NCBI GenBank assembly: GCA_002269645.1
Contig: NIVC01003165.1
Span: 51,852-115,851, forward strand
Length of the DNA stretch: 64,000 bases
Reading direction: 5' to 3'
Source of the DNA: Macrostomum lignano
Taxonomy: Eukaryota
The notes beneath the pieces were generated by a model, which did no database searches, was not told the DNA's origin, and saw nothing but the letters and a program-made list of their open reading frames with translations. Below are positions 1-64,000 of this stretch, piece after piece. Every line of letters begins with the position of its first letter. Position 1 is the first letter of the stretch. The translations under genes and the position numbers were made by a program.

Positions 1-713
1 TGCTGTGGCCACGGAGCCACTTCCTGTTGGGCAGCTGGGCGGCTGACAGACCAAAAAGGACAAGAAATGTCAACACAAAGAAGGCTAAACTCCCGATCAA
101 TTTCATTGCAGCCCTTGATTTGGTCTAAAAGATTTGCAAACTGGTCTAACGTAAACAGGCGCACGAACGGAGACTCCTTAAATATATATTTGAGTTGCAA
201 TTAATTGTGAGCAGGAAGTCAATAAAATTAAAAAAAACTCGAGAAATCGATTGAATTTTGTCAAGTTACTGCAATTGAAATTGAAATTTTCAAAATAAAA
301 AACTGTGCTGATTCTGAATTCGTGGCGCTGGTCACGTATTAAGACTTCCTTCCTTCCTGCTTTTAATTTGATTCGCTTTTTGTTTTAATTCTTTGATTTT
401 GGTTTTAATTTTGGCTCGTAACTAACTTTTATATTGACTTTGATCTGAAAACCTGGCGAAGTTAGGGACAAAATATCCAAACTTATAAAAAACTCTTTTT
501 ATCAAATGATGCTTAGTATAAACCTAAAATAATTCCCTACTGATAATTTTCCCTCTTCTGCAACCACTACTGACATAAGTAGTTTATCTACAAGGCATCA
601 CAATGCCAATAAAATTTTATTGGCATCTATCGACACAACCTTTTGAATACGGTACAGAAGCAGTGAAATCTGGTAACAACTGACTTGGTGCTCTCAGCAC
701 TGCCTTTCATTTA

Positions 714-880
714 CCAAGCTTGTCTTGATGCTTTCAGGTCCATTGGTATGACCTACCAAGCTTGTCTTGATGCTTTCAGGTCCATTGGTATGACTTACCA
801 AGCTTGTCTTGATGCTTTCAGGTCCATTGGTATGACTTACCAAGCTTGTCTTGATGCTTTCAGCTTCGTTGGTATGACCT
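714..880. repeat. 42-bp tandem repeat (~4 copies), continuing after the LTR insertion at 1825-1850
   Basis: Unit TTACCAAGCTTGTCTTGATGCTTTCAGGTCCATTGGTATGAC is repeated. The ORFs 685..921 and 694..885 are its periodic translations. Confidence 0.9.
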
Positions 881-886
881 ACCATG

Positions 887-1824
887 TGTTATTGACTGTG
901 CATCGGGCCAAGGTGTTTTAACTAACTGACTAACTTTGGGGCTAGAATGTACATTGGTGTTCAATTACCTTATATGCATCGTGCGTTCAATTATGAGTAT
1001 CGTTCGTTTGATTGCGTAACACTGTTGTCAACGTGCATATGAGTATAAATATATTAAGCGAGACCTGACAGTCTACGTAAGTTTCACTATAACTAAAAAT
1101 ACAACGAATGGTGACCAGTGGACTCCCGTACCCAGCGGAGTTTCAACCAGTAACAGGCGAACCTCCTGTGCCATGGGCAAGGTGGATAAAGTCATTTGAG
1201 AACTTTCTGGTAGCTGGAGATCTCGAAGAGGCATCCGAGAGTCGGAAAACGGCGATCCTCCTGCATCTGCTCGGTGAGGAAGGACGCCGCCGAGCTGCAA
1301 ACATCGATGCAAGCAAGTCGCTTCAGGAGACCAAAAAGGCACTGAAAGGGATTTGAGCTTGTCGAAAAGCGTCATAGCAGAGCGTTTCGCCTTTCGGCAG
1401 CGAGCCCAGCACGACGGCGAGAGCATCGGAGACTACGTGATGGCCCTGAGAGAACTGGCAACAAACTGCAACTTTGGCACCTTCCACGACGAGATGATTC
1501 GAGACCAACTTGTGGAGAAAACCTGCGTGCCTCGCATCAGGGAAAGACTTCTGATGGAGGAGGACAATCTGACGCTAGATGACGCTGAGTGAATCGAGGC
1601 GGCCATCAGGGACGTCAAGCAGGTCAGCGCCCAGAGCTCCACGTGAAGGCGCTGAGCAAGAAGCCGAAGCCAGTTGCTCGCCATGAGAAGACTGCAGCAC
1701 CAGGTCCAAAGTGCACTCGATGTGGAGGCAACAACGGACAAAAAGGTGAATGCAAAGCGATGGGTCTGATGAGCGATGGGACCTGGGAGTCTACGTAAAT
1801 TTCACTATAACTAAAAATACAACA
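887..1824 (+). mobile_element. Internally deleted Ty3/Gypsy LTR retrotransposon (5' LTR 887-1106, PBS ~1109, gag remnant, only the last ~35 bp of the 3' LTR)
   Basis: Termini TGTT...AACA. The segment TCTACGTAA(G/A)TTTCACTATAACTAAAAATACAAC occurs at ~1072-1105 and ~1791-1823. TGGTGACC PBS-like sequence follows the first copy. The flanks CCATG/CCAAG look like a 5-bp TSD with one mismatch inside the 42-bp repeat. Confidence 0.8.
1108..1592 (+). pseudogene. gag: Frameshifted Ty3/Gypsy gag fragment
   Basis: Gypsy gag motifs 'W..W...FENFL.A', 'K.AILLHLLG', 'ERF.F..R.Q..GE.I..YV..LR.LA..C.FG....EMIRDQLV' are split over ORFs 1108..1356 and 1353..1592. Confidence 0.85.
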
Positions 1825-4282
1825 CCAAGCTTGTCTTGATGCTTTCAGGTCTGTTTGCGTGGCTTACCAAGCTTGAATTGATCGGTTCATGTTGCCCTGC
1901 TCCAGAAGAGGTTCTTGTTGTCTACCAGTGCTTTAAAAAGCTGTTCTTTTCTGTTTCTGTTCGAGATTAAAGCAATGTACGAGTGTAGATGATCACTGTT
2001 TATTGCTTCGATCTCTTCTAAAAGTTTGTATTTCTTGAAGAATTCGAGACAGGCTTTAAAGTACGCGTCCGTTATGTAGTAGTAGCAGTATATCTTTCGT
2101 TGATATATGTGACAGGCCCTACAGCCTTCCGAAGGTGGTTATAAATTTAAGAAAGTTTCCATAAAATTATTCCGGGATCGGCACACTGATGATAAATGAA
2201 TCCCTGTATACGCGAAACGGACTTGTCTGTTTTTTCTATTAATCGTTGACCACAGAAGGCTTTCAATGCGGAAGGAATTCAAAGACAATGTAGAGTTAGA
2301 TTCCAGGCTGACGTTATGCACCCTATATAGGCTTATATCCGGTTTGCATACGCTGCTGGTCAGAACAGCTGGTGACCGGCGACATTTCTGAAATCGAACA
2401 AGTCAGGCGAGTCATGTGTAATTGTTTCAGTGTCTGCCCTGTCTGCGGAATTTCCTGCAGTTCCATTTCACCGATTTTGCAATACGAGACAACTCCTTTA
2501 CTGTTGACTATTGAAACTCGGCGCTGAAATATTGATGACGATAATAACAAAGGGAACAGTGAATCTGCACCCGATCTAGTCAATTGCATGGCCCCGTAAT
2601 AAGACACTTTTCCTGTTGTCTGCTCGCGGTTTCTGCACGCGACAGACATTCCTCCCAGTGTTAGTGTAGCACCGAGTGACCGCGCGGCGGTTTATGCTAT
2701 CATTGCGGACCCGCAGATGCACTTTTGATTCGACTTACAGCTACATGTAAGCCTCGCGTCTGGTTAAAAGCTTTGATTTTCGTTCAAGATTTTGTTCCGC
2801 TTAGAAAAACTTTTTCCCAGAAAGTTGCTTTGCTCGCCTGAAGGTGGAGAAGTTTACTATTTCAACAGCCCTTATCGGGGTTCGTTCCCATGGGGTTCTT
2901 TCACCGTTTTGTGTCGCTCTTAGAGAATTCGCATCAACTTTTCGTGTACCTCTGACCAGCTGCCAGACTGTCTAGATGGCGAGCGACGCTTGGGATGGAG
3001 GGACAGAGGTCCAGGCAGATTGAGAGAGTCACATTATACCCGGGGCTTCTGCCCTGGTGAATTCCCTCACTTAGTCACTCCAGGCCTGGGCCATGCATTA
3101 GTCTGGCCGGCACTTGCGACGATGGAGTCAAACTTTTCTACTGGCTTACTCGGCTTAAAGAAAAGTCTTCTTTAAAATAATCATCCAAATTCCGGGCTTA
3201 AAGATGCTCTTCGATCATTTTTGCACCTTAGCTCGGATGGCACTCCGCTTCGCACTGGCCGCGCCCGCAGGGCTCCTGTGTGCCTCACTGCAGACGAGGT
3301 GCGGTGTCTTGTCGCATCACACGCGACTGCAGCTGAAGCCTTTTTGAATTCCTTGCGCAAGCAATACCCTGCTTTCCACTTTCCTCTGGGTGTTAAAATT
3401 GCCTCATGTTTTTATTTTATTATTTAAGAATGCGAAGTTGTTGTCATGTAGAAATTAATTCAGGCTGTACACATCAAATAGTCAAGCGCTATTGCTATGC
3501 TATAGTTTGACGCATTGATGCGTTGATTCAGGTTTTAAAGAACTTAAAAAGCCTTTTAAATCTTCGCACCTTAAGAAAAGTTTCCTGTAGAAATTTCTAT
3601 TTTTGCGTGTATTTGCATGCACGACCCACATAGTAAGATGAGCATAAAAATTTGTGTAAAAGTACATTGATTTATCATTTGTGGTAACTAATTTCGCCAT
3701 GCAGGGACCAACGAAATGGGCAAATTTATCAAGTAGCACCAACGTCATACACCTGTAATAACTTGAAAAATTGACGCCATTGTCTGAATGTTAGCAGGCT
3801 GCAATCTCTTATGGTAGACTCCATGATATATGATCATATCAATTGGTGATATCCAATGCAAAACTTTCAAGTTTTCAGAGTCGGACTCCATCATCTCCGA
3901 CTGGAGACGAATCAGGTCTGGCGCGCGGCGCATTTGCTCAGGAACGTCTGACTCAGCTGCGAGGGGGCGGCCTGACCTGAGCGCCACCCTAAGCTGGCGC
4001 CGCCAGGTGCTGCTGGGCCACTGCCACCGGAGTGACGGCCGCGGCGACCAAAAAGTCCCGTTGGCGCTGGTCCTCCTGCACCAGCTGACGGAGCAGAAAC
4101 GCCACGGTCAAGGACCTGACGCTGTGACGCTGACAGGCTGTTTTGAGGCTGACTTGCAGGCTCGGCCCCCAGACCGCACGCTGCCTGCCCCTCCCGTCTG
4201 TTTCCTCGAGCGCGTGTGCGCAAGAGCATACGAGCGTACATAGTTTTTTCGTGTATCTATCTGGTGTCCCAAAAGTTACCAG

Positions 4283-4808
4283 GGGGGTCTTTCTCGAAAG
4301 CAACTTACGATCGACAATAGACGTAAGTTTGGTAAGCTACACTTACGGGTTGCTCGAAGGGCTCGCAAGTTATCTATGCGTAAGATTGATCGCAACTTTA
4401 CGAGTCGTAACTTTGCGCAAAAGACTGTTTCTCGAAACGTTCGTATGTCTATGGTCTTTCGTAAGGTTGATCTTAACCCTACGACTGCTCGGTATCAGTC
4501 GTAAGACGCACTTAAGCACTAATCGCATAGTACGTGAAGCTCTAGTCAAGCCAAGTCAAGTTAAACTTTATCGAAAGTGGGTCTTTCTCGAAAGCAACTT
4601 ACGATAGACTAAGTAAAGATATTTGCAGATTTATGACCATAGACATGCAACTTTTCGTTTCAGATACGACTTACGAACAGCGTAAGCCACGCAAAGTCTA
4701 AGTGAGTCTTGAGAAAGCGTCTTACGAGCAAACTTACGCTACACGTAAATTTCTTTCTTACGATCTAACTTACCATAGAACTTACGTGAGTTTCGAGAAA
4801 CACCCCCC
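4283..4808. mobile_element. Non-autonomous PIF/Harbinger-like MITE inserted in the mariner left TIR
   Basis: TIRs GGGGGTCTTTCTCGAAA ... TTTCGAGAAACACCCCC, with a 3-bp CAG duplication (4280-82 and 4809-11). An internal partial repeat of the TIR is at ~4580. Confidence 0.75.
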
Positions 4809-5018
4809 CAGAATGTTTGCTCTAGCTCCTCAGTATTTTGATGTTGTATGTCTCAATTAAAGTAAAGATATTTTTTCAACAAAAAGGTCGTCATTTGAAT
4901 TTCCTTTTCCATAGATGTCAAAACGTCTATGGATTAAACCAGTAAAATTGCTGATCAGATTTGCCGCTTGATTTCCCTTTAGAGTCAGCGGAGTCAAGTT
5001 TTTGCCCTGTGGTCTGCA

Positions 5019-5320
5019 GGGGTTGTAGCCTAATGGTCAGAGCGCCGGACTCACGACTTGAAGGTCGGGGTTCGATTCTTGACTCACTCGGAACAATTTG
5101 TGTCCTTGAGCAAGACACATCTCTGAATTGCTTCAGTTCACCCAGCTGTAGAATGGGTACCAGCATTAGCTGGGGTAATTGAGGGTGTGTGGCGACCCCC
5201 CAGTCCTTGGACTGAACAGCCGTACGCAGCCTTCAGATGCGCCGCGCAATAGCTGCGGCTGAGCTGTCGGTTGCACATCTGCCCATTAGGGCAGGTGTAA
5301 TCAATTGTTATTGTTATTAT
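5019..5320 (+). mobile_element. tRNA-derived SINE (family A), copy 1
   Basis: tRNA-like head with A box (TAGCCTAATGG) and B box (GGTTCGATTC), a central GTGTCCTTGAGCAAG...CACCCAGCTGTAGAATGGGTAC block and a (TTA/TTG)n tail. TCTGCAG is duplicated on both sides. A near-identical copy is at 60359. Confidence 0.85.
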
Positions 5321-5326
5321 CTGCAG

Positions 5327-5645
5327 AATGGAGTGGAGCCAAAATTGCGGAGCATCTTTTCTCTATCCATGGTGAGAACAGCATTAAGAAAACAGCTATT
5401 TACGGATGGATCCAACGGTTCAAGGATGGTCAGTCGTCCACTGTGAATGACCAGCAACGCTCTGGCCGACCCTGCACGTCGGGTGACGAGACATCCTGTC
5501 AACGGGTCATGGCCCTGTTGGACTCAGATGCTCATCTGACAGTTCGAGAATTATCTGATCAATTGAACGTTTACAAATCAACTGTCCATCGAATCGTCAC
5601 CGCTGATCTGAATCTCTCAAAGATTTCTGCCCGTTGGTGCCCCGC
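5327..5645 (+). pseudogene. mariner transposase N-terminal HTH remnant (no DDD domain)
   Basis: 'IYGWIQRFKDG...VND..RSGRP', 'LTVRELS..LNV.KSTVHRIV..DL.LSKISARW.P' are typical mariner HTH and WVP motifs. Confidence 0.85.
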
Positions 5646-7045
5646 CTCCTCACACCGGAGCTCAAGGCACAGACATTTAAGGTACTAACCTTCCTTCACA
5701 TTTCCTGATACAACTCTTAGTCAGAACCAGATAGAATGAAAATTCAAATGGACAAGCTTTTAGCTGAAAAATTATCGTTTGTTTCGAAAAAAATCGAAAG
5801 TGGTCAAGCTACTGAGGAGCTAGAGCAAATATTACGGGAACTTTTGGGACAACCCCTATCCAGTATCTCTATCTATCTAGTATCTACATGTATCTAGTGT
5901 CTGAAAAGTGCCCTTCTCCCGTGTTTGCTTAAGGATCACTTTCGCTACTTTTGATAAAATTTGTTTTGACGGCTGCTCCCGCGGACAAATTTTTGTCGGA
6001 GGGCGCTCGCCATTCATAATTCTTATTGCCCGTAATCTCTGATGACTTACGACTGGCGCATTGTGCCTGACGGAATTTGATTCTGGGCCGTGACGAGAGG
6101 CGGACGAGAGGCAACTCATCCCAGTCAAAGCCCCAGCTAAATTGGCTCCGGTGGACATAAAGATAATAATTACTTCTGCTGGCTGACCGCTGAGCGGTCG
6201 TACTTGTTATTTTGTTTGCGCTATGCGGCCCAGCGGAGGTTGAGAGTCTTAATGGACTGCTGGTTTATGCCGCGGAATGAATGCTTCATCTGAGGCCAGC
6301 GGGTGCGGCCGCCTCGCAACTGCCTGCCTCAGACAGGGGAATGGCATCTGCAGCCCGGAGTCTCTTGAAAACCCAATTAGAACCGGTGGCAGGCTAACCG
6401 AAAATCCTCGAATTGCTAGACTTTGTTGCAACGCGAATTGCTACAAGTCCAGACCCGGGAAAATCCAGCTATGCAGGCAATGCAGGCATCAGGCTCTGAC
6501 CGCAGCACCACATGAAGCTGCTTATCGGCTGTCTGCGCTGATGAGGTGCGAAAGAATTATGCTAATAAAAGAGTACTAATGAATTCGCAAGCATGGATCA
6601 AATATAATAATTCGCCAACCGAAGTGTTCCTTTTGCGAATTGACTGCTGCTGTTTTGGGTCTTGGTTGACAAAGACTTCTCATCAACTCAGTGTTGTGCA
6701 CGAGAAATATTTAAAAGGCATATTTTTTACAGAAGAAAATTAAGCTCGACAAAAATTTATATGTTTTCTCGTGGATAGACGATTATCAGAATTGGGGCGA
6801 CCAAATCTACATAGGCCACTATAAAGTAGCTCGTATAAGTGAAGAAAAATTTAATAGTCTGTGAGGATTTGATAAAAATTGAGAAAGCCTTCAAACACGT
6901 AAGAATGAACGCTCAAAAGTCTTCCATCAGAGTCTACGCAATAAAATACGGACCAACTTGGCAAATGCATTGCAGGCATTATGCCATAACTTTACCGGTC
7001 CTGTTGCATCAGTTTTGATCAATGTGACTGTCCTGAATCCCAGCA

Positions 7046-8896
7046 TTACCGAACGCACTCGGTGGGACAGTTGTCATAGAATGATGGCAGCGGCTTTGAA
7101 AGGATCAACAAAGGCAGTTGAGTTTCAGCATCTTCAATATCGTTGGCGGCAGTTCGGAAATCACCGTTCTGTCTGCTTCTGGGCAAGCTGCCAAGAGCTC
7201 TGGCAAAATTCTCGTCGGCTTCTTCGGTTGCGCCTGCACCTGCTGCTGCAGGCTGTTTGGCTGTGAATCCGCAGCTTTGCAGCAATCTCTTACTGGATAG
7301 GTAGAGCAGCTCCAGCAGCTCGAATGCAGTAGTGACAGTCACGCCCAGTGTGAGGCCTCCCATACCTCCAAGTCGGCTCAGGAGCGCGCTGAGACTGATC
7401 TGGAGGGTCTCCCTGTTCACCTGCGTGGTGTAGTCGAACCGGCTGACTGTCACTAGGGCCATTTTCTTCGACAGCCGTTTTTCCAAGCGACGAAGTCTGG
7501 TAACCTGCGGAGCGGTGGCGATTAACTCAAGTTGGCTAAAGGACAGCAGCTGCTCCAGCTTCTCTACCGCTTTCCGGCTAACGGGCCGCTCGGATAACGC
7601 ATTCAACGCACTGGAAATGTCACTCATCCAGTGGATCTGCCACAGCCGAAGAAACCAATCTGCGGCCGACAATTGGCTTTCGTAGTGAAAGAAGCTGCAA
7701 CGTTTCGGGCACTCCGTCTGGCTGACACTGTTCGTCAGCTCGCTCAGATTTAGGTTGCGGACGCAGTTCAGTCTTCGAATAAAATCCATTGGATGCTCAG
7801 CGCTGTAAAAGCCGCAGTAGGGAGCCTTTTCTTGGGCATCGCTAGCCAAAGGTCGCACATGGTAGGTCGAAGTGCAATTGCACTTTTCCGTAATCAGCTG
7901 GCCGATGTGGCTGCTTAGACATGCATCAAAAGTATACAAGTACTTGCTGTCATCGTCCTGAATTATCGGCAATTGAGACGCTTCGGAGCATTCACCCTCC
8001 GGACAATTCTGTTTTTCCACCTTCACTGGCCGGTACTTGATCAGCGTCGAAGTTTGCATTTGTACGCTGAAACTCTGCGTGTCAATTAGCGGATAGGTGC
8101 CCGGCTCATGCAGAACGATCCGAAACCCGGAGGCTTCGTTAAACACGTTGAATGCGTAGTCTTCGCTTGACGAATCCTCCAAGTCAGACTCCGTCAGATT
8201 GAAGTCGTTCATCAGCATTTCATTTTGGTGAGCATTGGATAGCAGAATCGACAAGCTGCTCACGTAGCTAGAATCTGGCTGCAAAAGCTCCAGGTCGTGG
8301 CAAAAGAAAAAATCCGGATGATGAAAACTGCTGCTTTCCTGGAACTCGCAGTCCTCTTCGTGAGCCACTGATGGATTGCCATTGGCGCTGTGTCGCATGA
8401 TGCAGAACGGCATTAAATCATTGAAGCTGTACGCCAGCTGCTTGGCAGAGGACTCGTTGATGAACTGAAAATAGGTGGACACCTTGTCGCTGTGGAATAA
8501 GCTGGCCGCTTCTTTGTAGCGACCGTCCCGCAAAAAATCTCCCATGCCGCGGCGAAGCTGGCGGGAGAATTCAGCCGGACTGGCAATGCGGCCTTCCCTC
8601 CAGAGCTTCAACGCCCGCGCGGAGAACGGGCTCATGGAGCAAATCGTCAAGCTGGGAAATGGCGTCGGGTCGTTGAGCCGCTTCTCAATCTGATAGCTCT
8701 TGTGGTACTCGAAGAACTCACTGAACAGGTCGCAGGTTCCGTAGCCAAGTAGAACGGTCATGCTGATGAGGTAAAGCAGCCACAGCAGACGCAGTGCTGA
8801 GTACTTTGTGGTGTAGCACTTCTTTATGCCACGAATAGTTGTATTTTCGATAAATGTAGATACGAGAAATTTTGGAAAGGCTAGGGTTTTGCTCAT
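7046..8896 (-). CDS. DEG/ENaC (ASC family) amiloride-sensitive-type sodium channel subunit, single exon, 616 aa
   Basis: Pre-TM1 'TTIRG', hydrophobic TM1, 'FPSLTICSMSPF', 'GFRIVLHEPG.YP', Cys-rich thumb ('C...C...CNC...C...C...ECP..C'), TM2 'LSRLGGMGGLTLGVTVTTAFELLE'. Confidence 0.93.
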   Translation of the reverse strand: MSKTLAFPKFLVSTFIENTTIRGIKKCYTTKYSALRLLWLLYLISMTVLLGYGTCDLFSEFFEYHKSYQIEKRLNDPTPFPSLTICSMSPFSARALKLWREGRIASPAEFSRQLRRGMGDFLRDGRYKEAASLFHSDKVSTYFQFINESSAKQLAYSFNDLMPFCIMRHSANGNPSVAHEEDCEFQESSSFHHPDFFFCHDLELLQPDSSYVSSLSILLSNAHQNEMLMNDFNLTESDLEDSSSEDYAFNVFNEASGFRIVLHEPGTYPLIDTQSFSVQMQTSTLIKYRPVKVEKQNCPEGECSEASQLPIIQDDDSKYLYTFDACLSSHIGQLITEKCNCTSTYHVRPLASDAQEKAPYCGFYSAEHPMDFIRRLNCVRNLNLSELTNSVSQTECPKRCSFFHYESQLSAADWFLRLWQIHWMSDISSALNALSERPVSRKAVEKLEQLLSFSQLELIATAPQVTRLRRLEKRLSKKMALVTVSRFDYTTQVNRETLQISLSALLSRLGGMGGLTLGVTVTTAFELLELLYLSSKRLLQSCGFTAKQPAAAGAGATEEADENFARALGSLPRSRQNGDFRTAANDIEDAETQLPLLILSKPLPSFYDNCPTECVR

Positions 8897-10265
8897 GTTG
8901 TAATTCTAGGCAAGGGAAGTTCTGGATGTATCTTCTTAGGATGGCAATCACTGCCCAATTATGGCATTAAAGCTGCAACTACTTTTGTGCGCCCAGAACT
9001 TTTACGTGAATTTGCGTGCAATTTTCAAATACAGTTGTATTCATTTCATTGGCTATGTCTGTCTCTGGCTAAACTGGACGAGAGCGAATCCGGCGCTGCG
9101 ATATGATTACTACCACCAGTGATGCGAGCCGTAGAATGGAAAATGCCTGTGAAGACTCCGATTGGTCGTAGGTTTTGGTGTTGAAACTCTTACTATCAGC
9201 AGTATAATACATAATGCATGCACGTGTACTGTACAGTTGTATGTGTAAACTCTTAAAATTTCCAACGACAGAATGACATTGCTTGATTTTAGATAGGTGA
9301 GTTTGGTCACTGAGGAGTTTTTAGGTAAAAATATGAGGCACGGCCGGCTACTCGAAGACGCGGTTCCACTTTCGTTAATTTTGTCGTAGGAGTTCCTAAT
9401 TTCTATAGAGCCAATTAAATTTTCTCATGTGCGAGGCGCGGCTGTAAGCGTTAATTAATCTGACCCCCAAAAGTACTCCAGAATTTTTTCGAATGACGAG
9501 CGCGTATTTTTCTCTTACATGTAAATCTCTTTAAATTTTCCATTGTAGCTTGAGTAGCTCGATCGCATTAATCTCCTATTATCTTCGGTAATCTCTTGCG
9601 GAAGCTAAAATATTTTGTCGTCATGCACAAATTTTTAAATTACGGCTAGACATGTCAAGTTTCTGGGGGTCTGGGAGAGGCCACCTATTATAGGGGATGC
9701 TGTTTATAGGAGTTTAAGGCTTAGAGCCAATTAGAGTAGAGGCATTCAAATCCTAACTATAACTGCATACTATATACTACATAGTGAGTTATTGGGACTT
9801 AAAATATTAATATATAACTGATATCAAATTCATACTGTACACATCCAGTTAATTTTCAAGTTACATACAGGAATTACTGACTTTTATATGTATGTATAAG
9901 GACTCTGTTCTCCAGCTGAGTGATAAATTATGGATGCTTGGATCTAGCAAGCTAGCTATAAATTCCTATAATCGTCTGACATGTGTACTTCACCGGTTCA
10001 CCCCGCAACATCATAGTGCTACTCACATTGAAAAATATTCGAAGAATCATTTTTTAACAAGCATATTGCTCCTTTATCACAAAAAGTAAAAAGCTGTTCC
10101 CACGAAATATTTTAGGCCTACTTAACGCATTAAAAGGGTCATTTTTTATTTCAATATGGTCTGTATTTGTTAGGCCTAATTGCCAATAGCCCTTTGTTAT
10201 ACAATACTGCGTTCTCGGAAATTTTGATTTTCGTTTTTCGCTTTTGCATATTGTAAACTTAACAG

Positions 10266-11212
10266 ACGTATCTGTTTCCCCATAGATATTCGTATTGATA
10301 TTCAATTTCTAACAAATGCAACAAAATAAACCTACTTGTACAGCTCGGATTTGCATGAAAATTTACAGAAAAATTATTACACACAAAACAAACACCTCTG
10401 TGAAACTTCAAGTCCATCAGACCACGCAAAGCGGAATGGCAAGAGTTTTAAAGGTGCTCGTATTTATAATGCATTGTATATGCGCACAGTGTATAACATG
10501 TATGCCCATTTGCAACACTTGTACAGCTCGGATTTGCATGAAAATTTACAGAAAAATTATTACACACAAAACAAACACCTCTGTGAAACTTCAAGTCCAT
10601 CAGACCACGCAAAGCGGAATGGCAAGAGTTTTAAAGGTGCTCGTATTTATAATGCATTGTATATGCGCACAGTGTATAACATGTATGCCCATTTGCAACA
10701 CTTGTACAGCTCGGATTTGCATGAAAATTTACAGAAAAATTATTACACACAAAACAAACACCTCTGTGAAACTTCAAGTCCATCAGACCACGCAAAGCGG
10801 AATGGCAAGAGTTTTAAAGGTGCTCGTATTTATAATGCATTGTATATGCGCACAGTGTATAACATGTATGCTCATTTGCAATACTTGTACAGCTCGGATT
10901 TGCATGAAAATTTACAGAAAAATTATTACACACAAAACAAACACCTCTGTGAAACTTCAAGTCCATCAGACCACGCAAAGCGGAATGGCAAGAGTTTTAA
11001 AGGTGCTCGTATTTATAATGCATTGTATATGCGCACAGTGTATAACATGTATGCTCATTTGCAACACTTGTACAGCTCGGATTTGCATGAAAATTTACAG
11101 AAAAATTATTACACACAAAACAAACATCTTTGTGAAACTTCAAGTCCATCAGACCACGCAAAGCGGAATGGCAAGAGTTTTAAAGGTGCTCGTATTTATA
11201 ATGCATTGTATA
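10266..11212 (+). repeat. Left TIR: ~70 bp unique end plus ~4.8 copies of a 183-bp unit
   Basis: Unit starts recur at 10335, 10518, and onward. The ORFs 10316..11215 and 10336..11262 show a 61-aa periodicity. Confidence 0.95.
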
Positions 11213-11419
11213 TGAATTCCAATCCCAGCCGGAACTACTTTTGCTTGTGTTCCAGAATATGAAGTTATACTCAAACACAGAACTTGTTAATAATTATAGG
11301 ATAGAGTTAAAAATAAAAGTGGAGTATAAGTTCGTATAAAATTAGAATTTGAGGCAAGCATTAATCACATGTTGGCTTGTGGTGTTGCCCAAGAATGTCA
11401 GGCAATGTCTGTCTTAAAA

Positions 11420-12576
11420 CAAGTATTGGCAAACTCCGGCCTCTGTCCCTGCGCCTCCCTACGTCCCTAGATTCCTTTGAAACTTCAGTCAATTCTCTAC
11501 TGTTTCCTCTCTTCTCTATCGTCTCTCATCCTTTCCCTCCCATCTCATCTCATCTCTTTTTTCCTCTCTCCTTTATTTCTTCCTTCTCCCCGATCTTTTC
11601 TTGTCTCTCCTTATCTTTCTTTGGTTTTTCTACTCTCTTCTCTCTCATTGCTTTATCATCTCTCCTTTCTCTTCTTATTTTCTGCTCTCTTATCTCTTCT
11701 TATTTATCTCTGCTCTCTACTCTCTATTCTCTCTCCCCTCTGTATAAATTCTCACTCCTCACTCTCCCCTCTTTCTTGACACTTCCCACTTCTCTCCTCT
11801 CTCCGATCTCTTCTCTCTACTCTCCCCCGATCTGCTCTCGTCTCTCATCTCTTCTATCATCTCTTTACTCTCTCCTCTCTCGTCTCAATCCTCTGTAATA
11901 TATCTTTCCTGCCTCATACTCTCTCTCATTATCTGATCTGTAGTCTCCTTTTATCATCTCTCCTCTCTCAACTTCCTCCACTACTCTCACCTCTCCTCTC
12001 CATCTCTCTCTCCCTCGCTCTTATCTCTCCACTCATCTCTCTGTTCTCTGCTCTCCCATCTCTCATCTCCTTACTATATTCTCTCCCCTCTCCGTTCTTC
12101 TCTTTCCTCTCCTCTCCCCTGTCTCTCCCTTTCCCCTCTCTCCCTTTTGCTCTCGATTCTCTCCCATCTTTTCTCCTCTTTCCTCACTCCACTTCTCTCT
12201 CTCCCTTTGTCTCTCCTCTCTGCTTTCGTGTCTGTAATAGATTCTCTCTTATCACTTCTATCTCCGCTGTTCTCTATTCTACCATCTGTCGTCTGTTCAC
12301 TCTCGTATCTGCTCTCTCGATCATCTCTACTCTCTATTCTGTTATCTTTACTCTTATATGTTCTCAAATCTCTCCTCTGTACTATTTTCTTTCCCCTCTT
12401 ATGACTCCTCTCTTCCAATCTCTTCTCTCCTCTCTCTCCACTCTCTAATCTCTAATCTCTTCTCTCTCATCTCTACTTTCTCCTCTCTCCTCTCTCTCCA
12501 CTCTCTAATCTCTACTCTCTTCTCTCTCATCTCTACTTTCTCCTCTTCCCTCTCTCTCCCATCTCATCTATCTCCT

Positions 12577-12633
<57 letters not shown>

Positions 12634-12730
12634 CTCTCTCTGTCTCATCTCATCTCTCTCATCTCTACTTTCTACTCTCTCTTCTCCTCATTTCATCTCT
12701 CTTCTTTCTCCTCCAATTTGCAGCCCTGAG
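11420..12730. repeat. ~1.3-kb polypyrimidine (CT-rich) low-complexity tract including (CT)n
   Basis: Almost only C/T on the plus strand, with pure (CT)n near 12580-12630. Confidence 0.9.
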
Positions 12731-13382
12731 AGGAATTTGTGTATCTCCAGCTCCACTGCACTCCAGCAGTCTAACAACCTATATTGCGTAGCTACTTTCT
12801 TATATCTATCTTCAGTTCATGTGCACTCGTCCTGTTTACTGTTTTTTGCCTCTCTGTCCAGCTATCTCTCTCCCTTGCTGCATTCTGATTGGCTATTTAT
12901 TATCGTCTCTTTCTTTAGTCGCGCACCCACCCCTATTTTTCTATCAGCACACTCCCCACCCCTCTCTTTTAGTTTAATCTCTGATAAATGTAGACCTGCA
13001 CGCTTGGTCCCTGCGTCCCACTTACTAGTTGCTTCTTTAATTTCAATTCTAAGTAAATTTTCTCATTTTCTCTTGAACGAATACTAGATTCTATATAAGC
13101 AATAACTTAACTGACCATTGAATTTTTCAAATATGTGGACTCGTGGACTCGTATTTTTCTTCGTAGTACTGACCACAATTCTAGTAACTTTCTGTTTTGG
13201 ACTGCCATCAAAAGAGCAGGTATTTGCAGTTTCATAACTTTCTGAATGCATGCAATGTCGAAACTGGATCTTTATCCGTAATTTTAAATGGGTTATTCCT
13301 ATTTTAGGCTCAATCTGTCCTGGTAGAAGCCAGTAGAATTTATCCTCCTCCAACTGGCTTTCGTCACTCTACACCACTTTAT

Positions 13383-16300
13383 GTGTTCTTATGTCGGGCA
13401 CTCAAAATTCGAAACCGACTGCGATCGCGGGTATATCTTTGGGGTCTAATGAATAGGTCGCTACATGTACCCCAGTCAACTGAGACGACTGATGCTGCAG
13501 GACGTTCCAACAGTGCATGTAGCCAGAAGAGCAAGAAAAATAAACCGACTGGAAAAGTCCAAGGAAAGAAAGCTCAGAGATCGAAAAATAGACGTGCATA
13601 TAATACAGCTGGCCAAAAACATTCAACGTTAAACGGGAGACGTCAGGCTGATAAAACGATTTATGAACCCAGCGACCCTATAGTAGAAAACGACGATGGA
13701 CAGAAAAGCGAAGATTTTTGCAACGCAGAGAATAGAGAAGAGAGAACAACGCGTGTACAAGTAGATTTGAATGCTACAAGCTCATCACAATCGACGTCAA
13801 ACGAACAACCACCAGAAGTTGAGGAAAGTTCTGATGAAACTGGGGAGAATCGGATCGAACTATCGGAGAGTGATATCTGCAAAATTAACCTATCGGTGGA
13901 AGATAGTCAATCTGGACCAAAGTATACGTTTTCAAAAAGTTTTCTTAATGAAGCAGTTTGCCGTGCTATGCGACAAGTCGCTACGTGCTGTTTGAGGATG
14001 ACGGGCTATAATCACATTCGAAAGCAGAATTCAAGAAAAAGTAAGCAGAATTTTTGGACAATTAGAGCGGAATGCAAAATTGAAGGATGCAGAAGAAATT
14101 ACGCTTTAATAATGAGAAGACCACCACGTGTTGACGGAACAACATGGTCTTGGGAGGTTATTATCACGGGAAGGTTAAACCATCAAGATGCTACGGCTAG
14201 TTGTTTTCGTAGAACGACCGAATCAGAAAAACGTGAAATTTACGACGATATAAAAGAGGCCGGTGCCGTTGAAGCATTCAGAAGACGCTTTCTTGCGATC
14301 GAAAATTTACCATTCATTCTGTCGTGCAACTTTGATGCGTGCAAAACCAAAACTGTGATGTATAATTTAAAAAGTAAAATGGAGAAAGACGAGAGGTTAC
14401 ACTCTGTTCTTTTTGTTGAGCTTGGAGGTCTACAAGACATTTTTAAACTTCGATATCCGCATCCGATTTTTCCTGGAGTCATAATGGAGCGTAGTTTAGA
14501 TCCACTACGTGTTGTATTATTGTCCAACCTTGAAATACAGCTTCTTAGAGCAATTATGTCAGCTCGTACTCCAACAGTGCTGCATATCGACGCTACTGGC
14601 TCGTTAATAGAAAAAAACTGTTCACCTCATCCTGTTCTACTCTATTCTGTCATCACAACTGCTACTGATTCTGTTCCATCGTCGCCAGTTGGGAATATGA
14701 TTACAGACTCCCATAACGTTGCATCCATTTCTCACTTTCTAAAACTCCTCCGCCATAGAATTCTGCACTGTGTAAACTCACCTTTTTCTGTTGACCTAAA
14801 TATTCTTTTTATTTCCGACTTTTCATGGGCGCAAATTCATTCATGCTTAGACTTCCACCACACGGACGTGACAACGTACATCCAAATGCATTACAATTAC
14901 TTTATTACGGACACCCCTAGCGAGATTCAATATGGCGTTTTTCTGTGTAGCAATCATATTATAAAGTCAATTTCGGACCACTGCAAAAAACACTCCTTGA
15001 ACCAGCGAAGCCGTCAGCTATTTTTGAAGTTATTTTCTTTAATTCAGTATTCCAGTACGCAAAAACTATCCGTCAACTTCATCATGGACACGCTTATTAT
15101 ATTTGGATCTCCGTATGCCGAGCAAACCGTTGCTGCTAGAACTAGGGTAGCAAATTTTCTGAGAGATGGCCATGTTCCAGAGTATTCCGAATCAATCAAC
15201 AAAGACTCATTTATACTTCAAGACAAGGATCATGCAAGTATGAACGCGGAAGGTGACGCGATACTGAAAAATTCTCCATACTACGAATACTTTAAAAAGG
15301 AATTTACCACAATTCAAAATACTCTCGCGCATAAAACCGGTCATTCGCATCTGACAGATAATGAATTCTACAACCCTCGATTGATAAACTTTTTCTTGCT
15401 TAGATACCTGTCCATCCTCCCTCTATGGGCTATATTTACATGGAATCATTTGATTGCTAAAAATTCAAAGTCTTTTTACTCAAATGCTCATGTGGAGAGT
15501 TGGTTTTCTTCTGTGAAAAGTCGATTTAACACCAAGTCCAGGCTGAGTACCTTCGTAGAGAATTATGTACCCTTTGTACTTCGTAGAGTTTCAGAGTGCA
15601 CCATCTCGAGCAAAGTACCTGCTCCAAGTTTTTGCAGAAAAAGGAAGTCATCAATCTCAGAAGAAGCTGCAACTGAAGGTTGGCAAAAAAGGTCGAGAAA
15701 TAGCAAGCGTTCAAGATACTCAGATACTAGTAGCAATCAGTATTTTGCTAATGTCGCCGATCCTGACGAAACGGAAAAGAGTAGCAGTCAGTCCCAACAG
15801 AGCAACCCAAAATCAAAACTTCCGGGATGCACAGCTGGTAGGAACAGACCCAATAAAAATTCCAGTCAAAATGGAACCGCAGATAACAGTAGAAGCAGGT
15901 GGCAAAGCAAGAGGAGCACGCGGCAGAAAGGAAGAACGGTGCAAAGCGATAATAGCCAGATTCTCTTCACCCTTCCTGGCTCTGGAACGGATATTCCCGT
16001 AACGCAAGAGCATCGTCAAAGTTTGTTGGGAAGCAACCTGTTAGACTACACGGTAAGTATTTTCATAAATACTTACTTACTTACAATAAATACTTAAGTA
16101 AGTATACGTAAATACTTACAATAGAAAATTCAGTTGACTTATGACCTATTTTCACCATTATCTTTTCCTGTCCCTCTTGCATTACTCGCGATAGATTTTA
16201 TTGGCCTATTGCACTGCTATCACATCGAACAACGCCCAAAGGATTGTAATAAGTGAGGGCGACTTTTACTACATATTGAATCTATCAGGAGATGAGTTCA

Positions 16301-17348
16301 ACGATGGAGTCCAGAACTTGCTGAGAAGAACTCTCGGATGGAAGGCAAGTTCTGTTAATGAAACAATAATGTCGTTTTTGATGCAAAATAAATTTGTACA
16401 CTTGTAGTGAATTCTCAATGAAAATCTTACGCATGCACCAATTTGAGGTATAAAATTATTTGCTCTCTTGATGTTGCAGGGCCTGAATCAAATAATCGTG
16501 CCTATTTTAAACAGCGGGCATTTTTACTTGATCGTTATTTGCGGCGTTGAACGAAAGGTCTTTGTGCTGGATTCGATTCGGCGTAATGCGCAAGAGAAGC
16601 AAGAGTTTCATGTTCTAATTCGCAAATGGAAGTGAGTACAATAGTTTGTGTACATGTCCAGAGAATAAATAAAAGTGAACTTAAGTACTGATGTGGCAAA
16701 TCTGTAAAATTTCTGTTAACTTTCTAGCCGCATATTGGCTTCCGATGGAATAATGGCATTTGTTGACCAAAGCGCTCCGGTATTCACCAGCAGCACATCG
16801 AAGCCATATGAGCTGGCCACAATGTCGAGAACAATGCAATCTGATGGTCATAGTTGCGGAGTGTTTGTATGCCTGTACGCTAGGGCATTAGCTCTTGGTT
16901 CTGGTCTCCGGTTCAAGAACAATCCGACGGCTCTCGGAAGATACAGACAGTATATCTGGAATGTGATCCAGGCCTACAGCTATGGAGGAACGCAGGAAGA
17001 GTGCTCAGCCTGTAGCAACACAGAACCTGACGCTTCGGGCGTTAGTCGTCGCATAAATTGGGTAAAATACGAGTAATTTTCCTTTTTTTATTTTTTTAAC
17101 TACGAATTTCACTTTTGCCAAGCAGATTGCTTAAAGCAGTCATACAGATTGAACTCCAGCTTAAGATGCAGTCGATCGAATATGCAGTCGAGTTGTGCTT
17201 ACAGCATAATGCGGTTAATTTTCGCTCACCCCTTCATTTCTAGATTGAATGTCCCTCCTGTCTTCGTTGGTATCACACAGAATGCGTCGAAGGGTCGACC
17301 GATCCAGGTTTTTGTTGCGCAACGTGCAAAGACATGTTTTCGCATTAG
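13383..17348 (+). CDS. MULE/NOF-like DDE transposase fused to a Ulp1 (C48) protease and a PHD finger; predicted exons 13383-16052, 16195-16344, 16480-16631, 16728-17061, 17244-17348
   Basis: Transposase motifs LHIDATG, ISDFSWA, LCSNH (CxxH) and NAHVESWF..VK. Protease motifs 'PILNSGHF.L...LDS' and 'QSDGHSCGVFVC'. PHD 'CSAC...W|IECPSCLRWYHTEC...FCCATC'. All exon phases are compatible when checked by hand, with one GC-AG intron at 16345. The start codon is uncertain. Confidence 0.85.
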
Positions 17349-18729
17349 TTACTTGATTTTTACACAACTGTACATGTACGTGAATGTCGCCATTACTCGT
17401 AAATGGATCTCTCCAGTTCCTTATTTTTGGAGCAAGAGGTTCTCTAGATCTGGTTCTGAGTGCACCTGTGGCAGTCGCGACGGCCAATCTTCCATGTACA
17501 GAAGGGTCGTGAGGCTGCTGCTTTTTGCTGCTAATTTTCTGACTAGAAAAATATGTATGGCCGCCCTCCCATCCCGTTGTTTTTGTTTGTTCGCCCGCTT
17601 TTTTCATCCCCCTATGCAGATGTTCGATTACGAGCCATGGAATGCAATATAATCAATTTATGCTAAGGACCACTCGAATTGGGGATCGACCGACATGGAC
17701 ATGAACAGGCGAACAACCATTCCCACTCGAACAAAACAGGGGGCTCTAACCGCGGCCCATGCAGGTGTTCGATATTCTTTCAGAGAGTGGAGCAGCGCTC
17801 ATTTAAATAGTTCAGTTTGCAACTTTCATGGGACTTCTCAGGGTTTTCAATCGGGCCTCTTCTACACTAAAAGTAGGACCTCTCGCCACAGTGGATCTTT
17901 GTGGCTCCGATTTAATCGAGAGCTTGACAACAGCGTGATGACTACTAAGAGTAATATTATTAGGGAACACATGCTCGATCTAATGGTTGGTATAGAGCGA
18001 TTATGAGCCGAACTGTTCAGTACATTTTGTATGTAAATCTATTTAAGTATTCATCTTTGTTGTAATTTAAATTCCTGTTATAACCTTTTTATTGGTTACA
18101 TGCATTTCATCAAAACTGTCCACGCTTTTATTGATGTTATTAGAAGTACCACGCGTGCATATACATAAATGCACATGTACGTAACATGTAATACTAAATA
18201 CATCAAAAGTTCTCAGCGACTGTCACTTTGAAAATTTCGAAACAAGTTTGTATTTTTAACCCAAGCTGCATATCCCAACGGTTGCATAGAGTGGTGTAGA
18301 AATTAGGCCAAATGTTGCGTTATTTTTGTGCTAGGCTTGCGTGCCAAGCCAAGAGGAGTCTACAATTGGCACCTGCGCTTCACAGGGCTGGCTTATACAT
18401 GTACATGCAATATTTGGCTCGCGTTAGTAATTCAGACTTATGACTTATTACGCAGCTACGATCAGAGACTGAATTGGTATAGGGTTAACAACAGAAATGT
18501 TTGTGGACAATAGCTATTTGCATTAATAGCAATGAAAATTACATTCTGCTAATTGAATTTTACATTTGCAACGTGAGTGGAATACTCACCAAAACAGTGC
18601 CGACATAATTCGCAGTCACGCATGCATGAGCTGGGTACATGTAACATGTATAATATACGGGCCTATATGCAGGTATTGCACTTCGCGTTGCATCGCGCTT
18701 ACGAGCTAGCAAGCTATATGTGCATCATA

Positions 18730-19490
18730 TAAATATACGATATACGAGCACCTTAAAAAAACTCTTGCCATTCCGCTTTGCGTGGTCTGATGGACTTGAA
18801 GTTTCACAAAGATGTTTGTTTTGTGTGTAATAATTTTTCTGTAAATTTTCATGCAAATCCGAGCTGTACAAGTATTGCAAATGAGCATACATGTTATACA
18901 CTGTGCGCATATACAATGCATTATAAATACGAGCACCTTTAAAACTTTTGCCATTCCGCTTTGCGTGGTCTGATGGACTTGAAGTTTCACAAAGATGTTT
19001 GTTTTGTGTGTAATAATTTTTCTGTAAATTTTCATGCAAATCCGAGCTGTACAAGTATTGCAAATGAGCATACATGTTATACACTGTGCGCATATACAAT
19101 GCATTATAAATACGAGCACCTTTAAAACTCTTGCCATTCCGCTTTGCGTGGTCTGATGGACTTGAAGTTTCACAGAGGTGTTTGTTTTGTGTGTAATAAT
19201 TTTTCTGTAAATTTTCATGCAAATCCGAGCTGTACAAGTATTGCAAATGAGCATACATGTTATACACTGTGCGCATATACAATGCATTATAAATACGAGC
19301 ACCTTTAAAACTCTTGCCATTCCGCTTTGCGTGGTCTGATGGACTTGAAGTTTCACAGAGGTGTTTGTTTTGTGTGTAATAATTTTTCTGTAAATTTTCA
19401 AGCAAATCCGAGCTGTACAAGTAGGTTTATTTTGTTGCATTTGTTAGAAATTGAATATCAATACGAATATCTATGGGGAAACAGATACGT
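18730..19490 (-). repeat. Right TIR: ~3.8 copies of the 183-bp unit plus the unique end, inverted
   Basis: Reverse complement of 10266-11212. ORFs 18706..19440 and 18725..19420 give the same peptides. Confidence 0.95.
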
Positions 19491-20809
19491 ACTTAACAGC
19501 GTGCTTTCTCTATAATAATCCTAATGATGCCACCAGCTGTTGTAGGGCTACTTCAAATTCCTACCCTGTAAATTTCCTAAAGCTGCCACCAAAGTTGTAA
19601 CAGTGCTGATTGCTCTCTATCTAATTTATGTTGTTGACACCAAAGTTGTTCTAATAGTCCCTATAATTCTTGTACTCTTACATATTTGTACTTCTAGTAG
19701 CATATATATTTATCAACTGGTAGCGCACGTATTAATCTACTGGTAGGTGGAAGGTAGCATATATACATGTACTGACACTGTACTGAGTTCTGACCTAAGT
19801 GGTCTTATGGCACTGTCTTACTGTCTAGTGTCTATCGGCTCTATCCTATCCTTATACTCTAAAAGTTTTTATTCTCTTAGTCCTAGATGTTCCGAGGATC
19901 AGAGGGTCATAGCTTACTTGCTGGGTATTCTCCCTTAAGGTGGGTTTCTTAGACTGTGAGTCTGGACTATTCTATCCTGTGGACCTGTGGTAGGATTTTT
20001 GCCTTCTAAAAGCAATTTCTTAGATTCTAAATCTGGATGTCTCATTCTCTAAGAATAGATTGAATTCTTTCAATCTTGGGGCTATTCTTAACTTAGAAAT
20101 AGCCCCAAATCCTAAGGAATCCTAAGTCATTATTTACCACTCAAAATAAGTAACACAAGAACAAATACAAGCCCTAAGGCTGATTGACTTACTTCTCCAA
20201 ATATAATAACTAGAGAGATACTTTGCAAATTGCAATTATAAGAATAGTTATTGTTCAATCAAACATGAAAACAATTTATTTGACTATGGCCCCTATTTAT
20301 AGTAAAATTTTCTTTGCTATTTAAAACAAAATGATGATATATAAAATATATAGAATATACAAAATATTTCTAATATTTGTACACTATAACAAAAACATGT
20401 AATTTTAAAAGATGATATTTATAAGAAATAGTTTTACTAATAAATGAAGCATATTTCAAAATATTGATACTATGTCTATAATATAGGCCTTAGGCCTAAT
20501 TCTTATATATATAGTTTTAAAATTCTTTAAAATATTTTTCTTAATAATTAAGATAGTGTCTTTTGAAATAAAATAAAATAAATAATTTACTTTCTAATAA
20601 AATTTAGTTTTCTCTCTACTGACTTATTAGAGGTTGCCTTTTTTGTTTATCAATCAAAAGTCTAATAATGATGAAAAAAAATTTTTTACAAGCCCTATTC
20701 AGGAAGATGTCTTTTGTATACCAAATTGAATTTTCTTTAAACCCTCTATATTTAATGTACAATAGGTTAGTTTTAGCTAAGATGAAGTATACTTCTGGTG
20801 ATTGGTAGT

Positions 20810-22135
20810 CTGGGTGATTGGTAAAAATCTGGACATGGTTAGTTTTTGCCATAGACAAAATTTAACGAGGCAAATTTATTGAGCTGATGCTTTTGAGCAA
20901 TACTGGGGGTCTTCCTCACAACTTAAGTTGTTTTTTTCACTTGTTTGCCCCGTCACGTCTGAGATGCAGTCTCTAAATGAAGAGCAGCAGCGTAAACTGG
21001 TTGTACAATATAAAATTGAGCACCCTGGGCTGAGCAACAATGCAATCGCAAAATATTTTGCTGAGCTTGGTGTCCCAAGATCAACCATTTATGGAATTCT
21101 GGATTGCTACTCAGCAACTGGAAAAGATTCTGTGCTACGGAAGGAGGGGTCAGGACGACCAGCTACCAAGGTCACTGCCACTTTGATGGAGAAGATGTCA
21201 AATGATGCCAGGACGGGTCTGTCCCAACGCGAAATTGCACGCAAATATGACATCAGCCAGCCGTACGTCAACGAGATTCTCAAGAAGCAGGGACTAAGTG
21301 CATACAAGAAAGAAAAAGTGTCATTTGTGTCGTTTGAGTAGAAAGAGCGCCAGCGTGTGAGGATTGACAGGCTCTACCGTGCTGTGCTGGCAGGAGATGA
21401 CGGCGGACTGGACATTGTCATGGACGATGAATCGTACTTCTCTCTGTCATCCAATGTCATCCCTGGTAACAGGTTCTATTATGCAACAGCTCGAGGTGAT
21501 GCACCTGATGAGGTTAGGTGTTCACCCAGCAAGAAATTTGAGGCCAAAGTCTTGGTCTGGCTGGCCATCAGCAAGAAGGGCATGTCCAAGGTCTTCTTCT
21601 GCCACGGCAGCTCAATGAACAAATAGATCTACATAAGAGAGTGCATTCACAAGCGTCTATTGCCATTTATTAAGGAACAGCATGCTGACGGCAACTACCT
21701 GTTCTGGCCTGACCTGGCGAGCTGTCACTATGCTCGTGACGTCATTGACACATTTGAAGAGGAAGGTGTCAATTTTGTCAGCAAGGAGCTCAATCCTCCC
21801 AATGTACCACAGCTGCGACCAATTGAGAACTTCTGGGGGATGTTGAAGCAAAAGGTTTACCATCACAATTGGACGACGGACAGTCTGGAACAGCTGGAAA
21901 ATCGCATTCGCTACTGCCTCCGCCAGGTGGATCTGCACTGTGTACAGGAGATGATGACCAATGTCAAGTCCGGGATTCGCCGAGCTCGGGCTAATGGTGT
22001 CGGAGCCGTTTGGCAATGAGCCAGACAATCCCTTATATATTGAACTTAATCCAAGTTAAAAGACATGTGTTCAATTTGTTTATTGTTGTCTTGCTAAAAC
22101 AAATAAAAATGTCCAGATTTTTACCAATCACCCAG
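20810..22135 (+). mobile_element. Tc1/mariner-superfamily DD37E element (ITmD37E/TRT-like)
   Basis: 27-bp TIR CTGGGTGATTGGTAAAAATCTGGACAT at 20810, inverted at 22109-22135 and followed by TA. The left TA is not clean, and a partial TIR duplicate sits at ~20795. Confidence 0.88.
20964..22019 (+). pseudogene. DD37E transposase with two in-frame TAG stops (21339-41, 21624-26)
   Basis: ORFs 20928..21341, 21357..21626 and 21660..22019 share one frame. Motifs GSGRP, MDDESYF (D), FWPDLASCH (D) and PPNVPQLRPIE (E), with 37 residues between the second D and the E. Confidence 0.9.
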
Positions 22136-22139
22136 TAGT

Positions 22140-25100
22140 TGTCTTGCCTGTTGTCTAGAGGCCTTCTATAGGAGCGCTGCCACCAATGAAGTGTTGTTAT
22201 ATATATTTCTCAATAGCGTCTAAAGGTGGCCTGGCAGATCTTCTGGCTCCTGGTTGGTGACCTCCAGTTGGCGGTTTCTTAGAAAATAGTTCTCGTAGTG
22301 TAACTAGTGCTGCCACCAGCTTTGCAGAGTTGCAGCTTTTGGTGAGGTATTGAGCTCGTAGAAGCAAAAAACTAAGACGAGAAAAAGAGACTCGCACTTC
22401 GTGCAGATTTAGCAGTTCTTGCGCAGAGGTGCCCACCATCAGCAGTCCCTGCCAGGCTAGTGCGTGGTGAGAGCAAAAGTGCTAGCTACGGGCGATCTGA
22501 GCTGGCCTGCTAATTGATAGCAAGAACAATCAGAGGCAATCACACGCAAAGACGGGAGTCTTGGAATTTAAACTTTAGCGCACACGCTGAGCAAAACGGT
22601 GGAACGGAGAAATGGATACAGAAAAACGCGGAAACGCAGAAACGGAAGGCTTGTCTGAGCCAAGCCATGAGAGGGGATGCATTTATAGGGAGGATCGATT
22701 GCACCATAGCACAAAAGGCCCCCACTAAGAGTCACAAGTGACTCTGTTGCTATTTTTAGCAACAAACAAGCGGGCCCTGCCTCAGAGGAGGCAAGGGGGG
22801 GTCCGGGCGCACGTGATCTCCCCATAAACACAAGCCCAGCGCACAATGATGAAATCATTGCACTTTGGACTAAAGAAGGAAGAAGGCCTTGTCATGTGAC
22901 TGACTCACATGACAAGGGGAAAAGGCCTACAAGTGAAGGCACTCGTGACCATGGGACTGGAAAACGGAATGGCACTCCAAATTTAGAGATGCCAAACAGA
23001 GAACGAAACAGAGGCAGGCCAGACCAAGCTGTCTTGGCACTGCAAAAAGGGAAAATGAGACAAAAGGAGGCAAACGAGGACAAACAAACAGACAGGCAAA
23101 CGGGCAGAGGACAAGCCAGAGGACAGGCGAGGGGGGACAGGCAACTGCCCAGTGGCAGACAGAAGCCTAGGGCAAGGGCAACAGCTGACTAGTGTGGCGT
23201 CTAACTAAACTAGCAACTCACTACACTCTCCCCGTTTAAATAAAGAGGCGGAGTGAAGTGGCGCGCGCTTTATTTAAAATCAAATGCAGGTTTAATGCAA
23301 ATGTCAAATAAAAAGGAACGGAAGTTGAGGCCTAACATAAAATGTTGTTACGTAGTTGCTTGGCTGAGCAGGCCACAGAGTTCTCGCCCGATACCGCAGG
23401 GGCACCGGCCTGCTATCAGAAAGGCGCCTAAGTACCGGTGTGGGCGCCAATCCACTAAACAAAGGCGCTCTTCATTCCTGAGCTAGCTCCACACCTAGAG
23501 TGAGCAGCTGGTGGCTCAAAGGCCGCGACCTGAATAAAATAACTACCGGCCTACAACACCTTTATAGGGGCAACCCCCAAAAAGGGGCTGAGCTGGGCAA
23601 TTCCATGCAAACCTAGATGCTGGAGAACACCAACATTGCGGCATCAACAAACAACAAAAAGGGGAACTGCGGGCACTGGTCCCTAGGATAAATAGTGGGC
23701 CGGCTAAGGCAGAGTCGAGAGCAAGCATGTCTCCCTTACCGTTTACAGATAGTCCAGTGGAGGGCAAGCCAGGACCGCAGGCAGCTCTGCCTCGCTGCCA
23801 CCAAGGTGTCGCATCACGACCAGCGCGGCATGGTGCGCGGCGTATGGCCGCAGCGGCGGCTGCAGATCAGAGCCACTCAGGCGAACAGCCTCTTCCATAA
23901 TTGTCATGCGCTCAATGATGGTAGTCTGGCGCAGGCTGTTCCAGATAGGGCCCGCGAGCACAGCGGGCACGTGTCCATGGCGGGCCGCGCTGCCTAACAG
24001 ATTACTCGCCAGGCAAGAGGCGGCGGTCAGCAGCGCCGCTCGTCTGTCATCACTCATCATCCGGTAGCTCGCTGGTCTGGGTGCCGACATGGACCAGTAG
24101 TGGCGGGTCCGCCGGCGTGGGCGGCGGGGCGCGGGGCAGCTCGCGGCCCAACGCTTCCCGAAGGTCGTCCCACGGGTCGTTCGGCGGGTCTGGATCTCCG
24201 TGGCCGCTACTTGGCAGCGGAACGCCGTCAGCGATCGACATCGGCGACTCCGCCTGCGCATAATGGATCCCTGGCGGCGGCGCGTTCCGCGGCCCGGTAC
24301 TCGTGGCCTCGCCAGGATCATGTTGGCGGGCTGCACCCAGGGCTTCTGGTCCCGCTCCTGAAAAAGAATCAGCAATGTGGCGGCGGACCGCTTGGAGGCC
24401 TCGGCTGACCTCCTGCTCCAGTTGGACGTAGGCAAAAGCCGCGGCCAACCGCTGGGCCATGAGTCGGCGAACACTGCTGATCTCCGGCGGGGAATCAGCC
24501 GTTAGATCGATCACTTCAGAGCTTCAGCCCTGACAGTGTCCTGTGATCTGCGGCTTGGCCGGCTCCGCCGCGGCTCCGGCGACGGGGAGTCGCTTCGCCG
24601 GCCGTGCTCCCGTCCGCGTCGAGGCGGGCGCTCGGGATGCTCGCGGCCCTACACTTGGGCCAATTGGCGAGTGGCGAGAGGCCGGCGCGGAATGCCCATG
24701 ACCTCCGGGGAGGACGGGGTGCCCGGCCTTCGGCGGCTCCGACTGGGCCGGCCCTGGTCACTCTCGGATGACGAGCTTGGAGTCGGCTGGTGCTGTCGCT
24801 TGTGCATATCTGCGCTGCAAGGTTTTAATTTGTGCACACGCATGCGGGCAGTGCGACTAACGTACGTTTTGGCCCTAGGATCGCTAATCAGAAGCCTCTC
24901 CGGCGGCCTCCGATCCCTAACTGGCCTACCTACCACTACTGGTATGGGAGACGCTTCCACCTGAGTGGTGCAAGAAGGTGGCGCAGGAGACTGCACCGCA
25001 GAAAAAGGTTCGGGAAGGGGGGACGCATAGACAGGTGAAAAAGAAGCAGCAGGTGCAGACGCATTCAAACCAGGCACACCATCATGGCGATCACCATACG

Positions 25101-27412
25101 GCAGTGGCTCACGCCGAAATGCACTTGCCTGGCTCGCTGGTGTCGTGACCGGTCCACCTCCTGGCCGCACATCCGGGATCGCCAACGGCCGGAAGTGCCA
25201 CCGGAAGGCCGGCCATGCGTCATCGTCATCATCATCGTCATCGGGATCGTCCTCCGGGATCGGTGTCAGGGTCGCGGGTCCTGCACCGTCCGGGGTATCA
25301 GTCGACCTGCGGCGCTTCTTGGCCTTGTCGACTTCTGGATCCGAAGTCAGCTGGTAGTCGGCATCAGGTACGAGCAGCAGATTCCGGCGATGGACTACTA
25401 GCTCGTCGCGTCTGGCCCGCGGGTTTGGCACTGTACGGCGAATCTTGTAGACGACCTCGCCCTTGGGTTCGACTACCTCGTACAGCGCTTTGCGAGGTCG
25501 ATGGAACTTCGCCGCTTCATCCGGTTCGAGCACCGGGTTGTTGAGGAAAACCAGGTCACCGGGTTGGAGCTTCTTGGCGGCGGGCAGGTTCGAGTAGTGC
25601 TCGTCGCGCAGCTGCTGGTGCAGATGCAGGCGGTCTTTGGCCAGTTCGGTTGCTTCGTCCAATCGGCGCTGGAAGTCCTTGACATAGTCAGGCAGATCGG
25701 CATACTCCGGCAGCTTCTTGATCGCGTTGTCGATTGGTAGTCGAAAATCTCGACCAAACACCAGGTAGTGTGGCGTGAAGCCTGTCACCGGGTGTACACT
25801 AGAGCGGAGAGCCATCAGACAGGCTGCAGGCTGGGAGAAAGGTGTCCCAGTCGTTATGGTTGCGCTCGAGGAGGCAGGTGAGGACACTCTTCAGCTGCTT
25901 GTTGAGGTTCTCGACTTGCCCATTTGAAGCTGGATTGTACGGTGTTGTCGTCTTATTCCGGATGCCAAACAGGTCGCAGAACTTCTTGAAAGCTGAGCCA
26001 GTGAAATTGGTTCCTCGATCAGTGTGTATCCAGCATGGTACACCAAAGTCAGGGATCAAGCGCTCCTGCAGGATGTTGATGACCGTCTTGGCTTTCTGGT
26101 TACTCTTCCCAGAACTTCGCACACAGGGAAGCTCTGTACAGGTACTCGGTCTCGTCTTCGGGATTTACTTTCAAGACAGGCGCGGCACTTACTGATAAAG
26201 TTCTCGGTGACACGGGCTAGTCCGGGCCTCCAGAATCGTTCACGTAGCCGCTTCAACGTCTTCGTCTGGCCGAGGTGTCCACACAGTGGCGAACTGTGGA
26301 GCTCCTGGAGCACCTGGGCATCAAGAGACTCAGGCAGGACAACCTTCGGGGACTGCTGGCCGTCGGTCAGGTCGATCATCAGCAGGCCGTTGTCCTCTAG
26401 CAGATTATCATAATATCCGAGCAGGTTCCGCTGCTCCTTCGTCAGCCGCAACCGGGCGTCGAACTCAGGCTTCGGGGCTTTGTTCTCGACCAAGTTGAGC
26501 ACGTAGCTGATAGCTCGGTCGGCGCGCTGCGCGTCGACAAACTGCTGCCGCGTCATCGGCAACCTCAGAAAATCGGTGAGCACGGCGCGGCATGGCTGAG
26601 GGTTCCGGATTTCCTCAGTCTCCGCTTCTGTGGCTCGCAGTTGATCACACGACTCCGTCTTGTCGGCGTCAGGATTAGGTCGCTCCGAGGGACTTTGTCT
26701 CACAACGTCGGCGTACGATCGCTGATCTCGTTTCGAAGTTCTCATCGTCGCTCTCTTGACAGGAATTTCCGCAGCTGGAGCAGTGCACTTGCCTCCACTG
26801 CACAGCCCAGGCGACTCTTGGCTGTAGGGCGAGACGCAACACGTGAAGCACGCCTCGTCGCAGGCAGCCGTAGCCGTCGGCTCGATCATCGTCGTCATTG
26901 GGTGAGTCTTCTCCAGCACTGGGCGGTGTCGCAAAGGGGGACTCGACTTTCCGCACAGGCGATGAGCAGCTGTCTGTCGGCTCGGGGGACAGAGCGTTGA
27001 CCTTGCAGCCGTCGCGAGAGTCTGGCCTCTGTCAACACGGCGAGAACTCTCAGCGCAAAACTCCGGGGAGTTGAACTTACATTGCTGGTCTGGATTCGCG
27101 TTGTGGGCTAGCTGTCATCAGTAGGGCTGCTTGTTCAGTGGCCTCTGAGTCGTAGTCCATGGGCGTCTCCAGGTTCCGAGACCCGCAGTCTTGGACATCA
27201 TCAAGGAGGTCTACGTCAGCAGTGGCCTCCGGGGTTATGTCCGGGCGAATCTCCAAGTAACGGCAGTCGGCGTTGGCGTCGCTGCGGAGGGCTGAGGTGT
27301 CAGTGGCCTCCGGGTTGGTGTCCAAACCGGTCTCCAGGCGAGTGAGGGCGAGGGCGAGGGCGAGGGCAACAGCTGACTAGTGCGGCGCCTAACTAAACTA
27401 GCGACTCACTAA
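22140..27412 (-). mobile_element. Internally deleted Ty3/Gypsy LTR retrotransposon (3' LTR ~22140-23225; 5' LTR reduced to ~27340-27412)
   Basis: The LTR begins TGTAGTGAG on the minus strand at 23225, directly after a GGGGAGAG PPT. The same LTR start sequence recurs at 27350-27411. Integrase remnants lie between. The left boundary is approximate. Confidence 0.82.
24649..26934 (-). pseudogene. pol: Gypsy pol remnant: integrase Zn-finger (HHCC), partial rve core and C-terminal GPY/F region; RT and RNase H absent
   Basis: 'ELHSSPLCGHLGQTKT...RFWRPGL......CRAC', 'FGVP..IHTDRGTNF...TT.YNPASNGQVENLNK.LK', 'RSSVHPVTGFTP..LVFGR..RLPID'. The fragments are broken by frameshifts and a deletion. Confidence 0.9.
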
Positions 27413-27762
27413 GTTGAATAGGCTTAATATTGAAGCAAAAATAGGCCTGAAAAAAATTTTTTGTCTTCTAAATATTTTACAATATTCTTTATAAAAAAGG
27501 TGAATCAATTCACTTTTATAGACAAAGGGCTTATCAACTTGAGTTTATAAAGTAAAGTCCCTAGTTATTCCCTTGGTTGTTCTTCTCTATCCCAAGTCCA
27601 ATTTTTGTTGCTCTTTTTTGCCAAACCCAGCATTCCAGTATCACTGTGAATAAAATGACGTATCATTTATATACACATAGGTTACTCGGGCTCCACTTTA
27701 TGAGCTAAGTTGACCAGCCCTTTTTAGGATAAATCATTATGCTATATTAAAGGGGATGTCAA

Positions 27763-30432
27763 CTTAAGCACCAGAATGGAGCCCGAAGTTCAGCTCCGGA
27801 CCAAACCGACTGCAATCGATAACTTGTCGGCCCAGACGACTAGAATCGCCGAGACATCCCATCCGGCTCCCTTCCTTGGGGTCCCAGGGGATAAAGGGGA
27901 TAAAATGGGGATCTCATGTCAACTTAAGGCTCTGGAATGGAGCCCGAAGTTCAGCTCCGGACCAAACCGACTGCAATCGATAACTTGTCGGCCCAGACGA
28001 CTAGAATCGCCGAGACATCCCATCCGGCTCCCTTCCTTGGGGTCCCAGGGGATAAAGGGGATAAAATGGGGATCTCATGTCAACTTAAGGCTCTGGAATG
28101 GAGCCCGAAGTTCAGCTCCGGCCCAAACCGACTGCAATCGATAACTTGTCGGCCCAGACGACTAGAATCGCCGAGACATCCCATCCGGCTCCCTTCCTTG
28201 GGGTCCCAGGGGATAAAGGGGATAAAATGGGGATCTCATGTCAACTTAAGGCTCTGGAATGGAGCCCGAAGTTCAGCTCCGGACCAAACCGACTGCAATC
28301 GATAACTTGTCGGCCCAGACGACTAGAATCGCCGAGACATCCCATCCGGCTCCCTTCCTTGGGGTCCCAGGGGATAAAGGGGATAAAATGGGGATCTCAT
28401 GTCAACTTAAGGCTCTGGAATGGAGCCCGAAGTTCAGCTCCGGCCCAAACCGACTGCAATCGATAACTTGTCGGCCCAGACGACTAGAATCGCCGAGACA
28501 TCCCATCCGGCTCCCTTCCTTGGGGTCCCAGGGGATAAAGGGGATAAAATGGGGATCTCATGTCAACTTAAGGCTCTGGAATGGAGCCCGAAGTTCAGCT
28601 CCGGACCAAACCGACTGCAATCGATAACTTGTCGGCCCAGACGACTAGAATCGCCGAGACATCCCATCCGGCTCCCTTCCTTGGGGTCCCAGGGGATAAA
28701 GGGGATAAAATGGGGATCTCATGTCAACTTAAGGCTCTGGAATGGAGCCCGAAGTTCAGCTCCGGACCAAACCGACTGCAATCGATAACTTGTCGGCCCA
28801 GACGACTAGAATCGCCGAGACATCCCATCCGGCTCCCTTCCTTGGGGTCCCAGGGGATAAAGGGGATAAAATGGGGATCTCATGTCAACTTAAGGCTCTG
28901 GAATGGAGCCCGAAGTTCAGCTCCGGCCCAAACCGACTGCAATCGATAACTTGTCGGCCCAGACGACTAGAATCGCCGAGACATCCCATCCGGCTCCCTT
29001 CCTTGGGGTCCCAGGGGATAAAGGGGATAAAATGGGGATCTCATGTCAACTTAAGGCTCTGGAATGGAGCCCGAAGTTCAGCTCCGGACCAAACCGACTG
29101 CAATCGATAACTTGTCGGCCCAGACGACTAGAATCGCCGAGACATCCCATCCGGCTCCCTTCCTTGGGGTCCCAGGGGATAAAGGGGATAAAATGGGGAT
29201 CTCATGTCAACTTAAGGCTCTGGAATGGAGCCCGAAGTTCAGCTCCGGCCCAAACCGACTGCAATCGATAACTTGTCGGCCCAGACGACTAGAATCGCCG
29301 AGACATCCCATCCGGCTCCCTTCCTTGGGGTCCCAGGGGATAAAGGGGATGAAATGGGGATCTCATGTCAACTTAAGGCTCTGGAATGGAGCCCGAAGTT
29401 CAGCTCCGGACCAAACCGACTGCAATCGATAACTTGTCGGCCCAGACGACTAGAATCGCCGAGACATCCCATCCGGCTCCCTTCCTTGGGGTCCCAGGGG
29501 ATAAAGGGGATAAAATGGGGATCTCATGTTAACTTAAGGCTCTGGAATGGAGCCCAAAGTTCAGCTCCGGACCAAACCGACTGCAATCGATAACTTGTCG
29601 GCCCAGACGACTAGAATCGCCGAGACATCCCATCCGGCTCCCTTCCTTGGGGTCCCAGGGGATAAAGGGGATAAAATGGGGATCTCATGTCAACTTAAGG
29701 CTCTGGAATGGAGCCCGAAGTTCAGCTCCGGACCAAACCGACTGCAATCGATAACTTGTCGGCCCAGACGACTAGAATCGCCGAGACATCCCATCCGGCT
29801 CCCTTCCTTGGGGTCCCAGGGGATAAAGGGGATAAAATGGGGATCTCATGTCAACTTAAGGCTCTGGAATGGAGCCCGAAGTTCAGCTCCGGCCCAAACC
29901 GACTGCAATCGATAACTTGTCGGCCCAGACGACTAGAATCGCCGAGACATCCCATCCGGCTCCCTTCCTTGGGGTCCCAGGGGATAAAGGGGATAAAATG
30001 GGGATCTCATGTCAACTTAAGGCTCTGGAATGGAGCCCGAAGTTCAGCTCCGGACCAAACCGACTGCAATCGATAACTTGTCGGCCCAGACGACTAGAAT
30101 CGCCGAGACATCCCATCCGGCTCCCTTCCTTGGGGTCCCAGGGGATAAAGGGGATAAAATGGGGATCTCATGTCAACTTAAGGCTCTGGAATGGAGCCCG
30201 AAGTTCAGCTCCGGACCAAACCGACTGCAATCGATAACTTGTCGGCCCAGACGACTAGAATCGCCGAGACATCCCATCCGGCTCCCTTCCTTGGGGTCCC
30301 AGGGGATAAAGGGGATAAAATGGGGATCTCATGTCAACTTAAGGCTCTGGAATGGAGCCCGAAGTTCAGCTCCGGACCAAACCGACTGCAATCGATAACT
30401 TGTCGGCCCAGACGACTAGAATCGCCGAGACA
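27763..30432 (+). repeat. 161-bp satellite array, ~16.5 near-identical copies (left arm)
   Basis: ORF starts recur every 161 bp from 27776 to 30352. Confidence 0.97.
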
Positions 30433-30699
30433 TCCGCTGTGCCACTATGTTCCGCTATGTGCTACTTTGCTGCCATTAAGCAGGACAAATGTGTTAACGA
30501 GAGGCACAAACCGTATCAGTGGCTGCCGTCAGCCGGCTTCAGTGAGCCCAGCCGATTAGACGTTGTTATCGAGCCTCGATTGCAAAGTACAACCGGGCGC
30601 ATCCAGGTTTTGAATCATTTAAACAGCTCCACCGTCATGGACAGGGCTATCGTTGTTCGAATTCGGTCAGAATTTCATGCGCCGAGTGCCAACGAACTG

Positions 30700-31430
30700 A
30701 ACGAAATTGAGCAGCTGCACTTCAACTGTGATCTGAAGCGTGCCCCCCTGCTAACACAAGGGCATGGATTGCTGTCAACCCGCTGGATCCAAAAAGCTCG
30801 GGGTTCCCCCGAATTCACACAGTGAATTTGTCAGAGGTTTCGGTGGATCCGTATCAACTAAATCAAGCCGATTATTACATTCAAAACATTCGTGTCAAGG
30901 AGGTTCTCGATAGCTACGAAGGTGACTCCTGGAGAGACTTTGAGTTACACATCCAAGCCGCCGGGAGTGTTGGAAGTTTCGGCAAGCGACGCCGCTAGAA
31001 AACTGGAGCAACCGATTCGGTCGGTGGCATCCGTCTTGATTTTTCTTGATTTGATTTTGTCGTTTTCTCGCGCCATAATTCAAAATCCTACCGCGTGATT
31101 CTTAGAGTGTGTGACAGCAGCGGACAATCGCTTTGGTTTTAGAGATCCAGGATTGCAACTTCTTCCTGGCTTCTACTCGTCAGCAAAAGCAGGAAGTAGG
31201 ACTGCAGGCTGCGATTGTCATGTACGAGCGTAATGGCAGTGCTCAAACTCCTGGGCTGCTACGCTTACCACCAAGATACATATGTAGCTATCGAAGGTCT
31301 GGTGCCGGCCTTCGCTTTGTTGATTTCGCTCTTCCACGCAGCCTTGTTGCCAGACTTTATGCTAGAGAAAACGCATTACCACAGCAGCGAAAGCCTACTG
31401 AGCAACAGTTTAGGGGCCAGCGAGAGGAGT
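30700..31430 (+). pseudogene. Decayed coding remnant resembling a transposase C-terminus with a SWIM-like Cys/His motif
   Basis: Across frameshifts: 'PYQLNQADYY', 'FSRHNSKSYRVILR', 'LPGFYSSAKAGSRTAGCDCHV..VMAVL..LG.YAYH'. This resembles the 'SRH....Y...GWYC.CK.G.RTVGCC.HV' C-terminus I recall from invertebrate DDE transposases; not verified by HMM. Confidence 0.5.
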
Positions 31431-33975
31431 TTCAGTCAGCCCAAGGAAGGGAGCCGGATGGGATGTCTCTGCGATTCTAGTCGTCTTGGCCGACAAGTTA
31501 TCGATTGCAGTCGGTTTGGTCCGGAGCTGAACTTCGGGCTCCATTCCAGAGCCTTAAGTTGACATGAGATCCCCATTTTATCCCCTTTATCCCCTGGGAC
31601 CCCAAGGAAGGGAGCCGGATGGGATGTCTCGGCGATTCTAGTCGTCTGGGCCGACAAGTTATCGATTGCAGTCGGTTTGGTCCGGAGCTGAACTTCGGGC
31701 TCAATTCCAGAGCCTTAAGTTGACATGAGATCCCCATTTTATCCCCTTTATCCCCTGGGACCCCAAGGAAGGGAGCCGGATGGGATGTCTCGGCGATTCT
31801 AGTCGTCTGGGCCGACAAGTTATCGATTGCAGTCGGTTTGGTCCGGAGCTGAACTTCGGGCTCCATTCCAGAGCCTTAAGTTGACATGAGATCCCCATTT
31901 TATCCCCTTTATCCCCTGGGACCCCAAGGAAGGGAGCCGGATGGGATGTCTCGGCGATTCTAGTCGTCTGGGCCGACAAGTTATCGATTGCAGTCGGTTT
32001 GGTCCGGAGCTGAACTTCGGGCTCAATTCCAGAGCCTTAAGTTGACATGAGATCCCCATTTTATCCCCTTTATCCCCTGGGACCCCAAGGAAGGGAGCCG
32101 GATGGGATGTCTCGGCGATTCTAGTCGTCTGGGCCGACAAGTTATCGATTGCAGTCGGTTTGGTCCGGAGCTGAACTTCGGGCTCCATTCCAGAGCCTTA
32201 AGTTGACATGAGATCCCCATTTTATCCCCTTTATCCCCTGGGACCCCAAGGAAGGGAGCCGGATGGGATGTCTCGGCGATTCTAGTCGTCTGGGCCGACA
32301 AGTTATCGATTGCAGTCGGTTTGGTCCGGAGCTGAACTTCGGGCTCCATTCCAGAGCCTTAAGTTGACATGAGATCCCCATTTTATCCCCTTTATCCCCT
32401 GGGACCCCAAGGAAGGGAGCCGGATGGGATGTCTCGGCGATTCTAGTCGTCTGGGCCGACAAGTTATCGATTGCAGTCGGTTTGGTCCGGAGCTGAACTT
32501 CGGGCTCCATTCCAGAGCCTTAAGTTGACATGAGATCCCCATTTTATCCCCTTTATCCCCTGGGACCCCAAGGAAGGGAGCCGGATGGGATGTCTCGGCG
32601 ATTCTAGTCGTCTGGGCCGACAAGTTATCGATTGCAGTCGGTTTGGTCCGGAGCTGAACTTCGGGCTCCATTCCAGAGCCTTAAGTTGACATGAGATCCC
32701 CATTTTATCCCCTTTATCCCCTGGGACCCCAAGGAAGGGAGCCGGATGGGATGTCTCGGCGATTCTAGTCGTCTGGGCCGACAAGTTATCGATTGCAGTC
32801 GGTTTGGGCCGGAGCTGAACTTCGGGCTCCATTCTGGTGCTTAAGCTGACATGAGATCCCCATTTTATCCCCTTTATCCCCTGGGACCCCAAGGAAGGGA
32901 GCCGGATGGGATGTCTCGGCGATTCTAGTCGTCTGGGCCGACAAGTTATCGATTGCAGTCGGTTTGGTCCGGAGCTGAACTTCGGGCTCCATTCCAGAGC
33001 CTTAAGTTGACATGAGATCCCCATTTTATCCCCTTTATCCCCTGGGACCCCAAGGAAGGGAGCCGGATGGGATGTCTCGGCGATTCTAGTCGTCTGGGCC
33101 GACAAGTTATCGATTGCAGTCGGTTTGGTCCGGAGCTGAACTTCGGGCTCAATTCCAGAGCCTTAAGTTGACATGAGATCCCCATTTTATCCCCTTTATC
33201 CCCTGGGACCCCAAGGAAGGGAGCCGGATGGGATGTCTCGGCGATTCTAGTCGTCTGGGCCGACAAGTTATCGATTGCAGTCGGTTTGGTCCGGAGCTGA
33301 ACTTCGGGCTCCATTCCAGAGCCTTAAGTTGACATGAGATCCCCATTTTATCCCCTTTATCCCCTGGGACCCCAAGGAAGGGAGCCGGATGGGATGTCTC
33401 GGCGATTCTAGTCGTCTGGGCCGACAAGTTATCGATTGCAGTCGGTTTGGTCCGGAGCTGAACTTCGGGCTCCATTCCAGAGCCTTAAGTTGACATGAGA
33501 TCCCCATTTTATCCCCTTTATCCCCTGGGACCCCAAGGAAGGGAGCCGGATGGGATGTCTCGGCGATTCTAGTCGTCTGGGCCGACAAGTTATCGATTGC
33601 AGTCGGTTTGGTCCGGAGCTGAACTTCGGGCTCCATTCCAGAGCCTTAAGTTGACATGAGATCCCCATTTTATCCCCTTTATCCCCTGGGACCCCAAGGA
33701 AGGGAGCCGGATGGGATGTCTCGGCGATTCTAGTCGTCTGGGCCGACAAGTTATCGATTGCAGTCGGTTTGGTCCGGAGCTGAACTTCGGGCTCCATTCC
33801 AGAGCCTTAAGTTGACATGAGATCCCCATTTTATCCCCTTTATCCCCTGGGACCCCAAGGAAGGGAGCCGGATGGGATGTCTCGGCGATTCTAGTCGTCT
33901 GGGCCGACAAGTTATCGATTGCAGTCGGTTTGGTCCGGAGCTGAACTTCGGGCTCCATTCTGGTGCTTAAGTTGA
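31430..33975 (-). repeat. 161-bp satellite array, ~15.7 copies, inverted (right arm)
   Basis: Reverse complement of the left arm, with the same periodic peptides on the minus strand. Confidence 0.97.
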
Positions 33976-34382
33976 CATCCCCTTTATATTAGAATTTATA
34001 TAACACTTTGACATGGTACTCTTTGCTCTTGTGGCATTGTGACAGTTTTTCACCAATGTATAAGAAAATTGTATAATTTTTATATCATGGGCAATTTTCT
34101 GGATTAGATGCATTCCAGGATTTCCTGGTATAATATATAAAAATATGTATATATATATATATATATATATCATGTAATCCTGGCTAATGTGTTCATATTT
34201 CTATCCTTGTTGGAAAATCCTAACTAAATTCTTGTCAGTGGGTGACTTTTTGACAAGAAATAATTTTGCTAATAAATTGCATTGTAAAATAAAACAGTGT
34301 AGGTTGAAGTTAAGTTTAAGAGTTCCATATGGGTCCTCTCGCTAGTATTAATGATCTATAAAGTTCTGTACTTGACGATGAT

Positions 34383-34973
34383 TTGCAGTCTCCAGCACCA
34401 CTAGGAGGTGGCAGAAGCTGGCAGCAGCTGCTGCACTCTGGCCAGCGGGCCCTGCCGCAGCCGGCCCTGCTGCTGGGCCCAGTGACCCGTGGATTCCAGC
34501 GCGGCCGTCGGCTGGGCTTTCCAACCGCAAATCTGGCATCAGACGCACTGGTGGATGCCGACCGATTGCCCAGCTATGGCGTCTACTGCGGCCGCGCCGT
34601 GCTGCTTGATGAAGCTGCAGCTGAAGCTGGCAGCTTGAGGAGTTATCGATTCACGGGGCCATCCCTGCCAGCCATTCTGAGCTGGGGCTCGAACCCGCAG
34701 TTCGGGCTGGACAAGGCACTGTTTGAGGTGCACATCATCCACTGGCCGGCCAGCCAGCCCGCAGAGTTCTATGGCCGCACCCTGGCCTGCCTGGTGACTC
34801 ACTACTTGCGGGATGAGGCCAGATTTCCCGGCGGCATCGATCAGCTGACCGAAGCAATTAGATTGGACCTGCTAGTTGCTAAGGCGTTGCTAGGGCCACT
34901 TGCTGATGCCCAAGATCGACAACTGAAGGATCGGTTAGTCCGTCTGGAGACTGCAGCTGCCAGCAAACTGTGA
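34383..34973 (+). CDS. RFK: Riboflavin kinase (5' end or start uncertain; acceptor TTTGCAG at 34388)
   Basis: 'G.V.RGF.RG..LGFPTANL', 'GVYCG', 'S.G.NP.F', catalytic 'EVHII', 'FYG', 'YLRDE..F...L...I..D'. Confidence 0.92.
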   Translation: MQSPAPLGGGRSWQQLLHSGQRALPQPALLLGPVTRGFQRGRRLGFPTANLASDALVDADRLPSYGVYCGRAVLLDEAAAEAGSLRSYRFTGPSLPAILSWGSNPQFGLDKALFEVHIIHWPASQPAEFYGRTLACLVTHYLRDEARFPGGIDQLTEAIRLDLLVAKALLGPLADAQDRQLKDRLVRLETAAASKL

Positions 34974-35095
34974 TTGCAGTGCAGCTATTTGCTTTTTTAG
35001 TCCATCTATGAATGAACTGGAATCAGCACAAACAAACTACAAACTAAGTTATGAAAATCTGAAGGCAGTAGGATTTTCCAATCAGAATTTATGCG

Positions 35096-35159
35096 ACAAT
35101 TATCGGCACTTTAAGAGACTTTTTACGATATGCCTTTGTTTTAAAGTGCCGATAATTGT
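35096..35159. other. Perfect 19-bp inverted repeat with a 26-nt loop
   Basis: ACAATTATCGGCACTTTAA (35096-35114) pairs with TTAAAGTGCCGATAATTGT (35141-35159). Confidence 0.85.
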
Positions 35160-36464
35160 GGTATAACGTGTGACAAGCAGGTCCTATTGACGTCAGCTTT
35201 TCACAGTATGCTGCTTTTATATAAACGAAGGACAGTGTGAAATTTGAGACATCTTCGATTTTTAAACATCTTCTATCAAACGTTATGGCAAAAAGTTCGG
35301 CAATTTTGAGGTAAATGCCTCGCTTTCACTTCCCATAGCTATAAAAATAGAACAAAGTAGAAGAGTATAGAACACATTAAAAGCCTGCGTTTAACACTAG
35401 GGCTAAAAATAGCGATTCCAACCATAGACGATCTGTTTGGGAGCAAGATTTTCGCTGAGTGAGCCATCTAGTGTTTATAGAATCTGTGGTATAGACAGAG
35501 TTCGGGATTGAAACTTCAGCATGTTGCTAAGTGTGTATTTAACATCCTAATTGTTACAGAATATGTCTGATTCAATTGGCTCTTCTGCAACCTTCCCCAG
35601 TGCTTTTAACTCTATAATCTATGATAAACTCCTGAAGTACATTACAAATCCCGCAAATTCGTCACTCAATTGTGTATCATTTTTGGTGCTATTCAATTTA
35701 TAAAGGCCATGAATCGAGTCATTTAGAGTCGTTTGAACCAGGTTAAGCTTGACCAGAATTTATCCATTTTGCCTTGAATCATAAAACTGTTCCATCTGGG
35801 AACTGCTCTAGACGCAACTCAGTGATTCTGCAATCTGCATAGATTCGAATACGACTCTATGGCCCCAGAGTCGCAGACAATAAAACTCCTCTAATTGGCT
35901 CTTAGGCGACTCTTTGACAACTATTAGCGTATTATTCAATCATTGCTAGCAACTGTATTGCCTACGGTATTACAAAATGTTCATTTTTTGAAGAAAAGAA
36001 TTCAAACGCGCCCTGATTTTTTCATTAGATTATCATGAACTTTTTATTACAAATGCCACTTTCAATTATACGATTGGTGTTGGGTTTAAATAGATAGTAC
36101 CTGTTTTAATGCATTATAGAATAATTTTTAGCATTTTCTAGTGCTTTTTACATTCATTAAATAAATTTTTATGAATGATTGAAATATCTGGGACCTTTTT
36201 TGCTCTCCTTTGAATATATTGATTTATTGCTTACTTGTTAGCTAGCTAGCTTGATAGTTGATTGAGCAAATAGAGAGCTCTTAAAATTTAGAGCAGCACT
36301 TCCTAGTTGATTTGCCGGCAATTTACCTGGTTATCCTCGTTGTTTCTGCCTTTGCGAGCATGGACTCGGGTGGCAAGGTTCGAAAGCGGAGGAGAGCGGC
36401 GATGCTCTGAATCTGGCCGTTGTCTCGAAGCTCTGCTCAACTGATCAGCCAATCGACCTGTCGA

Positions 36465-37512
36465 AGCCTTCTCGGTCATCGTCAGGAATGAACTCTGCAG
36501 AGACGCAGCCTTCTCGGTCATCGTCAGGAATGAACTCTGCAGAGACGCAGCCTTCTCGGTCATCGTCAGGAATGAACTCTGCAGAGACGCAGCCTTCTCG
36601 GTCATCGTCAGGAATGAACTCTGCAGAGACGCAGCCTTCTCGGTCATCGTCAGGAATGAACTCTGCAGAGACGCAGCCTTCTCGGTCATCGTCAGGAATG
36701 AACTCTGCAGAGACGCAGCCTTCTCGGTCATCGTCAGGAATGAACTCTGCAGAGACGCAGCCTTCTCGGTCATCGTCAGGAATGAACTCTGCAGAGACGC
36801 AGCCTTCTCGGTCATCGTCAGGAATGAACTCTGCAGAGACGCAGCCTTCTCGGTCATCGTCAGGAATGAACTCTGCAGAGACGCAGCCTTCTCGGTCATC
36901 GTCAGGAATGAACTCTGCAGAGACGCAGCCTTCTCGGTCATCGTCAGGAATGAACTCTGCAGAGACGCAGCCTTCTCGGTCATCGTCAGGAATGAACTCT
37001 GCAGAGACGCAGCCTTCTCGGTCATCGTCAGGAATGAACTCTGCAGAGACGCAGCCTTCTCGGTCATCGTCAGGAATGAACTCTGCAGAGACGCAGCCTT
37101 CTCGGTCATCGTCAGGAATGAACTCTGCAGAGACGCAGCCTTCTCGGTCATCGTCAGGAATGAACTCTGCAGAGACGCAGCCTTCTCGGTCATCGTCAGG
37201 AATGAACTCTGCAGAGACGCAGCCTTCTCGGTCATCGTCAGGAATGAACTCTGCAGAGACGCAGCCTTCTCGGTCATCGTCAGGAATGAACTCTGCAGAG
37301 ACGCAGCCTTCTCGGTCATCGTCAGGAATGAACTCTGCAGAGACGCAGCCTTCTCGGTCATCGTCAGGAATGAACTCTGCAGAGACGCAGCCTTCTCGGT
37401 CATCGTCAGGAATGAACTCTGCAGAGACGCAGCCTTCTCGGTCATCGTCAGGAATGAACTCTGCAGAGACGCAGCCTTCTCGGTCATCGTCAGGAATGAA
37501 CTCTGCAGAGAC
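36465..37512 (+). repeat. Perfect 42-bp in-frame VNTR (~25 units, MNSAETQPSRSSSG)
   Basis: Unit starts run from 36488 to 37496 in 42-bp steps, and I saw no variant unit. Confidence 0.97.
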
Positions 37513-39120
37513 GCAGCAGCAGCAACAAGAGCAGGACTCATCAGTCGAAGCAGCCGGTAGTCACGAAGTGTCCAGTTCGGCTGAACCTGCCAAGCCGACG
37601 GATTCGACAGACTGCAAAGCGAAGCCGCCATCGACTGCGGCTCAGGAATCGCAGTCTGAGAAGGCTGAGCCGCCGACTGCTTCAGTTGCTGCCGACAAGG
37701 CGCCCATTGTGTGCAAGTTGTGCAAGGTGAACTGCAGCTCGCTGCACAACTACAAAATGCATCTGGACGGCAGGCAGCACCGGAAGGCCGCCGCATTTGC
37801 CGGCATTGTTGTCGGGGAGAACGTCAGGCTGACTGCTGAGTCGGATTCCCGTTCTGCTGCTTTGGTTTCATTTGGAGAGGCTGCACCGAAGGCAAAGGTA
37901 AGGGAGCGCTTCGGTGTGGATTGGTGCTACTTGGCATGTTGGTCCTTTTCATATCAGAGGCAGCGGCTGTGTGCACCCTGGCGCACTTGAAGCGACATTG
38001 TCACACAACCGGTGAGAGGCATTGCTACCCATTTCGCCGACTCCCCTGAGCAGGCACACACACATGAGTGTACAGCGGCCCTAACTTTATTTATCTTTAG
38101 GCATTTAGACTTCTCTGCGCCTTGGGGATTGGCCCTCAGGGGCGTTAATTGCACGAGCAGAGCCAAGCCGAGCTTCCAGTTTAGCCCCAAGTTAATGCGA
38201 CCGCACTTGGATTCGAACCTCTGGCACATCAGAACGCTGCGCTAGACCACTGGACTACGGCCCCTCAATTTGGTCCTTGCAGATAAATAACCCCACCTGT
38301 ACTTATTATTTCTGGGAAAGTCATTATTAATTTTAATATGAAGTTTCAATAAGAAAAAAGTTTAGCTACAGGTGTCATGCCTGTACGTCCATGTAGGTGA
38401 TTCAATTAGTAGTTTGTTGCATGTTGCAGCTTTCACCAAATTATGTCACGGAACAGTCTCAGAAACTGGTTGCCACATGGGACTCTCTGTATAGCTTATC
38501 TGGCTATTAGTAAATTATTACATAGTCTGACAGTTTGAAATAGTAACTTTTCGGGCATTTACAACATTATTAAGATTACCTTGTTGAACTTTAAAAATTG
38601 TCAGCCAGAATCAAGATTATAGCAAGTGGTAAAGGGCACTGCCCCCTTATTAGCCAGAGCTGAAGTATTCAACGCGAACCTTTGTCCGCAGAAAGCCCCG
38701 CCGGACTTGTCCGCCGCGACCTCATCGACGTCAGCAGGTCCGAGTGCGTTTCACTGCGACGTGTGCAACATCGACGTGACGGGAGCTGAGAACCTCAAAG
38801 CGCATTACGCGGGCAAGAAGCATCGCAACGCCGTTGCCGGCTTGGAGAAGCAGAAAAATGATCAACAGGATCGGCAGTCTGCAGAGCTGCGGTGCGAGAT
38901 TTGCGACCTGAAATTCGCCGGCCCGTGCCCCTATAAGGATCACATGCAGGGCAGGAAGCATGCTGCCAAGCTTCGCGAACTCGATGCGATCCGAGATCTT
39001 GAGAAGCAGGGCTGCTTGCCGAAATCCAGCTTGAGCAGCGGCAAGCGCTCGACGACAGACGATGGCGACGGAACGTCGACCGCATCTGTCAAAAAATGCA
39101 AGATTGACAAGATTGATTGA
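36488..39120 (+). CDS. U1/matrin-type (zf-met, ZNF385/ZNF346/ZMAT-like) triple zinc-finger protein; exons ~36488-37897 and 38692-39120
   Basis: Three C-x2-C...H-x2-G-x2-H fingers (CKLCKVNCSS..NYKMHLDGRQH; CDVCNIDVTG..NLKAHYAGKKH; CEICDLKFAG...YKDHMQGRKH). The phase-0 GT-AG junction is consistent. The frame is open upstream to ~36311, so the true start is uncertain. Confidence 0.85.
38080..38264 (-). mobile_element. tRNA-derived SINE (family B) in the zinc-finger gene intron
   Basis: The minus strand reads GGGGCCGTAGTCCAGTGGTCTAGCGC...GGTTCGAATCC (A and B boxes). There is no full cloverleaf, and a body plus an AT-rich tail follows. Confidence 0.7.
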
Positions 39121-41726
39121 AGTTTTTTATGCAACAGTATTCCAAGACTTTTATAAAGCAGTTGCGATGATCGCAGGTACGTACAGGTCTGTAAATTTCA
39201 TTGCTTTCAAAATCGCGTATTTGATACGCAGTAGTTTTCTTTCCACCCACTGAAACTTGGTAGTGCAGTAGTTTTTGCAAATTCGTTTGCCTGTTGCTTC
39301 AAGCTACGCCAAGTGTTAACACACATTAATAGATGCTAATAATTTACTCACGAAAGCGAAATCAAAGTTTTTATATAAAATTGTTTAGTATCCGTGTTTA
39401 AAATTGTTTGTTCAGTTACAAAATTTTCTGTCTGCATGCCGTTTTTGGAGCCTTTTATTAATTTCAGAGATTCAAACCGTACATACACTTTAAAATCGAT
39501 AACTGGGTAATGGGCCGTTTTTTCGTTTGTAGCCATTTGTTATGGCATCGACATAACAGCCTAAAACAGTTAAAACAAAAGTTACGAGCTAAGTGCATAT
39601 TTATAAATGCAATACTGAAATGTGTCGGCAGACTTAAGTTATGCAAAGGCTACAGTAAAAAGTTTCTGGGGTATTCAAGTTCTCGGGTGTTTGAAGTCTA
39701 CCATTTTAATTTGTTCGTGCATTTCCTGCACAAAAAACTGACTTTAATAAAAGCTACGTCGTTACGTCGTGACGACCAGGTGTTGGATTGTGTCTGGTGC
39801 CAAATTTATGGTCGTACTATCTTGTTGCGTATTTACTGCAGTGTGTTTTTCCTACAAGACAGCTGTACAAGTTAGTACTTAACATGCACAACTACATGTA
39901 GCTAGTACAGTTGTACATGTAAAAGGCATGTGCATCGTACATGACATGCGGAAAACCAAAAATTAACGAAATTTAGCCTTTTTTATCAAGAGAAACATGC
40001 ATACAACATAAAAACAACATAACCATAAAACATAGTTGATTTATTTTCAGTGTAAAGCATACGAGTAAAGCAGATACATACATGTGTATAACGATCGATT
40101 TCACTAAAATCTTCCACTAAAATGTTTTCCGGTAAACTTTTCCCACTGAATGAAACTACGTGTACGTCATTTTTTCTTTTGTTCCCTCCCTGGTGGTTTT
40201 GTTTTACTGCCAGTGTGTATCCGGCTGCCGAATTTTCGTTTATTGCGCTGCTGCCATGCATTTTTATCTGTTCTACAGTAGTGCATGATCCCGCTTCCCG
40301 CGTTTTCCACTTGCTGCATCCACTCCATTTCCTCTCCACTTGGCGGTCCCTGATCTTTTTTCCCCCAGTATACCGGCTATTCCCACCCGGTGGCTCGATC
40401 ATGAGAGTCTGAGTCTGCGCTGCCAGTCTTGGCCAGACTCCAGTGGGAACCGTCAGATCTAAAGGATCTCATAAAAATTAAGAGTCCTCGGTTGGTTAGG
40501 CCTAGTTCGAGCTGGCTCTCAGGCACTTTGGATTTCTTCTCCGTGAATTATCATGGTGGTAGCCATTTACTACTATAACCATTAGCGAGTAAGCCGACAA
40601 ACACAAAGTATCTTCAAAATCATGTAATTCCGCATATTCTGGTGTACAACCTGCCTTGCAGTCTGGTGGAAAATGGAATCAACTTGAATAACTAAGCCAC
40701 AACAAAAGCTACCTTCCTCTTGAGCTTGAAGAATTCATAAGCTGTAGCTCCCCATTGCTCCCATTTTGTTTGAATCGACTTAGATTTCCTGGAAATTCTA
40801 GCACCCATTTAAAGGAGGCAAACTTTCGCCACCGATCTCAACAGTCGATAGTTTAAAGCGAATTATTTTATTTGCTTATTTTAATTAAGCTCTTGGTGCT
40901 TTATCTGATTTCTTGGTTTCAATTTACTGATGCAAATTTTATTTCTTTTATTTAAGCGATATACAGTCCTAACTGTAACCGGGCCTAATTGGTATCTACT
41001 ATCTATATTGTTATTGATTTTGACAGTCATTTTAGAATTTTGAATTAAAAAAAATTTTTTTTGATAGGCGTGGACCGCATAAACCCTGCTTTTTACTCAT
41101 TAAATTGTCATCATACAGTAGTAACTCAAAACTTCTTTGGAGACGTGAAGCATCGTATAAAACAAATGAAGAGAGCAATATTTTTTCTGTTTCAATCTAT
41201 GAATATGATTAGGGCCTAGTTACAAATTTGAAATTTGTAAAATGCATTCATATTGTGAGCAAAAATGTAATTACTAAGCTTTAAACCATTGCAAACTGAT
41301 TTGTTTTTTAAGATACCCAATTATTGATATTAGTACATAGTGCATAAGTTTTTTGAGCACAAATCTGTAGTGTAAACTAAACAAATTTAACCATTTTTCT
41401 TGTGCTTTTATGTCTGTGACATAGCTATATCTTTATAAATGAAGAAAAACTAATTTGGAAAAATTGATGATTTTTTCTTCTGGCTATTCTATTTCCAACA
41501 ATCCAACTGCATGATATGCTGTATTTTAACTCAAACTTTCATTACTTGTGCGTAGCAGTGATGGTGGCAAGCAGGTGGTTCAAGTGGTTGTCTGGGTCTA
41601 CATCTGGATTTGCAGAAATATTGATTAAAACATTTCAATTATAATTTATTACATTTTATGGTATCATTTTTATTGATTTTGGTAAAGCAGAAGAAACTTG
41701 GTTTTTTAATTCTTATTCTCAACCTG

Positions 41727-42016
41727 ATTGCAGCGCATGGGCATTTTGGCGGACGGCGTCCGGCGCGGATCAGCCTGCGCGGCGCAGCATTGGTGGTGGA
41801 CCAGGGGTAAGTCGCAAAAATGCCACCCCATAAAATACGGGCGTAGTACTAATTAGATGCCGAGGCATTTAGGCTTGATAAGACAGTCATAGTTACTCCT
41901 GCCGTTTACCCAAAACTGCGTTAATTTTGCTTTAGGGTTTCTTTCACAGGTAAGTCATTTCACAGTGTGGCGCAGGTTGTGTAGGCGTCTGGCGTACTTA
42001 AGCCATGCGCTGCAAT
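41727..42016 (-). other. Self-complementary element containing a divergent 28S rRNA domain IV (H68-H71)-like segment
   Basis: Minus strand 41911-41848 reads GGGTAAACGGCAGGAGTAACTATGACTGTCTTATCAAGCCTAAATGCCTCGGCATCTAATTAGT, versus conserved 28S GGGTAAACGGCGGGAGTAACTATGACTCTCTTAAGGTAGCCAAATGCCTCGTCATCTAATTAGT. A perfect 14-bp inverted repeat bounds the element. Confidence 0.75.
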
Positions 42017-43445
42017 AGGGATTCTCAAGAATTTTATACTCAGCAAAATGGGGGTGATATATCCCCATACCCCCTTAGGTACGCTACTGCTTATATCAAA
42101 CCCCCTTACCTTTGGTTCACAATCATTTATAGGCCATATATTTATCCCATTTAAATGATTATAAATGAAATAGATATATAAGATCTTCTTTAACAAAAAT
42201 TTCTAGAAAATGAAATGATAAGAGTAAAACCCCCTAAGGCTTCAATTTACAATAATTCATGATCACATATACAACAAAGGTACTTGCAATTATTTAGCCT
42301 GCATCAACATATATCCCAGCATATATGACAGTGGAAAATTTTCAGCTTATATCATAATTGTCTTTTCTTAGTGCACATAGCTAAAGCAAAAGTGCATAAT
42401 TTGTTGTAAGTTTGTTGCTCTACATAAATAATGAATTCAATAATGAAAAAGCATAAAACATTGGTGTGTAAAATTGAAAACATTTTTAGTCCTGGTGTAT
42501 AAATATGGTCCCTATAATTTTTCTCCCATTGGATATGGTGTATACTAATGCATGTTCCAAACTATGGGTCATGTTTTTGGAGAAAAAATAAGTCCCATGG
42601 CCAGTGTAAATCAGGGGGTTGCACATGCATATTGCATGACATATAATGTTCTAGATCATGATTGAAATGATTGATAGTAATATACAAGCCTGCATAAAAC
42701 ATAAGCTAAAACACAAAAATATTGCTTGTATAAAAGACAACAATAAATGGGCTATTAAATAGAAGCATCAAGTTTTTTAGCTTTGCATAAGAAATTTTTG
42801 TTTACTCCTATCTTGTGGCCCTGTGTAGGCTTATTCAGAGGCTAACTTGTTATCTAGCAGTTTGTTTAGCATGTTCAAAATGCATACTTGAATTGTTTTG
42901 CCACATAGATGCCTAATGAGAAAATACTACAAAGATAATTTGGGTACTAAATGAATAAGCAAGTCAATGAATTTTAATTTCATATTTAATATTGTCTATT
43001 ATAGATTATGATCAAAGGCCTTGAATGCCAAAATCAATAGCTACCAGAATAACACCTGCCAGCCTAGCTAAATTAAGGTTAATAAATTATAAAAATCAAA
43101 TTGAACTTCCTTAATTTTGCATATTTGTAAGAATAAAAGTGACAAAACAGGCAATTTATCTTGAAAGAGCTCTTTAAATTTTTATTTGAAACTGCTTCTA
43201 ATATAAATTTATTGCTACATTTATGTTGAATTTTTATAATTGGACAAGATGCAATTATTTTGAGTCATTCCTAAACTTACATGTACTATTGTTTAGCACT
43301 TGGAAATGAAGCTTATGTGGAAATCATCAACTTGCTTCTCCTTCAGCTCCTGCAAAAAGTCATTAATCAACTGCTGAGAGTAAAGCCGCAGCAGCTGCAC
43401 AATAAGTGCATTTGGAACCAGTATCAGTTATTCAGAATCGCAAGC

Positions 43446-43796
43446 ATGTCCGTTAGTAGTGCAACTACTACTAACAGCCACTCAGTAGTATATGTGACTG
43501 TGCCGAATCAGCAGGTTGGTGAAAAATTGGCCCGCGGTTTGGTTGGGGAGCGGCTGGCAGCCTGCGTGAACATTGTGCCCGGGGTCACCTCAGTCTACGC
43601 CTGGGAGGGCAAGGTTGAGCAGGACAGCGAACTGCTGCTCATCATCAAGACTCGCACTGGCCTGCTCTCCAGCCTCACTGACTATGTGAAAGCCAATCAC
43701 GACTACGATGTACCGGAGGTGATTTCTCTGCCTATTCAGGATGGCCTGCCAGCCTATCTGAACTGGGTTGACAGCTCCACGAAGGAGCCGGCTTAA
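43446..43796 (+). CDS. CUTA: CutA divalent-cation tolerance protein homolog (116 aa)
   Basis: 'VVYVTVPN....KLARGLV.ERLAACVNIVPGVTSVYAWEGKVE.D.E.LLIIKT...H.YDVPEVISLPI..G...YL.WV'. Confidence 0.96.
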   Translation: MSVSSATTTNSHSVVYVTVPNQQVGEKLARGLVGERLAACVNIVPGVTSVYAWEGKVEQDSELLLIIKTRTGLLSSLTDYVKANHDYDVPEVISLPIQDGLPAYLNWVDSSTKEPA

Positions 43797-44150
43797 GACT
43801 GTTTGAAAATGCTTACTTAGACTTAGCCTTGGCTTTGATATGATCGAAATATACTACTTAGTTTTTGTGCTTTATCTCTATTCAAGTGTCTTGTGTTATT
43901 TATAAACAGGTAGTTTTTTGAGATTTGTCGATTCTGGCTCATGTACACTGATATCGTGCTCGCATGTCTGTCTCTTGTGAGTTATCAAAACAGTTGCTGC
44001 ACTGTCTTTAGGGTCACAGCGTGTGTCAGTGACACACCAGCTTTGCTTTAGGTCAAAGTGACCATTGCTTGGCTTTCATGAATAGCGTGCATCGCACATT
44101 CCATAAGACGAGTTAACAATCGAATCATTAACATTCGCTACTAAAAGTAG

Positions 44151-48646
<4,496 letters not shown>

Positions 48647-48679
48647 AAATGCAAACTGTGATACTCAAACTACTGTAAT

Positions 48680-48960
48680 GTCTCACTTCTCTTATCCCCT
48701 TACTGTAGCTCTTCTCCCTCCCCATCTCCCATCTATTCTCACTACCCATCTCCCATCTATTCTCCCTCTCCATCTCCTATCTATTCTCCCTACCCATCTC
48801 CCATCTATTTTCCCTCCCCATCTCCTATCTATTCTTCCTCTGAATCTCCCATCTATTCTCCTCATCTCCCATCTATTCTCCCTCTCCATCTCGTATCTAT
48901 TCTTCCTCCCTATTTATCTATTCCTTTCTCCGTAACTCCTATCTATTCTGTCTTCCTTTC
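48680..48960. repeat. CT-rich degenerate repeat (CCCATCTATTCTC-like)
   Basis: Low-complexity pyrimidine-rich periodic tract after the TTLL1 stop. Confidence 0.75.
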
Positions 48961-49532
48961 TTCCTTCTATTCTCTCTGTCGTATCCATCTTTCATCCTAC
49001 TTGAAAATTACTGCTTTCTGAGTTTGAGCTGTTTAATGCACTGATTCCGTCCTGACTCTGCGTGCTGTGTTTTTCTAGTCACTTATTTTACCCCACGGAT
49101 TTAAAAATCAATGACAGTTATACAATTATTACGATTGAGTAAAACGGGTCACTTAGTTTCCTAGAAAAGGTTTAAGTTTTCACTTTGCAAAACAAAGCCG
49201 TACGCCCATATTCGTGTATTTGTAATTTTTTTACCTTGTTAAGTTTTCTTGGCTGCTATTGCGTTAATGTGATCCATTTTTATAAAAAAATATGTTGTGA
49301 AATAATATCTTTATCACTATTTAAAAGTTGATTCTTATCTCATTGGTTATTTATTGCAGTCAATTATACGTAGTGTAATAAAAATATTATAGCATGTCGT
49401 CTAAAAAACTTTTAAACATTTCTTCCAGAGCAAGCGTTGTAAATTAATTTCACGCTTATCAGCTTACTGACTGACCTGCGATCTCCGAAACGGACGCGCC
49501 CGCGCTTTTGGAATTGTTAATTTAAACTGAAA

Positions 49533-52500
49533 ATGTCATCGGGTATTGATAAGGCGCTTCGCCAGGTTATTAATGTGAGTGTGCGCTGACTGCCTTTTAT
49601 GTAGGCTTTACAACTGCTTGTGTAATTATTGGCCTGAGTCATTGGCAGCTTGAACCATAGACTATTTATTGAGGGTCTGAGATGCTTACAGCAGCCATAG
49701 ACTAACAAAATTATGGCTTGAGTTCATGGCAGCTAATGCCATAGACTAACCAACTGATAGCAACAGTCCCTGGTAGTTTAAGCCATAAACCAACCAACTG
49801 ATAGCCAGAGTTCCTGGTATTTTCAGCCATAGACTAACCAACTGATAGCCAGAGTTCCTGGTATTTTCAGCCATAGACTAACCAACTGATAGCCAGAGTT
49901 CCTGGTATTTTCAGCCATAGACTAACCAACTGATAGCAACAGTCCCCGGTGGTTTAAGCCATAAACCAACCAACTGATAGCAAGAGTTCCTTTTAAGCTA
50001 TAGACTACCCAACTGATAGCGAGAGTCCCTGGTAGTTTGAGCCATAGACTAATCCGATCAAGCACCGGAGACGCTGGCATTTCAAAAAACAACACTGCCA
50101 AATACCATTCTTTAACCGCAGGATGTGTACACCGCCTGCAAGCAGAAGGAGCAGCAGGCTGCTGACGCCAGCGCTGACAACAGCCCTGTTGGCATGGACT
50201 CTGCAGCTGTGCAGGAGAAACTGCAGTTCCTTGAGTGCTACTTGAATAGCGATGTAAGTTTTATTTTGTATATGAAATATGTAGCCTTAGCCTCTAAAAG
50301 TCTCCCCGAATAAGTCAAATTCATCAGCATGTGCAATTCCTAAACCATTGACATTGCAGACCAATAGTTTGTCCAATCGTTGCAAGGCCGGCTCCGCGTT
50401 CATCGCTTTGAAAAAGCACTATCTGGGATGTAATCTGTCCAAAGCTTTGGAGTACTTTGCCTGTAAGACACTTGTTTAATTTGTTAAGCTAAGCCGAACA
50501 ATTCAGGGCCACTGTACACCCTGTGTGAGCGTGTGTATGAGTGCGTGCCGTGAGTACAGTATTGGCGCGCTTGTGTGCGCTCAGGAGTCTGCGGAATGGG
50601 CAGAGATAGCCTCGGCGCTGATTGTGGGCACCATGGTGTCTGCAGCCCTCATGCAATTTTTATTTGTGAGTTAGCTAGTTAGTCAGTCAGTCAGTCATTT
50701 AGTCAGTCAGTCAATCAGTCAGCCAGTCAGTCAGTCAGTCAGTCAGCCAGTCAGTCAGCCAGTCAGTCAGCCAGTCAGTTAGTCAGCCAGTCAGTCAGTC
50801 AGTCAGCCAGTCAGTCAGCCAGTCAGTCAGTCAGTCAGTCAGTCAGTCAGCCAGTCAGTCAGTCAGTCAGTCAGCCAGTCAGTCAGCCAGTCAGTCAGTC
50901 AGTCAGTTAGTTAGTCAGTGAAAGCTTCTCCTCCGCCCCATTCCAGGCTCCGCGCTGCCGATGCAGATCTGCCTCATCCAGGGCCTGGTCACCGCGCACG
51001 AGCCCAGCCTCACGGAGGAGAGCGCCGACATCTTGCTGGAGACGCTGTACTCCGGGCTGAAGCAGCAGGACCTGGTGTTCCACTGCCTCACCTGCCTGCT
51101 GAGTCTGCTCAGCCTTGGCGAGTCCGCCGCAACTCCGCCGGCTCCAGCGGAGGCAGCGGGCGGCTCGCAGCAGCAGCAGCGCAACTTCTTCACCGCCCCG
51201 GCCGTGCTGCAGTCGATCCTGCGCCGCCTGCTGGGCTTCTGGGACTCCCCGCTGTACTTTGTGCCCAACCTGACCGTGAAGATCTTCCACTGCATCGTGG
51301 CTAACTGGTCCACAGACTCCGGCTCGCCCAATCCCGCCCTGGCTGCCTTCATTGACGAGCTCTGGACAATGCCCATGCTGTGCCGCGGCGCCCTGCGCTT
51401 CTGGTCTGCGCTGGTGCCGCTGCTAGACGAGATCCGCATCATCGGCCTCTGCAGCCGCCTGGTTGACGCTCTGGACGTCAACTACACCGCCAGCGCCGCT
51501 GCCAGTCTTTTTGGCGTCATCGCCGGGGCGCTGACCCAGCGCGGCAAGACGGACCTGCTAGCCCAGATCTTCCCGGACATGTGCCACCGGATGCGCCACA
51601 TGTCGCAGCTGTCGCAGCGCAACTTCTGCTCCCTGATCCTGCCCGTGTACATCGCCTCCGACACGAGTTTCAATTTCAGCGCCCGGGAACTACCGGACGG
51701 CAACAATCCGCACGGGAACTTCTTCGACATTCAGTGCTGGTGCAGCGTGGCCAAGCACTGCAAGCTGCGCGGCCGCCTGCCTAGAATGCGCATGGCTGAT
51801 CTGAGAATGGCCCTCATCCACTGCGATGAGCAGACCAGGGCGGCTGCACTGGAGGTGCTCTGTCTGAGCAACAAGCCGGTTAGTTGCCTGCCCCTGACTG
51901 TGTTTGAAATTGCCGATATGTTGTGTAATTAACTTTATAAAGACTGTGTCCCCTTGCCGCACCCAGACGTGCCACATCACGCCGCAGTCGCTGAAGATGA
52001 TCCTGGAGTTCTTCTGCCTCAACATGAACTCCGACCAGCCGCCGTTCCGCCAGCGCCTCCTGGCCTGCTTCCGGTCCGTCTGCCAGCAGGTGAAGGACGG
52101 CTGCATCCAGGCACTGCCGGAGCTGAGCACCCGCCTGGCCGCTGAGCCGCCGGCTGAACTGGCGGCAGCTGAAGGGCAGAGGAGTACGACGATGGCGGCG
52201 GCGCCTCCCGGCTGGTGCACTGCCTGCTGCCCGACATCTCCGTGGCGACGCGGATTGCCCAGTTCGACGCCATCGTCTCCTCCGCCGCCGTGATCGGCGC
52301 CAACTCCGGCGACAAGACCGACAGCGCCGAGGAGTTCCTGGTGTTCGAGGACGACCCGTCGAAGACTTCGCCGGATGCTTTGCTTAGCAACGTGAAACTG
52401 TTGGCGCAGTTCGTTCGTCAGCTGTTGGATAGCGACGTGTGGTTTCCTGGAGCCTGCTACCAGCGCCAGCGCACCTGCATTGAGTACCTGCAGATCGCCT

Positions 52501-55500
52501 GCACGCACTATTTTGGCAGCTCGTCAGGAATGAAGAAACGCGGCTATCCTAGCGAAGTGCTGGACAAGGTGACTCTTATTGACGATCTGGGCCATCTTTG
52601 GATCCCACCAATCTCCAATAATCCCACTCTGGAAATCCAAAGATCCCGCATATTCCCAATAATCCCCCTCTGGAAATTCCAAGATCTCATCCATCTCCAA
52701 TAAGCCGACTCTATAAGTCACAATATCCCGTATACGAGCTATTCCCAATAATCCAACTGGAAATCCCAATCTCCCATTCATCTTCAATAATCACACTCTG
52801 GCAATCACAATATCCCATTCATCTCCAATAATCCCACTCTGGAAATCTCAAGATCCCGTATATTCTCAATAATATCACTCTGGTAATCCTAAGATCCCGT
52901 ATATTCTCAATAATCCCACTCTGAAAATCCCAAGATCGTGTCTATTCTCAATAATCCCACTCTGGAAATCCCAAGACCCCACTCATCTCCAATAATCTCA
53001 CTCTGAAAAGCCCAATATCCCGTCTATTCCCAATAATCCCACTCTAGAAATTCTAATATCCCATTTTCCCATCACTAAGAGCGCCATGCATCCCACGCTT
53101 CCCCACTCCCACCGCAGGTGACTGAATTCCTTCGCGAGGCGTTCCGCCGCTTCGGCGCTCCCATGGACGGTCCGGAAGCCGCTGAACGCGTTGTTGGCCG
53201 CCTGCTCCGCTCGGCGCTGCACTGCTCCCGGGACATCCAGGACAGCATGCTGGGCCTGCTGACTGAGCACTACCCCATGGCCCGCCTGCCGCAGGCCGGC
53301 CCGGCCAGTCTGGACCGCCTGCTGCCGCTGCTGCTCCGCCGGTGCCATTCGCCGGACGCCGAGCAGTTCCACGGAGCCGGCCGTGTGCTCGCCTACCTGC
53401 TGGCCAATTCCGCCGTGCATGTCGGCGGCGCCGAGCCGCTGCGCTACTGCCTGGACGCGGTGGCGGCCGCCCTGGCCAAAGCCAAGGCCGAGCCTGCCGC
53501 GGCGGCCTCCGAGTGCACCGGCCACGGCTACCTGCTGGCGGCCGGCCTCTACCTCAGCCGGGGTGGCGGCGAGGTCAACCGAGGACCGGATGTGCAACGG
53601 CAGCTGTTTAACGAGGCCACCGCGCTGTGCTTCGACTTGATCGCCTCGCTGATGTCCGTCATGGGCTTCCGAGGCGGCGGCGGCGAAGGCGGAGGCGAAG
53701 TCGCAGATTGGTCAGCCGATGCGGCGCCATCGTTCGAGGAGCTCGGGCGGGCGATTGAGAAGGCGGCCGGGGTAAGTGGTGCTTAACCATGCCATTCGTT
53801 TGGTTCTCAAAATCCCAATAGCCCATAATCCTCGATTCTGAAATCCTAATAACCCATAATCCTCGATTCTGAAATCCCAATAACCCATAATCCACGATTG
53901 TGAAATCTCATAAATTTAGATAAAAATCCTACGAACTCAAGCCCTATTATCTCAGGCGCCCCCACGCAATCACCCCCGCCAACCGCCATCAGGTGGACGC
54001 CGATCTGGACGAGGACCTGCTGTCCGGCGCCCGGCTGTCGCCCCACTACCAGCGCATCCTGGCCTGGGCCTGGCGCAACCTGGCCATGGCTGCCGACCTG
54101 CTGGTCCAGCTGTGCGCCGCCCACCTGCGCGCCGCCGATGCCGACATCGACTTGGACGGCGTGCGCCGCGTCGGCCGCCGGCTGGCCGCCGTGGTGACGG
54201 GCAGTCGGCACCGCGGCACCATCGAGGCGGTGGCCAACTCGCTGCGCGAATTCTGCCAGCTGATCCGGTGGCGACAGGAGCTGGCCGACCTGCCAGGCGA
54301 GCTGGTCAACGCGCCGCTGGTTGCTATGGAAACGGCAAGCTATTCGGTAACCAGGCGAAGCGCCGGCCTGCCGCTGCTACTGACCTCCGTGCTGTCGGCC
54401 GTGTGCGCCGGCCAGTGGTCGGAGCCGCTGCTGGACCGGACGGTGGCCCGGCTGCTGCGCTGCGTTGAGTCGGCCACGGCCGATAAGGCGACTGCGGAGG
54501 ACGAGGCCAAAGGCAGCGATAAGGTGGGCCTCTCAAAGGTTCTGCCCACGCAGCTTTGTTTAAATTGGCTCCAAGCATTACTGACGCCAAGAAACGCCCC
54601 CAATCCATCAGAGAATCCCCCAACCCATCAGAGAATCGCCCAATCCTTCAGAGAATCGCCCAAATCCACCAGAAAATCCCCAATCCATCAGAGAATCTCC
54701 CTATCCTTTAGAGAATCGCGACAATCCATCAGAGAATCGCCCCAATCCATCAGAGAATCGCCCCAATCCATCAGAGAATCGCCCCAATCCATCAGAGAAT
54801 CGCCCCAATCCATCAGAGAATCGCCCCAATCCATCAGAGAATCGCCCTATCCATCAGAAGAATCGGCCCAAAAGCCTTTGCAAGAGCACTCGAGAATGGA
54901 AGGTCTGCATTGCTGTTTCTCCAGCTGTCTCCATTCCCTCACTCGCCGTCTCCCAGGTGGACAGCCCGAAGGTGCACGCCCTGAACCTGCTGCGTGCAGT
55001 GGTTCGCGAAGCGGCCCTGTACAATGCCACCACGCGGCACCACGAGGCCATCACCCGGGCCACCCTGACCAACTTCTCCGACCGCTCCTGGGCGGTGCGC
55101 AACGCCTGCGTCCAGCTGCTTGGCGCGCTGTCCCAGCGGATGCTGGGCGTCGGCCGGCCGCACATCACGCCGACTGAGTTCTTCTCGGCTTATCCTCGGT
55201 TGCAGCGCTGCTTCCTGGAGGTGCTGGTGCGCGGCGCCAATCCCAGCAGCGCCAAGTTCATCGCCCACCAGGCCACGGTGCCTGTGCTGTCTTTCCTGTC
55301 GCAGCTATCGCCGGATCCTCCGACCGCCCTGCTGGACAATGTCGAGCCGTTCCGGCAGCCCCTGGTGACGCTGCTGTCCAGTCCGGTGTACGCCATCCGC
55401 CTCATGGCCGCCAAGTCCCTGGTGTCGTTCGCTCCGCCCAAAGTGCGGCTGGACCTGCTCAGCGCCCAGGTGCGACTTCTGGGGATGTACTTGAAGTAGT

Positions 55501-58500
55501 GGGTTTGGGATTATAGAGATTCAAAGAGTACAGTAAAATACAACTTTAGTGTGACAAGAAATACTTTGAGTGTGATCTACCTTTAGTACAGATACTTTAA
55601 TATCTGAGCTTTTAGATGATTGGCTAATATTGGAGATGCATGGCTGAGATTGGAGATACTTGACTGAGAGTAGAGATACTTGGCTAAGATCAGAGATACT
55701 TGGCTGAGATTGGGGATGCTTGGCTGAGATTAGATTTCGTATAGTACGGTTGAGACTGGAGATACTTGGCTGAGATTTGAGATGCTTGTGGTTGAGATTA
55801 GAGATATCTTGCCGAGATCGGAGATACTTGGCTGAGATTTGAGATGCTTATGGTTGAGATTAGAGATATCTTGCCGAGATCGGAGTTACTTGGCTGAGAT
55901 AGGAGATACTTAGCTGAGATAGGAGATACTTAGCTGAGATAGGAGATACTTAGCTGAGATAGGAGATACTTAGCTAAGATTAGAGATAATAAAGGTAGAG
56001 ATTAGTCTACTGCCACTAGGCACTTAGTACACGGAGGCAGCCCCGCCCCAACTCCCCGCAGGTGCACAATCTCTCCAGCCTGCACCGCAGCGCCAACTCG
56101 CTGCACGGTCACATCCTGCTATGTCAGCGACTGGCCCTCGGCCTCTCCGGTCACCAGGACCTGTCGGTCATCCTGTCCGTCATTGTCGACCTCCTGCTTG
56201 TGCTCATCACCTTTAAGAGCTGGTTCCTAGCTCGCGAGAGTCTCCGACTGCTCCGCCTCCTGATGAAGCGCCACGACCCCGGCGTCAGCCTCAACCTGCC
56301 AAACAGCCTGGCGCCGACTGGGAAAGCGGCTCCGCCCGACATCTTCTTCGACATGTTCGACCAGGAGCTCACCGAGCTGTCCATGGAGCACCCCAACATC
56401 TTCGAGAATGTCCGCTGGGACCCCGGCTACCTGTTCAAGTCGCTGGCCGCCAGCTCCGAGGAGACCACTCAGCACTTCCTCACCCAGCAGGACCAGCTGA
56501 AGGAGCAGCGGATGAAGCTGGCTCTGTCTGGCCGGCGCGGGGTCACCGAGGACATGCCGAAGGCCGTCTGCTCGCCGCAGGACCTCATCGACTATGCGAT
56601 TGGGCAGCCGCCTGAGCAGTGTCTCACCAGCAACCTGGCCGTCAGGGTGCTGGCTATGCTGGTCACCTATAATCAGGGATTCTTCGCTACCGGGTATCTC
56701 AAGGCAAGCATCCGGAAATAAAAAATTCAGATTTATTCTAGTTCAAGTCACAGTCTGCTGTCTGAGACTCACCATCTCAAAGCCGAGAATCCCAATCCAC
56801 AAGTGGAGAATCCCAATCGTGAGTAGAGAATCCTGGGAGCACCCAGCTGGCACAGATCACACCCAGCTGGCACAGATCACACCCAGCTGGCACAGATCAC
56901 ACCCAGCTAGCACAGATCACATCCAGCTGGCACAGATCACACCCAGCTGGCACAGATCACACCCAGCTGGCACAGATCACACCCAGCTGGCACAGATCAC
57001 ACCCAGCTGGCACAGATCACACCCAGCTGGCACAGATCACACCCAGCTGGCACAGATCACACCCAGCTGGCACAGATCACACCCAGCTGGCACAGATCAC
57101 ACCCAGCTGGCATAGATCACACCCAGCTGGCACAGATCACACCCAGCTGGCACAGATCACATCCAGCTGGCACAGATCACATCCAGCTGGCAAAGATCAC
57201 ACCCAGCTGGCACAGATCACACCCAGTTGGCATTCTGTATCTCCGCTTCAGCGTCTGCCTGGCGCAGCTCACCAGCTGACCTTGCAGTGACCTCTAGCGG
57301 TCGAAAGAATGCTAAACTAGCTGGGGCTTCGCTGCCCTGCTAAGCACAAATCGTTGGTCAATTGGCTGTGTTTGGTTCCAATTGGCCTGGTGTTGCTTTG
57401 TACATTGCTCTCTGTTTCATTAACAAAACTTATGGCAATATGGTGTCCATTTCTTTTTCATCGTGTCAAATTTCCCGAAGTTTTGTCGGGTTGGAGATAA
57501 ACCAACGTTAAAGATAAAAATACAGTTCTTGACCTGCATAGGGATTTTTGACTTGGGATTTCAGCTTCGCCATTAAATTATTGACTTTGAGGTGGGGTTC
57601 TTCATTCTGAGATGAGATTCTTAACTCTGAGATGGGATTATTGACTCTGAGATGAGATTCTTAAATCTAAGATGAGATTCTTGACTCTGAGATGAGATTC
57701 TTGACTCTGAGATGAGATTCTTAACTCTGAGATGAGATTCTTGACTCTGAGATGAGATTTTTCACTCTAAGATGAGATTCTCGACTCTGAGATAAGATTC
57801 TTGACTGTGAAATGAGATTCTTGACTCTGAGATAAGATTCTTAACACTGAGATGAGATTCATGACTCTGAGATAAGATTCTTGACTGTGAGATGAGATTC
57901 TTGACTTTGAGATGAGATTCTTGACTCTGAGATAAGATTCTTAACACTGAGATGAGATTCATGACTCTGAGATAAGATTCTTGACTGTGAGATGAGATTC
58001 TTGACTGTGAGATGAGATTCTTGACTCTGAGATAAGATTCTTAACACTGAGATGAGATTCATGACTCTGAGATGGGATTCTTGGCTTTTAGAAAGTATTC
58101 ATAAATCTGTATTTATCGGGATTCCCTGTTTGTGGATATGAATGCCTCAACCTTACCAGCTGGCATCTTGTCTTCAACAACAGGAGTACCTGGCCTTCAT
58201 CAGCGACCAGCTTCGTCAGCTGCCGTCCGACTGCCCGAGCGAGCGGTTCTCGTCGCTGATCCTGCTGCAGAGCCACCTGGTGAACACGCTGTTCGACAAG
58301 GCCGCTTGCCAGGACCTCCTGGCCTACCTGAACCGCTTCTCCGACTACTCGATCAGCGAGGACCTCCGCCTGTCGGCCGCCAACGCGCTGCTGATTCTGG
58401 TGAGCGGCCGGCTGTGGGCGCAGAGCCGGGCCCAGACTGAGGACGAGCGAGTCCGCGAGATCCTGTTCCGCATGCTGTTTGACGAGTCCACGGCTGTGCG

Positions 58501-60927
58501 GGTGCTGGCCTGCTCCATTGTGTACCGCTGCGGCTGGCTGCCCGCCCTGTCCCACCACCGCATCTCCGGCCTGGCGCTCACGCATCCCATTGTGGCCAGG
58601 CCGGCTGGCGCTAAGGAGCTGGACGCCGGCACCGACTGCGACTGGCTGGTGCGCACTCTGGCCGGCCTGGTGCAGCGGATGTCCACCGCCTGCCGGCTGC
58701 GTCTGCGCGAGTGCCATCAGCAGACCATGTACCAGCGGGAGGAGGCCAATATCTTTGTGGAATGGCGCTACCTCATTGAGCTGTGCTTCTACAAGCTGTA
58801 TCTGTCCGCTCCCGTGAGTTTTTTGTGCTCACTGTCTGAGAATGCCAGTTTTTTTTATGTACCACAACTTCTATTCAGAATTTCCCAGGGATTTCTGTCC
58901 TGAGTCCGAGAGTCCCGATCCCGCTGATCCCGAGTATATCTAGCTGGCACAGATCACACCCAGCTGGCACAGATCACACCCAGCTGGCACAGATCACACC
59001 CAGCTGGCACAGATCACACCCAGCTGGCACAGATCACATCCAGCTGGCGCAGATCACATCCAACCGGCGCAGATCACATCCAACCGGCGCAGATCACACA
59101 CAGCTAGCAAAGATCACACCCAGTTGGCACAGATGATGCCAGATCACACCCAGCCGGCACAGATCACACACAGCTGGCACAGATCACACCCAGCTGGCAC
59201 AGATGATGCCAGATCACACCCAGCTGGCACAGATGATGCCAGATCACACCCAGCTGGCACAGATCACACCCAGCTGGCACAGATGATGCCAGATCACACC
59301 CAGCTGGCATAGATCACACCCAGCTGGCGCAGATCACATCCAACCGGCGCAGATCACATCCAACCGGCACAGATCACACCCAGCTGGCAAAGATCACACC
59401 CAGCTGGCACAGATCACACCCAGCTGGCACAGATCACACCCAGCTGGCACAGATTACACACAGCTGGCATAGATCACACCCAGCTGGCAAAGATTACACA
59501 CAGCTGACATAGATCACACCCAGCTGGCAAAGATCACACCCAGCTGGTACAGATCACACCCAGCTGGCACAGATCACATCCAGCTGGCACAGATCACACC
59601 CAGCTGGCACAGATCACATCCAGCTGGCACAGATCACACCCAGCTGGCACAGATCACACCCAGCTGGCACAGATCACACCCAGCTGGCACAGATTACACA
59701 CAGCTGGCATAGATCACACTCAGCTAGTACAGATCACACCCAGCTGGCACAGATCACACCCAGCCGGCATTCTGTATCTCCGCTTCAGCGTCTGCCTGGC
59801 GCAGCTCACCAGCTGGCCTTGCAGTGACCTCTAGCGGTCGAAAGAATGCTAAACTAGCTGGGGCTTCGCTGCCCTGCTAAGCACAAATCGTTGGTCAATT
59901 GGCTGTGTTTGGTTCCAATTGGCCTGGTGTTGCTTTGTTCATTTTCATTAGTTTGATTGATATGTGCTTACGGACATAATAACATATATGCATCGGGCAT
60001 TCTGTATCTCCGCCCCTGTGTCCAGCTGCTGAAACTGCACCAAGTGACCTTTTGGCGGTCGAACGAATGCCAGATTAACAAAGCCTCGCATGGCTTGGCT
60101 GTGCGCAAATCGTTGGTCGAATTAGGGCTACCCGCCTAATAGCCGTTCGACCTGGTGTTGCATTGCACACTTGCTGGTGTAGAAAATAGCCATTGAATTC
60201 ATTTCTATTTGCTACTTGCTGCTCAGTAGCATGTAAAGAATTTTGTAGCCATTTTTACTGAATGAGTGTTACGAGTGGCATTTATTAATTTCTCGTGAGC
60301 TTTCTCCCATTAAGGCCTCAGACTTTTAAACTTCTATAGACTGAGCAGTTCTTCTGTAGGGGTTGTGGCCTAGTGGTTAGGAGCGTCAGACTCACGACTG
60401 GAAGGTCGAGGGTTCGATTCTCGATCCACTCGGAACAATTTGTGTCCTTGAGCAATAAATACTCTGCATTGCTTCAATCCACCCAGCTGTAGAATGGGTG
60501 CCAGCATTAGCTGAGGTAATTGAGGGTTGAATTGAGGACCCCCCAGTCCTTGGACTGAACAGCCGTACGCAGCCTTCAGATGCGCCGCGCAATAGCTGCG
60601 GCTGAGCTGTCGTTGCTGTGCTTTATCAATTATTAAACTATTATTATTGTATAATAAGCTACTGGAAGTAGTTTATGCGCACATCTGATGTCCTCCCAAA
60701 CTCTTTCATCCAACACCCAGACGCTGGACAAGCAGGAGCGGCCCGCATCGGCGAGTCCCTGCCGACATTCGGGTGCAGCTGGCCAACGCCTCGGCAGGGG
60801 CGACAGCGCCGAGGCTGCCTGGCCGAGCAGCCTGGTGGACTCGGCAGTGATGGAGCACTCGGCTCCGTTTCATGCCATGCTGTACGCTGGCCGGCTGTGC
60901 GACCTGCTGATTGGCCAGCTTTGCTAA
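49533..60927 (+). CDS. THADA: THADA / Trm732 (DUF2428, armadillo-type tRNA 2'-O-methylation cofactor), multi-exon; one apparent frameshift near 52175
   Basis: Motifs 'SRHRG.IE', 'SVTRRSAGLP', 'PKVHALNLLRA', 'WAVRNA...LLGAL..RMLG', 'FFSAYPRL', 'SSPVYAIRLMAAKSLV', 'NSLHGHILL'. Likely exons 49533-49565, 50122-50253, 50360-50462, 50947-51878, 51967-52568, 53118-53771, 53993-54523, 54957-55469, 56062-~56690, 58184-58813, 60721-60927. The first and last exons are tentative. Confidence 0.85.
49730..50050. repeat. ~44-bp tandem repeat (~7 degenerate copies) in THADA intron 1
   Basis: GCCATAGACTAACCAACTGATAGCCAGAGTTCCTGGTATTTTCA recurs. Confidence 0.85.
50680..50918. repeat. (CAGT)n/(CAGC) tetranucleotide microsatellite
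   Basis: Direct inspection. Confidence 0.95.
52590..53090. repeat. Degenerate ~41-bp intronic repeat (AATAATCCCACTCTGGAAATCCCAAGATCCCGTATATTCTC)
   Basis: Repeated AATCCCACTCTG blocks in a THADA intron. Confidence 0.75.
53790..53930. repeat. ~31-bp intronic repeat
   Basis: AATAACCCATAATCCTCGATTCTGAAATCCC occurs about 3-4 times. Confidence 0.75.
54600..54870. repeat. 21-bp intronic repeat (ATCAGAGAATCGCCCCAATCC)
   Basis: Periodic; it produces the 'QSIRESP' read-through peptide. Confidence 0.9.
55615..55990. repeat. 20-bp intronic repeat (GGAGATACTTAGCTGAGATA)
   Basis: Periodic, with degenerate copies at the left. Confidence 0.85.
56835..57230. repeat. 20-bp minisatellite CACAGATCACACCCAGCTGG (~19 copies)
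   Basis: Periodic; it runs directly into snoRNA copy 1. Confidence 0.95.
57230..57407 (+). ncRNA. SNORA8: H/ACA snoRNA, SNORA8/snR31-like, copy 1
   Basis: Hairpin 1 GCATTC/GAATGC with pocket TGTATCT and TCG, H box AAACTA (57314-19). Hairpin 2 pocket ATCGTT and TGGT with a 10-bp upper stem, then ACA 14 nt later (57402-04). The pockets match 18S ..CGA-U-C-AGAUAC.. and ..ACCA-U-A-AACGAU.. Confidence 0.85.
57600..58085. repeat. 20-bp minisatellite TGACTCTGAGATGAGATTCT (~24 copies)
   Basis: Periodic. Confidence 0.95.
58940..59767. repeat. 20-bp minisatellite CACAGATCACACCCAGCTGG with variants
   Basis: Same unit as 56835-57230; it runs into snoRNA copy 2. Confidence 0.93.
59767..59944 (+). ncRNA. 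SNORA8: H/ACA snoRNA copy 2 (near-identical to copy 1; ACA box changed to TCA, probable pseudogene)
   Basis: Matches 57230-57407 except for a few bases, with TCA at 59939-41. Confidence 0.75.
59997..60172 (+). ncRNA. SNORA8: H/ACA snoRNA copy 3 (diverged paralog, intact boxes)
   Basis: Same pockets, H box AGATTA and ACA at 60167-69. Stem changes are compensatory (CCGCC/GGCGG versus CCGCT/AGCGG; GGTCGAA/TTCGACC). Confidence 0.87.
60359..60650 (+). mobile_element. tRNA-derived SINE (family A), copy 2
   Basis: Colinear with 5019-5320: A and B boxes, central block, identical 3' part GTCCTTGGACTGAACAGCCGTACGCAGCCTTCAGATGCGCCGCGC, and a TTA tail. Confidence 0.87.
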
Positions 60928-62944
60928 TTTATTACTTTCTTCATAATTTAATTTGCTGCATTTTTGTTACTTTGAGCTGAGCTGCCTAAAGCTCCGCTTT
61001 GGTTGCCTTGCTTGATATATAATCTGGTCTTTCGCCACTTGAGCCTGGAAACCGCATCAGATACATAGCAACTGCATGGTAACAAAATAGTAACCGCATA
61101 GTAACGACATAGCAACAGCAACAACCGCCATAGTAACGGCATAGCAACCGCATAGTAACGACATAGCAAGTGCATAATAACGACTAAGCAAGTGATAGGA
61201 CTTTGAGAATTCTTGCAAATATTAGCATAATTGCCACTTTAAATCCGCCGCCCCTTATAATAATTTCATCCAAACTTCTTTCTTATTTTTATCATGGAAA
61301 TTTGTGCCCCAGTGTTGTGAGCTACCAGCTATCGCTTACCGTAGTTTTCATAATTTATGATGATATGTAATAATGATACTGATAATGAGTATGCTGTACC
61401 TCATTTCTTATCTATGGCTCCAATTTCGTCGCTACGCAGGTGAACTGTTAAATTCTGCGTCAAATTACTGATTTAAGCCCGAGGCTGCAGCGGAACCGAT
61501 CTGCTTGGGTGCCTGCATTTGGTAATAATTCTAGACCACAATAGCAAGCGGCACCTAGAAGTTGACTTGAATCGCTTATTCATTATGATATTTAATTTCG
61601 TGTCATATTTATGAATATTACTAATAAAATTTTTCTAGTATATCCCTGTGCGTTTCTGTTTTTTCTTCATGCTTCTCGTAACTCTTGTTGACCCGCTTAT
61701 CAATTAGCTAGAATTCAATATATTTACTCAAACGCTTTTTGAACTTCGCTTTTTTCATCCGTTTAATCTTTTAATCTAAACGTACATGTATTTGCATCGA
61801 GACGATTCACTTTAAGCGTGTTTCATCTGCTTATTGTTAAATAAAACTATCGACTCTGCTGGTTAAATTATATGTTTATAAATGCCTCCCGTGGTTTGAG
61901 GTAAAAAACATTAAATAAATCGAAAGAGCATAAATCTGTCGTTTTCACATTTAATCGAAGACAGGTCCAGGTGACACGTAAAGAAACTTTCGACTAAGTT
62001 ATCATTATATCGATTTTTCCATCGTTTTTACTAAGCAAAGTACCGACAGCCAAGGGATATGCATTCATTGGCTTCAGCTACATGAACTAGTATGCATGTT
62101 ATTGTGCATTAATTATAAAAACCTTTGCGATTAGCATTGCATATTTGAGCTTCTGATGCCAGTTAGCTTAAATGGCTTATTAAAAATCAACGTAAAACCG
62201 TAACAACGTAACAACGTAAAATACAAATCAGGAAGGTATTTTTTAGAATACATGAAGGGTCTCCATCTCACTATTTAAAGCTTGAAAAAAACTGGCCGAG
62301 TTTGCGAATTAGAAATGCAGAACTAAAACAAAGTTTTAAAGTTAAAAGATAAATTTAACAGTAACAATAAAGTATATTACAAGATGTAAAGTATTGTTTT
62401 TAATACTAAAGATTCTCTCATTCTACTACGCATTATGTATTCTAATGCTTTGCATTTGAATTTGCGTATGAGGAAGTTAATTTTTGTAATGGTGATTTTC
62501 ACGAGTTAACGCTAAATTTTGTATTATCGATTTGGATTAGATGGTCCATCCAAGCCCTGAAAGAATAACACCACATGAGTGACGACTCATAGCGTCATGA
62601 CTAAAATAACACTACCTACTTTTAGGTATGGTTTAGAAATAAATTTAGAGCACTTAGTCTTTTAAAAAAGTTGTTAAGTAGTCCTTGCATAATTGTTATT
62701 GTATCTATCTATATCTATTTATCTGGATTAGGCCTATAAAACTATATAGCTAGAACTTAAAAATGCTTAATCAAGATAATATATTTATAATTTTAACATC
62801 AATGTACTTTTGGGCCTGAGGATAAATGACTTTTAAAAGTTATTTGTTTTTCATATTTAAATTATGAATATGTGTTTATAGGCCCCCCTGCCTAATGGTA
62901 AAGTTGCACGTCTGAGAAAAAGTAGAATTAAGGTGAGCGCTATC

Positions 62945-64000
62945 ATTTTTATGCAACATGTTTCGCCTCGCATCAGGCATTGTCAGGCTCTTAAAATTAG
63001 TAACAATTTATTTGTTTATTTATATTTAACAATTAACACTAAGAACAGGTCGATAAAAGTCAGAAATGTATATAAATTAAACAGTAGATTGTACAGTCCC
63101 ACGAAGCGCTCACAGAGTTGCAATGAGGGGAGAGGAGAAAGAGAGTGAGATGAGCACAAGTGTACACCTAGAATACTCTAATCTCTAGGAGGGCATTGGC
63201 ACCATGATCGGCTGGCAAGTTGTTTATAGGATTGGTTTACGCAGTTTTATTATAGGGCTTCAACAGTCTGTACTCATTTGAGCATGTATGGATGGTGGAA
63301 AAGTTTTTATCTTATTTGGCTGTCACAGCATTCTTTGCATATCATCAGGTGGTTATGCATAGCCAACATCTTTTGCCTATGTTCTCTACTTCTCACGTAT
63401 TAGGTATCGGGTAGTTTCACCTATGTGGGTGATACTCTGGTCGCCAGGGAATTAAAATTAGGCCCTAATAAACGACACCTGCCTGTAAGGAGCTGGGAAT
63501 GCGGCATTTCAAATTCTTAACAAATTGACCGATTTTCTTGCAACAGAAAATGACCATGAGCTTCACATTTAAATACTTATTAAATGTTCTGATGAGGTTC
63601 TTTTTAAATGAACAGAAGCACGCCCATAGAAAAGAATGGAGATATGGGTGCAATCAGTCTTAGATCTTTCGATTACCACATTAGGAAATTCATTGATGGT
63701 AAAGTCGCGAACCTAACAATAGACAAAATAATGAAGAACAGAAAGATCTGAGGACTGATTGCCCCATATCTCCATTCCTTTTTATGGGCTGCTTCTGTTT
63801 ATTTTTTTCCTCTCTCTCTTTCCCCCTCTCTCTCTCTCTCCCCTCATTGAACTCTGTGAGCACTCCATCAGAACTGTATAATCTACTCTTATTTATATAC
63901 ATTTCTGACTTTTATTGACCTGTTCTTAGTGTTAATTGTTAAATATAAATAAACAAATAAATTGTTACTAATTTTAAGAGCCTGACGATGCCTGATGTGA
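62945..64000 (-). mobile_element. Penelope-like retroelement remnant: GIY-YIG fragment (~63215-63520, minus), pseudo-LTR (~62945-63150) and an inverted pseudo-LTR copy (~63830-64000, cut by the window end)
   Basis: Decayed 'RIPSSLQAGVVY', 'HIGETTRYL' and 'EAL..IKLRKPIL' across frames. 62965-63145 and 63825-64000 are inverted near-duplicates. Confidence 0.78.
62953..62990 (-). ncRNA. Minimal hammerhead ribozyme-like motif of the Penelope pseudo-LTR
   Basis: The minus strand reads GAGC-CUGACAA-UGCCU-GAUGCG-AGGC-GAAAC-AUGU-UGC. The plus-strand copy at 63977-64000 has the canonical CUGACGA. Confidence 0.65.

Follow-up and report, generated by a model that had tools for sequence, protein, structure and literature searches.

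Rehavkus is a little-studied group of foldback-type DNA transposons, sister to the Mutator/MULE superfamily or a sub-group within it. Its elements have been described with a 9-bp duplication, long termini with tandem repeats and a PHD finger (PMC6446971; bioRxiv 10.1101/2024.12.02.626372), and the named ones are Rehavkus-1_HR, -1_TC, -3_TC, -2_NVi, -1_DY and Rehavkus1_AP (Repbase). Repbase merges the group into MuDR, now filed as MuDR/MULE (PMC4455052), and foldback elements are mostly placed in the Mutator superfamily (PMC4079207). MuDR-type transposases with Ulp1 and PHD domains were reported from Hydra and lancelet in Repbase Reports 2008/2009 and figured by Bao, Kapitonov and Jurka in 2010 (PMC2836005). 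Since Repbase does not keep Rehavkus apart from MuDR, these Hydra and lancelet elements may well belong to the same clade as the element described below.

The window analysed is a stretch of 64,000 nucleotides from Macrostomum lignano (contig NIVC01003165.1). It is highly probable that its positions 10266-19490 (9,225 bp) are a DNA transposon of the Rehavkus group that is autonomous, moves by cut and paste and transposed recently, and that encodes a transposase fused to a C48 protease and a PHD finger. The features of the element are the following:

10257-10265, unstranded: left copy of the target-site duplication (ACTTAACAG), directly abutting the element end
10266-11214, plus strand: left terminal inverted repeat, a 68-bp unique terminus (ACGTATCTGTTTCCCCATAG...) and then 183-bp tandem repeats
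11604-12710, unstranded: TC-rich, low-complexity, microsatellite-like stretch inside the element, between left terminus and gene
13133-13219, plus strand: exon 1, 29 codons (MWTRGLVFFFVVLTTILVTFCFGLPSKEQ), with the only start codon; donor GT at 13220
13308-16052, plus strand: exon 2, 915 codons, with the N-motif, zinc finger, DDE core, basic linker and start of the C48 domain
16195-16344, plus strand: exon 3, 50 codons, for the N-terminal half of C48
16480-16631, plus strand: exon 4, with the C48 catalytic His1008 (16519-16521) and Asp1025 (16570-16572)
16728-17061, plus strand: exon 5, with the C48 oxyanion Gln1082 (16837-16839), the catalytic Cys1088 (16855-16857) and PHD residues C1137 and C1140
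17244-17348, plus strand: exon 6, the remaining PHD finger with the motif WIECPSCLRWYHTEC; TAG stop at 17346-17348
18742-19490, minus strand: right terminal inverted repeat, 183-bp tandem repeats and then a 67-bp unique terminus
19491-19499, unstranded: right copy of the target-site duplication (ACTTAACAG), directly abutting the element end

The element starts with ACGTATCTGTTTCCCC... and finishes with ...GGGGAAACAGATACGT. Its inverted termini measure roughly 750-950 bp, and within them the arms 10266-10998 and 18758-19490 (733 nt each) are 99% complementary. The 183-bp tandem repeat is present in 4.8 copies on the left (10334-11214) and 3.7 on the right (18742-19423), and its number differs among element copies. 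The internal region 11604-12710 also differs from copy to copy and shows no coding signal. The first-pass annotation had described an intact Mutator/Foldback transposon with matching termini and a perfect 9-bp duplication, and this description holds when Mutator is taken as the superfamily in the broad sense and foldback as a matter of anatomy.

The Rehavkus-group traits present in this element are DDE homology from end to end, the 9-bp duplication, long inverted termini with subterminal tandem repeats and the PHD finger, and its size lies within the 5-18 kb range of the group. It differs from described Rehavkus elements in its longer termini (26-412 bp in the latter), in the C48 protease, which is unlisted in published Rehavkus summaries, in a hydrophobic leader exon, and in its host, a metazoan that belongs to neither of the groups reported to date, the insects and the annelids. 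One named relative comes from the sea cucumber Holothuria leucospilota. With Drosophila FB-NOF, Tetris and Tm1 it shares foldback arms of tandem repeats and 8-10-bp duplications, a likeness of anatomy only; the published description of Tm1 mentions neither a protease nor a PHD finger. As described, the Hydra and lancelet elements have the same architecture: a Mutator-type transposase from an animal, with a PHD finger and, C-terminally, a Ulp1 catalytic domain. The first-pass annotation made too much of the novelty: the combination of Ulp1 and PHD on animal Mutator transposases has been in print since 2010 (PMC2836005), the Rehavkus traits are also published, and that annotation itself had counted an architecture already described as lowering novelty. 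Since this combination of domains was already on record for transposases of the Mutator type in animals, the element is well suited for study but does not represent a new kind.

Concerning its mobility, contig C4010 of the same genome, which represents the second haplotype, is collinear with window positions 1-36162 at 97-99.5% identity and carries a clean empty site, where the flanks are joined through a single ACTTAACAG. The orthologous site thus keeps one 9-bp copy and not two. A search of the genome with the terminal sequence found 36 termini, which gave 14 paired copies. Perfect 9-bp duplications, all different in sequence, flank nine of these (the window copy and eight others), and three lack a matching duplication. 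The gene is intact in four copies, which differ at 1-4 of 4,216 nt (identity at least 99.9%). The polymorphic insertion together with the four near-identical intact copies indicates recent activity, and both the empty-site check and the search for identical full-length elements with different duplications, which had been proposed along with that claim, gave results in its favour.

The gene has six exons and a predicted protein of 1,190 aa. All splice junctions, including the GC donor and the leader exon, are predicted on the basis of conservation alone. The introns after exons 2 to 5 are, in order, GT-AG, GC-AG (16345-16479), GT-AG and GT-AG, all phase-compatible, and paralog L035 has a GT donor where the window has the GC donor. 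The four further phase-compatible exons proposed in the first-pass annotation were all recovered. Its 904-codon first exon stands as a long open exon, but this has 915 codons and is preceded by exon 1. The domain order in the protein is hydrophobic leader, conserved N-motif (aa 30-76), WRKY-like (beta-sheet) zinc finger (C285, C290, H321), DDE core, C48 protease and C4HC3 PHD finger.

The DDE core is of the IS256/MULE type and RNase-H-like. The D-D-(CxxH)-E motifs noticed earlier were located in exon 2 as D457 (14589-14591), D533 (14817-14819), C576-x2-H579 and E759 (15495-15497). Six published Rehavkus DDE domains, taken from the supplement of PMC6446971, matched the family HMM end to end with 93-277 bits, versus at most 10 bits for canonical MULE controls. 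In pairwise comparisons with the window core, Rehavkus DDE domains reached up to 62.6 bits (about 62 bits for Rehavkus-1_TC). In a FastTree phylogeny, the published Rehavkus sequences are nested among the family of the window element, whose lineage forms its own sub-clade with marine and metagenomic relatives. These sequence comparisons demonstrate that the element belongs to the Rehavkus group.

The relationship with canonical MULEs is more distant. The proposed check against the MULE profile was negative, as the transposase had no Pfam match even at E up to 10, PF10551 included, and the 146 PF10551 matches in the genome all lie outside this transposase family; the canonical MULEs of the same genome are a population apart. 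Nevertheless, canonical MULEs (PF10551) and IS256 (ISCth4, 6XG8) share with the element the motif order D, D, CxxH, N-x2-E-S/x-x-[NF]-x2-[LV]K, the 9-bp duplication and an N-terminal WRKY-type zinc finger, and the E motif SNAHVESWFSSVK is similar to the MULE motif TNNRVESLNQKLK. The D-to-E spacing is much longer than in canonical MULEs (226 residues) because of a large helical insertion. In an hhalign comparison with PF10551-positive MULEs of the same genome, the probability was 96% and E was 4.3e-9, and the D, D and CxxH motifs were aligned with one another. Moreover, the best PDB match found by Foldseek for the AlphaFold model of the transposase (pLDDT 89.6) was the IS256-family transposase ISCth4 (E 3.3e-4, probability 0.99). 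These profile and fold comparisons point to remote homology between the transposase and canonical MULEs.

Other DNA transposons combine some of the same features. Zisupton transposases carry a C-terminal Ulp1 domain, and foldback arms can arise in the P superfamily, where those of Galileo evolved; the duplications measure 8 bp in Zisupton, 4 bp in Ginger1 and 7 bp in Galileo. Ulp1 is also found in Ginger1 transposases, accompanied by PHD or not (PMC2836005). Such pairings of DNA transposons and Ulp1-like proteases of clan CE are indeed recurrent, being common to plant KI-MULEs, ULP1-carrying MULE and CACTA elements, Ginger1, Zisupton and the window element, but the integrase of Ginger1 is of the retroviral type, Zisupton is a KDZ-group element, and both make duplications of another length. 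The chance that the element comes from Zisupton/KDZ, Ginger1 or a P-type foldback such as Galileo is close to nil. The nine independent insertions with 9-bp duplications, the DDE core matching Rehavkus with up to 277 bits and the fold nearest to an IS256 transposase all stand against it, and KDZ, CxC, integrase and THAP domains had no Pfam match even at E up to 10. These candidates are effectively refuted by the duplication, the Pfam search, the Rehavkus match and the IS256-like fold.

ULP-like sequences of plant elements are as a rule separate or captured genes, and plant MULEs and CACTA elements carry ULP1-like sequences in this way (literature cited in PMC2836005). The C48 and PHD exons of the window element could in the same manner be captured host cargo, in KI-MULE/Pack-MULE style, translated separately or not at all, but this is very improbable, since the C48 domain is here an in-frame domain of the transposase. 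It starts at residue 917 (TLPGSGTDIPVTQEHRQSLLGSNLLDYT, position 15969), inside the 915-codon transposase exon, and its first 28 or so residues share that open exon with the transposase. Paralogs at 53% and at 26-46% identity share the exon ends of the window gene, the donor of exon 2 among them, as well as its downstream exons; the His, the Asp, the Gln..Cys and the intron within the PHD finger are all kept. Furthermore, intronless homologs hold everything in one ORF: transposase, C48 and PHD lie in one frame in P0002, P0004, P0005, P0136, P0067 and P0150, and transposase and C48 without a PHD finger in P0116, P0134, P0077 and P0099. A C48 domain is present in 11, and a PHD finger that passes Pfam PHD in seven, of 38 long family members from other sources. 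As judged from the start of C48 in the transposase exon, the exon structure shared by the paralogs and the domain order shared by the single-ORF homologs, the transposase-Ulp1/SENP-PHD fusion proposed in the first-pass annotation is real.

Selection was assessed against paralog L035. The amino-acid identity is 62% in the core, 55% in C48 and 22-36% in the linkers, with pN of 0.25 in the core and 0.30 in C48 and a saturated pS of about 0.8-0.9. The C48 domain is thus about as constrained as the DDE core, which also speaks against cargo. All of the parts in the domain order given above are under purifying selection across lineages with saturated synonymous sites.

By homology, the C48 domain is a SENP1/2-like cysteine protease. 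It matches Peptidase_C48 (PF02902) with 37.5 bits, above the cut-off of 20.7, and all four of the His, Asp, Gln and Cys residues reported earlier (H1008, D1025, Q1082 and C1088, in the motifs HF, LDS and QSDGHSCG) line up with the catalytic motifs of SENP2 and Ulp1. A profile made from the C-terminal module covers the whole catalytic domain and matches SENP1, SENP2 and Ulp1 within 1e-26 to 7e-25 (SENP1 at 1.3e-26, Ulp1 at 7e-25); weaker matches are the NEDD8-specific SENP8 (5e-5) and the clan-CE enzymes of bacteria ChlaDub1, ChlaDub2 and RickCE (2e-5 to 5e-3). In the Ulp1-Smt3 structure, two Trp residues, one in the WLND motif and one in a His-Trp pair, clamp the Gly-Gly of SUMO, as in Ulp1/SENPs. 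The window protein and L035 have NLLDY and HF in place of the WLND and HW of Ulp1/SENP2, so that the clamp Trp residues become Leu and Phe, and some relatives retain one or both. This replacement makes the SUMO specificity, the substrate and even the activity uncertain, and no established biochemical function of transposon-borne C48 domains was found in the literature searched.

The C48 domain might therefore not be a deSUMOylase. It could act on another ubiquitin-like modifier, or it could be a self-processing or maturation protease of the adenovirus type of clan CE that cleaves the fusion protein, for example to free the transposase from the leader or from the C-terminal module. The lost Trp clamp would fit this reading, as would the unexplained membrane- or secretory-type leader and the OTU or UCH/DUSP domains that replace C48 in some related family members. 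These swaps suggest that what is selected is isopeptidase activity on ubiquitin-like modifiers in general, not specificity for SUMO. However, the profile is far nearer to SENP1/SENP2/Ulp1 than to SENP8 or to ChlaDub1/ChlaDub2/RickCE, and no obvious cleavage site for self-processing was identified in the protein. On balance, we regard this reading, self-processing included, as unlikely, though a good deal less so than captured cargo.

The PHD finger shows the C4HC3 pattern with canonical spacing (with C1159, C1162, H1167, C1170, C1181 and C1184 in exon 6) and, as noted previously, is interrupted by an intron (17062-17243). The profile check was divided: the window finger alone scored 16.6 bits against Pfam PHD, below the cut-off of 24, and the family profile matched the solved PHD fingers of DPF3 (1.4e-5) and BPTF (6e-4). 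The motif W-IECPSCLRWYH is like that of the reader-type PHDs BPTF, PHF2 and KDM7, present among the weak PDB matches, and this likeness is only suggestive of a histone-reader type.

Regarding the mechanism, the zinc finger and the N-motif could bind the repeated subterminal sites, and the DDE core would excise and reinsert the element with 9-bp staggered target cuts. The protease and the PHD finger would be an integral, selected part of the transposase rather than captured host cargo, and this C-terminal module may be an isopeptidase that is tethered to chromatin and acts on SUMO or a related modifier. It could help transposition by stripping the element of repressive marks that depend on SUMO, or by modulating repair of the donor and target sites. 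The roles suggested in the first-pass annotation, as a histone-mark reader, a deSUMOylase or a counter-silencing module, are likewise putative.

Finally, exon 1, which the first-pass annotation overlooked, encodes a predicted signal-peptide-like hydrophobic leader that is hard to reconcile with a nuclear enzyme. Equivalent mini-exons are present in the paralogs L035 and L036.

The transposon is delimited by its termini and its target-site duplication, and the perfect 9-bp duplication and matching ends reported in the first-pass annotation are confirmed. The ends read ACGTATCTGTTTCCCCATAG... on the left and ...CTATGGGGAAACAGATACGT on the right. The inverted arms are at least 733 nt long with a complementarity of 99%, and on both sides a unique end of 67-68 bp is followed by 183-bp tandem repeats. 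Such arms with tandem repeats are foldback anatomy. The features of the element are the following:

10257-10265 and 19491-19499, 9-bp duplication ACTTAACAG, directly flanking the element ends
10266-19490, transposon, 9,225 bp
10334-11214, left 183-bp tandem repeats, 4.8 copies
11604-12710, TC-rich low-complexity stretch between left arm and gene, variable among copies
13133-13219, mini-exon with the start codon, 29 codons (MWTRGLVFFFVVLTTILVTFCFGLPSKEQ), donor GTATTT, phase 0
13308-16052, long exon, 915 codons, acceptor at 13306-13307
16195-16344, 16480-16631, 16728-17061 and 17244-17348, downstream exons
18742-19423, right 183-bp tandem repeats, 3.7 copies

An empty site was searched by joining both flanks and querying the window's own genome (764 Mb, 5,269 contigs). 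One contig, C4010, spans the flank-to-flank junction. Its span 56130-74900 aligns collinearly to window 1-36162, with an identity of 97-99.5%, and it is therefore the other haplotype, both being kept in the assembly. Its insertion point (...TTGTAAACTTAACAGCGTGCTTTC...) holds a single copy of the 9-mer, not both, so the insertion is heterozygous or polymorphic. Copies were counted by a genome search with the 38-nt terminus, for which the reversed control gave 0 matches; the 36 termini found resolve into 14 paired copies (3-15 kb) and a few solo ends. Perfect 9-bp duplications are present in nine of the 14 pairs, every one with a different sequence (ACTTAACAG, CATAACTTG, ATTATACGA, CTAAGTTAA, TAGTAGTAG, GTCCCTGTC, CCTTCTGAC, CAAACGCAT and GGGCCGGCG), and degenerate ones in two (6/9 and 7/9 matching). 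The other three pairs (C1737, C1092 and C3280) show no matching duplication and are otherwise complete, with an intact gene in two of them; no reciprocal partner junction was found for them among their six junctions and the eight unpaired termini. Mis-joining within near-identical 9-kb repeats during assembly may explain them, as may foldback-mediated rearrangement. Whole copies are 99.4-99.75% identical, and the 4,216-bp gene differs from that of the window at 1, 4 and 2 positions in C1737, C1092 and C85, respectively, with the full reading frame in all three, while a fifth gene copy (C2613) is disrupted. Recent activity had been suggested for this element, and near-identical intact copies and a polymorphic insertion were indeed found. 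The element inserts by cut-and-paste with a 9-bp duplication.

Concerning its classification, the expected Pfam MULE match was not obtained: the transposase part has no Pfam match even at E up to 10, and all 146 PF10551 (MULE) matches in the genome lie on other elements. The PDB sequence search with the transposase profile returned low-complexity noise only, the exact-product look-up with the unspliced ORF found nothing on record, and the homolog search with the single protein gave only two matches. A profile search in 1.84 billion representative proteins recovered 3,968 relatives at E <=1e-3 and 508 at E <=1e-30. This transposase family is large and essentially unannotated, the names recovered being one hypothetical protein from Holothuria leucospilota and otherwise metagenome or "MAG" entries. 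Two relatives, P0013 and P0018 (NCBI MES9880808.1 and MES9883988.1), are filed under a Sedimenticola sp. metagenome-assembled genome and are most likely host-animal DNA binned with the symbiont.

The conserved motifs of the family are LHxDATGS, (V/I)TDFSWAxIH, LCxxH and SNAxVExWFxxVK, and those of the canonical MULEs of the same genome are FIDATYK, VTDKD, CLFH and TNNRVESLNQKLK; the family motifs are MULE-like in order and flavour. When a 94-sequence family profile was compared with the PF10551-positive ORFs, they matched with 96% probability (E 4.3e-9), with the D, D and CxxH in register. The AlphaFold2 model of residues 246-816 is confident (pLDDT 89.6, pTM 0.83) and its top PDB match is the IS256-family ISCth4 transposase (E 3.3e-4, probability 0.99), followed by Hermes and RAG1; its N-terminal four-stranded sheet weakly matches the WRKY domain (probability 0.84). 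The DDE domains of six named Rehavkus elements, taken from the supplement of Dupeyron et al. 2019 (PMC6446971), align end-to-end on the family HMM with 93-277 bits, whereas canonical MULE controls reach at most 10 bits. In pairwise comparisons with the window core, Rehavkus-1_TC scores 62.6 bits and Rehavkus-1_HR 61.6 bits, and the tree places the Rehavkus sequences among those of the family. Regarding the DDE scores and the tree, the element is therefore a Rehavkus-group transposon, and confidence in its identity and architecture is high. Membership in Zisupton/KDZ, Ginger1 or P-type foldback elements was rejected because the duplication length is wrong and there are no matching domains.

The exon ends proposed previously from 16052 onward stand. 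The introns are 142, 135, 96 and 182 nt long, with GT-AG, GC-AG, GT-AG and GT-AG borders, respectively, and the coordinates of the four phase-compatible exons, including the GC-AG intron at 16345-16479, are confirmed from the sequence. The supposed 904-codon first exon is indeed a long uninterrupted exon, but it comprises 915 codons and is not the first, since the 29-codon mini-exon precedes it. An in-frame stop lies seven codons upstream of the mini-exon ATG. Ahead of the first internal ATG, positions 13308-13448 encode a motif conserved family-wide (...FRHSTPLYVFLCRALKIRNRLRSRVYLW in the window, ...SVWG..LG.RN..NR..Y..W in relatives), and no ATG is present between the acceptor and this motif in either the window or its paralogous lineage L035. 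The predicted full-length protein has 1,190 aa. The element encodes one multi-domain protein.

As far as the sequence allows it to be judged, the fusion of the transposase with the Ulp1/SENP-type protease (C48) and the PHD finger is real, and four independent arguments, none relying on transcripts, uphold the original proposal: exon structure, paralogs, constraint and single-ORF homologs. Firstly, C48 starts inside the transposase exon (TLPGSGTDIPVTQEHRQSLLGSNLLDYT|), and the transposase exon of the paralogs stops at the equivalent place (...NLLEYS|, ...NWLDYA| and ...GWMDYS|). Secondly, paralogs with 26-53% identity have downstream exons of the same length and phase (in L035, exon 3 measures 150 nt and exon 4 152 nt). 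The His, Asp and Gln..Cys motifs are retained in them, as is the intron interrupting the PHD finger, and the GC donor of the window corresponds to a GT donor in L035. Thirdly, comparison of the window with L035 gives a pN of 0.25 for the DDE core and of 0.30 for C48, with a pS of 0.8-0.9, values that are given without dS because synonymous sites are saturated, and amino-acid identity is 62% in the core, 55% in C48 and 22-36% in the linkers. C48 and PHD thus appear to be constrained parts of the transposase, about as constrained as the catalytic core. Finally, among homologs from other sources, P0002 (1,010 aa) presents the identical domain order in a single uninterrupted ORF, P0004, P0005, P0136, P0067 and P0150 also join transposase, C48 and PHD within one frame, and P0116, P0134, P0077 and P0099 carry transposase and C48 without the PHD finger. 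The possibility that C48 and PHD belong to a captured host gene was rejected, since C48 begins in the transposase exon and the single-ORF homologs keep the same order.

A Pfam scan of 38 long family members found Peptidase_C48 in 11, PHD in seven, OTU in two and UCH+DUSP in one, the OTU and UCH+DUSP members carrying these domains in place of C48. Across the family (representative proteins P0004-P0152), the C-terminal ubiquitin-like-modifier protease thus differs between relatives, and the isopeptidase domain is both recurrent and exchangeable. One relative has a YqaJ recombinase domain, and in some relatives the PHD finger is N-terminal rather than C-terminal. P0002 (Logan SRR29660190; L037:2273-5305) is the closest single-ORF homolog outside the window's genome. 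In this protein Asn replaces the first catalytic Asp (LYLNATGS), and in P0004 and P0005 it is the Asp of the protease that is changed to Asn. Such copies may be inactive, or the substitutions may be tolerated.

The protease assignment is sustained by Pfam (Peptidase_C48, E 2.9e-9, 37.5 bits, cut-off 20.7) and by the alignment of the catalytic motifs of SENP2 and Ulp1 with His1008, Asp1025, Gln1082 and Cys1088. A nine-sequence profile of the C-terminal module covers the whole catalytic domain of SENP1 (1.3e-26), SENP2 (1.1e-25) and Ulp1 (7e-25) and reaches only 5e-5 against the NEDD8-specific SENP8. In Ulp1/SENPs, as in the Ulp1-Smt3 structure, two Trp residues clamp the SUMO Gly-Gly, one from WLND and one following the catalytic His. 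These positions are Leu (NLLDY) and Phe (HF) in the window, not Trp, and some relatives retain the Trp residues. The triad is complete, but these replacements make the substrate uncertain. A protease acting in self-processing or on some other substrate is an unlikely alternative to an isopeptidase that would act on chromatin. The constraint on C48 and PHD and the swapping of C48 with OTU or UCH argue that isopeptidase activity is selected for transposition.

The PHD finger has the spacing C-x2-C-x18-C-x2-C-x4-H-x2-C-x10-C-x2-C. The intron-split C4HC3 finger described earlier holds, and the family profile matches solved PHD fingers (DPF3 1.4e-5, BPTF 6e-4, and also KAT6A, Alfin-like, PHF2 and PHF13), but the Pfam score of the window sequence alone (16.6 bits) is under the cut-off of 24. 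Its WIECPSCLRWYH motif resembles those of methyl-lysine-reader PHDs, which is suggestive only.

The Ulp1 and PHD architecture is not new, being on record since 2008-2010 (PMC2836005). Bao, Kapitonov and Jurka described Ulp1 domains in hydra and lancelet Mutator transposons in 2010 and aligned Ulp1 and PHD domains from both Ginger1 and Mutator transposases (PMC2836005). Ulp1 is likewise present in the window element. Rehavkus elements have been described as 5-18 kb long, with a 9-bp duplication, termini of 26-412 bp, minisatellites and a PHD finger, in arthropods and annelids only (PMC6446971), and as foldback transposons whose inverted termini are long and whose subterminal tandem repeats vary (bioRxiv 10.1101/2024.12.02.626372); in Repbase, Rehavkus was absorbed into MuDR (PMC4455052). 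The window element shares the 9-bp duplication, the foldback termini with tandem repeats and the PHD finger. Its host is a metazoan. What is added here is an intact, fully resolved and still-polymorphic Rehavkus member in another metazoan, the constraint on C48 and PHD within the transposase, the interchange of C48 with OTU or UCH, and the leader exon. Moreover, the known range of Rehavkus is widened to about 4,000 sequence clusters, one of them from an echinoderm. To our knowledge, Rehavkus is known almost solely through Repbase entries, and we know of no demonstrated function for the Ulp1, OTU and UCH domains of transposons, although their cataloguing goes back more than 15 years.

The leader encoded by the mini-exon has counterparts in the paralogous lineages L035 (53% protein identity; MRYCAILIIVVIVTICDC|LPPRDE, L035:2881-2952) and L036 (37%; MKLIVLIFTLFIACSC|YPLKKE, reverse strand), both with a phase-0 GT donor. 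The three leaders combine a basic n-region with a hydrophobic h-region and have small residues at -3 and -1, which is the organisation of a cleavable signal peptide. The distant single-ORF relatives P0074 and P0132 also have a hydrophobic start, which P0005, P0010 and P0016 do not have, and no convincing leader mini-exon was found in lineage L026/L029. For a nuclear enzyme, a putative secretory or membrane-type leader is unexpected and puzzling.

In the proposed mechanism, the zinc finger and the N-terminal motif would bind the iterated 183-bp subterminal repeats, catalysis would be carried out by D457, D533 and E759, and the PHD-C48 module would target chromatin-bound conjugates of SUMO or of another ubiquitin-like modifier, either at the element itself or at the break. 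This action could serve counter-silencing or repair, the latter a role on which Bao et al. speculated (PMC2836005). That a chromatin-tethered isopeptidase aids transposition is a tentative proposal, relevant to the way in which DNA transposons deal with SUMO-dependent silencing and with repair. A broader reading that joins it with the leader is very improbable as a whole. There, the PHD would serve as reader of the chromatin state and C48, replaced by OTU or UCH in relatives, would strip SUMO or ubiquitin marks, the module being required for escaping SUMO-dependent silencing or for completing repair, and the leader would truly serve targeting or self-limitation, most of the enzyme being kept outside the nucleus. 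If true, this regulatory logic would be undescribed for any transposase. The chromatin-tethered isopeptidase can be approached with a clean experimental handle: a low number of copies (about 14), four of them intact and essentially identical, one heterozygous insertion and a fully resolved gene model.

The neighbourhood of the transposon in the window contains the following features:

7046-8905, minus strand, intronless DEG/ENaC (ASC) channel ORF, 619 aa, Pfam ASC E 6e-50
26056-27114, minus strand, and 23743-25890, Integrase_H2C2 ORF (retroviral/retrotransposon-type zinc-binding), E 3e-16
about 53.9-55.5 kb, THADA/Trm732 gene

Located 1.36 kb upstream of the start of the DEG/ENaC ORF, the transposon fits the habit of Mutator elements, which tend to land near the 5' ends of genes. 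The two haplotypes also differ by several other indels at kb scale: the empty-site contig C4010 lacks window 2602-3587, 20792-22135 and 35034-35472, and its segment 65080-65393 is missing from the window. A second insertion without counterpart in this contig (window ~27748-33986) is a 6.2-kb non-coding foldback element with about 17 copies of a 161-bp tandem repeat in each inverted arm. Its termini (TAAAGGGGATGTCAAC...) are unrelated to those of the Rehavkus element, and its duplication seems to be short, possibly ATATT. The Integrase_H2C2 ORF points to a Gypsy-like retroelement remnant adjoining this second foldback element.
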